From Cycas panzhihuaensis (taxonomy: Eukaryota > Plantae > Cycadophyta): 64,000 nt of DNA. Below the pieces are notes generated by a model. That model saw nothing but the letters and a program-made list of their open reading frames with translations, did not search any database and was not told where the DNA came from. Location of the stretch: the NCBI GenBank assembly GCA_023213395.1, contig CM041465.1, positions 80,855,741 to 80,919,740 on the forward strand, in the 5' to 3' direction. Positions 1 through 64,000 of the stretch are shown here, in pieces. The translations under genes were made by a program, and so were the position numbers. How positions within the stretch are numbered: position 1 is the first letter of the stretch; every line of letters starts with the position of its first letter.

Positions 1-349
1 ACATTGCAAAAATCATATAAAAAGAGTGAAACAAGGCAGATAATTTATTATTAAACAAAACGAAATTCCTATGCTTCTAAATGAAGTAGAAGGTCTCCAC
101 GTGAAGTAAGTCAAGGGTTAGGTTAAAAGCCTAAGAGAATTCCTTATTATCTCCAAGGATGCAAGGCTAAGCAGAATATTAGGCTTGGCAAAAATCTAAA
201 CCCATTAACATGTTAACTTAGTAAGAGGGCACGATAAAAAAAGCTACAAAAGGATTTCATGTCATCTATATAAGAGACAAGTCATATCTATATGTTGTAG
301 CTAAGTTAATCAAAATTTCACTACAAGTCTATTGTGCATTATAAACCAC

Positions 350-805
350 ACAAAGAAGGCCGTTTGGGGCTTTTGTGGGGTCCTTTACAATCTCTAAAAT
401 CCTTTAAGCCAAAGTTGTTCTCCATTGATAATGTTCCATATTTTATTCGTTCTATCACTAAATTTGCCACCTTGAGCTAATACTTTATGCACATACAATG
501 CTAAAAATTTACTACATGACTCAGATTTGTTGTAAGCCTAATCTTTCCACCACTTGAAGCTCCCATCAGTGGCCAAGTGGGGGGATTTGAAAAGCCAAGC
601 AACAATTCCATTTTCTTCTACAATGAATTTGTTTGAGGCTTTTGGCCTAAACTCGTACTTAATACTTGGCCATAACTTCTAGTGACCTATACTTCTATTG
701 AACAACTAACAAATGGTAACCAAGCCCCTCTTATTCAATGTTCATGCCTCAAACTATTTATATTACTCAAGATATACTCCATCATTCAAAATTAGAGGCT
801 ACTAC
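350..805 (-). mobile_element. LINE (L1/Tx1-like) ORF2 fragment, downstream part, split from 30846-31360 by element A
   Basis: Minus-strand translation continues the ORF broken at 30846 (FGEHFMWW | ..LNDGVYLE..FEA.TLNKRGLVTI..LFNRSIGH.KLWPSIKYEF). The TSD of A lies at the junction. Left boundary approximate. Confidence 0.6.
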
Positions 806-1068
806 TATTACGAGCCTTAGTTTGTAACTTGGTAATCACAAGAGACCATAAAGATGATTTAAGGATTTAATAGTTGAAATAAAATGTTTGATTGATTAAC
901 AATGTTAAATGTTTGATTGATTAAAAATGAATAATGTTTAATGTTTATAAGGGTTACATATTTATATGCAAGACATAATATATTTTGGGGAACAGATGCA
1001 ACCATTGAAAGGTACATTTTTATAATAATTAAATTAATGAATTGATTGCTTTAAGGAGGTATGTAATA
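806..1068 (-). repeat. 3' LTR of element A
   Basis: Colinear with 30608-30845 and followed by the PPT. Contains a small internal duplication (aaatgtttgattgattaa twice). Confidence 0.85.
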
Positions 1069-1099
1069 AGTCCTTTCCCCTAAGATGTTTTATCCACAA

Positions 1100-4076
1100 A
1101 ACTTCTATTCTATAACTCTGAATATTGACTAATGAAATTGATAGATTCCTAGGTGGCATCTTTAAAAGGTAGTTGCTTCCACTTAATTAAGGACTCTCGA
1201 ATTATTTTTAATCATAATTATTTCTTATGAATGTTAATCGTGGCTTCAAGAATCAAAATCAAATTTCCTTCTTCATCTAAGAGAGGTAACTCTATCTATA
1301 CAACAATATGGATACCTTTCTTTTTTCTTTAAATAAGATACACAAAACATGTTATATATTTTAGAAGTGAGAAGTCCTAAAGGATAAGCAACTTTCCTAA
1401 CTCTTTGTTTTACCATATATAACCTATAGAACCTTGGGCTTAACTTTTCCTTTCGAGAACCTTTTAAAGAGGCTTGTTTATATGGTTATAACCTTACATA
1501 AATCCAATCTCCTATCACTAGTTCCCTTTTTATATGATGTTTGTCAACTTGTTACTTTATTCGATTCCTAGCTTCTTATATGTGTTCCTTTAAAATTTAA
1601 CTTGTATCCTATGTTTCTTGAAGGTAGTCAATTACTATCTGAACCTTACTATACTTGATTATCCAATCTTTTACTTGGGTTGGCTAGTAGCCATAGAGTG
1701 TTTATAATGGTATTATTTTAATGGATGAATGATAAGGAGAATTATAACAAGCTTCAGCTAGGTGTAGCCATTTAATGCATGAACTCTATTTACCAGCCAC
1801 CTAGTTCTTTAAGTAATTTTCTAAGCATTTGTTAATTGCCTCAGTTTTACCATATATGTGTGAATGGTAAATGACACTCATTTCTAACTTTATATTGACT
1901 TTTTAAAATATCTCCTACCAGAAGTGACTCAAAAATTTAGAATGCTTATCACTAATAATGTTATGAGGGAAACCATATAGTTTATATATCTCCTTAATAA
2001 ATATTTTTAGTAATTGTGGAGCTGTGTATGTGGATTGAATGGGTATAAAATGAGCAAATTTTATTAAGTGATATACTACCATGTATATAGTATATTTCCC
2101 TGTTGACTTAGGTAGTCATGTAACAAAATATATTCTAATGCTTTCCCATTTTTGTTGTGGGATAGGTAAGGTTGTAGTACTCCTAGTGAAGCTATGTATT
2201 TATATTTAGTTGCCTAGAAAATAGAACATTCAACAATAAATTTCTAGATCTATTTTTCATTCCCTTTTAAAAGAATGCTCGTTTCACTTTAAGATATATT
2301 TTAAAGAAGCCCTAATGTCTTACTAAAGATACTACACATGCTTCCTCTAATACTTTGGTTCGTAATGAAGAATTTATCCCTAAGAATATTCATCCTTTGT
2401 TTTATAGGATGTCATTTTTCCGTTCAAATTTATTATCATTCCCCTATTGAATTCTTTGAATTATTTGTTGAAAATTGGGATCCTTACTATACTTTGATTA
2501 TATATCTATCTATCTATATATATAATCCATAATGGTTTTATCATCAAAATTGCACAAAATTAAGGATTTATATATGGTCAGGGTTCTTCATCCTTTTGGG
2601 ATAAGGCATCAACCATCACATTTAGTTTATCCTTGTTATATATTATGTCAAAGTTAAAAGCCTATATTTTTCTCACCCACTTCTATTGCTTTGGAGACAA
2701 CTCTTTCTACTTGAGGAGATATTGTAAACTATTATGGTCTATTTTTACTATAAATCTACTACCTAATAGTTATTAATGCTATTTAACTAGGCCATGCATA
2801 ATAGCCAATATTTCTTTATCATAAGTTAATTTAAGTTGTTCTCTATTATGTATTTTTCTACTTTCAAACGTAATGGGTTTTCCAACTTGCATTAATATTT
2901 TTCTAATCCTTATCCCTAAAGTATTTCATTCTATTATAAAATTTTAGAGAAGTCTAATGAAATTAAAATAGGAAGTTAGTTTATGGTTTGTTTTTATTGT
3001 TTGAAATATGTTACTTTTTCATTCCACTAGAAGGAATCATTTTTTAATAGGTACGTTAAAGTAGAATTTTTTTGCATATAACTCTTAATAAAATGTCAAT
3101 AATATCCTATTAATCCCAAGAAGCCTTTGAGTTTGGTGATAGTTTTTGGTGTTGGCCATTCTTGAATGGCCTTGACCTGACCTGGACTAACTTTTATTCC
3201 TTCTTTTTAGTTTAGATGTCCCAAATATTCTATTTCCTTTTTCCCAAAGAAACACTTCAATTTTTTTTGTAAAAAACTTTTGTTCCTCTAAAATGTTTAA
3301 CACTTCATTTACATGGTTTACATGTTCCTTCCAATTTTTTCTAAATATATCATAAAAAATGACCAAAATAAATTTCTATAGGAAAGGGCTAAGAACTTTA
3401 TTCATAATATTTTGGAATGTGGTTGTTGTGTTAGTAAGATCCAAAGGTATTAATTTGAATTCATAATGGTCATGGTATGTGATAAAAGCAGTCTTATACG
3501 TATCTTCTAGTTTGATTTAGATTTGATGATACCCAAATTTTAGATCTATTTTTGAAAAGTATTGCACTCCTTGTAACTCATCTAATAACTTATCAATCCT
3601 TGGTATAGGAAACATATTTTTTATTATAATTTTATTTAATGCTTAATAATCTATGCACACATGATAGGATCCATTCTTTTCCCTTACTAGGACTATGGGG
3701 GTTACAAATGGGTTCTTATTGGAAACTATTATCCCGAGATCTAGTTAATCTTATATAGTTTTTTCAATTTTATTTAGATAATGATGTGATTGTTTAAATA
3801 AATGAATAACAATTAGGTTATTGTTAACCTCAAGCTCAATTTTATGTTTTAGCCCTCTATTTAAGGGTAACTATACTGGAAGGTCTTGAAAGACTTTTTT
3901 ATGTTTTTGGATGATTCTTTCTAGTTCGTTTTCTTTAATTATTGGTATCATCTCTACTTGAATTTAAAAAAAGTTGAGCCACTATTCCTTGGTGACTCTT
4001 TTTTATTAACTTTTCCATATGTTTATACGATATTAATTGGTTGGTCGCTAGTCTTTCTCCTTAAAGAAAAATAGTT
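1100..4076 (-). pseudogene. Element A pol: RT (~3100-3800), RNase H (~2600-2950), integrase with chromodomain (~1100-2400), many stops
   Basis: Minus-strand motifs [75 protein letters not shown] chromodomain-like segment lies next to the PPT. Confidence 0.85.
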
Positions 4077-4580
4077 TGTTATATACCTACTCCATAACTT
4101 GAAGAAATCACTAAATTAATATAAAGGCACAACAAGCTTTTAAGAGTTTTAACAATTGAAAGACCAATAAATTAATTGATAAATAAGTGATGTTCAATAT
4201 TACATTTAAGGGCATATTTATATATACATAATAGGTTTTTTTTTATAAATAATTGCAACTATTCAAGGGTGCCTATTCACTTAATGATCGATTGATTAGT
4301 TTTAAGGAGGTTTATAACAGTTTATAACAATTCCTCCCCCTTAGGATGTTTTACCCATAAAACATAGCTAAATAATTACAATCCTTAAAATGAATATTTT
4401 CATTCATTGAGGTTACATCCAATAGAATATTACTTAGATGTTGTAAGCTTTTATTAAAAGATGATTATGCTTGAAGACCTTGGCAATATTTTTCATGTTT
4501 TTAGGATATTTTACATATTTTATCTCCTTTAGTTGTCAATTTATTTCTACTTAGTACATTAGAAATTGAGATTTTGTATT

Positions 4581-6300
4581 TTATAAATGTTTTCCACTAT
4601 CTTCATGTGAAATTACTTTGGTTTTTCTTGAGTTTTTTCTTGAAAACATGATGTTTTTTCCTTCTTTCCTTAATCTTATGAATAACTCATCTAGATTCAA
4701 TTTAAAAGTCCCAAGTGTACTAAGCCATTGGCTTCCCAACATAATACCTACACCTCCCACATCAATGACATAAAAGTCTTCTATAATGTTGATATTACTT
4801 ACTGTGAGACAAAGGTATTTCATCATGCCTTAGTTTGATATTTCTTATCTTCCTCTAATACTTACCTAGAAATGAGGAGTCCTTAATGGAAATAATATCA
4901 GTTACTTAGCATAGTTCTTGTCATTAAAATTATAAGTACTATCTAAAACTACTAAGATTATAATAACTTGATTTTTGATAGATCCTTATAGTTTTAGTGT
5001 ATTTAGTTGAGTGAAACTACTCATAGATGAGATTAGCATATTTAGATTGATAACCTCAAGATTACAATAACTTCCTTGATATTCATAGTTATGATAATCT
5101 CCTTGATTATGTTATAATCCTCACTCATATTCCTCTTCATCAATATTATCATTAGCCAATAATCTAATTGTATATAGCTGGTTCATTTGGCATTTGTGCC
5201 TAGGACCCCACTTCTTTTTGCATCTAAAACATAGGTCTTCTTTCCTTAATGTTTCTTATTATGTTCTTATCTTTAGAATGATTAGTTTAACAGATTGATT
5301 TAAATTGATTGATAATGTTTTATGTTGAGTATTTGGAAATAGATTATACTCAATAGATGAAGGAATATAGGGGTTTGTATTAGTTTTGCATAATACATTA
5401 AGCTTATCTTCATGTATTCTGGCTAATTATATTGCTTTGTTAAGATCTTTTAGTTCTTGGACCTTAACATTGGCTTAGATTTTCATTATTAGGCCATCGA
5501 TGTATGGTTAAATAAGACTATGGGTTAAGATGTCTTATAATATATAACTTAACTTAGTGAAAGATGTATATATTCTTCTATAGATCTAGTTTGTTTTAAC
5601 TTCTATAAATCACAATGGTAATTATAGTTGGTTACTATTTCAAATTGTTTAATGAATAAATGGATAACTTATTTATAGGCTGGTAATTAATTCTCAAATA
5701 TAGCATATTCTAGACATTGCCACCATTTGTATATTATTTTATCCATGTGTAAGATAACCAAAGTAACTTGTTCTGCTAGCTCAATTTCCATTAGACGAAA
5801 ATAATTTTCCATATGCTAAATCCACGCTCCTAGCTCATGTGATTTTTGCTCAATATTAAAATGTTATCTCATAAAATTTTCTAACTTTTTCTTTTTCTAT
5901 GACTATATAGTTTGTAAGCAATTAAAATATGCTTGAAAACCCACTATCTTCTATTCTTTAAGAGTTAGATTTTAGTAGTCATTAAGATATTTCTTAATAG
6001 ATTCATTTTCAAGATTAACTTGAGTTGTTTGAGGATCTAAATGATTCTTTCTAGATTGGTCTCTAGCATATGATTGGCAACTAATTCCTTTATCTTTGGA
6101 GTCAGGAATCATCATGTCTTCTTTTTTATTATTTGTCATGATTGTCATTTTTCCTAAAATTTGATGTAGGATATGGTTTAAGAGAGCATTCAATATTTGA
6201 ATAACTTTATGGACTACTTATATAACGGGTTCATCTATATCCTTTTGAATGGAATTATCAACCATTTCTTTCATACTCATTACTTTATAATGGTGCATGT
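4581..6300 (-). pseudogene. Element B gag and aspartic protease remnants; RT, RNase H and most of integrase absent
   Basis: ORF 4581-4826 (VIDVGGVGIMLGSQWLSTLG). CFRCKKKWVLGHKC at ~5190-5235. Sequence parallels A at 20120-21760. The protease region runs almost directly into the PPT. Confidence 0.75.
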
Positions 6301-6905
6301 ATGATTCCATTGATCTCCTTTTGTAACTATACATTAATTCATCAAATTTATATTAATAGAATGAAGAATATTGTCACGATGCTTGTTTAAGGGATGATAG
6401 ATATCTAACGAATATGTGTATGCAAAACACAATTATAGATATGAGAGAATCTAAGATACTCTAATTGTGAGGGCAAGACTTGATTATAATGGTTGATTTA
6501 ATATTATATCTTTGCATGTCAATAATATGAATTTCCTTTTTCCTAATTATACATAAGTTGTGACTCACCTATTCGCAATGAATATTTCTTATAAAGTATT
6601 AAATAATATAGGATTCTAGTTTGTAGGAAGCTAAAGATAGGTTAACGAATGAAGGGATGAAGGTGATAGAATAAAGGACGAATGAGTAAGACTAACGATC
6701 GATAAATTAATCTAGCAAATGTAATGTATGTTAAGAAGTTTATCTTTGTTATAAAGGAGCATATAAGGTGATTCAAAAAAGTGTATATAAAGTAGCACAA
6801 TTATTTAACCCTTTAAAAAAGATAAAAGAATATCATAATCAAATTATATAATATCTTACTTGGATGGCTCCTAATAATATTACATATAATATAAGGTGAT
6901 GTACA

Positions 6906-7060
6906 GGGTATATTAAAGAAACAATTATATGTTTATAATCATTAATGATTTGAGTATAATGCCCTCTTCCATGATTACAAGTATTACTTTGCTCAATAAA
7001 CTCAATGTCAAAGTCTTGACAAAATTAGGATAATGTAGTTTGACTATTAGTTTTGATGAG
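6906..7060 (+). pseudogene. Captured DUF674-family gene fragment in the leader of B, antisense to the element, ending at a GT donor
   Basis: With one frameshift and one stop it reads GYIKETI/MFIIINDLSIMPSSMITSITLLNKLNVKVLTKLG*CSLTISFDE, then GAG|GTTAGT at 7060/7061. This fits the recalled DUF674 motif GFVKG..TFMVTDDL.V.P.S.ISSI.LLNKLNV.D...LEE..V.IG.EE. Confidence 0.75.
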
Positions 7061-8787
7061 GTTAGTAAATTGAATGGTTGATATTGTTGAAATATTTAAT
7101 AGAGATCATTCAATATTAAGAATAATGAAGTAAGTATTATGAAAATAATAAAAATATTATTAACTCGTAATCAATGTATATGCATCATAATGACACTACA
7201 ATAATAACTCAACAACGATCTCTGTCTTGACTCAATGTGTACTACTCTACCTCATTCACTTATTTATACATCATAAGTGAGAGTGTGTAGGATAAAGTGA
7301 GTTATATGTAGGACTATTAACCTCTAATATAATTAATGATATAACACATATTTATTAACTAATGACATATTGACCACCTACTTGCATATATGTGCATTAC
7401 AATGATATTATAATATTAACCCTCTAAAGTCTAATGCCTTCCCTTAATATATATTTGGGAAATCCTTAAATTTTCAATACCTTATTCTTAGAATTGTCTT
7501 AAAGATAATGTTTTCAGTTTCAACTTCATTCTTGTAATGGCGTTCTTGTAGTAGTCCTTGAGAGTATATTGGCTGTAATACCCAATTACATTAACCTTAT
7601 GTAAACTCTCTCTATTTCTTATATTTTATATTAGAGTTGTGGGCCACATTGATATGTGTTCCAAATCTAAGTAGACCAATGGGGTTCTCTCACTAGTGGT
7701 GAGCTAGTATTATAAGTATGTACTCTTCATTGTTCATAATTGAGTTTTGGTCAATTCTCCATACATTGTACTTATTGTTGTATATACTTTATTTTTTATC
7801 TCTTACTAACCATTAAGGTTTTATGTGATTATTGCATTCCTAATTCTAACATGGTATCAGAGCCCAAACCAATCCTTGTGGACTCTATTGCAAACCCTAG
7901 TACATGTTATCCTTGATTTTGAGCTTTCAAGCCTTATAAATTTTTTGATATGCCTGCTTGGTGATTTTGTCAAGTTAAAGATCATTTCAAGTTACATCTT
8001 ATACATATTTTGTTATGGGATTGTTATCAAATTTTGAAGGGTCTTTTTAATGTTGATGAGAGGCTATTTCCAAGCCCATTTTTGAAGTTTTTTAAAGTTG
8101 TTTAAAGCCTATTAAAGATGCTCAAGTGGACATCTTCCACGCATGTGGCGCCACAATAATATTACATGCAAGTGAAAATCCATGAAAGCTCATTCTAATT
8201 ACTGGAAGACCACCTCTGTTGCACGTTAGTAGAAAAAAATCTAACCAGGATCATTGACAACAGTTGAGAGAGTCCTTCTTGGCTAGGAGCAACTCTATTT
8301 CAAAATTTTTTTGTAGATCTACACGTGGATAAAGGTCTTATATTATTTCTATTGATATGTACTTTCTTTATGTTAAAAATATTCAAAAAAATTCTATATT
8401 CTGACCTATGTTCCTATGTATTTTTTTCAAAAAAAAAAAAAGGATCTCCCAAATCTATTTGTTGGTGAGCTTCCATTACCAGATCCATGGAGAGAAAGAT
8501 TACAGACGAAAAGATTCTCTTTAAGATTCAAGATCACTATTCTACTGTGCTTGCTGATTGGGATGTATAAAAGCTATCTATTTGGGTTTCCTGCAATCAT
8601 AACATGTTCTCTAGAGGCTAACGGTTATTCCACAGTTGTATCATTTTCATAATGAGACCTGTAACTATGCCAAAAGAATCTTAACAATATTATCTGCAAT
8701 ATGAGCATCATGTGAACTATTGCATGGAAATTTTAATTGATTACAATAAGAAGACAATATACATATGAAAGCTTATATTCCATCAAG

Positions 8788-9179
8788 GGATGAGAGCACG
8801 TGAGGTGCTACTAAAGAGCAAGAACCTTGGTCTTTCAAAGGATGAAATGCAGAAACTGTTTCCTATTGTGGTTGCAAGCTCTTTGGATTCAGGAGCCTTT
8901 GATGGTGTCTTGGAGCTTCTTGTTTGATTTGGAAGGAGCCTTCTTGAAGCAATAATGATGATGATTCTAGAGGTATGGCAGAATGACAAAACAATGAATC
9001 TTGATTGATGAGCTTTGTATGAATATTTCTCGGCATTGATGGAGCCATGGGATGGACCCGCTCTTGTATCATTCACTGATGGTTGTTATCTTGGAGCAAC
9101 GTTAGACCGTAATGGACTTTGTCCTTGCCATTTTTATGTTACACATAGTGGGCGAGTTATCATGGCAAGTGAAGTAGGA
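8788..9179 (+). pseudogene. GLT1: Captured fragment of NADH-dependent glutamate synthase (GOGAT), amidotransferase domain
   Basis: One frame with three stops: [127 protein letters not shown]. This closely matches plant NADH-GOGAT. Confidence 0.93.
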
Positions 9180-9329
9180 ACTCCTAGTTACATTGGTCCC
9201 CATTTGATTTTGTTCGGTGGTGCCACTGCCCTTGAAGGGAATTCTATAGCTTTTGGTCTATTGTCATTCGTGAGAATGCATGCATCAGGTTGGCGAGCTT
9301 TTCCCATTGGAGATCCACCATCTCCTCGA
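9177..9329 (+). pseudogene. BSL1: Captured N-terminal kelch-region fragment of a BSU1-like (BSL/PPKL) Ser/Thr phosphatase
   Basis: Reads [23 protein letters not shown]...(frameshift)NACIRLA, then an internal deletion, then PIGDPPSPR. The recalled BSL1 sequence is [25 protein letters not shown]...SAGIRLAG...LTP.GEPPSPRAAH. Confidence 0.85.
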
Positions 9330-10575
9330 TCCATGGCATCCAATCTCACTCACAACATCCTTATCTTCAGCCTGCACATAATGGTTCCCTGCGCAATAAT
9401 GGCACCTCTCCTCTGTTCAAAGACCTACATCCAATGGCAACTCAAATCAATGGCAGCTTTGCACCACTGGTGATTTGTGATATCCACAGCCATGCTCCCA
9501 TAACATCAATGGCCTCCTACATAAATCGATGGTGGTACCTCTAGAATGGAGAATCGATGGTGACAATCCCTGTAACTTGCTTCTCAAGCTCTACAACTTA
9601 ATTCTCATGGCGACATCCCTCCCTCACTCAGAAAATTTATTGGAGCATATTTCCCAGCTATCAGGAATGGACATGGGCGACTCGACTTAGGTAAATATAG
9701 GTATGCTTCTATCCTCATTCCTGTTGGCTTCAAATTGCTATGAGGTTGTTGATAGAGGCATAATGCACATTGATTAGTTGATTGCGTGATTATTATGCAT
9801 TATTTGCCTATGCATGTTGCACCTTAATACCTTAGCCTATGATGACTTGGGATACACATCTCATAGCATTCTATAACCCTCCACCATGTCTCTACCATGT
9901 CTCCAAGCACTCTTGGCTCCTGTAGTCTATCTTTTATCGTTCTTGGTATGACATAATCCTTAGCACCTCACCTAGGCCCTGTTATCACCTTCATTTTGCT
10001 ACTTGTCTCTTTTTGTAGTCTTTTCATCACACATAGTGGTCCTCCTAGGTCCCAAGACTCTCTCAGCATATTGCCCTCTTATGGTCTAAGACCCCCTTTC
10101 TGGAAGCCTCTTAGGGTCTCCCCTCTCTATTTTTCATTAGTTTTGGTTGCACTATTGTAAACTCTGTGGTACCATTGTAAACTCTGTGGTATCATGAAAT
10201 TTGTCATGATGTGACTGTTCAAAAGCCTTCTTTTATTTGGCCACGGCTAATTTTGCATTAAATACAAAATTTCCACATGGTGTTGGGTTGTTTCCTACCT
10301 AGGGCAAATCTTAATCGCTCGTTGAGTTAGGTTTGGGTTTAAAAACCCAAAATTTCCCTCATTTTGTCTCTTCTTCCTCCTATTCTTAAGAGAAAGTTTT
10401 AAAACAAGCTTCTAACTTGTTGTACTTACCTTCTACTCTTGTTATCATCTCCTCTAGGGAAGAAATGTGAGTTGTAGGTCTTCAACAACACCTCTTGAGA
10501 TAGATCTCCATCACCAGTGTCTCACTAAGGCTAAAGCACTAATTTGTTGAAAGATATACTCTTCCTTTGTACCAT

Positions 10576-12699
10576 TGTAGGGATCTTTCAATAGTTTTCC
10601 AAAGGGAGCCTCCTCTCCCTCCAGTTTTCATGGTAGATCTGCCTTAGGTCTACCCCTTACCAGGTACTTACAAGCTTGCATATGCTCTTTTCTTTCACAA
10701 CATAAGCATTTTGTTTGCTTGCCTTTCCTGTTTATGTGTGAAATCCTCCTTCATTCTTCTATTTTGGGAGGCAGACCCTCCCTTCTGTTGGTTTGTCCCT
10801 CTTCTCTTTGAAGTTTTCCTTGGGTCCATCCAAGGAGGTAGAAGGAAAAATGACTAGTGGGGAGAGAAAGGAGATCAAGGCAGGGTTTTGCACCCTTATG
10901 CCTTCTCCTTAAGGGTAGACCCCTACTCTCCATCTCTTTTTCCTTCCCCATACCTCTCTTGTTCACCCAGAAAATTTTAGGGCTAGGAAACTTTGCAAGT
11001 TGCAGTGTTAGTGGCCCCTTGCTATGCCTGCAACCAGCCACCAGAAAACCCCATAAAACCTAGTCATCAACACCCCTTTTGTGTTCCTTAGCTTTGGTTT
11101 TACTTTTACAAAATCCTGCAAAATTTACACTTTACAACTTTTATAGCTTTTGCAACTTTATTGCAACACCTATGTCAACATGCAAAACTTATTGTTCTTT
11201 TTCTACCATTAGATGATTTAGGCCTTTATTGGTCAGCCGCTTGAGTACTTGGAGAAACAGAGACGTTTCACTGTGGAGGGTCATCCATTCCAAGGCTACC
11301 ATCTTTCTTCCTTTCACCCCCCTTATCTGCATTATTGGTTTGTTGTGCATTCATGGTAAAACAAACTAGCATTGCATATTTGATCATTTAAAGATATTCA
11401 TTGAGGTTATTACTTTGCTCCTTTCTTTCGAAGAAAAGCATATACACATATTTTGTCCATACTTGCTCCCACGTGCATCTAGTGTCCCTTGGGATAGGGC
11501 AAACAGTTTGTTGTGTAGGTTTCATATGATTCGAAGTAAGCAAAGACCTTCATTATAGGTATGCCTACCTTTCCCTTATTATTATTGTTATTCTTTGAAA
11601 TTCCAAATATAAGTATTCCTTTCTTGCCTTTTGCTTCTTCTACATTTGGGTATTGGGGAAGGTAAGAAAGCCCGTACTGATGTTCTTTTCGCCATACCAT
11701 CCATGACAAGGCATACCAAGGAAGTAGGCATGGATCATGAAGGAAGCAAGGAGGCCTCCACATTGACCGTCTGGTTTCTAGGCATGCTACTTCTATCTCA
11801 TCCTTTCACTTTTCACCTTCATCCCTCATTTTTTTTTACTCCAAAAAAAAAAAAGGAGGATTAAAGGAAAAGGTAGTTCGCACTACATTGCTTGTCATTT
11901 ATCTTGTTTTTCCACATAAGGAAAAGTCAATTACTTTGCATAAGTAGGTGTTGCTCCCTATTAGCCACGTCTCTACTTTCTCTCCCTTCCACTCAAACCC
12001 TTGCTTCCACTAGGATTTAGGTAGGATAGGTTGTTCATCCTTTTACCTGTACCTTTCTTTCTCTTGCATGCTATTAGGTCAACTCACATTAGTGATTACA
12101 TTCTTTTCCTTAGTTGCTTGATTATCTTTTCTTTTCTATGCTTATGAAAGATAAAGAGAGGGAGGTTAATACTTAAGAAAAGAAAGAGTAAGTGTGTTGT
12201 TCATTCATTTTCCTTTCTACTTAGAAACAAAATACAAATAACAATAACTTGTACCCCCATATTGTCTCACCACATAACAAAAAACAAAGAAACAACATAT
12301 TTTGCTTTGTCTCCTACACCTAACTCCTGTTTCAGGTGTAGGTGCCTTGAGGGTACCACCCCTTAAGGTCCTCTTTCCCTCCTTTAGTAAAGCCTCTCTT
12401 TGCTTTACTTTTCGCCCAAAGTTGGCCTTTTTTGCCCAACTTCCTCTTTGTCCCTCACATTGCTAGCTGCCTACGACTTGGGTATGAGTCTTTCCTTCTT
12501 GGTTAGGACTTATTCCACCTATTCCCTCTTCACGGGAAGGGGCACGTCTTACCTTATGCTCCTTCCTTAGCCACCCAGGATAGGAGGGTCTTTTTTGAGG
12601 TTACTCGGCAAACTGAGGAAGTCCCTCTCTTGCCCAAGCACGAATCGAGGAGGTGCTTACCCTAGAAGGGAGTTTGTGCACCATTTACGGGTCCTCAAA
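10576..12699. mobile_element. Putative ~2.1 kb solo LTR (gypsy, long-LTR type) inserted in F
   Basis: GC-richer non-coding block. Ends TGTAGGGATC...GGTCCTCAAA could be decayed TGTGGGGACC...GGTCCCCACA. The flanks ACCAT/CTTAT match only partly. Confidence 0.35.
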
Positions 12700-14647
12700 C
12701 TTATGTTTCGATGCATGAATGCCCTTTTTGGGTGATCATTTCCCTTACCCTCGTAGATCCTTTAGCCATGAAGTTGTTAGTTGCATTGGATTGATCTCTT
12801 CAAATTTGGTGACCCCCAAACGTATGATTCTAGAACCCTAACAAATTTAGCGTTATATGATATTTTTTAGACATATATATATTTTTAATCATGGCATGGA
12901 CATGATATTATGTAAAAAGGATTACATTATTTGGTGTATATTATTATGGCAGACTTCAAATTTCATTGGAAAGGGTGTATTGTTTTCAATTTGAAAAATT
13001 GAATTAAGTTATATTGTATATTATTTCAAGTCTATCCAAATTTCTTAAATCGGCCAAAGATCAGGTCCTATGGAGGCTTAATATGACCAGCAACTAGCTC
13101 GTAGAAGGGTCTAGTCCCCATTTTTATTATTTTCTAAAGTATTGGTCACTTTTTTGGACATATCTTGAGATTAGGAGGTCCTTTTTCAGTCTTGTCTATT
13201 GCATTGGGTCTGTAACAGAGAGACCTTTAATTTTGAAGGTCCTTTGACATATTTTGGAGTTATTTTCATGGAGATATTTTAGTTTAAAGTCATAAGATCT
13301 TATCTTTCTTCATTTTTTCTTAGCTTCTACAGGCACATATTGTATTTTCGAGGCTTCTTGATGTAATGTACTCCAAATGAGAGGGATGACATGTACTATG
13401 GTCTTATTTTTTGGCTCTTGAAGAACCCATTGTGATTATCTTATACTTCATTTATGAGAGAGAGTCATATATGCTACACTCAAGTCATATATTATTTTTT
13501 TAGTCATGTAAAAACTTTTAATGTTAGTTAGTTTGCCTATGGTGGTAAGTTGTTAGCCTAATGATATATCTTTTAGCCCATGTGGCATATTTAAGGCCAT
13601 AGTGCTATTATATTTCTGGTCATTAGATGCCGAAGAAGTGTTAGTCCTATTGAGTGAGAGATAGGACACACTTTTAAAAGCTACTCTTACTTGCTATGTG
13701 CCATGTGCCATGTGCCTTCTATATTTTTCTGCTTGCACTCCTATATGAGCAAGGGGTGCGAAATTATTCAACTACTCTTGCCAGCTCCTGATTGATCCAT
13801 GTATACAAAGGGAGTTTCTACCCAACTGGTGGTTGCAACAACTGATGACCCATGCATTCCAGTAGATGGACTCCACTTCATATGGACTTCGGTAGCTTTT
13901 TTATTTTGTGTAACAGTATTTGTGATCCAGTAGACTCTTGAAGACTCAATCTTATTATTAATGTGACAACATTTATGTGATTGACTATTATAGGGGGAAA
14001 TGTTAGGTGTAATACCCAATTATATTAACCTTATGTAAACTCTCTCTATTTCTTGTATTTTATATTAGAGTTGTAGGCCACCTTGATATGTGTGCCACCT
14101 TTAAGTAGACTAATGGGCTTCTCTCACTAGTGGTGAGCTTGTATTATAAGTATGTACTCTTCATTATTCATAATTGAGTTTTGGCTAATCCTCCACACAT
14201 TGTGCTTATTGTTGTATGCATTTCATCATTTTGTATTTTATTGTTTAGCTCTTGTTCCCTAATAAAGTTTTATGTGATTATTACATTCCTAATTCTAATA
14301 GAGTAATGGCCCTTAAACTTTGCTTTTTTCATCTTGGAATATAACATTGAGTCATTCATCATACAAAAGTTATAATAGATCATAGTTTGTCCAATTTAAA
14401 CTTAATGTAGATTTGGCAAGTAATCTTATAGATAATCATCAAAAGCATCTTAAAATTTGAAGTGTATATCAAGTATGACTTCAACCATTATTCTAATCAT
14501 CACCTGTTTGCCTTTATTTTCTTCAACATATGAATAATTAGCATCTATTAAACCAATATCAAAATTTAAAGATAAGACATCAAAAGAAGAATTAACATCA
14601 CTTGAAATATTTGAGAAGTGATCATTATCCTATATAAATTCTTCCTT

Positions 14648-15340
14648 TTAACTAGCATATCTAACAATAACTCCTTTATCCTTTACAGTAGAATCTTCAT
14701 TAACTTGTGAACAATTCAAATTTGAATCAATAGTCAAATCAAGAATTAAGTTTATATCAACGAATTTATCTTCAACAAGGCAATTTGATTTTGATTCTTC
14801 CTCCCCTAAAACAATAGGGTCATCTAAAGAAACTTCTATTGTTTGATCACAATCATCAATAGTCAGTTTATGAATTTCAACATGCTCAGTAATGTCATCA
14901 TATTCAACAACATATTCAAGAGTAGTCTCTTTATATTCATTAATATTCCTTATTCCTTCATTAATACCTTGACATATTTTTCTACCTGCATCAATAGTAT
15001 TGTCTTCATCCTCTTTATCTATATTATAACTATTAATGATTTTGTTTACTTTTTCAAGAATCTCTTGGATCTCTTGAGGACTCTTTTCATACACATCATT
15101 GAAAAGATTTCGGGCTTCTTTAGTAGTATCAACATTATAAATTACATAAACGAGAAAATGGTAAGAAGAAGGAAGTTCATCTTTATTTAATGCAACAAGA
15201 ATGACATCAATTATTGTTTTATTCTTCTTCCTAAAATTTTCTTCCCGTTCTACATCAGTCAAGGTATCATATCCATTAGTGATCATTTCTATAACCTTTT
15301 GTATACAAATATGCTTTGCATTTTGATTGCCCAACATCAA
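14648..15340 (-). CDS. Element C gag-like ORF (copia gag N-terminal-like region plus acidic extension), 230 aa open
   Basis: ORF track. VIEMITNGYD...RKKNKTIIDVILVAL...VDTTKEARNLFNDVYE resembles copia gag (W..V..GY...KD.KA...I..AL...TAKEAW..L...Y). It is sense to element C. Confidence 0.55.
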   Translation of the reverse strand: MMLGNQNAKHICIQKVIEMITNGYDTLTDVEREENFRKKNKTIIDVILVALNKDELPSSYHFLVYVIYNVDTTKEARNLFNDVYEKSPQEIQEILEKVNKIINSYNIDKEDEDNTIDAGRKICQGINEGIRNINEYKETTLEYVVEYDDITEHVEIHKLTIDDCDQTIEVSLDDPIVLGEEESKSNCLVEDKFVDINLILDLTIDSNLNCSQVNEDSTVKDKGVIVRYAS

Positions 15341-16314
15341 TAATTTATTTTAGTGTACTTAGGTAAAGTAAAAGGAAAGTTTGTTAACCAATATTGATTC
15401 CTTTCAGGTACAAAAATGATGATGTCGTCTAACTCCATGATGTAAGGATAAGATGATCAAAAATATATTACACAAAATTTATGCATCCACTTCAAATTGA
15501 AATAGCTTTATCAAATCAATAGCAAAATAACTTAAAACATGCTCCAAGTTGTAGTACTCTGAATGAGGATTTCGACAAATCAAATAGTTTAAAAAATAGA
15601 TGCTTAGTTAAAGAGATATCATGAAAATTGTGAAGTGACCTCCTTATAAACAAAAATTAAACTAGAATAAACTTTAGCTCCTTTTCTCATATTAGCACCA
15701 GGTCATATTGAAACTACATAGAACTAAGGGCTTAATTGTTAGGGGGCTAATGAACTTCAAAACATATTATAATATGATTTATTATAAATTTGACTTTATA
15801 AAAATAATTAAATATGCCTTATTCTCATTTGGCATTCATAAATTTGAATGAAGTATCCAAAATAGCTTAATATGTAAAAACCTTTGTAAGAGAAGATCAA
15901 GTTATGTCAAAAAATTAAGAGTTGCATAATAACAACCCTATAATGACTGATTTTCATGAAAAATCTAACTAGAATGATAAAATATTCAAACTGTTGGATC
16001 TTTAGAAGATAGACGCCACTCTAAACTTGATGCAATAATATTTATGAATCCAAGATAGAGGTGAGTAAATCAAATGGCGCATTCAAAACCACACAATGCA
16101 AAGCCATACAATAATTCAATATCTAGAGTATAGAATGATGTAATCACTTACTACCAATTGTCATGAAGATGCAATCAATGATAAGGTACTAGGGTGAATC
16201 ATTAGGTAAGGTCATGGCTTAAATATTCTCCTCAGGGTGAACAACAAGTAGGTGATATAACCAAGTGTCTTCCCTTTTATTCCCTCACATAAAATGAGAC
16301 AAAGTATCTTTCTA

Positions 16315-17065
16315 GTAGGTACCATATACAATGTTGTATATATTATTAGTGTCAACAAACTATAGAAAGTAATCTTCTATGATTTCAAGAAGTCCATCTT
16401 GATCTTAATAGGGACATCTACTCTAATATTTAAGGGAATGATGTCTTCATATTGCTTAGTTTACAGAGATGAAAGAAGCTTGTCATTCTAATGCATGTTG
16501 GTCCTGTTGAGGGCTACCACTATAACTATAGTGTTCTTGCAATTTTGGTAGAAAGCTGCCAACTTCCCATAATAGAGGTCTATTTTTATATATGACATGG
16601 CTATGTAACTTTTTAATTTAATTTTATTTTATCTATTATTATTTTCTTTTGGATTCATGGCCATGATTTAGATGATAAATTGTAAGCTTATGGAAGAATC
16701 ATCAATATTGGCATCAAATTTTATAATCTAGATTCTCTACACTAAATACTTTTGAATCTTAGGTTAGAATATTAGGTGAACGACAATACACACAATTGCC
16801 ACAATAATAATAATTGGGAAGAGAAAGTAGAATAACTAGGAGAGGCAGTGACAACTCTTTATCACCTTCAATTATGAGTAATTTTATGCACAGTTGCATT
16901 CTCCTTTCCTAATCACAACTGTAATCATTGTATAATTCACTCAACCACTCCTCTTTAGAGTTTTAACTGGCTATTTATCATTTATTTCCATGGCTAAATA
17001 TGTAACTATATATCCATGGCTGGGCACTTCATATAACTACTTTTTGGGCACCTATGATTAACTAT
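16315..17065 (-). pseudogene. Captured NDR1/HIN1-like (LEA_2 domain, NHL6/NHL13-type) gene in the leader of C
   Basis: Minus-strand translation with stops and shifts: (Q)VPKK(Q)LYEVP ... ENA ... KSCHCLS(W)LFYFLFPIIIIVAIVCIVVHLIF(Q)PKIQKY.VENL.IIKFDANIDDSSISLQFII.IMAMNPK...SYIAMSYIKIDLYYGKLAAFYQNCKNTIVIVVAL...LLSSL...IIPLNIRVDVPIKIKMDFLKS.KITF. The NHL motifs appear in the expected order. Confidence 0.85.
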
Positions 17066-19779
17066 CTTCTTCTATTCCATACACTAGAACAATCATTCTT
17101 TAGGGTTTTATCTCATGAGCTTATGCTTTTATGTAGACATGCAACCATCACTCCTTTATATAGTCATTGATTGCATACATTATATATAGGGTTTTATTTA
17201 TCACATAGTTTAAAATAGAAGAAATAAAAACCAAAGTGAGTTCCCTGGTGATGGCTTTACAATGGCAAATTAACACATTTATAAGCTGAAAAATAGAGCA
17301 TAATCTCATTTGCATCTATGCATGAATATATGTAAGATTTGTTCATGCTAGATTTTCTTCAATGAAAATACTTTTACATAAACTTAATAACTGACTTCGA
17401 ATTTCACTAATCAAATCCTTAATATTCTCCAACACAAACCCTGGAAAGTATTTACAGTTATAAACCTTCACTTTTACCATACAAATAGAATTTAATGACT
17501 GGAAAAATTATATACATTCATCTATCATTATTTTTTAGTTTCACAAATTCTTGCCAACCAAGTTCTTTATAGGGTAAACCCTAGTATATAGCTTTTATTC
17601 ACATAATAAAGTGAAAGAATCATATTACCTAGTAAAAATTCTATCTTGCATCAATGAAGGTCATGGCTTGGCATAACTTGCAATAATCATAGCCTTAAAG
17701 TTTCACCGTCTACAAGTAGAACCATAAACTAGTAATCGACTTTACGGAGCTATCTCCACACTCATCAATAGAATGGTGAACCTGTAAAATGATAATCTTA
17801 ACAAGCAACTTGCTCTGATACTATGTTGAAATATTCAATAGAGATCATTTAATATCAAGAACAATGAAATAAATATCATGAACATAATAGAAATATCATT
17901 AACTCATAATCAATATGTCTACATCATAATGACACCACAATAACAACTTAACAATGATCTCTATCTTGACTCAATGTGTACTACTCTATCTCATTCACTT
18001 ATTTATACATCATAAATAAGAGTATCTAGGATGGGGTGAGTTATATGTAGGACTATTAACCTCTAACACAACTAATGATGTAATACCTATTTATTGACTA
18101 ATAACATATTTACCACCTACTTACACAAATGTGTATTATAATAATGTTATAATATTAACCCTCAGAAGTCTAACATTTATAATTGAATCTAGTTTTTTTC
18201 TTTATGATGATGTGCTTACAATAATACATAGTAAATAAAGAAATGGATGATGGTGAATATCATAATATACCACACCACTGGAAAATATATTAATATGATA
18301 TCAATATATTAATCAAATGATGGTGAATATATTAATACACCACGCGACTATTATTTTAGAAAATGTTTCCAAATAACATGCTAATTTTATTGCAGAAATA
18401 TCTATATAAAATATATATTTGATCACGTAAACATGCTATGTCTAAGACAAGGAGAATGGGCGATGTAACTATGGTGAATATGTAAAGAAGATTTCTATGC
18501 AAAGGTGATTAATGTAGTCAGCCACAAAGAGAAAATCAACTCGATGGAGGTTTTTTGATGGTCTCACTAGGTCCTGAGTCTAATATTTCTACTATGAAAT
18601 TTTAAATCAAGGAATTTAAGATTGATTAGTTGGGCACCACTGGTAAATGTTGAATATATATTTGTGTAGAGCTTGATGATGTTAGAATAGAGCTAGGCTA
18701 TGTGAAAGGACTTTGGTTATGATATATCACCACTTCCTCTATACTCTCTAAGAGATTGCTCTATATATATTTTTTCTTTTTTCTTTTTGTAATTAATTTA
18801 TATGCTTACATATGAATGGTGATAAGAAGAAAAGGAACATATGCTTAAACTTACAAAAATTATTAGAGACTAGGGAGAAAATGTTATAAACATATTATGA
18901 TGTAGATAACAATGATAAAGTGATGATTCAGATGAGGAGATGAGGTGCCACAATTAATTAGAATGTAATGTATGATAAATAGTTGAGATAGATTGCCTCA
19001 CTATTTCTATGTTTGTTTAAAGAGATAATAATATTTATAAATTAAAACTCCAAATGTTTAATCTTATAAGAATATAGGTTTGAGTGAGAGGATAATCAAA
19101 TATGAAGTTTACACGAGTAATGCAAGTTATAGTGGTAGTTATTTGACTAGATCAAGAGTACAACTCATATATGCTTATCTGCAAAAGTGCCCATAACTAG
19201 TGTATGTCTAATTGTAAAAAGTGCTTAGTTAATAGTCTAAGTTTTTGCTAATTTATTAAATGTATAAGAGATATCTTAATGAATATATAGGATATTAAGT
19301 GAAGGGAATCAAAAATCAAGTAATGGTACTGGCTAGTAATGAAGATATTGGCTAAAAGTTAAAATGAAAAGGATGATGTGTTTTCTCTTTCCTAGACTTA
19401 GTATTATACTTGCAAACAAGGGCTAATAATTAAGATTCTTATAAACACCAAAACATAGAAGTAAATGGATTAAATAAAGATTATCGATGCTAACTAAGCT
19501 AAATTAAACTCACTTTGATACCACTTGTTAAGGACCTACTCCATAATTTGAAGAATTCTCTAGATTAATATGAGGGCACAGGAAGATTTTAAGAGCAATC
19601 AAAAGACTAATAAATTGATTGATAAATAAGTGACATTCAATATTACATTTGAGGGTATATTTATATATACATAATAGGCCTTTTTCATAAGTAGTTTCAA
19701 TTATTTAAGGATGTTTGTTCACTTAATGATTGATTGGTTAGTTTTAAGTAAGTTCATAACATAGCCCTACCTTATTTTT

Positions 19780-20115
19780 TATTAGAGTGGCATTATATCC
19801 ACTTAATCAACTAATGTAAATGAGGTGATATATTATACAAATATTATGATATATTATTGTGATGTAATATTGGGTCGACGAATGTAATCTCTAATCTATT
19901 TATTTGAGGCACTTATGGGTCTATAAATAGGGATCCAATGTCTACTGTAATATTATGGGAGATGTGTGAAAATATAACATTATATTTCTGTGGTGGGGTT
20001 TTCTCAAAAGGGTTTCTTACATTAAATCTATTATCCCTGTGTGCTTGTTCATTTGATGTCTATTATGTACATAAATGATTATGTGTCTTATCTATATATT
20101 TGGTGTTTTCTAATA
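19780..20115 (+). repeat. D1: isolated LTR of the D family, followed by a possible PBS remnant, inserted in A
   Basis: Colinear with 32268-32596 and 43127-43456. Followed by tggtgtc (cf. TGGTATC). No TSD, so it may be a truncated 5' end rather than a true solo LTR. Confidence 0.8.
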
Positions 20116-20119
20116 TGGT

Positions 20120-21760
20120 GTCTCATAAATAATTTATCTAAGTTTATTTTGAAGGAATCGAGTGTTATGAGCTACTAACTACCAAGAATGATATCTACTC
20201 TTCCCACATCAAGCATGTAAAAAATTTCTTTGATAGTAATATCACCGGCTGTGAGTTTAAGGTTTCCCATCATACCTTATCATAAGATAACTTATTAGCC
20301 TCTAACACTTACTTGAAAAGTGGATGTTCTTTATGGAAATAACCTTAAGTATAGATGAGAGATCCTATCCATAAAATTATGAGTGCTTCTTGTATCTATC
20401 AAGATTATAATGACTTAATTTTGTATGAATTCTTATAGTTTCAATGTATCTGATCTTGTGATACCACTCATATCTAAAAATGATAATTTTATAATGTCAT
20501 GTTGGTGATTGTAGTAGTCCTCTTATAATTTATAATAATCTTCTTATGCTGTTTTTAGGCTTCCTTCCTCCTCATATCCTTCATCCTCTACTATGGGTGA
20601 TAATTTAATTATATATAATTAGTTTTTCTAACATTTGTGATCCAGTACCCACTTCTTGGTATATCTAAGATATAATTTTTTTTTTTTATTAAATCTTATT
20701 AGTTTTTCATTGTTCTTTGAAAAACAAGCCTAATTGGTTGGTTGGACCTAGCTAGTAAGGAACTAGGTCAAATAATTGGTAATGGATTAGGCTAGGTAAA
20801 TGGGGGAATATAGGGTCTTATTTTAGATTTTTGAAGCTCGTTGATCTTATCTTCTTATGTCCTAACAAGTCATATTGATTTATTAATATCATTCAATTCT
20901 TGGGTCTTCACATTAAATTGAATTTCTTTTATCAGACCACCAATGTATAATTGGATGAGTCTATCAGTTGTAATATCTTCTAGTATATAGCTCAATTTGG
21001 TGAATGTTGTGTTGTATTATTCTACAGTTCTTGTTTACCTTAATTTTTGTAATTCATAATAATAATCACGATTGGCTACAACTTCAAATCTTTTAATGAA
21101 TAAATGGAGAAACTCTTTCCATGTTGGTAATTAGTTTTAGAATGTGGTATGCTCCAAACTATGCTACCATTCATATGCAATTCCATCCATGTGTAACATT
21201 GCATAACGACTTGCCTAGTTGTCTCAATTTTTGCCAAGGAAAATAATTTTTCATTTGTTGTATCCATGCTCTTAGTTTATGTGTCTTCTACTCAATGTTA
21301 ATGTATTTCATCACATTTTTTTCTAGCTTTTTCTTTCTTTTTTATAATTATATAGATTGTAAATAGTTAAAATATGCTTGGAATTCAATCACTTTTTATT
21401 CTTTAGGTGTTAGGTTTTGGTAGTTATTTAGATATTTTTCTAATAGGCTCATTGGTGAGATTTAATTATGTTGTTTTAGGTCTAGAATTATCTCCTATAA
21501 GTTGTGTTCTAACATACGATTTATGACTAATCCCTTCATCTTTCAAATCTAATATAATTACTTCATCTTTTCCTTATGTTGCCATAATAGTTAAATTTTT
21601 AAGATTTGATGTAAAGTGTGGTTTAAAAGTATATTCAATTTTTGTACTACCCCATGAAGTACTGGTGTAATAGGTTTAATTATGTCTTTTTGACTAAATT
21701 TCTAGCCACTTTATTAATGTTCATTATATTTGTAATGGTATATATATAATTCCATAGCTT
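20120..21760 (-). pseudogene. Element A protease and gag remnants
   Basis: Homologous to B 4670-6300 (FYMLDVGRVDIILGS, YTKKWVLDHKC, WIQQMKNYFSL). Continues the frame broken by the B insertion. Confidence 0.75.
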
Positions 21761-21818
21761 GTACCCCATAACTATGCATTAATAGATTTAATTTATAGCC
21801 TTCTAATTAGTTTGTTAT

Positions 21819-24800
21819 TGAAGGAAGGATGGATCTAGGGAATAAATCACTCACATGCACACAATGGCAATGGAGAATGAAAAGAGATGAAACAAGATAT
21901 GAGAGCAAGCTTGGAGGTGAGAATGAATAATAACTCCCTCCTTGAGATTTTACCTTTTATTATTGAGGGTGAGCATCAGGGTTAGGATTTCTTACCTAAT
22001 GACATGAATATGAAATTACATCTAAATACATATAAAGTGCATTTCATTAAGAGACTAATGCTAACAATATATCCTAAGGTTATATAATTAATTTACATAA
22101 ATGACCTTGATACATTAACCTCTTTCAATCTCCCCCTTAATGCTGGAAGATTATTTTTGAGAAAATCTATTCTATGAGGTCTTCGTTTGAGCCTCATTAT
22201 TACATTGAAATTCTAAATGACACTTTTGTGGGAAAACCCTCACGGGGAATAAAAACCCACGAACTTTCTAAGATCTATAACCCCTTTTATAAATTAAAAT
22301 GGCTATGGTGGCTCTTTGATATAGCCTGATAGCCAAGTAGCTTAAATGTACAACTTAATCTTCTAAGTCTCTATATATCGTTTGGTCATCCCCTATGACC
22401 TTTTGGGTTTTCACAGGTTTTAATTTTCTAAAACTAGTACAACCCTTATCCTTTCATGCCCACATGGGATTTTCACAAAGAGGATAGAGCAAAGACTTAC
22501 TCTTATTCTTCCATGCCCACAAGGGGTTTTCACGAAGAGAATAGAGTATGATGATCCTATTGTCATCTTCTTTGATTAGTCAAAGATGGAAGCCCTAAGG
22601 CCAAGCTACTTTTGGAACTATTCAAACTTCACCTTTTGCAGCTGTTTGGTGAATATATCATCCACTTGATCTACTATAGGGCAGTATTCTAGTTGAATTA
22701 TGTCGTCATAAATAAATTCTCTAATTCTGTGGAGTTTCGTACTTATGTCTTTGGTACAATAAAAAAATACAAGAATTTTTGGCATGCAGATTGTTGATTG
22801 ATTATCCACATGAAGACTTGTAGGACTTGTTTGGGTGATATTTAATATTTTCAATAATTTTCTCAGCCATATCACCTCTTTACTAGTCTCAAAAGTAGTA
22901 ATGTATTCAGCTTCAGCAGTTGAATCTACAACTATCTTCTGCCATCTGGATCTCCATGATATTGGTGTTGTTCCAAGAAACATTACATATCCAGACGTAG
23001 ATCTTCCTATATATTTATCTCCTGTAAATTTTGAGTCTGTGTATACAGAAAGCTTGAAGTCTAAATTAGGTTCATACAATAGACCATATTTGCTGGTCAT
23101 CTTAAGGTATCTCAACACTCGTAATGCTACCTGCCAATGATTCTGCTTAGGATTTATCATGTAACGAGTAAGAATAACGATAGAGTATGTAATATCTGGT
23201 CTTGTATTGGTAGTATAGATGAGACTACCTATAAGTTTCCTGTAGAGTGTTACGTCTGCCTTCCTAGTGTCACCTTTAGCTAAGAGTTTGGTATTAAGAT
23301 CCATAGATAACATCACTGGTTGAGCATCTTCTAACTGAAACTTGGTTAGAAGATCTTTCATGTATTTTTCTTGGGAGAGAAAAAAATTTATATTTTTTTA
23401 TGTTACTTTAATTCCTAACTAATATTTTATCAAACTAAGGTCAAACAATTCAAACGTTTTGCTAAGGTCCTTTTTCAACTGGCTTATTGCCTGTTTACTA
23501 TTGCCTATTACAAGCATGTCATCACAAAGATTATAAGATATGTGACTTTATCCTTATGATACTTGATGAATAATGTTGCATCAATATCTTGGTTGTGACA
23601 AACCTTGTATCCAATTTGTCTCATTCTTTTAGACAACTTGGCAAACCAAGCACGAGGGCCTTATTTAAGGTTGTACAAGGACTTTCTGGGCCTTTAAACC
23701 TTATGCTCTTGATCTTTGATCTTATATGCTTCTGACTGATACATGTAAATTTTTTCTTCAAGATCTCCATTGAGAAAAGTGGTCTTAATATCAAGTTGGT
23801 GGATTTTCCAATCGTGTTGAGCATCCAAGGCCACAAGAGTTCTAATTGTAGGCCACTTGGTTGTAGGTGCAAAGACTTCAATGTAGTCAATGCCTTCCCT
23901 TTGTGTAAATCCTTTAGCTACTAACCCCACCTTATGTTTTTCAAGGGTGCCATCTGATCTATATTTATTTTTGAACTACCTTTCTACCAAGTGGTAGATC
24001 AACAATCTCCCATGTACCATTCTTGATAAGAGATTGGTACTCTTTGTTCATGGGATTTCTCCAAGCTGTATGCTTTACAACTTCTTGGTATGTTAGGGGC
24101 TCTTCATTAAGAGTAAGGTGCATTTCTAATGGTTCAAGCTCAGTATATAATGATTCCTATATCTTTGCTCTATGGGCACTTTGAGTGCCAGTTTTGCCCA
24201 CCTCATCTAGTCGTATATCCTTAGTGAGTTGGCGAGTTACTCAAGATCCTCAAGCTAGGAATGAAGTCCTCTTTTTCTTAACTTCTTGGTTCTCATCTTA
24301 TTCATTGAAATGATTATTTTGTGAGGAGGATATTGATGCGCCTAAGGAAGATGGTCCTTCTACTACTGTTTTGCCTTTGTTAACTAAAGGTAGAGAGGAT
24401 GGTTCTTCTATAATGTCTTTGCCTTTATTAACGCTGTTATCTTCAAAAGATGGTGCTGGATATGCACTCATCAGTTCAAAGTCACAACTTATATCCTCCA
24501 AGGCTCTATTGTTAACTTCCAATATTTGGAAAAATTTATGTCTGCCCCCCCCCCACCCCCCCCCTCCCCAAATTTTAGAATTTGAACATCATACTTGATA
24601 ACATGATTATAGTGGCGTGAGGGTACTTGGAGTCCAGTTTAAGTAATTGATCCTTTGTATCTGCAAAAATGACATCTTTGGTAATGATAACTTTTTATTG
24701 TGAAGGTGTAAAGACCTTATACCCTTTCTTATCCATAGGCTATCTAACAAAGATGCCTTTAAGTGCCCTTGGTTGGAGTTTATTTCGATCTGCATCCAGA

Positions 24801-27800
24801 ATGTGGGCATATCATTTAGAGTTAAAACTTTTGAAGTAGTGAACAATGGGGGCTTGTCCTGACCACTTTTCATTAGGTGCTTGTCCTTCCTTTGATGGGC
24901 TAACAACATTGATACAATAAACAACTGTCGAGATAGCTTTAGCCCATAGGTAGGTAGGTACATTTTTGTATATCAACATAGCTCGAGCCACATTCATGAT
25001 TGTCCTGCTCATGTGCTTGGCAACTCCATTTTGCTATGGGGTACCTGCTATTATTGTTTGATGCTTAATGCCATCATCTCGAAGGTAGCTTTCAAACTCA
25101 TGTGAGGTATATTCACCACCATTATTAGCTCGAAGATATTTGAGTTAATAACTTGATTCCTTTTTAGTGAGGGCTTTGAGTTCTTTGAATACACAAAGGC
25201 TTTATCTTTCTTATGTAGAAAAGCTACTCATACTTTTCTAGTGAAATCATCAACGAAAGACATGTAATATAACTTTCCCTTAAGTGAAGGAATGAGTATT
25301 GGTTTGTACAGATCAGAGTTTACTAATTGTAATGGATGGATTGATTTCCACTGACTTTTGGGAAAGGGTTGTCGATGAGATTTGGAAATGGTACAAGCTT
25401 CACATTTAAATGGCTTAGAGAAGAACTTTAGAAGATTTGGAAAAGTGTTAGAAAGATTTCTAAGTCTATCAATGTGAACATGGCCCATGCGATCATGCTA
25501 AAAAGATTTTGGTGATAACGTTGAATGGGTCAAGATGGAATTAAATGCAAATTCTTCATCGACATAAGGGCTTTGGGCACAATAAGCTTCAGAATATGGA
25601 GAGTCATTCAGTCGAAAGAGTTTGCCAGAGAGATGTCCAATCAAAACCACTTGATTAGTTAGGGGGTGAATAACCTAAAGAGTTTGGTAATTTATGGTTA
25701 CACTCAGACCAAATCCACAAGAGATAAGTGTGGATAAGGAGAGTAGGTTTTGTTTGAGATTGGGTATGTATAAGACATCAAGCAATGTAAAATCTTCTAA
25801 GCCTGGGAGTTTCAGGTGAATGTCACCAATTTCTTCAACAGGTTGTTGTGATTTATTAGCCATGTGAACAACTCCTTAAACATTCAAGTCAAATGTTTGA
25901 TATGGACTACAATTACATGTCATATGTTGAGTTACTCTTATGTCTATAATCCACTGTCCATAGATTGAAGCCATAATATTGGAAATTCCAATAGGGCTTG
26001 GCATTAGTGAAGGGAATTCATACGTGATATATTCTCATCGAGCTTCAAAGTATCTCTTTGGTTGGTCAATGGCATTTGATGCCGGAGATCTCTCAATTCT
26101 TTAAAAATATGCTTATACAGAACTTGCACCACTAAAGGATTCTTCACATATTTCTTCGACATTATGAGCTCCATGTTTTGGTTGGAACTTGTCCAACTTA
26201 TAAGTGATAATTTTGTAGTCTTTTATTAAGTGTCCTTTACAGTTACACCGATCACATATAATAGTTTGATTACTAATCCTTGAAGAGGTACTAGTTTGGC
26301 TTGACTATCTTGTTCTTTGTTGAGGTGACACTTAGCCTTGAGACTATTGAGGCTGTGACTGAGGGTTTGATTGGCCTTGTGGATGATTTCCCATATTTCT
26401 TCCTCTTCCTCTTGTTTGGTTATTTCCTCTACCATGGGATGGACCTTGATTTCTTGTATAGCAAACTTCTTCTTCTACTTTAAAGGCTGCATCTGGAAGA
26501 GAGCCAAAGGCTACAAAGTTCATATCAAAGGCCTTGTCAAATTTTATGAACTTATCAGCAAGTGCTTCAAAGTTGAGTGTCTTCAATGTTCCACTAGATT
26601 GAAGACTTCTAAGCAAGTTTTTATAATCGGGAACATGTAGACATGACTGAATCAAGAATGCCCAAGTGATACATTGGGTCTTAAAATCTTTATCAATTGC
26701 CTATTTGATTGGTCAAAGGAGATTTATTATCTCATGAGCTCGTCCCTTCTGTATTTTTAATTTGTTCATTTTTAGAACAAGATGAACAAATTCTAAATCT
26801 GATTTGGTATAAAAGTTCTTCTTGAGAACTTTAAAGACCTTCCAGGCTGTATCATGTTACTCTTCATTAATCAAGTTATGCAAGGAGTGATCAGTGACTA
26901 ATAAAATTCTTGCACGCATCTTTTCATTATCTATGTCCCATTGTAATTTGGCTGCAACATCTGTAGGAGCTATTAGGGTGGATCCACTAGAAGAAGATGT
27001 TGTAGATGTTGCTGGTATACTGGGTGTAGGCTGCAAATGGGCTCTCTAAAGGCCTTCATACTTTGCAGTATTTTTAACTCCAATGTACCATAGATCCTAA
27101 TTTTCTTTGCCTTTCAATATGTAGTTAACATTCTGCTTGAATTGAGATGACATAGTGATGATAAAGAAGTAGAAGAGATGATAGAAGTATGTGCCACTGA
27201 CATGTATGGCTAATAAACCTAGCGCAATAGGTATATAGAAATAAATGCTATGATGAGAAGTAAGCAATAATTATGCATTTTTAATAATTATGAAAAATGA
27301 GTCTTAATGTAGAGCTAGCAAAGAGTGGTGATGTGTCATGCCACTAATCTCTCACTTATGTCTAAATGTAGGTGAAGTTTTGATACCTAAGGCTTCTAGT
27401 ATATGATTAAGGCCTTCACTCGTGATACCTACACCTGCGCTTGGTGATGAAATCCAAGTCACAGTGGATCCTAGGTACTCCTAGTCTTCACCCAATTCAC
27501 TAGTGAGTAGTTGTATACCTCCTCTTAAGAGTTAAATAGTACTACATATCCTATGGCTATGAAGGATATTGAACCAGGTTAATTTTAATATTACATTAAG
27601 GTTTTCAGATTTCCTGGGTGGTTATCAGGATTATCCCTGATTGGAGGTCGTAAGTATGGCTAACTTATCCCTCCACCACTATTCCGGTTAAGACCAGACC
27701 CAGTATGAAATTTACACCTCTCTTAGGGCCTATATTTTGGCCAACCTTGGTTTATTTCAACCAAGGCGAGTATACGCATAAGTCAAGAACTGGCGGTATA

Positions 27801-29291
27801 GATCGTACAGATGAGATTCCTTTTAAGAATAATGTAAGATGTTTCTATATAACTAAAAACTGAAATGGAAAGTTGTCAAATGTGCTTGTTTTCTTTTCGT
27901 GTTTGCTTTATTATTGTTACTACTTTTGTGATGCTTTATGCTATGTATAAAAATAGAAAAAACATGCTAGGTTTAGCACGGGAACCAGATATTGCTTTCG
28001 ATCCAAGGTTTCCCTTGCTTTAGTACAATATTTCCAAATATGTTTTTGGAAGTTTTGATTCAAAATCTATAATGGGCTAAAACTCAGATCAACTTGCCAT
28101 TAAAATGCTAATTTTCTAAATCTATATGCATGCTATTTTACCTTATTTTATGATTTTTTCACAAAATTTATAAATAATAATAAATGGGTAATTTTTTCTA
28201 AAAATTACAAATATAAAGGTCTAAATGATGAAATATAAATTTATGACAGAAGGAAAAAGTATTTATAATACTATTTTTGATAGAGATGTGAAGTTAGATT
28301 TTTGAAAAGGCACAAAAAAATTTCTACTCAAAAAAGCACAAAAGCAAAATCCTGCCAGATCCACTATCTCAGAATCTGAACTTCAATATGTCAAAAGTTA
28401 TATTTTGATATGTACATTAACTTTCCCTTTTATACCATATCTAAAATCTGCCTGAAATACCCTTGTAATGTTCTTTGTGGGGTTGAGTAAGCAAAATCAG
28501 TAACCATGAGAAAACTGCATAGATCTCACTAACCAGTGGATAGAATTTGATGAGATTTATCTTAAACTGATCATATGACATAAATCTACTAGATACATTA
28601 ATAAGCCAAAACTCACTGTTGTAGGCTAAATTTGAAGTTTCTCTAGAAGAAAAAAATGATCCTCTAATTAAAGTGACCTTGTATGCCAAATTTCATTAAA
28701 ATTTGAGATGGACAAAGTTTTTATGAAAATTTGGGCCTTTAATTCTTCTGGGATTGTTCCAGCAGCTGAACAGCTTCAAAAACCTATATTCTTCACCTCT
28801 GAATTTCTGCACACATATAGAAAGCAGCAACATACAAAGTACTATAATTTTAAGCTCTCAAAATGTTAAATAAATGATGAATGCACTCTCAATACTTCAC
28901 ATTAAAGGTGAGGGAGAGGCAAAATGACTCTATGCAAGTGGAATGGAGTGAATAGATCTCATTCTAGTTCTGATACCACATGAAGGAAGGACAGATCTAG
29001 GGAATAAATCACTCACATGCACACAATAGCAATGGAGAATGAAAAAGAGATGAAACAAGATATGAGAGCAAGCTTGGAGGTGAGAATGAATAATAACCCC
29101 CTCCTTGAGATTTCACCTTTTATTATTAAGGGTGAGCATTAGGGTTAGGATTTTCCTGCGTAATGACATGAACCTAAAATTACATCTAAATTCACATAAA
29201 GTGTATTTCATTAAGAGACTAATGCTAACAATATATCCTAAGGTCATATAATTAACCTACACAAATGACCTTGATACATTAACCTCTTTCA
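21819..29291 (-). mobile_element. Element E: full-length decayed Ty1/copia retrotransposon nested in A
   Basis: Highly similar LTRs at 21819-22127 and 28981-29291. PBS gttctgatacca at 28967-28978. PPT tccccctt at ~22131. Perfect TSD GTTAT. Confidence 0.95.
22580..27152 (-). pseudogene. Element E gag-pol: gag, Zn knuckle (~26230), protease (~25930), integrase (24700-25490), RT (23400-24030), RNase H (22600-23050)
   Basis: ORF track motifs LVAKGFTQREGIDY, HQLDIKTTFLNGDLEE, TRPDITYS, STAEAEY, QVDDIFTK and YYMSFVDDFTR, in copia INT-RT order. Confidence 0.93.
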
Positions 29292-30607
29292 GTTATCTTG
29301 TCTAAGGGGTACTAATTATCACTAGGTCACTATGTCTCCCCAATATATTAGTCAATATATATTTCATTTGATTATTACTTCACCTCCCTTTTTGTATCTT
29401 TACCTACATAGATAATTTCCTCTTATAATTATAAATCATTGAAAGAAAGTAAACCAACCAAATGATGAAAGACGAGCTTCTTATTTCCCTTAGCCTTCAA
29501 AATGATATTTGATAATAAATCTAATTTTAATTAAATTATTTGTATGTTATTTATGACAAACCCTTTATGCTTAGGCATTCTTATATCAGATCGTCACATA
29601 GAGAGGTATGGTCAAATAAGACAAATTATAATTTCCTCTTATTGTGTTAAATATTGAACTTATAGTTGAACTGAGTATAATAGTTATCGTGTGAATATAA
29701 AACCGCTTTGAGATGGTCACCTTTTATACTTCTACACTATGAGGAATATATGGTCTACTTCTTATATAATGACTATGTAGTAAATTAAAATCATACCATG
29801 ATGAAATTATCTGATAGTATGATGAAATAATGTTTTAATATACCACTTAGCATATATAATTCTCTATGGATTATGTCTTTGCTAAGCAATAATTGCTAAT
29901 GTTAATTCTCTGGTCTTTTATTGTGGTTGGTATGATGTTATAAGAGCTCAATAGGTGTATGTGATAGCTGCAAGGGTATAAGAGATCGAAAAATAATAAG
30001 CCACACTTCCTAGTGCCTTGGCTTAGTGTCAATACATCAAACTATAGATTATTATTATGCCTATATTACCACATGGATGCTACTTGATAAAAAGTCACAT
30101 GTTTGTACCCTATTTAGTGTGCCAAATGGCTTGTTTTCCTATAGACTATGACAAATGACTTATTTTTGCTATCTATGGATATAAGATACTAACGTAAACT
30201 TCATTATCTATGGATATCAACTTAAATTTAATTGATCTTTAATAATGTTTACCTCAACTAGTCTTTACATTAAACTTGCATGTGGAAAATAATCACATGA
30301 AGATAATATTATCCACGATCTCCTACGAATACCATAGATACTTGTCATAGGATATCCAAAGATAATGTTAGCAAATATTTTTTTCATAATGTAGGAAAGT
30401 TGATTAATAATCTAATGGACTATTGCTATCTTTATATGAGACAATTTGATAGATAACTTAATGCAAGTAAAAGATGACTAGAAAAAGGGATTACCTAATG
30501 GGAGAATGTAAGGATGCTATATGCAGTGCAAGGAAGAATGAATAATAGCCTCAAATATAGGCTAGCTAATTATTATTTCATTGCCAAGGGATTTCTTTGA
30601 TTCCACT

Positions 30608-30845
30608 TATCACAAACCTTTGTCCATAACTTGGTAGTTATAGGAGACCATGAAGATGATTTAAGGATTCAATATTTGAAAATAAATGTTTGATTAATTA
30701 ATGATAAATAATATTTAATGTTTATAAGGGTTACATATTTATAAAAAAGACGTAATACATTTTGGTAAACAAATGCAACCATTCGAAAGTGCATTTTCAT
30801 AATAATTGGATTAGTTAACTAACTATTGTAAAGAGGTTTGTAACA
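30608..30845 (-). repeat. 5' LTR of element A
   Basis: Homologous to 806-1068, adjacent to a decayed PBS, with an imperfect 12-bp terminal inverted repeat. Confidence 0.85.
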
Positions 30846-31360
30846 ACCACCACATAAAATGCTCTCCAAAATATAATACTTTTATCTATTCATCTCCTTG
30901 TAAAACCAACTACTTCTTTTAGTCTTCCCAAGTCCTCTAAATAGATTTGAATATAAGAGATCCTATCATTTATGGGAACTAGAGTAATCAAAGTTGTGTG
31001 TGAGAAGAGGAAGAATCTGTTATGCCCACATAACATAGCTCTAGTTAGATCATGCTTGACTAATATCTTCCATGGTTCGTCACCCTTTATGGTTCTAACC
31101 ATCCATTTGGCACAAATGGAATGTCCTTAATGCTTGGCATCTATAAGGCCCATGCCTCCATTATCTTTGGTGTTATAACATACCTACCAATTGGCTCTGC
31201 TAAATATTTTTCTCCCTATTTCTTACCTTTTAGGACCGTTGACATGACCGGGTATGTTGATACTAGATAAATGGGAAGTTGAAAGAAATGTTTTGGCTAA
31301 AACAAGCCATTTATTCTATAGCATTCCCATCTGAAACTTTATGCATAGAAGTAGTGCCAT
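30846..31360 (-). mobile_element. LINE ORF2 fragment (region just downstream of RT)
   Basis: RANW.VCYNTKDNGGMGLIDAKH.GHSICAKWMVRTIKGDEPWKILVK is the typical LINE W...PK..GGLG..D......L.AKW motif. Includes ORF 30890-31102. Confidence 0.8.
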
Positions 31361-31369
31361 GGACAATAA

Positions 31370-32267
31370 TGATTCTACTTAAAAAAATATAAAAAATCTT
31401 ATCTACAAAAGGTAAAAAAACCCATAAGCCTCCTTTTAGAAAAAGTAATTTAAGTTTTTAGAAAGGAGATTTCTTGAGAAAAGGATAGGTGTTTTCTATA
31501 TTTGTAGAAAAAATGATCATTATGTTGACACTTGTACTTCTTAGGCATCAAACAAAGTAAAAAATTTTCTAGTAGAAGTAGAAGCAATAGGGGATTAAGA
31601 AATTCAATGGAGTGAGCCCAATAAAGATGTTGAGTTATATATTCTTGAAGAATTTGATATAGAGGAAGTCAATTTCTATGTGACCAAAATGTTTAGATTT
31701 TTTGATATGTCGACTTATAATACAGAATCTAATGAAGATACAACAAGAGATGATGACAACCTCATATCAAAATATGAGTCATAAGTCTCTAAAGGATGTA
31801 GCAAAGATTTTTTCAAAAATTCTATAATAACTATAAATTATTACCCTTCGTTTTGTCCTATTGATAGGTCTAATTTTTTCTCTTCTTCACAAAAATTGCT
31901 CCCTTCTTCTAAATAATTGGCAACTTTAAAGGTAACTTTAGAGGTTATCGATACTCTTATAGAAGTATATATTCGTAATAGTTAGTGATCTATTCATTCT
32001 CTTATTGATATAGGATCTAGTTTGAATTTTGATCAACCTATTCTTTTCTCTTTTTTCTAGAAACAATTTATAAAACTCTTTAAGCCATTATGTTTTCTAC
32101 TCCAATTTCTATAGATTCCTTTATCACTAAAATCCCATTTTAGTTTGTTGGGGAGGTTATTAATCTCATAGTTTTTACTCTTGATGACCCTTAAGTTATA
32201 CTTATTTTGTTTATGCTAATTGTTGATCTTATTAGCCCATTCACTATAACACATTTGTAGTCATTTG
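31370..32267 (+). mobile_element. Endogenous caulimovirid, left part: coat-protein C-terminus (Lys-rich region and Zn knuckle), acidic linker, aspartic protease
   Basis: FYICRKNDHYVDTC at 31494-31535 (CX2CX4HX4C with the first C mutated) follows a K/R-rich tract. IHSLIDIGSSLNF at ~31992-32030. Joins 43457 across TSD ATTTG. Confidence 0.7.
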
Positions 32268-35200
32268 TATTAAAGTGACATTATATCCACATACCTGACT
32301 AATGTAAATGTAGAGATATTATGCAAATATTCTTGATATAATATGTGATGTATATTGGGTTGATGGATGTAACTCATATGCAATTGTAAATCATTTATGA
32401 TCTATAAATAAATATCAAAATCCATTGTAACATTATGACAGATTTATAAAAATGTACTATTATATTTCTATGGTGGGTTTTTCCCAAAAGGGTTTCCCAC
32501 ATCAAATATGTTGTCCCATATGCTTATTTTGTTCAAGTCTATTATGTACATAAATGATCTTGGCATCTTGTCTATATTATTTGTTGTTTTCTAACATGGA
32601 ATCAAAGTAAACGATCATGCATAAGTAGGTAAATGTTGGACAGATTATTCAATCATTGGTTACTAGGTAATGTTGTCTCACCCTTTGAGGATTGACTTAT
32701 CTAACAACCAAAAGAGTATCCACAGAGATGCAATGATCAAGTGTAGATCTTAGTTCCTTTTGTTATTTGTTTTACAAGGATTCGATGGTCTTTAGAGCTA
32801 TGCAGAGGAGTAGAAGAGGTTGTTTTATTTTGTGTAGTTTTCTAAGTGTGAAGCATAGGCTAGTGCCTCCTATTTTTAAATGTGTAGCCCTTAGTTACTC
32901 AATTGCCATCCATCGATGTTTGTATTGAATCTAAAGAAGATGACTGATTTGTTTATTTAAGTTGCCATTGAATTTGCTACAATGAATGAGAAGCATAGCC
33001 ATCTGTATGGAGTTTGAATACTATGTGAACTATAACAAGCGACATAAAAGAGAAAGTATATGCACTGGTGGCCAGTGGAAGAATTGTCTAATTATTATAT
33101 GATTGTGTAGATGCCCTATACAGTAGCTAAACCTATTAAATATTAGAGTATCCCAAATTGTAGAGAGCAAGATGTAGAGATTATGGATGCTATGATTCTA
33201 GATTAGGCTGCATTAGTCATTCAAAGTTCCATGTTTCATAGACTGACACAGAAAAATGTGCAGAGATTGTAGGCTCATAAATGTTTATAACTAAAAAATA
33301 TATAAAGATATAAAGGTATGCTACATATATTGTATTTACCCTTATTTGATTTCAATTTATCACCTATAGATTTATCAAAAATATATTTCATATTAACCAC
33401 TATTAATGATATTTAAATCCACTCACATTGAATGATATTTAATCATTTGATTAAATTGCCTATGTGAGTCACCTTTGATATATTATAATTTGATCGCCCA
33501 AATTTATTAAGTCATTGAATGATATTATAGATCACTGTTTTATGCGAAATATATCACACACTATGATTAAATCATGCATTCAATTAATATATTTACTTGC
33601 TTGTTAATATTTACAATAATATTTACTATTATCATATCAATAAAGTTGCTTGATTAATTTGATCACCTATTTTAATATTTATTCACCATTTGATTTAAAT
33701 TAAGTTGCACTGGATTGATTTAATTACATTATTAATGTTACATACTAAGTTGGGTTGATTAAATATCTAGTCTTTTGATACTAGAATTGCCCTTTGTTTT
33801 AAAACCATATCTCAAGTTGTATTAAGGATGATTAAATATATTGTGGCCTTATTATTATCAATTAATTGGCCTTTGATATATTAAGTTATCTTTTTTGATA
33901 TCATTATGGTGTTTGGTACAAGTGGGCACACATTTTCTATTGTGAGTGAAAAATTAGTTGACATGATCTAAATACATATGTGCATGCATAATAAAGTAGA
34001 AACACAACAAATGACAAATCCAAAGTAAATTAATTATAAATAAAAATGAGACATGTAACTGATTACTCCATCAAACTATATTCTAGGTGGGCTTTGTCAT
34101 ATAAAATAACTTGATGTATAAAGAATATAGTTCATGCTTAATTTATAAGCATCTAAAACCCTTAATACACGAATATGTTTGGTCGACATAATGGGCCAAT
34201 GTTATTGGTCCATTGTTCAACAATTGGGTAGACATAACATAATTCTAAATTACTTTTAATTTATAAAGGAGATGTACCCTATGTTACAAAGGTATATGAT
34301 ATATAATAATACATTTATAAAAAAGGTGTCAGTAAATGTTTCAACACCCTATTTAATGATAGTTCTATTTGTCATCACACTGAGATCATGCTGAAATCAT
34401 TCAACCTTTGGTCTCCTAAGTGCTTTAGAGAAGATATCTACCACTTGGTCCTCAATTGGTCAGTACACTAAGTCAACTTTTCTATTTTATACATACTCAT
34501 AGATGACATAATGATGGTCCTTTATGTGTTTTTTTCTTACATAGGATTTCTAGTTATCTTCAACACACTTTGATTGTGACAAAAGAGAATGGTAGCATGA
34601 GTATATTGAAGTTTAAATTTAGCAAGAATCCTACATAGCCAAATCAACTATGTGGTAGCATGAATTATTGCTTTATATTTGGCTTCCATGGAGAAGAGGA
34701 CAATAATTAATTATTTCTTACAACTACAAGAAATAATAACTAAGTTCATGTTAAAGCAAAATCTAGAGATAAAATGACGTGAGTCTTAGCAATCAACTTA
34801 ATCAACATTTGTAAATCCTTTTAGGATAGGATTGTCAGCTTGGTTATAATCAAGGCCAAATTAAAGTGAGCTGTAGATATATTTGAGGATTCTGGTGGTA
34901 GTCTTACGATGTGATACTTTGGGCTATGACATGTACCTAGAACAGATCCCAAGTGCATAGGAGATATCCAGCTGAGTGTGAGTTAGATACATCAAAATCC
35001 CAATAAGCTATAGGTATAAGGTGGGATCAAAGGGTTTCCCTTGTTCATCTAGAGTTAGCTTGGTCACTATTTCTATTGGTATTGATGAAGGTTTACAGTC
35101 ACTTATTCTAAACCATTGTAGTAGTTCACTTGAGTACTTGGATCATGACAAGAATATATGACCAAGTTCTTGCCACACCTTAATACTAACGAAATAATGA

Positions 35201-35949
35201 AGCAACCCAAGTTTTTCCATCTCAAAGTTACTTTTAATTTCTAATTAGAGCTAAGCTATCATATCATCATCATTTCTAGTTATAGATAAGTAATCCACAT
35301 AAAGCACTATTTTAATGATCAAGTTTCCTATAATTTAAATATACATATTTGAATTAGAGGGTGAATGAGTGAACCTATGCTAAGTGAAGAAGGCATCAAT
35401 CTTAGCATACCAAGCACAAGGCACCTACTTCAATCTATATAAGGCTTTCTTGAGCTTTAAAACTAAGTGTTCTCTATTAAGAACAATATAGTTAAAAGGT
35501 TGTTTCAAGAAAACCTCTTCAATGAGCTCTCCATTCAAGAAATCACTCTTCATATCTATTTAGTATATGGGCCAGTTGAATTGAGCTACAAGTGACATAA
35601 ACAAATGGAATGTGGTCATGTTAGCAACATGTGTAAAGGTCTCATCATAGTTAATCCCCTTTTATTATTTAGAATATTTTGTAACTAAGTGAGCTTTGTG
35701 ATACTCAATGCTACCATTAGCATAAAATTTTATCCTATAAACCATCGATAGTCAATTGACTTTTTTCTAGGTGCTAGTGCTATCAGCTCCCATGTGTCAT
35801 TCTTAAGGATTAAGGTCATTTCTTTATCTATTATAGATTTTTACATTTAGTTTTTGACTACCTCCTCAAATGTTTAATGCTTAGAAGTCTTAAGGACACA
35901 TGTCATTAAGGTATAGTTGGTTGAGTGCTTCATGTTAGATTCTCTCTTG

Positions 35950-35975
35950 GGAGGAGGAGGAGGAGGAGGAGGAGG
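35950..35975. repeat. (GGA)8 microsatellite, poly-Pro in the INT-RT linker of G
   Basis: Read directly from the sequence. Confidence 0.9.
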
Positions 35976-37201
35976 TGCATCCTTGATTAGTTGTTGATAC
36001 CACTTTAGAGGTTTCTAAATACTGGTAACCTCCACTTAAAGACCATTAGCTAATATAAGTGGCATTATAATGGTATCATCTGAAGTTGAAGTTAAAGCTA
36101 CTAGTGTTGAAGATGGATTTAGTGTGTCAGATGTCATTAATGTAGGTGGCTTAAGAACTAACACAAGAGGTAGTTCTAGAATAAAAACATCATTATCTAC
36201 AATAAATTAGAGTTGTGAAGGGTCCAATTCTCATATGTCTTTAGAAAAAGTAACATCTTGAGTGGTATATATGCTTAATTGTTAATATGGTCATATACTT
36301 TGTAGGCTTCACATCCAGGTATATGTCTACAGACAATGCACTTTAGGCTCTTACCATCTAACTTCTTCTTATTCTCCTTAGGGATGAATTTGTACACTAT
36401 ATAATTGAATGTCATTAGGTGAGAGACCGTAGGTATTTCACTTGACCAAGCCTTCTTAGGAGTGATGTCTCTAACTACTACTATGGCACTTCTATTGGTG
36501 AGATAAATCATAGTTTATAGAGCTTCTAACCAAAAGTGGGTAGCTAGGTTTGTAGTATTCAACATGGTCTTTACCTTATTCACCAAAGTTTGGTTTATTC
36601 TTTCTACCATACTATTTTGTTAGGATGTGCATGGAGCTGAGAATTGGCATTTGATCCTAAATTATCTACAAAAGTTGGTGAATTAGTTTGACGTGTACTT
36701 TCATCCATTATCAAATTTAAGCACCTTAATTATCATGCCAATTTTATTTTCCACTTTTGTCTTAAATTCTTTAAATTTATCAAAAGCTTAAAATTTATTC
36801 CTAAGGAAGTATACCCATATTTTCCTAGAATAGTCATCAATAAAGGTCATGAAAACTAGGTTGCCATTAAGTGATGCAATTGAAATGGGCCTATAAATAT
36901 TTGAGTGGACCAATTCCAGTGGTTGTAAGGCTTACCATGCTTTATTTGATGGGAATGGCTCTCTATACTACTTGCCAACTAAGCAAGCCTTATAAATACA
37001 ATTATTTCTCTTAATCTTTTATAATGCATGCATTATTTATAGCCTATATATGAGGTTTAAGCTTTGCATGTTTAGGTGACCTAAGGGTTGGTACCATAGT
37101 TAGTCCTTGGTGCTTTTAGAGATGGATTTCTCTTCATGATATGAACATTCATTTTGAACTTATTCAAGGGATGGGTCTTCAACTATGATTGATTTCCCTT
37201 T

Positions 37202-37505
37202 ATCAAGGTTATTATTTTATGCTATGGAATAAGACTCTTCTGTTGTTATAGTGTTGGGGGGAACTCCATAAAGTTTATATAACCCACTATCCTTATATCA
37301 TGTGGTAACTAATTGACTTGTGGCATGATTTGTAATGTTGTAGATACCTTGGATCAAGGTTATTATTTTATGCTATGGAATAGGACTCTTGTGTTGTCAT
37401 AGTGGTGAGGGGAACTCCATAAAGTTTGTATAGCCCACTATCCTTATATCATGTGGCAACTAATTGACTTGTGGAATGATTTATAATGGTGTAGATACGT
37501 TGGAT
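37202..37505. repeat. Tandem duplication of a 151-bp unit (two copies) within G
   Basis: atcaaggttattattttatgctatggaata... starts at 37202 and again at 37353. Confidence 0.92.
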
Positions 37506-40500
37506 GAATAGAATATCAAGGTTCTAATTATTGATCTAACTAATTGATAGTAAGCTTATTCTCATGTTAGGTACAAAGAAGATATTATTGATATAATGCC
37601 ATTTGTTTGAATCTTTTAGAGTAATGGGGGCCCTTCTAATCTTGGACATATCATATATGAGATTATCTCTAAATGTAATAGATTGGGCCCTTATTAGATG
37701 TGTCTCCTCAAATAGATCTTTAGTACTAGTAATATGATGAGTGGTACTAGAATCAATCAACCAAGAATTATCATCATATTGAGATGATAAGGCTGCAAAG
37801 AATAAATTTTGGGAGGTGGCTTGAGTATCAATAATATTGCCTCCTTATTATAAATTATGATTATTCCTTAGTTTTTTTGGTTGGTTTCTTTGTATGTTTA
37901 CTTGCCCCTAGTTATGATTTTACCTTTAGTTGTTCTAGTTCTTATTCTATTGAAAGTTTTAGTCTCCTTAATTCTAAAAGAGTTGTATGCTAGCTTGTCT
38001 TATTCTACAATCAACTGTAAGATGCTTATTTTTGACATAATACACACGAGTGATATTTTGTCTATGCTAATAGTTGCTTGAAGGTTGTGGCTATTATGTC
38101 TATTGTGGCTATTGAGAGATGTTTAAAGAGCTAAACTATTGGGTAAGGGGTTGTTGATGAGGTAGCTATTGATGTGGCTACTAAGTTGGCGAATACCCCC
38201 TTGAGTTTCTATCTATAAATATAGGCACAAAGTCAGAAGTGGAGGTGACTCAATAATTGAGTATGTTCTTGTCCCTAAACAAGAGTCCTTTTAAGGTATT
38301 GAACTCTATTTTGGAAAAGGTATCATATAACCTAGATACAAAACTATTATATTTAATAAGAAGGATATTAATGAGAATAGACATTAAGTCATGGTTAGAA
38401 GGAGGTTCACTAAGGTTGATAAGTTGATTTCTAATGGTTTTAATTTTTATAAGGTGAGAAACTATGGTACTAGCAAATGGAATACCAAATAAATAGGCTT
38501 TTAAAGTGATAGACCTTGAGTCATCTTTTATCTCATAAAGGGAGCATATAATGCTCTAAGTCTCATGAGGTTTAATAGTTTCTATGTTCAGGTTTACTTG
38601 GTCTTCTAGATCCAGGTGAAAGAAAGAAAAAGCAATATTATGGTTAGCTTTGAAAGCTACTAGAGTAGTTAGATATACTGGATTTTGTTGGTTAGGATCA
38701 TTTAGGTCTTATATATGTGTAGGTGGAGCTATACCCCCATTGATATAGTCCCAATAGTCATTCATTATTAATATGTTTTTAACTTATTTTTTTTAAGCCA
38801 TGAACTTGTTTATTCTACTAAGTTTAATTGTGTTAGATACAAGCATTTGAGATGTCATTTTTAGTGTGTCTTTTAGTGTCCTATTTATCTAAGGGGGCTA
38901 CTAAACTAGAATGCTAAGTCTTAAGATCTCTACGAGACCTCAGTTGCTATTTTATGTAGTGGCACCTACTTATAACTGGTAAATTAAGGATCTTATATAC
39001 TAGTATATGAGTATTAAGCTCTATAGAACCTCAGTACATGGGATGCTAAAAAGGTCAAAAACCCCTCTACTTTATTTATCCACTTGTGTTGATCTTATGC
39101 CTAATGATAGATTTAGATAAGGCCTAAAAACTATGACACTCACCTCCTTTAGGTATAGCTTGGTCTCCAAACTCTAAAGTAAGGTTTCACATCTCAACCT
39201 ACCACTTAATAAATGTTATAACTAGTAGGCTTTTCTAATTTTGACAAAATTTGAGAAGTACCACTAACATATATAGAGTAGCAACTTTAGGGGTCTTAAT
39301 TATTTCCCTTTCAAGGCTAAAAAGAATTATTTGTAAATTTGGGAATTATCTTATTAATGTTTCAAGTATAAATTAATTTTAAGGTGTTCTTTCTTAGACG
39401 AAGGTTATTTTTAATAAATTAAATAGAAAGACTAAAAGAAATATAATAATTAAAAGAAAATAGTAGGGTTTAATGTGCTCTTTGGAGGACTTTACTACCA
39501 AGAGAAGATCAACCTCATTCACTTAAGAAAGGTACCTATAACCATAATGCATAATTAAATATCAACTAAACAAAAGTGGGATAATAAATAATATATAATT
39601 AATTAATACACAATAGATAAACCATTTGAATAATGCAAAATAAGCCTTCAATTAATGAGAAATATCTTATTATGGCCTAAAAGGATGGGTTAAATTTATC
39701 TACTCTAAATGACTTTAAAAATTACTTAGATCTAACTAAAGCTAGCTCCAATATATAGAGCTCTAAAATAGAAATCCAACAATTCAAACGATGTATAAAA
39801 CTAAACTCCAGTTGAAATGTTATGGGCAAAACAACATATAAATCTCCTTATAAAAAGAAATTAAGTTAGGTTAAGCTTAATCCTCCTTTAATAATGAGCC
39901 CCTGGTTTCAAAGGATCAGCATGTATCTGCCTACTAGGTTATGAGGTACTAGTAGACCTAAAAGGCTTATCAAATCTAAAATAAAATTTTTGATTAATAA
40001 AAAGAGATTGAAAAATAACTTAAAAGCTTTTGAAGTGCATGACATTTAAATTAAAGCCCGTAATCATAAGGGGATTTGCACGTGATCACATACTAAGGCT
40101 AGGTACCTCCTATAGATCTAAATATATTATCAAATTTGGTTGAATCAAATCTAAACTTTCTAAAAAAAAAAAATTATCAAATAAAATTTAAATGAATGAT
40201 AACTGCATAGAATGACGAACTTCAAACTAATGGAGAGAAAATAAATTGATAAAAAAACATTTAAAATTACTTGAAAAAGTTCTGCGTGAGGTCGTAGGGT
40301 ATGAATGAAGGACCATAGGATCCCACAAAGGCCATATAACAATGATCAGGGCTCTATAGGACAATAAAGGGTGTAGACGAGTTACAGACTGAAAGTGATC
40401 CAAACGCGATTAAATCGAGTGAAATACACTTTAATCTAGTCCATGACAACTCTAAAATGTGATGCACAAGTCAAATAGAGCTCAAAGAGAAGACTAGATG

Positions 40501-43456
40501 CCAGGAAATTTTCTTAGGGTAAGATTCAAGTCAACTGGGCATTGAAAATTGATGAATGGAAGCTAAATGATATATAAACGACAAAAATTGAGGTGTTGTT
40601 TTTTGTTGAAACAATGTCAGATGAAGGCCTTAAGACTAGATCTATGATAGTAGATTATACAACATCTATGATAGTAGTGCAGAGGCATGAGCAACTTTTA
40701 GAGAGTAAAATAACTTAAAAAATTAGCAAAACAGAGTAGAAACTTTCACAAACGAGGGAAAATGATGCCATTTGCATAAATAGGCTTCTATTTTCTAATA
40801 AAACCTATAGAAAAATTGAATACATACATATATACACTGCTCTGATACCATGCAAAATTTATAAACAGGATAAAAAATCATATGTACATGTATAATAAAG
40901 TAGGGATACAATAAGTGATAAATATAAAATAAATTAATTACAGAGAGAAATGAGACATGCAAACTGATTACTCTATTAAATTATATTTTGGTAGGGCTTT
41001 ATTGTATCAAATAATTTAATATACAAAGAATAGGATTCATACTTAATTTATAAGCATTTGAAACCCTTAATACATGAATATAATTGGCTGACATAATAGG
41101 CCAATGTTATTGGCCCATTATTTAGCAATTGGATAGACCTGACATAATTCTAAATTATAGTTTTATGGTGATGTAGTGAAGTGAGTGTTTTAGGAACTCT
41201 TTATTGGTGATTGTTTGGCGATGTTAAGTTCTTATTGCATGTGATTACATAAGAGAGTTTATTTAGTATGAGTTATCAACGTTAGTGGATTTTTATTGAT
41301 TGATAAGAGGGCATGATTAATAGGAAAGCTATCAATATTAGTGTATGTTCATTGATTGATAGAAGGGGTGTGATGTATAGAGATACCAAGCTATAGGCAA
41401 GCAAACATATTATATGGTTTTGATCACTGCATATTCATTATGAAGGCGTGTTTTACTTTATTATAAAGTGGTGTTTTATTTAGTATATATTAATGATTTT
41501 TACATCAGATATGAGAGGTGAAAGTGGTTTAAAATTATTGTTAATTAGCCTATTTGTACAAGTGGTTATCAGTTCTTTGTAGACCATTATACTTTGTGTT
41601 GTTGAACAGATAATAGCATGAGGTGTATAGCTTGTTGGATGCCAGTTCAACATTAATACATATCTGAGTGAGTTCAATGTAGATTTAATAGTATATTTAT
41701 GATGAAACTAAAATGTGAATGAAAAAGTGTATAATGAGAATGCCTTAAATCCAGTTCTTCCTTGATCATGGCATAAAATAAGAGTAGTTTCTCTCGTGTA
41801 CCCCTTGTAAGATTGTGTTGTAAATGAAGAAGGGTACCACAATGTAGATATGGATGTGTATGGTATATGGTAAGGTTTTATCTCCTATGTTTTTAGGTAG
41901 AAGCTATTATGACAACTATTTAATAAGGTATCAAGTATGGCTATTTGTGTCATCAACCCCTCTAAATTATATTGCACTAGTCATAAACCTTCCATTGGTT
42001 ATTTGGCTGCATTTATTACATACATCTCATATGAAGATCATAGTATTAGGATCACAAGAGTTTAAAGCATATTAATATGGGATTTAAAATAAAGCTTACA
42101 AACTGTGCAACCTATAAGGGGAAAGCATTATGATTAGTCTAGATGTTAATTAGATGAGTTATTAATGTATCATGCTAAAATGTCATCTAGAGATAGTTTT
42201 ATCCTTTATTTCTTCCCTTTCTGATCCATGGTTTAATAGGTGTAGAGGTTTATGTACCTCACATTGTGTTTGAGACAAAAGTAAGACCTAATGAAAAGGT
42301 TGTACTAAGGAGTTATTGTAAGAAGAAGCATGGACTATAACTCATGTTCTATTATGGGCTAAGAGAACCATTGAGGACTCTAATGTGACGATTAAAGACC
42401 TACATGGTGATTGAAGAACATGGATCAAGATTTTAGTCAAACTTATGATAGACACCAATGATTACAACAAAAGAAGATTCATAATGAAGAGTTGTAATGG
42501 AGGAGGAATGATATGTGGGATTTTGTTCTCTTACCTCTTTTAAAGAACCTCATTAGTTTGGAAGTTGGAAAAGCTTATTGTGTAAGATTTTAAATAGAAA
42601 GAAGGAATACGTCATGATGGGATATTTGAACTAGTCTTTATGATTTTATTAGTCTAATTGATCCTTACTTTGGTAGCTACATATAGTTGGGAGTCACATA
42701 AAATAAATGTAAAGTGAACATTCCTTAACAAAGTCTTGAAGATAAGATTTACATGGTTTAAGCAGTTTAACCTTTTAGTTTAATCAAGGAAAATTTTTGA
42801 GTCTATGGACTGAGTATTAGTACGAGTACAGTTATATAGTTGCAGGGACTGTTGGAGATAATTCTAAAGAATGACACATATATGAGGCATAACACCATTA
42901 CATCTGAGAGTAGATTAGATTAAGGAAGATGTAGGTTGAGTTTTGTCTAAGTGAAGATCAACTTAAGGATGTGTTTACCAACTCTTACTGAAGATTTCTT
43001 TATTAAGGTTTATATAAATTTAGGATTTAGTGAGGTTATCCTTGAGGGGAGATCTATCGATAAGGATAAAGAGATAGACTAATCCCTGGGAAGACTTCAA
43101 GACCCCACATTTATATTAAGGGGAGATGTTAAAGTGGCATTATATCCACTTATCGACTAATGTAAATGTGGAGATATTATGTGAATATTCTTGATATAAT
43201 ATATGATGTATATTGGGCCAATGGATGTGACTCAAATATAATTATTTGAGGCACTTATGATCTATAAATAAGATCAAAGTTCGTTATAACATTACGACAT
43301 ATTTGTAAAAATATGATATTATATTTCTGTGGTGGGTTTTTCCCAAAAAGGGTTTTCCATGTCAAATCTATTATCCCATGTGTTTGATTTATTTTAGTCT
43401 ATTGTGCACATAAATAATCTCAACATCCTATATGTATTATTTGGTGTTTTCTAATA

Positions 43457-46330
43457 ATTTGTATAATTAATGAAGAAAGGATTACTTAAAAAAATTAAGG
43501 AAAGAAAAAATTAGTAGAACCATTTCATCAAATGGGCTATAAAAGATATAAAACAAAAGACACTAATAGACTAAGATGATATTTGTAAATACTATAATAA
43601 GTCTCAAAGTGAAAAAAAAATTAGAAGCTAAAAATGTTCAATTATTTATTATCAAAGAGAATTGTTGTAGTTTTGTTCTTAAGATTTACAATAATTTTGG
43701 GATATCAACTCACCATAGATGGAGATTATAACTAGATACAACTAGAGTATAAAATTTAAATTTATCCCATTATCATCAATTGATCAAAAAAGATATAATA
43801 ATAGGTTGTAGAGTAGTTAAAGCTTGATTTGATACAACCCAATAATAGTGCATATAATTATGCTATATTTTTTTTACAAACCCATCCCAAAGTTAAAAGA
43901 GGTAAAGCTCAAATGGTAATCAATTGCAAACCTCTTAATGCTATCACTATTCCTTTTCACTGTCCACTACCAAGAAAATATATAATCATGCAACCATTAA
44001 AAATACAAAGATCTTTTCTAAATTCAATTATAAAAGTGGTTACTATTAAGTCTAGATAGTAGAGGTTGATTGGTATAAAATAGCCTTCTTAGTTTTACAG
44101 GGATTATATAAATGGAACATGGTCCCTTTAGGACTAAGGAATACCCCTACATTTCTTCAGAAAAGAATGGATTCTATTTTTTATAAATATAATTCTTTTA
44201 TTCTCACAAACAATGATGATATTTTAGTCTTTAATAATTCTTTTTTAGAACATATGGAATAATTGAAAATATTAGCAAATCTTATGGAAAAACATGACAT
44301 TTATCTATTAGTTAAAAAAATGATGCTAGCAGAAGAAGAAATCAAAATGTTGGGAATAATCTATAAAGATGGTAAGCTATAACTTCAATCCCATAATTGT
44401 GAAAAGTTGAATTAATTTCCATATGCCTTAGATTCAAAAATGTAAATTCAAAAATTTCTAGTATGTCTTAACTACATACAAAGATATATACCTAACCTTT
44501 TGCAAAGACAATACTAATCTAAAGACATACAAATAAAGAATATTTATCTATAGAAGCAATGGAAGTAGTAAAAAATTTAGAAATTGAATCCTAATATCTG
44601 CCTGATCTACAATTGTTAGGTGAGATATAGGTAATTATCTAGATAAATTCTTTTGATGAATATTAGTTTACATTGTTAATAAAAAGTGGTGAATAACTTT
44701 ATAGACACACTTTAGGTATATTCTCACCTATTGAGAAAAAATATCATATATATGAGAAAGAGGTATTAGTAGTCAAAAGAGGCATAGAAAAGTTTAAATT
44801 ATTGTTAGCCTCTTAACAATTTATTGTGAGGACTAATAATAAAAACTTCAAAGCATTTATAGAATAGAAAATATATAGACAAATGGCTAAAGAAAGACTA
44901 TTGAACTTGAAATTCTGGTTTTTAAGCTTTAGGTTTAGCATAGAATGGATTAAATCAAAAGATAATCCATTAATTTATTCTTTAAATAGAGAACTAATAG
45001 CTAGGATGATATTTGCCTCTCATAATTCTATATGATATTCATTATTTATGGACTTGCAAATATGGAATTGAAAGAGATTTATAAATCAAAGACAACTAGT
45101 TCTTAACATAATGGGGAACTACTTTAAAGAAATTAATCATCTAATAAATTTATTTATAAATAGAGATAAAATGATCTCATTCCATATAAATCATTGTGAT
45201 TAGTATGAAGGATATAAGACCATTATAAATATAATTTTAGATTATGATAGTTGTAGTATAGTAGTATTTGATATTACTTATATTTTGTATAATACTTTAG
45301 ATTATTATGAATATTAATTTGGTTTGTCTATAAGCCTAGATCTAGACATTAAATATATGTTTGGTTTAGAATTAGAAGTTAGAAATCTAGGAGAATAAAA
45401 GTAAGACCTTTACTTAATACAATCTATAATTATTCATAAATATGGAGAACTTGAAAAGGAAGAACATGAAAAACTTTCTTTAGAATAAAAGAAGAATGGA
45501 GAATAAGCTCATAAAAGACAAGAACAGACATAGACATGGAAAAAATAACTCAATTGATCTAAGGAGTAAGTTTGAGGTTGCATAGTAGTTATCCACATCC
45601 TTGATATATATATTTGGGATAACCACAACTATTACCAAAAATAAAAGAGATTTATAATGATCATTTATTTATTTTTATTGATTCCTAGAAGGATCCAATA
45701 TTAGAATCTGATTTAGACAAGGATAACTAACCAACGCCAAAGGCTAACTCTTTAGGAAGCAGTAGTCTTATGGGTCCCTCAACAACATGTGGGTCACTTC
45801 TTTCTTTCCATAATCGAAAATTATTATAACAAAAAATGATGAATGACATTCCACTAATTTAAACTGTGATAAGGCCTTTACATCTTTACGTAAAGTTACT
45901 ATATATAACTTTTATTATAGATAGTAGAGTCATTGCATATAACTTTATGTAAGTGTAATTACTACAAACATACATAGTGGCATCTACGGGTAGACACCTC
46001 TAGAAAGACCCTCATATAGCCTCATAATAAGGATAAATAAACCTATATGATCCCATATTATATCATTGAAGGTTGAGAAAAGTTCTTAAGCCTTATAAGT
46101 TTCTAAATTATAAATAATGAAGAAGAATTTCCTTTAAGCTTTAATATTAATCTTAAAGTTTTGTTTTCTAATTTTGATTATATGTTATTAAATATATGTT
46201 TTGCTATCATCTCCTTGAGGAGGGTTGAGGAGCCGAAGGTTGATTGAAGAGCTAAGATGGATAAAAAAGGCCTTGTCAACAATCATAGAGTCTAATCACA
46301 CCTAAAGTAGGCTGAAGTTGTCAGATAAGT
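43457..46330 (+). mobile_element. Endogenous caulimovirid, right part: RT, RNase H, a downstream unknown coding region and intergenic/promoter region
   Basis: RT motifs THPKVKRGKAQMVINCKPLNA, GLYKWNMVPLGLRNTPTFLQKRMD, NNDDILVF (44209), LQSHNCEKL..FP and IQKFLVCLNY. RNase H motifs YHIYEKEVLVVKRGIEKF, FIVRTNN and IEWIKSKDN. These are Caulimoviridae-type. No integrase or LTR. Confidence 0.88.
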
Positions 46331-46342
46331 AACTTACTTTAT

Positions 46343-46406
46343 GTATCTATCTATCTATATCTATATCTATCTATCTATCTATCTATCTAGATAGATAGAT
46401 AGATAT
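46343..46406. repeat. (TATC)n/(GATA)n microsatellite forming a perfect 34-bp palindrome (46372-46405)
   Basis: Read directly from the sequence; centre CT|AG at 46388/46389. Confidence 0.92.
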
Positions 46407-47154
46407 ACATGCGATCTAAATGTGTAATTATCAAATAAGCTCAAATTCCACTCATAATACTCTCTTAATATACCTTTTTAATTTTCACCTTATTTTTGTT
46501 ATATTTTTATCTTTTTCTAGAATTTCATCACTTCCCAGTCTTCCCTCATTATTTTTTCACTATTTTGACCAATATTGGCAAAAATCATAACCTTTATTTC
46601 AATCATAATTTCATGTTTGCAAAGTAGTAACTTTACTTTGAAACCACAATATTTGTTACCTAATCATGGTTTGTGTACAAGATCACAATATTTTTGTTTC
46701 CAAAACTATGCCTCTATTACAAAAGTATAATATTTACTGCCTTACTATAGTTTATGCATAACACCACTAGTTTCATGTAGCTCAACTTGTAGTTTATGTT
46801 GGAACTCATAGTTTTTTAAAAGTCACAATTGTAGTTTACATAGGAAGTCATAATTTTAGAAAAATTATGATTATAATTTACATTGAAGGCTACTATTTTT
46901 ACTAGTAAAACTGATAAAATAATATATTTATATGCTTCCCAATGTTGCTTTGATAAAACGGTCACTGTTAAAACCATGGAGATCCATGGTTTTACTAAAT
47001 AATATGCCCAAATATTTTCATAGATAAGATGCATAAAATTAGGAAAATAAGGTTAGATTTTAGAGACTATTAAAATGTTGTCAAATTGTTTACTCAAGCC
47101 ATGGTGAATTAAGTGTGCATGGGAGAATTTAGAGAGAATACTTTTAGAGTTAGT

Positions 47155-50100
47155 TGTAAAATAGATTCTCTCATGTGTCTTTATTGATCATTTGTAAATG
47201 TATAAATATAATTCAAAGTGTACCAGATAAATGGAAACCACTTAATGAGATTATGCTACTTGTCATTCTAGAGGAGAAAGGGGGAAATGATACATGACCC
47301 TTACAAGAAACTTTAAGCAACCTAGATAAAACATTACTCTAGACAAAACATTACCTTTTACAGCCCCTCTTAATGTTTTATCTGTTTTAATCCTAAATGA
47401 TTTCTAAAAGCAACAAATTTTTCCCTTCCAAGGGTTTGGTGAAGACATCAGTATTTTGATTTCCTGACATGCAATATAGGAGCTCAACTTCTTTGTTCTG
47501 TACTTTTTCCCTAATGAAATGGTGATGTACTTATATATGCTTATTTCTTGTATGTAACACTAGATTCTTGGTCATTTTGATGGTACTTTGGTTATCACAG
47601 AATAACTGAGTAGGTACTGTTTATTCTTGTCCAAGGTCCTTAAGAAGTTGTTTGATCCAAATTCCTTCACAGGATGCATTAATTGTTGATTTATACTCAA
47701 CCTCTATTGAAGACAAAGCAACTATGTATTACTTTTTGCTGTTATAGGAAATTAAGGATGTTCCTAAAAAGAAGTAATATCCTGATGCTGATTTTTTGTC
47801 TATTATATCTCCAACCCAGTCAGAATAATAAAAACCTATTAGCTACATGTTGTTATCTTTTCTATATTCTAATACAAGATTTATGGTTCTTTTTAGATAC
47901 TGCAAGATTCCTTTTGTAGCATTCTAGTGAGGTATTTTAGGATTTTCCATAAATCTGGAAACTATACCAACTGCATAAGAAATGTTTGGTCATGTAGTTG
48001 TGAGATAAATTAGACTTCCAATCAGTTGCTTGTATAGCATTGCATCAACTAATTGTGCCTGTTGTTTAATGTTTAACACACATCCAGTTTCTATTGGAGT
48101 GGTGACACTATTGCAACTTTCAATATTAAACTTATTCAACTAGTTTTTAACATATTTTGACTAAGATAAAACAACAGAATCATTATTTTATTTAATTTTA
48201 ATCCCAAGATAATAGTGCAACATTCCAAGATCTGTCATTTTAAATACTTTTTCAAATCTCTTCTTGATGAATGCGATGGGGTCTTCGTCATCCCCTATGA
48301 TTAGCATGTCATCCACATATACTACTATGATGGATTTTAATCCTTGATTAAATTTCACATATAAGCTATGATATGAATCACACTTATGGAAGCCATTTTG
48401 AGTTAGATATGCATTCAACTTAGCATACCAAGCTCTTGGTGCTTGTTTGAGCCCATATAAAGCATTTTCTAGTTTGTAGACCATATTTTCTTGTCCTAAC
48501 TTTATGTATCCTTTAAGATGATACATATACACTTCTTCTTGTAGATCTCCATTTAGGAAGGCACTCTTAACATCCATCTGGTAAATCTTCCATCGTTTCT
48601 AAGCTATAATTACAATTACCGTTCTCACAGTATTCAACTTGGCTATTAGAGAGAATGTTTCTTCATAATCTAATCTAGCTATTTATGTGTAGCCTTTTGC
48701 TATTAGTCTTGCCTTGTATTTCTTAATTTTGCCATTTAGTTTTTCTTTTACACTATATACCCATTTGCAGTTTACAATGGATTTATCCTTAGGCGGTATT
48801 ACCAGATCCCATGTTTCATTTTTATAAATGGCCTTCACCTCTCCATCCATTGCTACTCTCCAAGCTAGAAAGTTTCTTGCCTCTTTGTAAGTATTTAGTT
48901 TAATAGTATAGACCAGAGCTTATGGTTTCTGAGACCTTGTTTGATGCTCAAATACTTCCCCCCTTGTTTCTTCAAGGGTTTTGAGATACCACTTTGGTGA
49001 TATTTTGGAGATTTGTTCATGTGATTATCTTATTTCTTCACCTTCTGAATGTAAGTCTAAACCACTAGCTTATTGAGTATCAAATGGATGAGTACTAGAG
49101 TCACTTGTTTGTTGTGTATCAAATGAATCCTCATCTAAATTATTACTTTATATTACAACACTATTATATGTAATGTCTAATTTATCTTATGGCTGACTTC
49201 TCTCTGGCATTTGATCACTAATGTTTATTTCTTAGTGATCAGCTTCTATGAGTCTTTTCCTTTTATCAAATATCACATCTTTGCTTACATAAAGTTTATT
49301 TGTCTTTAGATCAAGACAATGATATGCCTTTGAGCAATTACTATACCCAACCATTATACATTCTATGCTTTTGTTATCTAACTTGGTTCTTTTCTTGTTG
49401 GGAATGTGTACATATGCTTTGCAACCAAAAATCTTAAGATGACTTACATTCAGTTTGTGACCTATCCATGCCTCTTCTGATGTTACCTCCTCTAGTGATT
49501 GAGTTAGACTCTTATTGATCAAGTATACATCTATGTTTACAGCTTTTGCCCAATATTTCTTTGTGGATTCACTATCATTTAACATACATCGAACCATTTC
49601 TACAACTGTTCTATTCATTCTTTCTATTACCCTATTTGATTAAAGTGTATACAGAGTTGTGACTTGTCTGTGGATTCCATGTATTTTACATAAATGAGTG
49701 AATTCATTGGATATGAACTCACCTCTTCCATATGAGCGAATGCATTTTATCTTCTTGTTACTTTCTAGTTCAGCTTCAGCTTTAAATTCTTTAAAATAAT
49801 AGAAAGTCTCATATTTACTGGACAAAAAATGCACCCATGCTTTTCTATAGAAATCATCAATGAAAGTTAAAAAATATGTTTCTCCATTTATTGAAACTGG
49901 TATGAACGGACCACATAGATTAATATGAATTAGATCCAGCTTATCCTATGCATGCCATGTGCTTTTTGAAAATGGAATCCTGTGTTGTTTCCCCATCATA
50001 CAACTTTTACATATAAACGAGTTAAATGAAATATTAGGCAATCTAATCACCATCTTTGTTCATTTTTGTTTTTCTAATCTATCATATGAAATATGACCAT

Positions 50101-52380
50101 ACTTCAAATACCACATTTTCATAGCAAGTAAATTTATATCATAAGGGGATTTTGTGGGTCCTTTATCAGGCAGTACATGAGTAGAGAGAAGCTTATAAAA
50201 CCTATTACATTTTTCTCCCTTTGCTATTATAACACCATTCATTTTTATATCTAGAATGTAACAAAGGTCTTTCTCATCAAATACTGTTTTTTTAATCCTG
50301 GTACAAAGAATACATTACCTATCTGTTGAATATTTCCATTAATTTCTATGGAAATTTGGCCTATTCCCTTTATATGCAAAGGGAAATTATCCCCTAATTC
50401 TCTAGATTTGTCAAGATCATATGGTTTGATGATTTCAAACCATTCTTTAATTACTGTCATGTGATGTGAGGCTCCTAAATCAACATACCAATTTTCTAAA
50501 ATGTTGGCACTCGATGCTAATGCTACTATGAATGTTGTTTCAACTTCTTCTTCTATAATGTCTCATTCTCTATTGTAGTTTCCTATTACTTGCTTCCCCT
50601 TTTGAATTTTGGCCCTTCTCTAGTGACATTGGTATAGAAAGTGACCTGTCTGTCCACAATGGTAGCAAACATCAAAGGCTCTATAGCTTCTTGAAAATGG
50701 CAAGATTTACCACAATTGAAGCATACTCTTACATCATGTGGTGGATTAAGGATTGGTCTTCATCATCCCCTTCCTTCATTCCAATGACCTTCGTAGTCTG
50801 TTGTTATTCTTCCTCATGTCTTGGGATTATATTGTCCCCTTCCTCAACCTCCCAAGTGAAGTTTAGTCACAAGTGCTTCTTCAACCTCTAAGTCTTCTTC
50901 ATATCTCTAATTCCTTTGCTCCTAACTGAGCATTTGACCTGTAAGAACATCAAAGGTTATAGTAGTAATTTGGCCTTGTCTAGTCAATATGTTTACCATG
51001 TTATCAAATGACTTTGGTAATTTGTTGAGTATAAGATGCATTAATTTAGTGTCAGTTATTTTGTCTCTAGCTGTGAGGAGAGCAATTTTAATATTAGATA
51101 ATTTGGTTATAAAGTTTGATACAGTTTGACCTTCTTTCGTCTTGATCTTATAAAGTTCTTCTCTTAGAGTAATAATCCTGGCTTCATTTTTCTGACTAAA
51201 TGTAGAGGAAATTATTTTCTATATCTCATGAGTGCTTTCAACACCATCTACATAGACTAGCAAAGAATCAGAGATTGAAAGTTTAAGTATAGAAAGTGTA
51301 ATGCTGTTTCTTTCCTCCCAATTTAGTAAATCGACTATGTCAGAGGGTTGTTTTTCATCACCACTAATGATTTTCCAGGCATGCTTGGCTCTTAAGAGAC
51401 CTTCTATCTTGATTTTCTAAATATTGAAATTAATTTCAATTAATTTATTATTCTCAAATGAGGAATTAGCAGAGGAGGCCATGATTAACCACAAAATTTA
51501 ATTTCTGACAGGATTGTACGATATAGATGGTTGCATAGATTTTTGTGCAAAAATCAAAGTGTAAGGATAGGAAAAAATAAGATGCCAATTGATAAATCTT
51601 AAAAATGGGTGTTTAGATTTGAAGTTATTTTTCCAAAACTCTCTTAGGTCTAAGAGAAACAACACTGTCAATGTGCAAACCTGTACCTCTAGGATTTTGA
51701 GAAAATGATAAATAAACCCTCAAAACTGAGAAAAAACTCAACAAAATATGATCCAATCTCTTCAATTTATAATGAGAGAGAGTTTAGGTACTTAATACCT
51801 GGGATTCAAGTCATATTTTTGAGAAAATTTGAAGTGGAAGGCCTCCAAAACCATGTGCATATAAAACTAGCTAAAAGTCCCTTGAAATGGCTTTAAATGA
51901 CATTGGTCATGAAGAGAAAAATTTCAAGGGGATTCTGATCTATAATCTGGGTAAGTTTCGTGAGATTCTGACAACTTTGGTTTTTTGACGTCTATATAAT
52001 TTCGTACTCTATTTGTACTCAGCTCTATACACAGATCACAAACCTTTATATGAGACTTGGCTTGATGAATATCTCAGTTCTTCTTTGACTTACTTGACCC
52101 AATGCTCCTTTTGGTTATCAAAGACCTAATTCTCTCATATGCAGGGGAACTTCAACAACCTGCTCTGATACCATGTAAAAAGGATTCTCTCATGTGTCTT
52201 TATTAATCATTTACAAATGTATAAATACAATTCAAAGTGTACGGGACAAATGGAAACCACTTAATGAGATTGTGCCACTTGTCATTCTGGAGGAGAAAGG
52301 GGGCAATGATATATGACCCTTACAAGAAACTTTAAACAACATAGATAAAATATTACTCTAGACAAAACATTACTTTTACA
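47155..52380 (-). mobile_element. Element H: full-length decayed Ty1/copia retrotransposon
   Basis: LTRs at 47155-47362 and 52174-52380. PBS gctctgatacca at 52162-52173. PPT gcccctcttaa from 47363. Perfect TSD TTAGT. Confidence 0.95.
47400..51482 (-). pseudogene. Element H gag-pol
   Basis: Gag start MASSANSSFENNKL, knuckle CYHCGQTGHFLYQC, protease WYVDLGASHHMT, integrase ORFs at 49232-49834, RT MDVKSAFLNGDLQEEVY...LYGLKQAPRAW...YVDD, RNase H tail DVFTKP. Confidence 0.93.
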
Positions 52381-53518
52381 TTAGTTACTATGAGCTTTAA
52401 ATCCATTAGGATGCTACTAGCTATTCTTTTGAAGCATTTTATTCTCATCTTCTTTAGTTTTCCTACTTTTCAACAAGCTTCTTTCCTCATTTTTTCCATG
52501 CTTACCTTCTATCTTTATGTTTGAATAATTTGATAGCGAATTAAGTATGTAAATATAAGGCAAATATCCTTTTGAGATATACATTTTTTTTATTTATAGT
52601 TGTCTTTCATTTTCACTGATAGATTTAGTTGATTTGTATATTTGCTTCCCAACATTCCACTAACCATCATCCATTCTTCTTTCTAACATTTGATGTTCAT
52701 AAAGTTTTCAATCTTGTTAATAACACTCTTGTTTTTAAGTGGATTCCAATATAATACCCACATATTATTTGGTTTCTTATGTGATTTAACTAACCCTTTC
52801 ATATAGATTTTCTATATCTTGTCTAGGTCTAGGATTACTTGGTCTTCCTACTCCTAATATTTACTTCCATTTCTAATTTATTAGCTTTCTTCATTTTGAG
52901 AAATTTCACTAGTGAAACATAAATGTTGCCAAAATTTATCAATTTTAATAAGTTTAAGTATTCTATAATTATGTATTTTTTTAAGATTTAACATATTTTC
53001 ACTCTTTTTTTCTTTTAAGAAATTATCTAAGTGCAACAAAAATACTACCAAAATTTCTATATAAACTCTTTGTTCAATTTGATTTTAAAGCATCTATAAG
53101 CATCTTTTAGTTCTTTTTAATACCTTTTATTTTGAAAAATATTGTAGGCGCAATAAAATTATTACCAAAAAATCCTAAATTCTTAGATGCTTAAGATTTG
53201 TTTTATCATGTTTTACTCTTTTATATCACTAGACTTACATGTTTATACATCAAATCTATAATCTAGCAAATATTTTATAGATTTTGAGAACTCTTTTACT
53301 TATTTTTTTTATAGAAAGATATTTAAGTATATAAGGGGCATGCTATCCAATTTTCTTAGGGGTTTCTTTCTAACCTTTTGAGATTTGCTTTGGGCCAATT
53401 CATTTTATTAGTTTTAGTTTATCTTTACTTAATTCATTTATATCATCATATCTTATTCTCTTTTGTGCTAACTTTTATGGAGACCAAAGAGGAGTGTAAT
53501 TAAAATGTATAGTAACAA

Positions 53519-53559
<41 letters not shown>
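53519..53559. repeat. (AAT)n microsatellite
   Basis: Read directly from the sequence. Confidence 0.95.
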
Positions 53560-53564
<5 letters not shown>

Positions 53565-55212
53565 CAAATAAATAAAGAGTAAGTGAAGGTTCACCTAACT
53601 TTTATTTACACCTCCTACTACTTGATTACTTGCTTATTACCTCTTTTGTTCAAAAGAGGAAAGAAGGTGTTTATCTCAATTTTTAGGTTAGAAATAATTA
53701 CAAGTGTAAGTGAAAGTCATTACAATATCTACTTGTGTATGTTGTTTGACTATTTGCTTCTTCTCATTCATCACTTAGTTTGATTATCCTTTTATCATAC
53801 GTTTTTTGTTATTTTTTATGAAATCCAAAGTTCATATAATTGCATTTAATATTTGATATTTGTTCTCTTTAGATCTACTTAGGTACACACCTAGTAGAGG
53901 AGGGGTTAGTATGCCAAACCTTATCCACCAGTTATAGCTAGTCTTATACTCAAGATGATGGCTTCATAATCACTTTTGACTGAGAGATATAATATATGAC
54001 TATCCCTTAATTACATATGACCATTAGAACTAAGGTAGCACCTTGGTCTTTTATTAAGACTTGGTTTCTTCTTTCTCTTATTTTTCTCTAGAGATAGGCT
54101 ATCTAGAGTTGGATGTGAGAAATGATAAGCCTTTAACATTCATGGGTGGATTAAGTAATAGTACAAGTCCCTAAATAGTTGACCACTAGAGAGGTTATTA
54201 ATCTAGAGTCTAACTTATTTGTATCTTTCTCCCCATTAGTCCCTTTTTTTCTCAAGTTATTATTTAAGAGGTCCACCTGTGTATGATGTAGTTGGCTTTT
54301 GGTTAGGGTAGGTTATGCCTTTACCTTTTTTTCTCCTTTTGGGTGGGGGTTGCGTATGTGTAGGGTATGGGGGACAGGTGTGGGGGTGAGGCAACAGAGA
54401 AGGAATACTTTGATGATTAGGCCCTAGGATAACAACTAACTCTAGGATGTATACACCTTGATAACCCTTCTAATTCTCAAGATATTTTTTTATTTGTTAT
54501 AAGCCTCTCTTGAGAGGATTAGTTAGATGTATTACATACTTGTTAACTATTTCCTTCATCATGTTATGTAGTCCTAGTTTACAGTTAGAGTATGAGGGTG
54601 TTCGATCCTATAGCACTTTAAACTAGGTCAAATCATGTCACCTTAACATAGGCATCTATCATATATATGTACTTATTTAGCTCCTTATGTTTTTTAGAGG
54701 GGAGTACTTGAGTCCTCTAAATCTTCCATGGCCTCCTCTCTTAAGACTTCTTTTCATTGTCTAGTAGGGATTCAATTCTTTCTTTAGGGGAATAGAGAAA
54801 GGTTCAGAAAGGCTTTAGGATTCTATTATAAGCTATATTAGATGGCACCTAACAAAAGTAATAACATATGTGTATATCAACTAATACATTAATAGAAACC
54901 TAGTACCTTCTATTAAGAGAAAGGTACTTAGAAGGCTAACTTATAACTTTTGTTTCTACTTTATTTATTGCACATCTTATATGTCAACTAAGAAAGTACC
55001 AAACTCAAAAGGGAATCTTAAAAAATTTAAATATGTCACAAAGCCCATGATAATAAATAGAAAACAATGTTAGCAGTCTAATAATTTAGTATAATATTAT
55101 ATATAAAAAATCAAAGTATTGATTAGATGATGAATAATGTAAATACAGATGTTTAAACCTCTTCGAGGTGAGGGATAATTTAGGAATTGAAGCATCACAA
55201 CAAATGTTAGTC

Positions 55213-55215
<3 letters not shown>

Positions 55216-55261
<46 letters not shown>
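55216..55261. repeat. (TAA)n microsatellite
   Basis: Read directly from the sequence. Confidence 0.95.
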
Positions 55262-56344
55262 CCAAATTGATCTTAATATTTGAGCACTCTCATATATATA
55301 TTCATTCGATTAGGGCCTATTGGGGTTGACTTCTATGAAGATAGTGATGATATATTTAGGCTTGTAATAATTTTACTCTTCTTAAGATACTTCACCCTTG
55401 AAATATAGTCATATGAGAAGAATTGATGAAGTTTGTAAGCCATATATAGATCTATAAACTTGTTCCTTTCCTTAAGAAACTTCACTTACAAAATGTAGGA
55501 GAGGCATCATACATCTTCAACTTATTGCCCACTAAAGCTACAATATCAAAGGGATTTAGTTTGCTTTTATACCTTCTTCTAGAAGCAACTAATATTCATC
55601 TCCTTCTCATTTATGATAATGCCTTATCTAGGATGACTTATGTATAGAATTTTATATTTAAATGATCTTAGGATTTATTTATTATGAATTCAACTTATTT
55701 GAGGTCCTATGTATTATCTATATATTTTATCCAAGGGAAGTTATCTTTAAAAGGGGAAATTATCTTAGGGACAAAGAGATGAAATAAGTGTGAACAAGGA
55801 GTATAAATTTCATGGTATAGTTTCCCTATCCTAGTTATGAAATGATTAGAAAGGGATAGTGAGGACAAAGGAGTAGGTCATGAGATTTAAATTGATGGGT
55901 ATAGAGTGAATTTCATATAGATATAGGGATTATTGAGGGATACAAGCGAGTGGTGTTCTAATCATAGATATGATATGTGAGGATTGGTAGAGAGACAAGA
56001 GAATAAGGAGGAGGATGTAGATGAAGGAAATGATTTGGGGGTAAGCAATAAGAGGAATATAGAAAATAATAAATAATAGGGTCTATATGATAAGAAATAA
56101 GACTAGGGGTATAACATAGGTTCCCATTATAGGTATGGCATATATAAGAAGGATGTTCAAGGAGTGGACGATGAGAGGATAGATTTAGATTATGAATAAG
56201 ATAAGTGAAATGAGCATATAATGGAAATGTATAGAGAACAAGGGTAAAAATGACCATGAGAATCTATACATACTTAAGCTTGCCTTAATGCCATGTGAAT
56301 TCTTACCATATCTTTGTATCTTTAGCATAATAAGCATTACACCA

Positions 56345-59300
56345 AATTAGATGATAAATGCATAGAAAACATTAGTTTATGTGGAAAACATTTTTTGGAA
56401 AAAAATCTACACTCAAAAGATGGATGATTGACTAGAAATACTAATGGATATATTAAAAATTATTAGGTGATTAAAACTTGAATGATTGGATTATATTTAA
56501 CCCTTTTTTATATGACCCCAAAGTGTATGCCCAACTAAGAGTTATAAATCTTTGAATAGTTTTTAGACTCTTCCAAAAGTTTATGTCTTCTAAATGACAT
56601 CCTTGACTCTACTCAAGACCACACAAAACATTAAAAGTTACCATGTGTTAACCTTTAATTGTGTTTATTAACATCCCCTCTTAATGCAAATATAGGATTC
56701 AAGACTTAATGTATAATTAAAGATCAACTTGATATCTTATCAGGACAACTTATAAGGAAAACTTTCAATCTCACACACATAAACTTAAAATAAGGAAGAT
56801 CCAAAGAATAGGGAAAGTTATTTTATTTCTAATTATATTTCATTATATTCAATCTATTAAGAGACAATCTAAAATTATATTTATATAAGTAAAAGTCGGA
56901 AGTCTAAAATATTCTAACGTTAACCATAAAAAGTTCTTAATTACCTAAAATATTAAATAAAACCATGCTTTTAAGTTAAGTCCTACTAAAAAATTAGACC
57001 ACTAAGGATTATTACATAAAAATAAAAACTAGTCTAAAATTAACAACTAATTTTAAACATACAAAATAAATCTCAAATTTTAGGCATTTTTAAAGCATTT
57101 TTTTGGATGAAAAATTAAGAGGCCTATAATGGGGCCTTTAGCTTAGTCATAAGCTAGTTTGATATATTCTACTCAGATAGACTTTCAAGTTGGTATAAAA
57201 ATTAGATTTTGACTCAAAGTAAAATGTTATGCTTTAATTAGTAGACCCTAAAATTTAGAAGAAAAAGACTAAAAAAGTAAAAAGTGGATTAAGTTATGAT
57301 GGAGGTCTAAATGCTCCTATATCATCCTCTCCAAGTTTAAAAGAAATTTACCCTTATGAGTTATTATGATAAAGTTCCTACCATGTGTCAAGACTTAACT
57401 ACTTTAGCTCTTCTTTAATGATCCAAGTGTTGTCTACTTCTCAAAGGTGTTTCCACTACGCTAGGTACCTATTATAATTTCCCTATTGTGTGATCATTAT
57501 CTTCATATCTAGCACCTACTCAATTTCTTCTAACTTCTTCCTTGGTATTTAGGACTCCCAACTTGCCACTTCACCTTCATAATCTACCTCTTCATCTCCT
57601 TCATGATATGCATATAGATCTAAAATATTAAAAATTCAAGAGATATTAAAGTGTTCAAGTAGATTCACCTCATACGTATTATCATTGATCCTTTTTGTAA
57701 CCCAACATGGTCCAACCTTTTTATATCTGTGCTTGTTATAGGTCCCTTAGGGAAATTTATCTTTCGTTTAAGTAAACCATCACTAAGTCACCTTCTTCAA
57801 ATACCTTATCTTTGTAGATCATGTTTGTTGCTTCCTTCTATATTTATTATTATCCTATAACATTTTTCTCACCTCCTCATGAACCTATTTTATATGCTTT
57901 ACAAAAGCTTTTACATCATCACTTATTTTTTTGTAATGGGAAGGTGTATTGAATCTAGTACACCCTTAGGGCTTCTATAATACATAACCTAAAAAGATGA
58001 CTTACTTGTTGACTTGTTCATATAATTATTATATATAAATTCCACCTAGGCCAATGCCAAATCCCATTCTTTAGGCTTCTCCCTAACTATGAATTTTAGC
58101 AAGTTTCCCAAACTTCTATTCACTACTTTAGTTTACCCATTAGTTTGTGGATGGTAGGTACTACTAAACTAGAGTATTATTCCCAACATATTTTATAGAG
58201 TCTTCTAGAAATAGTTTAAGAACTTTATGGCTTGATCCAAAGTGATAGTCTCTAAAATGCCATACAACCTTGCAACCTCTTTAAAGAATAAATCTGCTAT
58301 CCTAATTGTATCATTTATCCTCTTGCATGCAATAAAATGAATCATTTAAAAAAAATGACCAACAATGATAAAACTTGAATCATTATCTCTTTGTGTATAT
58401 GGTAATACTAAAATGAAGTCCATGCTCAAGTCTATCTATGGCCCTTTAGGTATTATTAAGAGGATATATAAGCCAATATTTATGCATGTACCTTATCCAT
58501 CTGGCTTATCCTATAGTGTGCCATATATCTTTCTATAAGGCCAAAAACACTTTTGTTCTACTAAAGTTATGGTCTTATTTCAATCAAAATATCCTCTAAA
58601 ACCTCTACTATATAACTCTTATATGATGTTCTCTCTTATAGAGCCCATTGGGATGCATAACTATCTTACCTTAAATAGGTAGTCATCCTGTATAAAGTAA
58701 TCATTACATAAATAACCACATCCCTTAATTAGAGGATTCTTACGATGCTTAATTATTATTCCAAAGTCAAGGTCTAAGTCATACAAATCCTTAATGGTTT
58801 TAAATCCTACCACCTTATTTGCCATGATGGTCAATAATGCCACTCACCTACTTAATACATCAGTAATAAGATTCTATTTTCCTGATTTATGCTTCAAAAC
58901 AAATGTAACATTTTGTAGAAAAGACACTCACTTAGCATGCCCAACATTTAACTTCCCTTATGTATTTACATACCTCAAGCCTTAGTGATTAATGGATAAG
59001 AAAAATTCCTTAGGTATGAGATAATGCCTCTAATGCTTCAAAGTTTAGATAATCACATAAAATTTCAATTCATAAGTTAAATACCTTCTTCCTATCTCAT
59101 TGAGATTCTCACTATAAAATGTTAGAGGTCTTCTTTCTTGCTTGAGCATTACTCTAACTATAACATATGCAACATCACAATCGACCTCAAATACTTTTCC
59201 AAAGTTTAGCAATGTGAGCATAGGTGACTTGATTACCTTTTGCTTTAAAAGTTGGAAATTATTCCTTGCTTTTTTAGTCCATTTCAGCTTCTTACCCTTC

Positions 59301-62300
59301 ATGTAATCTATTAAGGGTACAATAATTCCACTAAAGTTCTTAATGAACTTTCTATAAAATTAAGATAGACTGAAAACTTCTTACCTCTATAATAGTCTTA
59401 GGTGTTGGCCACTCAATAATTATCCTAATCTTCTCCTCATCCATTCATAATCCCTCTTGTGAAATAAAAAAGCCCATAGATATTAGGCTCCTTTGTATAA
59501 ACTTACATTTCTCTATATTTGTATACAACTTCTCTCTCCTTAACACTTCAATTACCATCCTTAAGTGTATTAAGTGCTCCTTAGTCTTACTAAAAATAAT
59601 AATGCCATTAAAATATACAACTACAAACTTATTAATAAATAGTCATATCATAGTATTCATTAATATCATGAATATGCTTAGGGCATTTGACATCCCAAAT
59701 GGCATGACTAACCATTCATAAAATCCATCCCTTATCTCAAAGGCTACTAGCCTTTTCACTTATTCCCTTCATAAATTTAGATTTAATAATACCCACTCTT
59801 GAGGGCAATCATTTTAAAGTAAGACACATCTACTAATACAACTAGCATTTCATCCATATGAGGTATGAGAAACTTGTATTTAATTATTATCTTGTTGATT
59901 AATTTAGAATCAATACATATTTTTCATGAACCATCTTTCTTTAGAGTGACTAATTTTGGAACTTCATAGGGACTTAAGATATCTCTTATCAGTGCCTTCT
60001 ATACCAATTTGCTAACTTATTAATTTAACGTTTCATTCTCCAGTGGGCTTAACTGATAAGCTACTTGGTTTGGTAAACTTAACCCTAGGATTAGGTCAAT
60101 TTGATGTTGAATATCTCTCATGGGTGGTAAGCCATCAGTGAACTCATCTAGCATAATGTCACTATACTCCTCAAATAACCCTACTACCTCTCTTCACATC
60201 TTTGTATTATCCTCCTCTATTTGTCTTGCCATCAAGGTAGAATAAGTGCCAAGCTCTTATACATATTTCATAATTTTTTTAGTAGTTAACATGATTTCCA
60301 CATGCCCTTCTTTCATACATGGTAATTACTGCACCTCTACACCATTATTGTAGAATGTATAGGTATTATTCTTTCCATCATGAAAGGTTTTCCTATCGTA
60401 CTACCATGGTCTTCCTAATAATAGATAGTATGCATCTATTAAGATCACACCACACCATGTCTTATCTTGATATAAATTTTCAATGTTAAATTTAACCAAG
60501 CATCTTTTATCAATAGTCACCTTATTTTCTTTTTTAAACTAAGACATGTATGGATGTGGACGTGCTTCACAACTTAGTCCTAACTTTTTTACCATTTCAT
60601 TAGACACCATATTCTCATAGCTACCACCATCAGTTATAACTTTACATACCTTTCTTCTTGTGGTATATTTTATTCTAAAAATATTAGTTCATAACCATGA
60701 GTCATTGTACATCTTTATCTCCTTTATTTTATATGGATTATCATCTTGGTACTATCATGTTTCTATAAAGCATAGATGTCTCATCTTTATCTACTATGAC
60801 TCATTTATTACATTCTTTAGTTTAGGCTAAGTTTATACTTGGATGCTCTTCTAGCTTCTAGGATATAGTGATGAGGGTATTCAAGTGCTCTATATCCTTA
60901 TTCCCTATATTTAAAATAAACAAAAGGTCTCCTTTAACCTCTTCCACCACTAAAATTTCTACCTCATTTGGCTCTTAATAATCCTCTTCCCTTGAGTTAG
61001 TTTTATGTTCCTCTTATTCCTTGTATTTTATCTTCCCTCTCTCTTTCTTATCCTTTTATCTTATTGGATGATTCTCCCCTCACATAAGGGATTCCTCCTC
61101 TACCTCTATACAAAGGTGATAAACCTCTTCTCATTATAGAAGGCCTTTGAGTAGCATACCTATTTACTTCTCTTCTACCTTTAATCCTAATTGATATTTA
61201 TCTTTCATGCTTTTAACTATATGCATGCTAAGTTCATCTTAAATTGAAAACTTTAAACCATTTACACACTTTACAATGACTTGTTTATATGTCTCCCTGT
61301 GCTTTACATGAATGAAAATCTTATAAAACTCATCTATGTAATCTTGTAGTATCATTTCTTTCTACTTTAAGTTATGAAACTTTCAAAATAGGGTCTGAGA
61401 ATAATCGACTGGTAAAAACTGCTTTGTCAACTTCTTAACCATTTTGGTCTATATTTTGATCTTTTCTTTTCCTTTCTTCAACCTCTCATTCTACAGGCAA
61501 TCATACTAAATAGTTAAATATCTATTTAACTTCATACATATAAGCTTCACCTTCTTTTCTTCAATTATGCCCTTATATTTAAAGAACTTCTCCATAGCAT
61601 TTAGCTAATCTACTATATCCTCTAGTTTTAAACTCCCCTAGTAGTTTAGAATGTTAATCTTGATTCCATCACTCTTATCTTTGAGCTCTTTTAAGAATAC
61701 GTTTTCCATTATTTATAGTTCTTATTGCTCACCATCTTTTGATCTTGCACCATTGTCATTTAATGCCTCTTCTTCACTAGTATTTCTTTCATGAGTTTAT
61801 CTTAATATTGTGGTAGCAAGTTATTCCATCCTCTTATGTAGCTCTTATAGGTTTCTATTTATTTTAGCATAGTTTGTTCTTCCTCCTCTTCTTACCATTT
61901 TTTATTACTCTTCCCCTTAACTACTTTGGGTTCTACAACTTCACTTGTAATCTTTCTACAAGGCTCTTAAGCTTTAATGAGTACTTCTTTGTCATTTTAA
62001 CAAGAATACTTTACCACCTCTATAGTTTTTTCAATAAATATCCACCACAACACATCAAACTTTTGTCATTTTTCTTTAACCATAAAGTTGAACCACGCCT
62101 TGATACCAAATGATGAGGATAGAATGTAAGGAAAATATTCAATCTCACATGCATAAAATTAAAATAAGGAAAAGCTAAATAATAAGGAGAGTCATTTCAC
62201 TTTTAATTTTATTCCATTCTATTCAATCCGCCAAAATACAATATAAAATTATATTTATATAAGTTAAAGTAGATAGCCCAAAAGCTTTTAACCTTAACCC

Positions 62301-63204
62301 TAAAAACTCCTTAAATACCAAAAATATTAAATAAAACCACACTCCTAAGTTAAGACCTACTAAAAAACTAAACCATTGAGGACTATCACATAAAGTAAAA
62401 ACTAGTCTAAAATTAATCACTATTTTTAGACATATAAAATACATCTATTTTTTTTAGCATTTGAAGCATTTTTTTGCTAAAAACTTGTGGGCCCATAATA
62501 GGGCCTTTAGCCTAGTCATAGATTATTTTGATTTGTTCTACTCAGATATACCTTTGAGTTAGTGCAAGAATGATTGAATTCTGACCATCAAGTAAAAATT
62601 TATCCTTTAATTAGTAGACCCTAAAATTTAGAAGAAAAAGACTAAAAAAGTGAAAAGTAGATTAATTTATGATGAAGGCCTGGACACTCTTGCATTAGTA
62701 TCATAGTCTAATAATCTTCAACATGAGTGAGAGTTGACCTTATAGATTCATCCTACCTTAAGGGCAAACCTTGTGTAAGCCTAATATAATATAAATTCTT
62801 CTAGAATAATCTTTAATAAGCAACTTTGTGAATATATTTACTAATGATTTATCACTTATATAATCTTCCACATTTAACTTCTATACTTTGACCATCTCCT
62901 ACATATAATGGTGTTGTACTTTAACATATTTAGTTTGATTATGAAACTCAAGTTTCTTTAATACTTGATTAGTACTTTAATTATCAATAAATATAGTCAT
63001 TGCACTTATTCAAATATTAAGAACATATAACTTCAACTAAACTACATCACGAGCACTGAATGAGAGTCCTTGGTATGATGCCTTAGTAAAAGATAATATA
63101 ACAAATTCTTATTTCTTTGATTACCAAGAAACTTATCCACCATTAAGACCAAATATATATCTTACAATAAAACTTTTATTATTGGAGTTACCACCCTAAT
63201 TAGT
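56345..63204 (-). mobile_element. Element J: 3' part of a copia element (LTR, PPT, RNase H), split by I and cut by K
   Basis: LTR-like block ending ttattaaca at 56673, then PPT tcccctcttaa. RNase H at 62800-63204 (YIFGLNGG.VSW.SKK, FHNQTKYVKVQHHY, LVNIFTK). The left boundary is approximate and the partner LTR is not in the window. Confidence 0.6.
56737..62697 (-). mobile_element. Element I: full-length decayed Ty3/gypsy element, CRM-like
   Basis: LTRs of ~587 bp at 56737-57324 and 62111-62697, with TGATG...CAT(C/T)A termini. PBS gccttgatacca at 62097-62108. TSD ATATC/GTATC. Gag LNAMEKFFKY...KQFLPVDYSQ, protease [33 protein letters not shown], RNase H FEVDCDVA, integrase STYHPQTNG. Confidence 0.9.
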
Positions 63205-64000
63205 TGTTAGAAATAAGGTGCGAAGCCAATATAAACCCAATAATAAACAAAAAGTATTAAGTGAAATAATAATAAAATAAAGCATAAAAAGAATAAAGTA
63301 TTCATAATTTAATATAAGGAAGGGCTAAACTTTAAATTATATAAAGATGATATACATACTTACAATAAATCTCACAACATATGTGAGAACCTTTACTGAT
63401 AAACTATTATGTGTTGTCACATATTTCTATATGGTACACAACTCAAGATGATATACAATATAATATACAATAAATAAATAAGAGAGAGTAAATGGGATTA
63501 ATCATGTGATTGGATATTACATCCAACATTCCCCCCTATAATAGATAATTATATAAAAATATCATACCAAATAAAAAATATAAGTCTTTAAATTTATTAG
63601 AATAAGTTGTTATAAATAAGATAAACTATTATTGATATCTATATGAAATGAACTCCATCCACCAGACCACATGGGTAATTAACCACTATGACTTCTAGCT
63701 AGTTAGGATGCTTTTTTGTATACATGGTACAATCAGTGCTAAGTCAGCTCCACCCTAGGAATAGACCATCCTACATGTATGAACAAGTAAGTTGAAGAAT
63801 AATACAAGAGTAACATAAATAAAGGGGTCCCACCTCTTAATAATATAGAACAATAAAGTGGCTCTTTGACATCTATGGATAGAAATATATGATAAATGGC
63901 CCTATAGCCTCTCATGCTTTAATGGGTTTACAAGCATACCTCTAAAGACTTAAAAATACCCTAATAGACTATAAATACCTCTACGAATTCCTAATTGCCT
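63205..64000 (-). mobile_element. Element K: 3' LTR (63205-63528), PPT and 3' internal region of an F-related element, continuing beyond the window
   Basis: The reverse complement begins tgttggatgtaatatccaat (F: tgttaggtgtaatacccaat), with PPT tataggggggaa. Internal tgattgtaccatgtatacaaa and gtggatggagttcatttcatatag match F at 13788-13885. Confidence 0.75.

What the first reader, a model, noticed from the sequence alone, without database searches (positions are those of the whole stretch)
4077..19761. Three nested pol-less LTR elements each carry different host-gene cargo: a possible general gene-capture system
Seen: B (gypsy-type, DUF674 exon), C (copia-like, NHL gene plus exon-like pieces) and F (GOGAT + BSL) all keep LTR, PBS and PPT, lack most or all of pol, and hold the cargo downstream of the PBS. 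No cargo was recognised in the complete elements E, H or I. Inference: non-autonomous LTR families from both superfamilies act here as Pack-type vehicles that amplify host fragments. They could be a source of retrogenes or of siRNAs against nitrogen-assimilation, brassinosteroid-signalling and defence genes.
Basis: partly seen in the sequence, partly recalled or inferred. Interest (0 to 1): 0.85.

Follow-up and report, generated by a model that had tools for sequence, protein, structure and literature searches.

The report
Nested LTR elements, one with captured genes
Three old, pol-less plant LTR retrotransposons sit one inside another, and the innermost carries an intron-free piece of a glutamate synthase (NADH-GOGAT) gene fused to a Kelch-repeat piece, a kind of gene capture already known from maize Bs1, rice and sorghum.

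Summary
Three nested LTR pairs lie at 4077-19761, each with a tRNA-iMet-type PBS and a PPT. LTR divergence follows the nesting order (K2P: B 0.182, C 0.156, F 0.127). No Pfam pol or gag domain was found in the 15.7 kb.

The cargo claims are uneven:
- **F, GOGAT:** solid. 8787-9182 is 393 bp in one frame with three stops. It matches GATase_2 positions 245-372 without a gap, so it is intron-free.
- **F, BSL:** weak. The piece fused in frame is a Kelch-like fragment (Kelch_3 E 0.05). Its best PDB hit is BSU1, at E 0.59.
- **B, DUF674:** real but only 32 residues, and antisense to the element.
- **C, NHL:** not confirmed. It has 13 in-frame stops, and its motif score is reached in 93 of 200 shuffles.

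F has a perfect 5-bp TSD (GAGTA), so it is one integration event. The best reading is a Bs1-like capture of host mRNA pieces by reverse-transcriptase template switching. The "gypsy" and "copia" labels found no support. Two neighbouring pol-less units show no cargo.

Unchecked first-stage notes report similar captures elsewhere in this genome. This is a new member of a known kind, of modest interest.

The parts
4077..4319 (-). Element B, 3' LTR in element orientation (TG..CA)
   Evidence: Pairs with 19526-19761 at 84% identity, K2P 0.182.
4331..4342 (-). B polypurine tract (AAGGGGGAGGAA on the minus strand). A 10-nt tandem copy of the LTR end separates it from the LTR by 11 nt.
   Evidence: Read.
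4674..6352 (-). B internal backbone shared with the neighbouring unit (20121-21797, 66% over 1.7 kb). It looks gag- and protease-like by eye only.
   Evidence: Relaxed blastn. No Pfam or homologue support.
6917..7030 (+). DUF674-like fragment, antisense to B, in the 2-kb stretch between B's PBS and the shared backbone
   Evidence: Pfam DUF674, E 0.0012, 18.2 bits (cut-off 24.4), profile positions 401-432 of 445.
7086..7436 (-). Element C, 3' LTR in element orientation
   Evidence: Pairs with 17824-18175 at 86% identity, K2P 0.156.
7437..7445 (-). C polypurine tract (AAGGGAAGG on the minus strand)
   Evidence: Read.
7562..7566 (.). F target-site duplication, left copy (GAGTA)
   Evidence: Identical to 14301-14305.
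7567..7851 (+). Element F, 5' LTR
   Evidence: Pairs with 14001-14300 at 88% identity, K2P 0.127.
7852..7863 (+). F primer-binding site TGGTATCAGAGC
   Evidence: Read. It directly follows the LTR's terminal CA.
8412..8444 (+). Left copy of a direct repeat: T-run, C, A13, GGA
   Evidence: The window holds only four A or T runs of 10 or more.
8787..9182 (+). NADH-GOGAT fragment: 132 codons in one frame, three stops, no intron, sense to F
   Evidence: GATase_2 profile positions 245-286, 289-311 and 316-372 in consecutive pieces. 960 library hits at E 1e-10 or better. The closest named hits are NADH-type.
9183..9470 (+). Kelch-repeat fragment, probably BSU1/BSL type, fused in frame to the GOGAT piece inside a 153-codon open frame
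   Evidence: Kelch_3 E 0.05. Best PDB hit is BSU1 9tp5_A, E 0.59. The first 24 residues hit a Kelch protein best.
9471..12830 (.). Rest of the G+C-richer block of F (37-49% G+C, pyrimidine-rich on the plus strand). Its origin was not identified.
   Evidence: Composition. No Pfam hit in 27-153 aa segments.
11826..11857 (+). Right copy of the direct repeat: T-run, CC, A12, GGA
13788..14000 (+). F 3' internal end, including the PPT AGGGGGAAA at 13992-14000. It is conserved with a related element at 63529-63736.
14001..14300 (+). Element F, 3' LTR
14301..14305 (.). F target-site duplication, right copy (GAGTA)
14651..15349 (-). Open 233-codon frame inside C, acidic, with no relatives found
   Evidence: No Pfam family, no homologue, no atlas lead.
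16300..16991 (-). Claimed NHL (NDR1/HIN1-like) relic, not confirmed
   Evidence: One frame with 13 stops. Published motifs score 43, a value reached in 93 of 200 shuffles. No Pfam hit.
17812..17823 (-). C primer-binding site (TAGTATCAGAGC on the minus strand)
17824..18175 (-). Element C, 5' LTR in element orientation
19512..19523 (-). B primer-binding site (TGGTATCAAAGT on the minus strand, 10/12)
19526..19761 (-). Element B, 5' LTR in element orientation

Best explanation
The stretch is a nest of three old, non-autonomous LTR retrotransposons. B integrated first, C then landed in B's leader, and F landed near C's 3' end.

F is one intact integration event. Between its PBS and PPT it carries, in sense orientation, a 393-bp intron-free piece of an NADH-GOGAT coding sequence. 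This piece is joined directly and in frame to a Kelch-repeat coding piece, probably of the BSU1/BSL phosphatase family.

Inferred mechanism: host mRNAs were packaged together with F-family RNA in a helper element's particle. Reverse transcriptase then jumped between templates during minus-strand synthesis. This gave a chimeric cDNA that kept the LTRs, PBS and PPT and so could integrate, as proposed for maize Bs1.

The cargo is now a dead pseudogene. B's 32-residue DUF674 scrap is a much weaker case and C's NHL-like stretch is unconfirmed, so they do not by themselves show a general system.
For: - LTR pairs, PBS, PPT and orientation.
- F has a perfect 5-bp TSD, GAGTA, so it is one integrase event and not a recombinant.
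- K2P falls from the outer to the inner element: 0.182, 0.156, 0.127.
- No pol or gag domain in 119 segments, while control elements in the same window give them.
- The GOGAT piece covers GATase_2 positions 245-372 with no interruption in the DNA.
- A Kingdonia GOGAT-like prediction, P0061, has a 34-residue insert exactly inside this stretch. That fits an intron site which F's copy lacks.
- The coding sequences of two unrelated genes abut within one 153-codon open frame.
- The G+C-richer block of F begins at the start of the GOGAT piece.
- Capture by template switching or transduction in LTR elements is documented (PMC13317346, PMC2774510, PMC3726574).
Against: - No second copy of F could be examined, so 'carried in' as opposed to 'inserted later' is not settled.
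- The parent genes of this genome were not available. Exon borders, microhomology at the junction and the age of the cargo are therefore inferred.
- A 17-nt direct repeat (C, A12-13, GGA) lies at 8428-8444 and 11842-11857, on either side of the cargo. It could be the mark of a separate insertion.
- The BSL label rests on weak scores.
- About 3.3 kb of the G+C-richer block is unidentified.
- DUF674 is antisense to B, which simple template switching does not predict.
Confidence: 0.55

Rival explanations
1. The GOGAT-Kelch chimera is a processed, chimeric retrocopy made by LINE machinery. It inserted into a resident or ancestral F element and has its own target duplication and poly(A).
For: Two of the only four A or T runs of 10 or more in the 64-kb window lie in F. 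They are on the same strand, and both are preceded by a T-run plus C and followed by GGA (8412-8444 and 11826-11857). They bracket 3.4 kb that contains the cargo.
Against: - The G+C-rich, pyrimidine-rich composition runs unbroken across the right repeat to about 12830, so that repeat is not a compositional border.
- The left repeat lies 345 bp upstream of the first recognisable host sequence.
- There is no A-rich polyadenylation signal before the right A-run.
- The A-run is no longer than the repeat itself.
Confidence: 0.2
2. One reading: non-autonomous LTR families of both superfamilies act as Pack-type vehicles that regularly pick up host fragments and amplify them.
For: - F carries host coding sequence.
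- B and its neighbour share a 1.7-kb backbone but have unrelated 2-3 kb stretches between the PBS and that backbone. This fits a variable 'slot'.
- Unchecked first-stage notes list other cargo-bearing LTR elements in this genome.
Against: - Only one of the three cargoes is solid.
- No superfamily assignment is supported.
- Two neighbouring pol-less units have no recognisable cargo.
- No amplification was seen. No other note in about 850 scanned windows mentions GOGAT, BSL or DUF674 cargo.
- F's cargo is RNA-derived, unlike the DNA-level capture of Pack-MULE or Pack-CACTA elements.
Confidence: 0.15
3. The host-like pieces entered at the DNA level, as filler DNA during double-strand-break repair or by ectopic conversion inside an already resident element.
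For: DUF674 is short and antisense, and it lies 55 bp from the C insertion site. Filler DNA of this size is common in plants (general knowledge).
Against: The GOGAT piece lacks introns and abuts another coding sequence in frame. A DNA-level source would be expected to bring intron or intergenic sequence.
Confidence: 0.1

Closest known systems
Maize Bs1 LTR retroelement (Jin & Bennetzen 1994; Elrouby & Bureau 2001, 2010; summarised in PMC13317346)
   Same: Both are pol-poor LTR elements that carry pieces of more than one host gene fused into a hybrid reading frame between the LTRs, and the capture is thought to be RNA-mediated.
   Different: Bs1's chimeric ORF is transcribed and translated, and Bs1 exists in a few copies. 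F's frame has stops. Its copy number and expression are unknown, and its host genes differ (NADH-GOGAT and a Kelch piece).
Gene-fragment-bearing LTR retrotransposons of maize, rice and sorghum (PMC2774510; PMC3726574)
   Same: Gene fragments sit inside structurally intact LTR elements. In maize, the superfamily 'unknown' (RLX) holds the largest share: 221 of 425 elements in Table 1 of PMC2774510. B, C and F are likewise unclassifiable and pol-less.
   Different: The maize survey found no element with pieces of more than one nuclear gene. F appears to hold two.
LARD and TR-GAG-type non-autonomous LTR retrotransposons (general knowledge)
   Same: They have LTRs, a PBS and a PPT with a long internal region that lacks RT and integrase. 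They depend on a helper element.
   Different: These classes are defined by a conserved non-coding or gag-only interior, not by host cargo. No family consensus was available for comparison.
Pack-MULE and Pack-CACTA transduplication (PMC13317346)
   Same: A non-autonomous mobile element encloses host gene fragments, sometimes from several genes.
   Different: These are DNA transposons that capture genomic DNA with its introns. F's piece is intron-free and lies in a retroelement. Amplification, which defines Pack elements, was not shown here.

Membership tests
LTR retrotransposon (structural definition) | Two direct LTRs ending in TG..CA | tested here: met
   Three pairs at 84-88% identity. The termini are TG..CA, apart from transition changes in the older copies.
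LTR retrotransposon (structural definition) | A tRNA-complementary PBS after the 5' LTR and a PPT before the 3' LTR | tested here: met
   F 12/12, C 11/12 and B 10/12 to TGGTATCAGAGC. Purine tracts lie at 13992-14000, 7437-7445 and 4331-4342.
LTR retrotransposon (structural definition) | A 4-6 bp target-site duplication | tested here: inconclusive
   F: perfect, GAGTA / GAGTA. B: TAGTT / TAGCC, two C/T differences. C: GATAT / TTTAT, 3 of 5.
Non-autonomous LTR element (LARD / TR-GAG type) | No reverse transcriptase, RNase H or integrase between the LTRs | tested here: met
   Of 119 segments of 40 aa or more, only GATase_2 was found. Controls in the window are positive.
Ty3/gypsy (claimed for B) and Ty1/copia (claimed for C) | Superfamily-specific gag or pol domains, or their order | tested here: not met
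   No Pfam hit and no homologue. A protease-like motif in 4584-4829 was seen by eye only.
Bs1-like gene-transducing LTR retroelement | Host coding sequence between the PBS and PPT | tested here: met
   F: GATase_2 at E 3.6e-24, plus two further collinear pieces.
Bs1-like gene-transducing LTR retroelement | Cargo derived from spliced mRNA (no introns) | tested here: inconclusive
   128 profile positions are contiguous in the DNA. A 34-residue insert in Kingdonia P0061 suggests an intron site inside the stretch. The genome's own GOGAT gene could not be fetched.
Bs1-like gene-transducing LTR retroelement | Pieces of more than one host gene fused | tested here: inconclusive
   The second piece is Kelch-like with weak scores.
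Pack-type amplifying vehicle | The same cargo present in several transposed copies | not testable with these tools
Two metagenome scans for F LTR words gave 0 hits.
LINE-mediated processed pseudogene | A poly(A) tail and a flanking target duplication around the retrocopy | tested here: inconclusive
   A direct repeat of C, A12-13, GGA brackets 3.4 kb, but composition does not change at the right repeat.
NHL (NDR1/HIN1-like) gene, claimed cargo of C | Motifs 1-3 (RPxxP, NPN, FYQG; PMC12223711) in order, and a LEA_2 domain | tested here: inconclusive
   It is the best ordered triple in the window (score 43, at 16787 on the minus strand), but 93 of 200 shuffled windows reach that score. No LEA_2 hit. 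13 stops.
DUF674 (PF05056), claimed cargo of B | A match to the family profile above Pfam's gathering score | tested here: not met
18.2 bits against a cut-off of 24.4.

The most novel reading that the evidence does not exclude
This genome may host lineages of pol-less LTR elements in which the stretch between the PBS and the backbone is a recurrent acquisition slot for host mRNA pieces. That would be a retroelement counterpart of Pack-MULEs working at an unusually high rate. The hints are F's two-gene chimera, the unrelated 2-3 kb leaders of B and its neighbour on a shared backbone, and the many unchecked first-stage notes of cargo-bearing LTR elements elsewhere on this chromosome.
Probability: 0.15. 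Interest if true: 0.55.

Novelty: new member of a known kind. Interest (0 to 1): 0.3.

Why it matters
Capture of host mRNA pieces by LTR retrotransposons is one documented route to exon shuffling, chimeric genes and possibly siRNA sources. This locus adds a clear two-gene example (NADH-GOGAT plus a Kelch piece) in a structurally intact, datable element. It would matter more only if a genome-wide census showed two things: that the same junction was copied to many loci, and that capture is unusually frequent in this genome. As it stands the cargo is a decayed pseudogene with no sign of function.

Tried and rejected
**Unavailable or empty searches**
- Two metagenome scans for words conserved in both F LTRs found nothing. 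The plant is evidently not in that collection.

**Protein searches**
- The representative search with the 153-aa junction frame listed only GOGAT matches among its best 150, and none of these shows a GOGAT-Kelch chimera.
- The search for homologous proteins gave nothing for the Kelch part, C's 233-aa frame or B's protease-like frame.
- The protein atlas gave no usable lead.
- PDB searches of the further downstream frames gave only chance hits: a cupin and LDL-receptor repeats.
- Pfam on 9470-12900 in short segments gave nothing.

**Ideas tested and dropped**
- A DUF674 gene near 62784-62942, suggested by a weak blastn hit, was not borne out by translation.
- I first read F as lacking a TSD (TTGGC / GAGTA). 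I rejected this once the LTR start was moved 7 bp outward, which places the PPT flush with the LTR and gives a perfect GAGTA duplication.
- I considered that 9183-11842 is the whole 3' part of a BSL cDNA ending in the A-run, because the length fits. I rejected this because no phosphatase domain is found there.

Broken frames were searched piece by piece.


Full report
**Anatomy**

A self-comparison of the window gives three nested direct-repeat pairs inside 4077-19761. Pairwise alignment fixes their ends:
- B: 4077-4319 and 19526-19761.
- C: 7086-7436 and 17824-18175.
- F: 7567-7851 and 14001-14300.

Read directly from the sequence:
- **F** lies on the plus strand. Its 5' LTR ends in CA and is followed at once by TGGTATCAGAGC (7852-7863), the classic tRNA-iMet-type primer-binding site. 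Its 3' LTR is preceded at once by AGGGGGAAA (13992-14000).
- **C** lies on the minus strand. Its PBS is TAGTATCAGAGC (reverse complement of 17812-17823) and its purine tract is at 7437-7445.
- **B** lies on the minus strand. Its PBS is TGGTATCAAAGT (reverse complement of 19512-19523) and its purine tract is at 4331-4342.

F has a perfect 5-bp target duplication: GAGTA at 7562-7566 and at 14301-14305. B has TAGTT / TAGCC, which differ by two C/T changes. C has GATAT / TTTAT.

The Kimura distances between the LTRs are 0.182 for B, 0.156 for C and 0.127 for F. That order is what nesting requires. At commonly used plant rates the distances correspond to roughly 5-13 million years.

**Absence of pol**

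I scanned every stop-free segment of 40 residues or more on both strands of 4077-19761 (119 segments) against Pfam. The only family found at E 0.01 or better was GATase_2. As a control, segments from other LTR elements in the same window gave RVT_2, SH3_retrovirus, RT_RNaseH_2, SH3_Tf2-1, Pol_BBD and Retrotran_gag_2. The blank is therefore not explained by general decay alone.

- B's protease-like frame (4584-4829, minus strand) has no Pfam hit and no homologue.
- C's open 233-codon frame has no Pfam hit, no homologue and no atlas lead.

**Cargo of F**

From 8787 to 9182, a single frame reads 132 codons of glutamate synthase with three stops and no frameshift. Its three stop-free pieces match GATase_2 profile positions 245-286, 289-311 and 316-372 in order. 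About 128 profile positions are thus contiguous in the DNA.

A search of 1.84 billion representative proteins gave 960 hits at E 1e-10 or better, all on the GOGAT part. The closest named ones are plant sequences, one of them annotated as NADH-type.

A Kingdonia prediction, P0061, carries a 34-residue insert exactly between 'GPALVS' and 'DGCYL'. This is most simply an intron that the prediction read through. F's copy has no such insert. Together with the direct junction to another coding sequence, this points to a spliced-RNA origin. The genome's own GOGAT gene was not available for the decisive comparison.

At 9183 the same open frame (9012-9470, 153 codons) continues into different sequence. 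Pfam gives Kelch_3 at E 0.05. The best of 177,635 PDB sequences is the Kelch domain of BSU1, at E 0.59. The first 24 residues hit another plant Kelch protein best.

The scores are weak. From my own recollection of BSL sequences the first 25 residues fit well, but that is a lead, not a test. I call this piece Kelch-like, probably of the BSU1/BSL type.

F's G+C-richer block starts where the GOGAT piece starts and runs to about 12830. The 3.3 kb after the Kelch piece gave no Pfam hit in any frame and remains unidentified.

**Cargo of B and C**

- **DUF674 (B):** 6917-7030 on the plus strand matches DUF674 profile positions 401-432 at E 0.0012 and 18 bits, below the family cut-off. It is the only family hit for a segment that was named in advance, so I accept it as real. 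It is only 32 residues long and antisense to B.
- **NHL (C):** One minus-strand frame from about 16991 to 16300 contains 13 stops in about 215 codons. That is close to the roughly 8% stop frequency I estimated for this A+T-rich DNA. I scored the three published NHL motifs (PMC12223711) in order and with realistic spacing over all six frames of the window. The claimed site is the best in the window (score 43), but 93 of 200 block-shuffled windows reach that score. There is no LEA_2 hit. I treat NHL as unconfirmed.

**Surroundings**

- B shares 1.7 kb at 66% identity with the unit next door (4674-6352 against 20121-21797). The 2-3 kb between the PBS and this backbone are unrelated in the two.
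- That neighbour (19776-32599) and the unit sharing its LTR (32264-43456) give no Pfam hit in their own internal DNA. They are therefore pol-less without recognisable cargo, which weakens the proposed link between lacking pol and carrying cargo.
- A diverged relative of F (LTR 64% identical, plus 213 bp of internal 3' end) lies at 63238-63736 on the minus strand and runs off the window. F therefore belongs to a family.

**An unexplained feature**

Only four A or T runs of 10 or more occur in the window. Two of them lie in F, on the same strand. Each is preceded by a T-run and C and followed by GGA, at 8412-8444 and 11826-11857. They bracket 3.4 kb that includes the cargo.

This could be the target duplication and tail of a separately inserted, LINE-made chimeric retrocopy. 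Against it, the composition does not change at the right repeat, and the left repeat lies 345 bp before the first host sequence. I keep it as the main rival, at 0.2.

**Mechanism**

- *Shown:* F is a single integrase-type insertion. It holds sense-oriented, intron-free host coding sequence between the cis elements needed for reverse transcription.
- *Inferred:* host mRNAs were packaged together with F-family RNA, and reverse transcriptase switched templates. The result was a chimeric cDNA that could still integrate. This is the route proposed for Bs1 and reviewed in PMC13317346.
- *Not shown:* that the cargo was present before this copy integrated, that it was ever amplified, or that it is expressed or yields small RNAs.

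**Comparison with what is known**

Gene fragments in LTR retrotransposons are well documented:
- Bs1 in maize carries pieces of three host genes.
- 425 maize elements carry gene fragments from at least 189 captures, most of them in unclassified families (PMC2774510).
- 672 rice and 1,343 sorghum genes have been captured by LTR elements (PMC3726574).

The maize survey saw no element with pieces of two nuclear genes, so F is a somewhat unusual, Bs1-like case. First-stage notes of this scan describe other cargo-bearing LTR elements elsewhere on the same chromosome. They are unchecked. None mentions GOGAT, BSL or DUF674 outside this window.

**Limits**

- Two metagenome scans for F LTR words were empty.

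**Verdict**

This is a new member of a known kind, of modest interest.

Noticed in passing
window 63238-63736 (minus strand): A diverged relative of F: an LTR about 64% identical, plus 213 bp matching F's internal 3' end (13788-14000). The element runs off the window's end, so its interior could not be compared.
   Followed up: partly
window 8412-8444 and 11826-11857: A direct repeat of T-run, C, A12-13, GGA brackets 3.4 kb of F's interior. These are two of only four A or T runs of 10 or more in the 64-kb window. It may be a target duplication, a template-switch scar or chance.
   Followed up: partly
window 14651-15349 (minus strand): An open 233-codon acidic frame inside C, in DNA where I estimate about 8% of random codons are stops. 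No Pfam family, homologue or atlas lead was found. The opposite strand is also unusually open here (14828-15187), so composition may explain it.
   Followed up: partly
window 19776-20118, 32264-32599, 43129-43456: Three LTR copies of one family (77-82% identical) in an LTR-internal-LTR-internal-LTR arrangement that shares the middle LTR. Each internal part holds a nested copia-type element, and its own DNA gives no Pfam hit.
   Followed up: partly
window 4320-4329: A 10-nt tandem copy of B's LTR end (GTTTATAACA) lies between the LTR and the polypurine tract.
   Followed up: no
window 7079-7085 against 17816-17823: The 7 nt outside C's left LTR (TTGATAT) resemble the PBS-side sequence inside the right LTR (CTGATACTA). 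This may be a partial PBS copy at the 3' end or chance.
   Followed up: no
proteins P0061, P0040, P0032: Decayed GOGAT fragments are annotated as short hypothetical proteins in other plants. One is a Kingdonia prediction whose N-terminus looks helicase-like by eye and is fused to GOGAT. The others are from Taxus and Nelumbo. GOGAT pieces seem to recur as pseudogene fragments.
   Followed up: no
window 10146-10185: A 20-bp tandem duplication (GTTGCACTATTGTAAACTCT, 85% identical) in the unidentified part of F.
   Followed up: no

What the first reader, a model, noticed from the sequence alone, without database searches (positions are those of the whole stretch)
8788..9473. In-frame GOGAT-BSL chimera inside a non-autonomous LTR element, joined at a microhomology
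Seen: element F has perfect PBS, PPT and TSD. Inside it, ~130 codons of NADH-GOGAT run without a break or intron into the BSL phosphatase N-terminus, leaving a 152-aa open frame (9015-9473). The junction GAAGTAGGA (E-V-G) overlaps the BSL E-E-G-T-P codons. Established: GOGAT and BSL are unrelated multi-exon genes, and retroelement RT can switch templates between co-packaged RNAs at short homologies. Inference: F captured two different spliced host mRNAs by template switching and made a new fusion ORF under LTR control. A second microhomology-type deletion lies within the BSL part (~9294).
Basis: partly seen in the sequence, partly recalled or inferred. Interest (0 to 1): 0.9.

Follow-up and report, generated by a model that had tools for sequence, protein, structure and literature searches.

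The report
Host-gene chimera in LTR retrotransposon
A non-coding plant LTR retrotransposon carries spliced pieces of two unrelated host genes (NADH-glutamate synthase and a BSL Kelch phosphatase) joined in frame; it is a real but decayed example of the already known way such elements pick up and shuffle host mRNAs.

Summary
Element F (7567-14300) has 285/300-nt LTRs (K2P 0.127), an exact tRNA-Met primer site, a polypurine tract and a GAGTA target duplication, and no detectable gag/pol. On its sense strand, 8789/8790-9179 is 130 ungapped codons of NADH-GOGAT (74-75% identity). These equal exon 8, exon 9 and the first third of exon 10, with introns 8 and 9 precisely absent. It runs in frame, over a 9-nt overlap (9171-9179), into about 54 codons of the BSL phosphatase N-terminus. 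That piece crosses the conserved BSL intron site after 'GIR'.

Contigs from two other sequencing runs bridge the junction at about 87% identity. The junction is therefore neither an assembly error nor unique, and the chimera was copied after it formed.

The cargo is decaying. It has three in-frame TGA stops and 13 of 89 invariant residues changed, the BSL piece lacks about 17 codons, and no RNA run holds it. A 'new fusion ORF under LTR control' is not supported.

The structure matches LTR-mediated retroposition (maize Bs1; Tan et al. 2016), so it is a new member of a known kind. Template switching at a microhomology is plausible but unproven, because no parental DNA was reachable. First readers noted similar multi-gene chimeras elsewhere in this genome (untested), but not this one.

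The parts
7562..7566 (.). Left target-site duplication GAGTA
   Evidence: Read directly; identical to 14301-14305
7567..7851 (+). 5' LTR of element F (TA...CA)
   Evidence: Alignment with 14001-14300; very high copy in other runs
7852..7863 (+). Primer binding site TGGTATCAGAGC (initiator tRNA-Met type)
   Evidence: Exact 12/12 match directly after the LTR
7864..8441 (+). Repeated leader/backbone of the element family; ends in a T8-C-A13 run (8421-8441)
   Evidence: Depth falls from tens of thousands to hundreds across it, then to about 100 after 8438 (table 2)
8442..8788 (+). Low-copy cargo of unknown origin, AT-rich. Candidate retained GOGAT intron 7 or an unrelated RNA.
   Evidence: Low depth; no Pfam hit; no protein relative; abuts the exon-8 start of GOGAT to within 2 nt
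8789..9179 (+). NADH-GOGAT fragment: exon 8 (104 nt), exon 9 (180 nt) and the first ~107 nt of exon 10, spliced. Pseudogenised, with TGA stops at 8925, 9006 and 9009.
   Evidence: tblastn 130 codons ungapped; Pfam GATase_2; PDB; exon map; decay counts
9171..9179 (+). Junction overlap GAAGTAGGA (E-V-G). E and G fit both GOGAT (S-E-V-G) and BSL (G-E-E-G-T-P).
   Evidence: GOGAT alignment ends at 9179 and BSL alignment starts at 9171 in the same frame
9171..9332 (+). BSL/BSU1-like Kelch phosphatase N-terminal fragment (EEGTP...GNS, then W-R..P.GDPPSPR). It crosses the intron site after GIR. About 17 codons are missing.
   Evidence: phmmer whole-library hits; names from sources; tblastn
9015..9473 (+). 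Residual open frame (152 codons from TTG; first ATG at 9039). The tail 9333-9473 has no homology.
9333..9647 (+). Low-copy cargo of unknown origin with a recurring ATGGC motif
   Evidence: Low depth; no Pfam hit; no BSL or GOGAT match
9648..13989 (+). Rest of the interior: CT-rich, GC 0.37-0.49, no coding domains. It starts exactly where a very abundant repeat begins. In other genomic copies a PPT-like ...AAGGGGGTAG precedes that start.
   Evidence: Loose ends at 9648/9650 and depth jump; composition; Pfam negative
13990..14000 (+). Polypurine tract ATAGGGGGAAA
   Evidence: Read directly
14001..14300 (+). 3' LTR of element F (TG...TA)
14301..14305 (.). Right target-site duplication GAGTA

Best explanation
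Element F is an old (LTR K2P about 0.13), non-autonomous plant LTR retrotransposon. Part of its interior (8442-9647) was replaced or extended by reverse-transcribed host RNA.

The cargo holds a spliced piece of NADH-GOGAT mRNA (exons 8, 9 and part of 10). This is fused inside exon 10 to a spliced piece of a BSL phosphatase mRNA that starts inside BSL exon 1.

The most likely origin is LTR-mediated retroposition. Host mRNAs were packaged with the element's RNA, and reverse transcriptase switched templates at short similarities (here at most GAAG.AGGA) and then back to the element. The resulting cDNA kept both LTRs and could integrate. The chimeric element was then copied again by helper elements, giving several diverged copies with the same junction.

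Since then it has decayed as methylated repeat DNA and encodes no working protein.

Shown: the element's anatomy, the identity, frame and orientation of both fragments, intron absence, decay, and other copies with the same junction.

Inferred: packaging and template switching, microhomology at DNA level, and mobilisation by transposition rather than segmental duplication.
For: - A complete LTR element with TSD, PBS and PPT encloses the cargo.
- No gag/pol Pfam domain occurs in the 20 longest stop-free pieces of the interior.
- GOGAT is 130 codons ungapped on the element's sense strand.
- The pine NADH-GOGAT exon lengths E8=104, E9=180, E10=344 map exactly. GAFDG...PALIS is 60 codons, which equals E9.
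- The Dionaea model P0076 starts at the E9 start, has a 25-aa insertion at E9|E10, and stops 6 residues after the E10 end. Nelumbo P0137 and Thalictrum P0020 also start at (G)AFDG.
- Pine introns I8 (83 bp) and I9 (469 bp) have no counterpart in the window.
- BSL models P0009, P0010, P0011, P0015, P0016 and P0152 all lose homology right after GIR. The window continues to W-R..P.GDPPSPR.
- The junction is mid-exon in both genes and has a 3-codon overlap.
- Contigs X2#12 (9023-9243) and X6#27 (9011-9246) bridge the junction without gaps at about 87% identity. Other contigs bridge 8441, 8789 and 9332/9648 at 82-94%.
- The features match the published criteria of LTR-mediated retroposition and Bs1.
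Against: - Parental GLT1 and BSL DNA of this species was not available, so microhomology and intron loss rest on other species.
- No cargo-less member of the family was found, so the backbone/cargo switch points are undefined.
- The 5' end of the GOGAT piece coincides with the exon 7|8 boundary. Random template switching does not predict this; it hints at a partly spliced RNA or another route.
- The cargo's right border abuts the exact start of another abundant LTR-like repeat (9648). The interior may therefore be a composite or hold a nested insertion, and the element that made the capture need not be F's own family.
- No RNA evidence was found.
Confidence: 0.7

Rival explanations
1. DNA-level joining. 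cDNA fragments of GOGAT and BSL (and unknown pieces) were ligated as filler DNA by end joining or microhomology-mediated repair at a break in an integrated element. Alternatively, a pre-existing chimeric retro-pseudogene was later enclosed. No reverse-transcriptase template switching inside a particle would be involved.
For: The short overlap at the join is equally typical of microhomology-mediated end joining. The cargo has unexplained flanks (8442-8788, 9333-9647). The right border is a precise LTR terminus of another family, as expected for insertion or joining of DNA ends.
Against: Cargo and backbone borders recur together in diverged copies. The cargo is sense-oriented between PBS and PPT of an element with an intact TSD. 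Multi-gene sense chimeras in LTR elements are the documented product of template switching.
Confidence: 0.17
2. A functional new chimeric gene: the 144-152-codon frame is transcribed from the LTR and translated into a GOGAT-BSL fusion protein under selection, as reported for maize Bs1.
For: The fusion is in frame and the open frame is among the longest in the element. Bs1 is a precedent.
Against: - Three stops lie in the upstream GOGAT part.
- 13 of 89 invariant GOGAT residues are changed. 14 of 25 private changes, and all three stops, fit single C>T or G>A decay.
- The frame holds only about 55 codons of a 420-position amidotransferase domain, lacking its N-terminal catalytic end, plus half a Kelch blade with about 17 codons missing.
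- One third of the ORF has no homology.
- No RNA run holds it and no protein relative carries both parts.
Confidence: 0.04
3. Capture from genomic DNA by a DNA transposon (Pack-MULE, Helitron or CACTA type), or by ectopic recombination, later overrun by LTR elements.
For: Such carriers of multi-gene fragments are common in plants.
Against: Three intron sites are crossed without intron sequence. No terminal inverted repeats were found around the cargo (0 inverted pairs of 100 nt or more in the window). The cargo sits between PBS and PPT of one LTR element.
Confidence: 0.04
4. Assembly artefact or chance similarity.
For: The region is highly repetitive. No run holds more than 30% of the sampled words of 8700-9700.
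Against: Independent contigs from two other runs or organisms bridge the junction. E-values for both homologies are far beyond chance.
Confidence: 0.02

Closest known systems
Maize Bs1 LTR retroelement (Jin & Bennetzen 1994; Elrouby & Bureau 2001, 2010; as summarised in PMC13317346 and PMC5131818)
   Same: A low-copy, pol-deficient LTR element whose interior holds partial, intronless pieces of several unlinked host genes joined into a hybrid reading frame. [quoted passage not shown]
   Different: Bs1's hybrid ORF is transcribed and translated. Here the frame is interrupted upstream, heavily decayed and without RNA evidence. The host genes differ (GOGAT and BSL versus H+-ATPase, xylanase and glucanase).
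LTR-mediated retroposition by microsimilarity-dependent template switching (Tan et al. 2016, PMC5131818; yeast Ty assays cited there)
   Same: An internal partial retrocopy flanked by one LTR element, a multi-parent chimera, a short shared sequence at a fusion point, and secondary copies.
   Different: Microsimilarity could be judged only at protein/codon level for the gene-gene join and not at all for the element-gene joins. This copy is old (about 13% LTR divergence), not polymorphic.
Genome-wide LTR-captured gene fragments in rice and sorghum (Wang et al. 2006; Jiang & Ramachandran 2013, PMC3726574)
   Same: Host gene fragments inside full-length LTR retrotransposons, many of them pseudogenes evolving neutrally.
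   Different: Those surveys mostly list single-gene captures. Here two genes are fused in frame within exons.
Complex or recombinant LTR elements made by template switching between different retroelement RNAs (Sabot & Schulman 2007, PMC1950507; Veju, BARE-2)
   Same: F's interior appears to include the 5' end of another family's LTR (from 9648) next to the cargo, as expected if several co-packaged RNAs were copied into one cDNA.
   Different: A nested insertion could not be excluded. Those cases involve TE-TE chimeras, not host genes.

Membership tests
LTR-mediated retroposition / gene-capturing LTR retrotransposon (Bs1 type) | Host-derived sequence lies between the PBS and PPT of one element with two LTRs and a target-site duplication | tested here: met
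   LTRs 7567-7851 and 14001-14300, PBS 7852-7863, PPT 13990-14000, TSD GAGTA on both sides
LTR-mediated retroposition / gene-capturing LTR retrotransposon (Bs1 type) | Cargo is a (partial) retrocopy: parental introns are absent | tested here: met
   GOGAT is ungapped across E8|E9 and E9|E10. BSL continues past the GIR| intron site. Caveat: intron sites come from other plants, not from this genome's own loci.
LTR-mediated retroposition / gene-capturing LTR retrotransposon (Bs1 type) | Microsimilarity at the switch points | tested here: inconclusive
Element-gene joins: no cargo-less family member was found to compare.
LTR-mediated retroposition / gene-capturing LTR retrotransposon (Bs1 type) | [quoted passage not shown] | tested here: met
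   Contigs X2#12 and X6#27 bridge 9171-9179 at about 87% identity with no gaps. Others bridge 8441, 8789 and 9332-9648. Whether they arose by transposition or segmental duplication was not shown.
LTR-mediated retroposition / gene-capturing LTR retrotransposon (Bs1 type) | Transcription of the chimera from the LTR | tested here: inconclusive
   No listed run that holds the stretch is RNA. The tool states that this does not show silence.
Non-autonomous LTR retrotransposon (TRIM / LARD classes) | No gag, protease, RT, RNase H or integrase coding capacity | tested here: met
   The 20 longest stop-free pieces of 7853-14002 gave no retroelement Pfam domain. The longest ORFs are about 100 codons.
Non-autonomous LTR retrotransposon (TRIM / LARD classes) | TRIM size class (LTRs of a few hundred bp and an interior well under 1 kb) | tested here: not met
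   The LTRs of 285-300 bp fit, but the interior is 6.1 kb. It would be about 0.8 kb plus 1.2 kb of cargo only if 9648-13746 is a later nested insert, which is untested.
NADH-dependent glutamate synthase (GLT1) gene | Complete amidotransferase, FMN and NADH-subunit domains in an open frame | tested here: not met
   Only Pfam GATase_2 positions 245-372 of 420 are present, with three in-frame stops. It is NADH-type by 75% identity to Dillenia NADH-GOGAT.
BSL/BSU1 Kelch-repeat protein phosphatase gene | Kelch beta-propeller plus C-terminal PP1-like phosphatase domain | tested here: not met
   Only about 54 codons of the N-terminal Kelch region are present, with about 17 codons missing. There is no phosphatase homology anywhere in the window. 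The Kelch_3 hit is only E=0.14.
LINE-mediated (chimeric) processed pseudogene | 3' poly(A) tail and target-site duplication directly flanking the retrocopy | tested here: not met
   There is no A-run at the 3' end of the cargo (9600-9647). The only A13 run lies at its 5' side (8429-8441).

The most novel reading that the evidence does not exclude
This genome may host a class of small pol-less LTR elements that capture and fuse pieces of several host mRNAs, often in frame and within exons, far more often than in rice, maize or sorghum. That would be an RNA-level counterpart of Pack-MULEs. In this 64-kb window three nested pol-less elements are each said to carry host cargo, and first-reader notes list many more elsewhere (untested). 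The exon-boundary start of the GOGAT piece could then point to capture of partly spliced nuclear RNAs.
Probability: 0.2. Interest if true: 0.6.

Novelty: new member of a known kind. Interest (0 to 1): 0.3.

Why it matters
It is a clean, well-delimited plant example of exon shuffling by an LTR retrotransposon. Two unrelated, spliced host mRNAs are joined within exons, in frame, at a short overlap, and the product was copied further. Such cases document how retroelements generate chimeric coding sequence and possibly siRNA sources against GLT1 or BSL genes.

This copy is a decayed pseudogene, so its value is as a mechanistic fossil and as one data point for a possibly high rate of mRNA capture in this genome. 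It is not a new gene or a new mechanism.

Tried and rejected
I therefore could not fetch parental BSL or GOGAT genomic DNA or the Acacia BSL-fragment loci. The microhomology and second-deletion claims stay untested.
- A protein search with the whole 153-aa frame found 1306 GOGAT fragments but none covering both halves, so no annotated chimeric relative exists.
- A protein search with the 5' unknown cargo (8440-8649) found nothing.
- Pfam on 20 interior pieces found nothing. Pfam on the BSL piece alone gave nothing, and only Kelch_3 at E=0.14 within the whole frame.
- blastn of F against the rest of the window found no second family member and no cargo-less copy.
- The search of earlier findings by sequence and by the words GOGAT/BSL was blank.
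- No run held more than 30% of the sampled words, and none was RNA.
- A nested solo-LTR reading of 9648-13746 (GAGCA repeat) was considered. One chance GAGCA is expected there and the ends are not canonical, so it is left open.
- A LINE-type processed pseudogene was rejected because there is no 3' poly(A).
- Fd-GOGAT origin was rejected. The window is 75% identical to NADH-GOGAT, and the Synechocystis Fd-GOGAT in PDB scores lower (52 versus 65 bits).
- I did not follow up the other cargo claims in the window (NDR1/HIN1, DUF674). Only an ORF listing was run, and it showed no long open frame.
- Read laying was given 4001 letters.

Full report
**Anatomy of the element**

Direct-repeat search and alignment and direct reading show one LTR element on the + strand.
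- The 5' LTR is 7567-7851 and the 3' LTR is 14001-14300.
- The 12-nt primer site TGGTATCAGAGC follows the 5' LTR exactly (7852-7863, 0 mismatches).
- The polypurine tract ATAGGGGGAAA (13990-14000) abuts the 3' LTR.
- GAGTA is repeated on both sides (7562-7566, 14301-14305).
- The LTRs differ at 33 of 285 aligned sites plus one 15-nt indel. K2P is 0.127, or roughly 5-9 Myr at commonly used plant rates.

F sits inside a minus-strand element with LTRs 7085-7384 and 17824-18123. That element sits inside another with LTRs 4076-5992 and 19525-21437.

The 6.1-kb interior has no open frame above about 108 codons. Its 20 longest stop-free pieces hit no retroelement Pfam domain. 'Non-autonomous' is therefore justified.

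**The two host fragments**

*GOGAT.* In frame +3, 8790-9179 aligns without a single gap to 130 residues of plant NADH-GOGAT. Identity is 74% to P0019, whose 90% cluster holds Dillenia turbinata NADH-GOGAT P0139, and 98/130 to P0139 itself. Pfam GATase_2 covers profile positions 245-372 (E=3.6e-24 for the last piece). PDB GOGAT large chains match at up to E=7e-17.

*BSL.* From 9171 the same frame aligns to the N-terminus of BSL/BSU1-type Kelch phosphatases (E[24 protein letters not shown], later W-R..P.G-D-P-P-S-P-R). An exhaustive phmmer over 1.84 billion representatives returned 17 hits at E of 1e-3 or better, best 7.9e-8. Nearly all are BSL N-termini: Marchantia, Vitis, Erythranthe, Ensete, Asparagus, and Tanacetum 'BSL3'. 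tblastn gives E=9e-12 to 2e-10 over 9156/9171-9332.

**Are the fragments spliced?**

I used two independent proxies.

*GOGAT.* García-Gutiérrez et al. 2018 (PMC5775586) give the CDS exon lengths of pine NADH-GOGAT. E7 is 110, E8 is 104, E9 is 180 and E10 is 344 nt, and the total of 6657 nt equals 2218 codons plus the stop. They state that poplar and rice share the 22-exon structure.
- The stretch GAFDG...PALIS is exactly 60 codons, which equals E9.
- Three angiosperm gene models (Dionaea P0076, Nelumbo P0137, Thalictrum P0020) begin their homology at (G)AFDG after unrelated residues.
- P0076 has a 25-residue foreign insertion exactly between PALI(S) and (F)TDG.
- P0076 terminates six residues after the predicted E10 end.

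The map fits at three boundaries. On this map the window's GOGAT piece is E8, E9 and the first ~107 nt of E10. Introns 8 and 9 (83 and 469 bp in pine) are precisely absent.

*BSL.* Six truncated models from different plants (P0009, P0010, P0011/P0152, P0015, P0016, and P0002) lose homology immediately after G-I-R. This marks a conserved intron. The window runs on from F-V-R into sequence that aligns with the following exon (W-R..P.GDPPSPR), and no intron-sized insert is present.

**The junction**

The GOGAT alignment ends at 9179 (…M-A-S-E-V-G) and the BSL alignment starts at 9171 (E-x-G-T-P). Three codons, GAA GTA GGA, belong to both. E and G fit both proteins. V is GOGAT-specific, and the following T-P is BSL-specific.

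On the exon map the join is about codon 35 of the 114-codon exon 10 of GOGAT. In BSL it lies inside exon 1: Logan ORFs P0015 and P0016 run uninterrupted from the start Met through EEGTP to GIR. Splicing therefore did not make the join.

A short shared string (contiguous AGGA, or GAAG.AGGA with one mismatch) is plausible. It remains an inference from codons, not from parental DNA.

**Independent support and copy number**

No public run holds the exact locus; the best share of sampled words was 0.30, and none of the holders is RNA. Laying contigs of four runs from four organism labels on 7500-11500 (4001 letters) gave three results.
- *Copy number.* The LTR, leader and the stretch from 9648 are extremely repeated, with summed depths of thousands to tens of thousands. 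In contrast 8438-9643 is low copy, with depths of tens. Between 3 and 9 distinct contigs per run lie over the GOGAT part.
- *Bridging contigs.* Contigs X2#12 (9023-9243) and X6#27 (9011-9246) bridge the GOGAT-BSL join with no gaps at about 87% identity. Other contigs bridge the leader/cargo border (8223/8238-8520, 82%), the unknown/GOGAT border (8451-8829, 88%), the E8|E9 site (8801-9057, 83%; 8740-9072, 97%), and the BSL end up to the repeat start (9229-9676, 86%; about 94% in three runs).
- *Mutation spectrum.* Differences are dominated by C>T and G>A.

The junction is thus not an assembly artefact and not unique. The whole cargo, with the same borders, exists in diverged copies in several related genomes. 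This meets the 'same switch points in secondary copies' criterion used for Bs1 and Drosophila retrocopies. Whether those copies each have their own LTRs and TSD was not visible.

**State of the coding sequence**
- The GOGAT part has three in-frame TGA codons (8925, 9006, 9009), at positions where relatives have R, Q or K.
- 13 of 89 columns that are invariant among four reference GOGATs are changed.
- 14 of 25 private codon changes, including all three stops, can be explained by one C>T or G>A step. This is the usual decay of methylated repeats.
- The BSL part lacks about 17-18 codons, including the invariant LAGATADVHCYD block.
- Codons 9333-9473 match nothing.
- The '152-aa ORF' begins at a TTG, which is a bacterial start rule of the ORF tool. 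The first ATG is 9039.
- No protein in 5.8 billion clusters carries both halves.

A functional fusion protein is very unlikely.

**Mechanism and comparison with known systems**

The structure has these features:
- a partial, intronless, sense-oriented multi-parent cargo;
- a position between the PBS and PPT of a pol-less LTR element;
- a short overlap at the join;
- further copies with the same join.

This is the published signature of LTR-mediated retroposition by template switching among co-packaged RNAs. It has been shown in yeast Ty assays and in Drosophila and vertebrates, and inferred for maize Bs1 and rice (PMC5131818; review PMC13317346; rice/sorghum survey PMC3726574).

I rate that reading at about 0.7. 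The main rival, at about 0.17, is DNA-level end joining of cDNA pieces within an integrated element. It predicts the same microhomology and cannot be excluded without cargo-less relatives.

**Two unpredicted details**

Neither model predicts two details, and I flag them.
- The GOGAT piece starts within 2 nt of the exon 7|8 boundary. The AT-rich 347 nt before it end in ...TCAAG, so they might be retained intron 7.
- The cargo's right border coincides with the exact 5' end of another, very abundant LTR-like repeat. Loose ends in all four runs read ...AAGGGGGTAG|TG before 9648.

F's interior is therefore either a multi-RNA composite or carries a nested insert.

**Verdict**

The 'new ORF under LTR control' is not supported. 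This is a new member of a known kind and of modest interest. First-reader notes list many similar multi-gene LTR cargos in this genome. They are untested leads and give no support, but they motivate a genome-wide count.

Noticed in passing
window 9643-13751: A very abundant repeat begins exactly at 9648/9650. In other genomic copies it is preceded by ...AAGGGGGTAG (PPT-like) plus TG, so 9648 looks like the 5' terminus of another family's LTR inside F. GAGCA occurs at 9643-9647 and 13747-13751, a possible TSD of a nested 4.1-kb insert. The region is CT-rich with GC 0.37-0.49, against 0.27-0.33 around it.
   Followed up: partly
window 8442-8789: GOGAT homology starts within 2 nt of the exon 7|8 boundary of the pine/angiosperm exon map. 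The AT-rich 347 nt upstream end in TCAAG, so they may be retained intron 7 of the captured transcript. They have no protein or Pfam match.
   Followed up: partly
window 8421-8441 and about 11830-11855: The same odd T-run followed by an A13 run occurs twice in the interior. The first marks the border between the repeated leader and the low-copy cargo.
   Followed up: no
window 4076-21437: Triple nesting. F (+) lies inside a minus-strand element with LTRs 7085-7384 and 17824-18123 (PBS 17812-17823). That element lies inside another with LTRs 4076-5992 and 19525-21437 (PBS 19512-19523). Further LTR pairs lie at 21880-29291, 34057-41157, 47155-52377 and 56739-62401, most with the same tRNA-Met PBS on the minus strand.
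   Followed up: partly
proteins P0002, P0004, P0006 (Acacia pycnantha, A. crassicarpa): Annotated 'hypothetical proteins' that are short BSL N-terminal fragments (…[25 protein letters not shown]…) fused to unrelated sequence, namely a GH3 glucosidase-like and an RNase H-like piece. Two lie on one contig. BSL exon-1 fragments seem to have been spread in other plant genomes too.
   Followed up: no
window 9333-9647: The low-copy cargo tail has a recurring (A)ATGGC motif every 20-60 nt and no homology in any frame tested.
   Followed up: partly
ORF listing shows no open frame above 55 codons, so any such cargo is degenerate.
   Followed up: no
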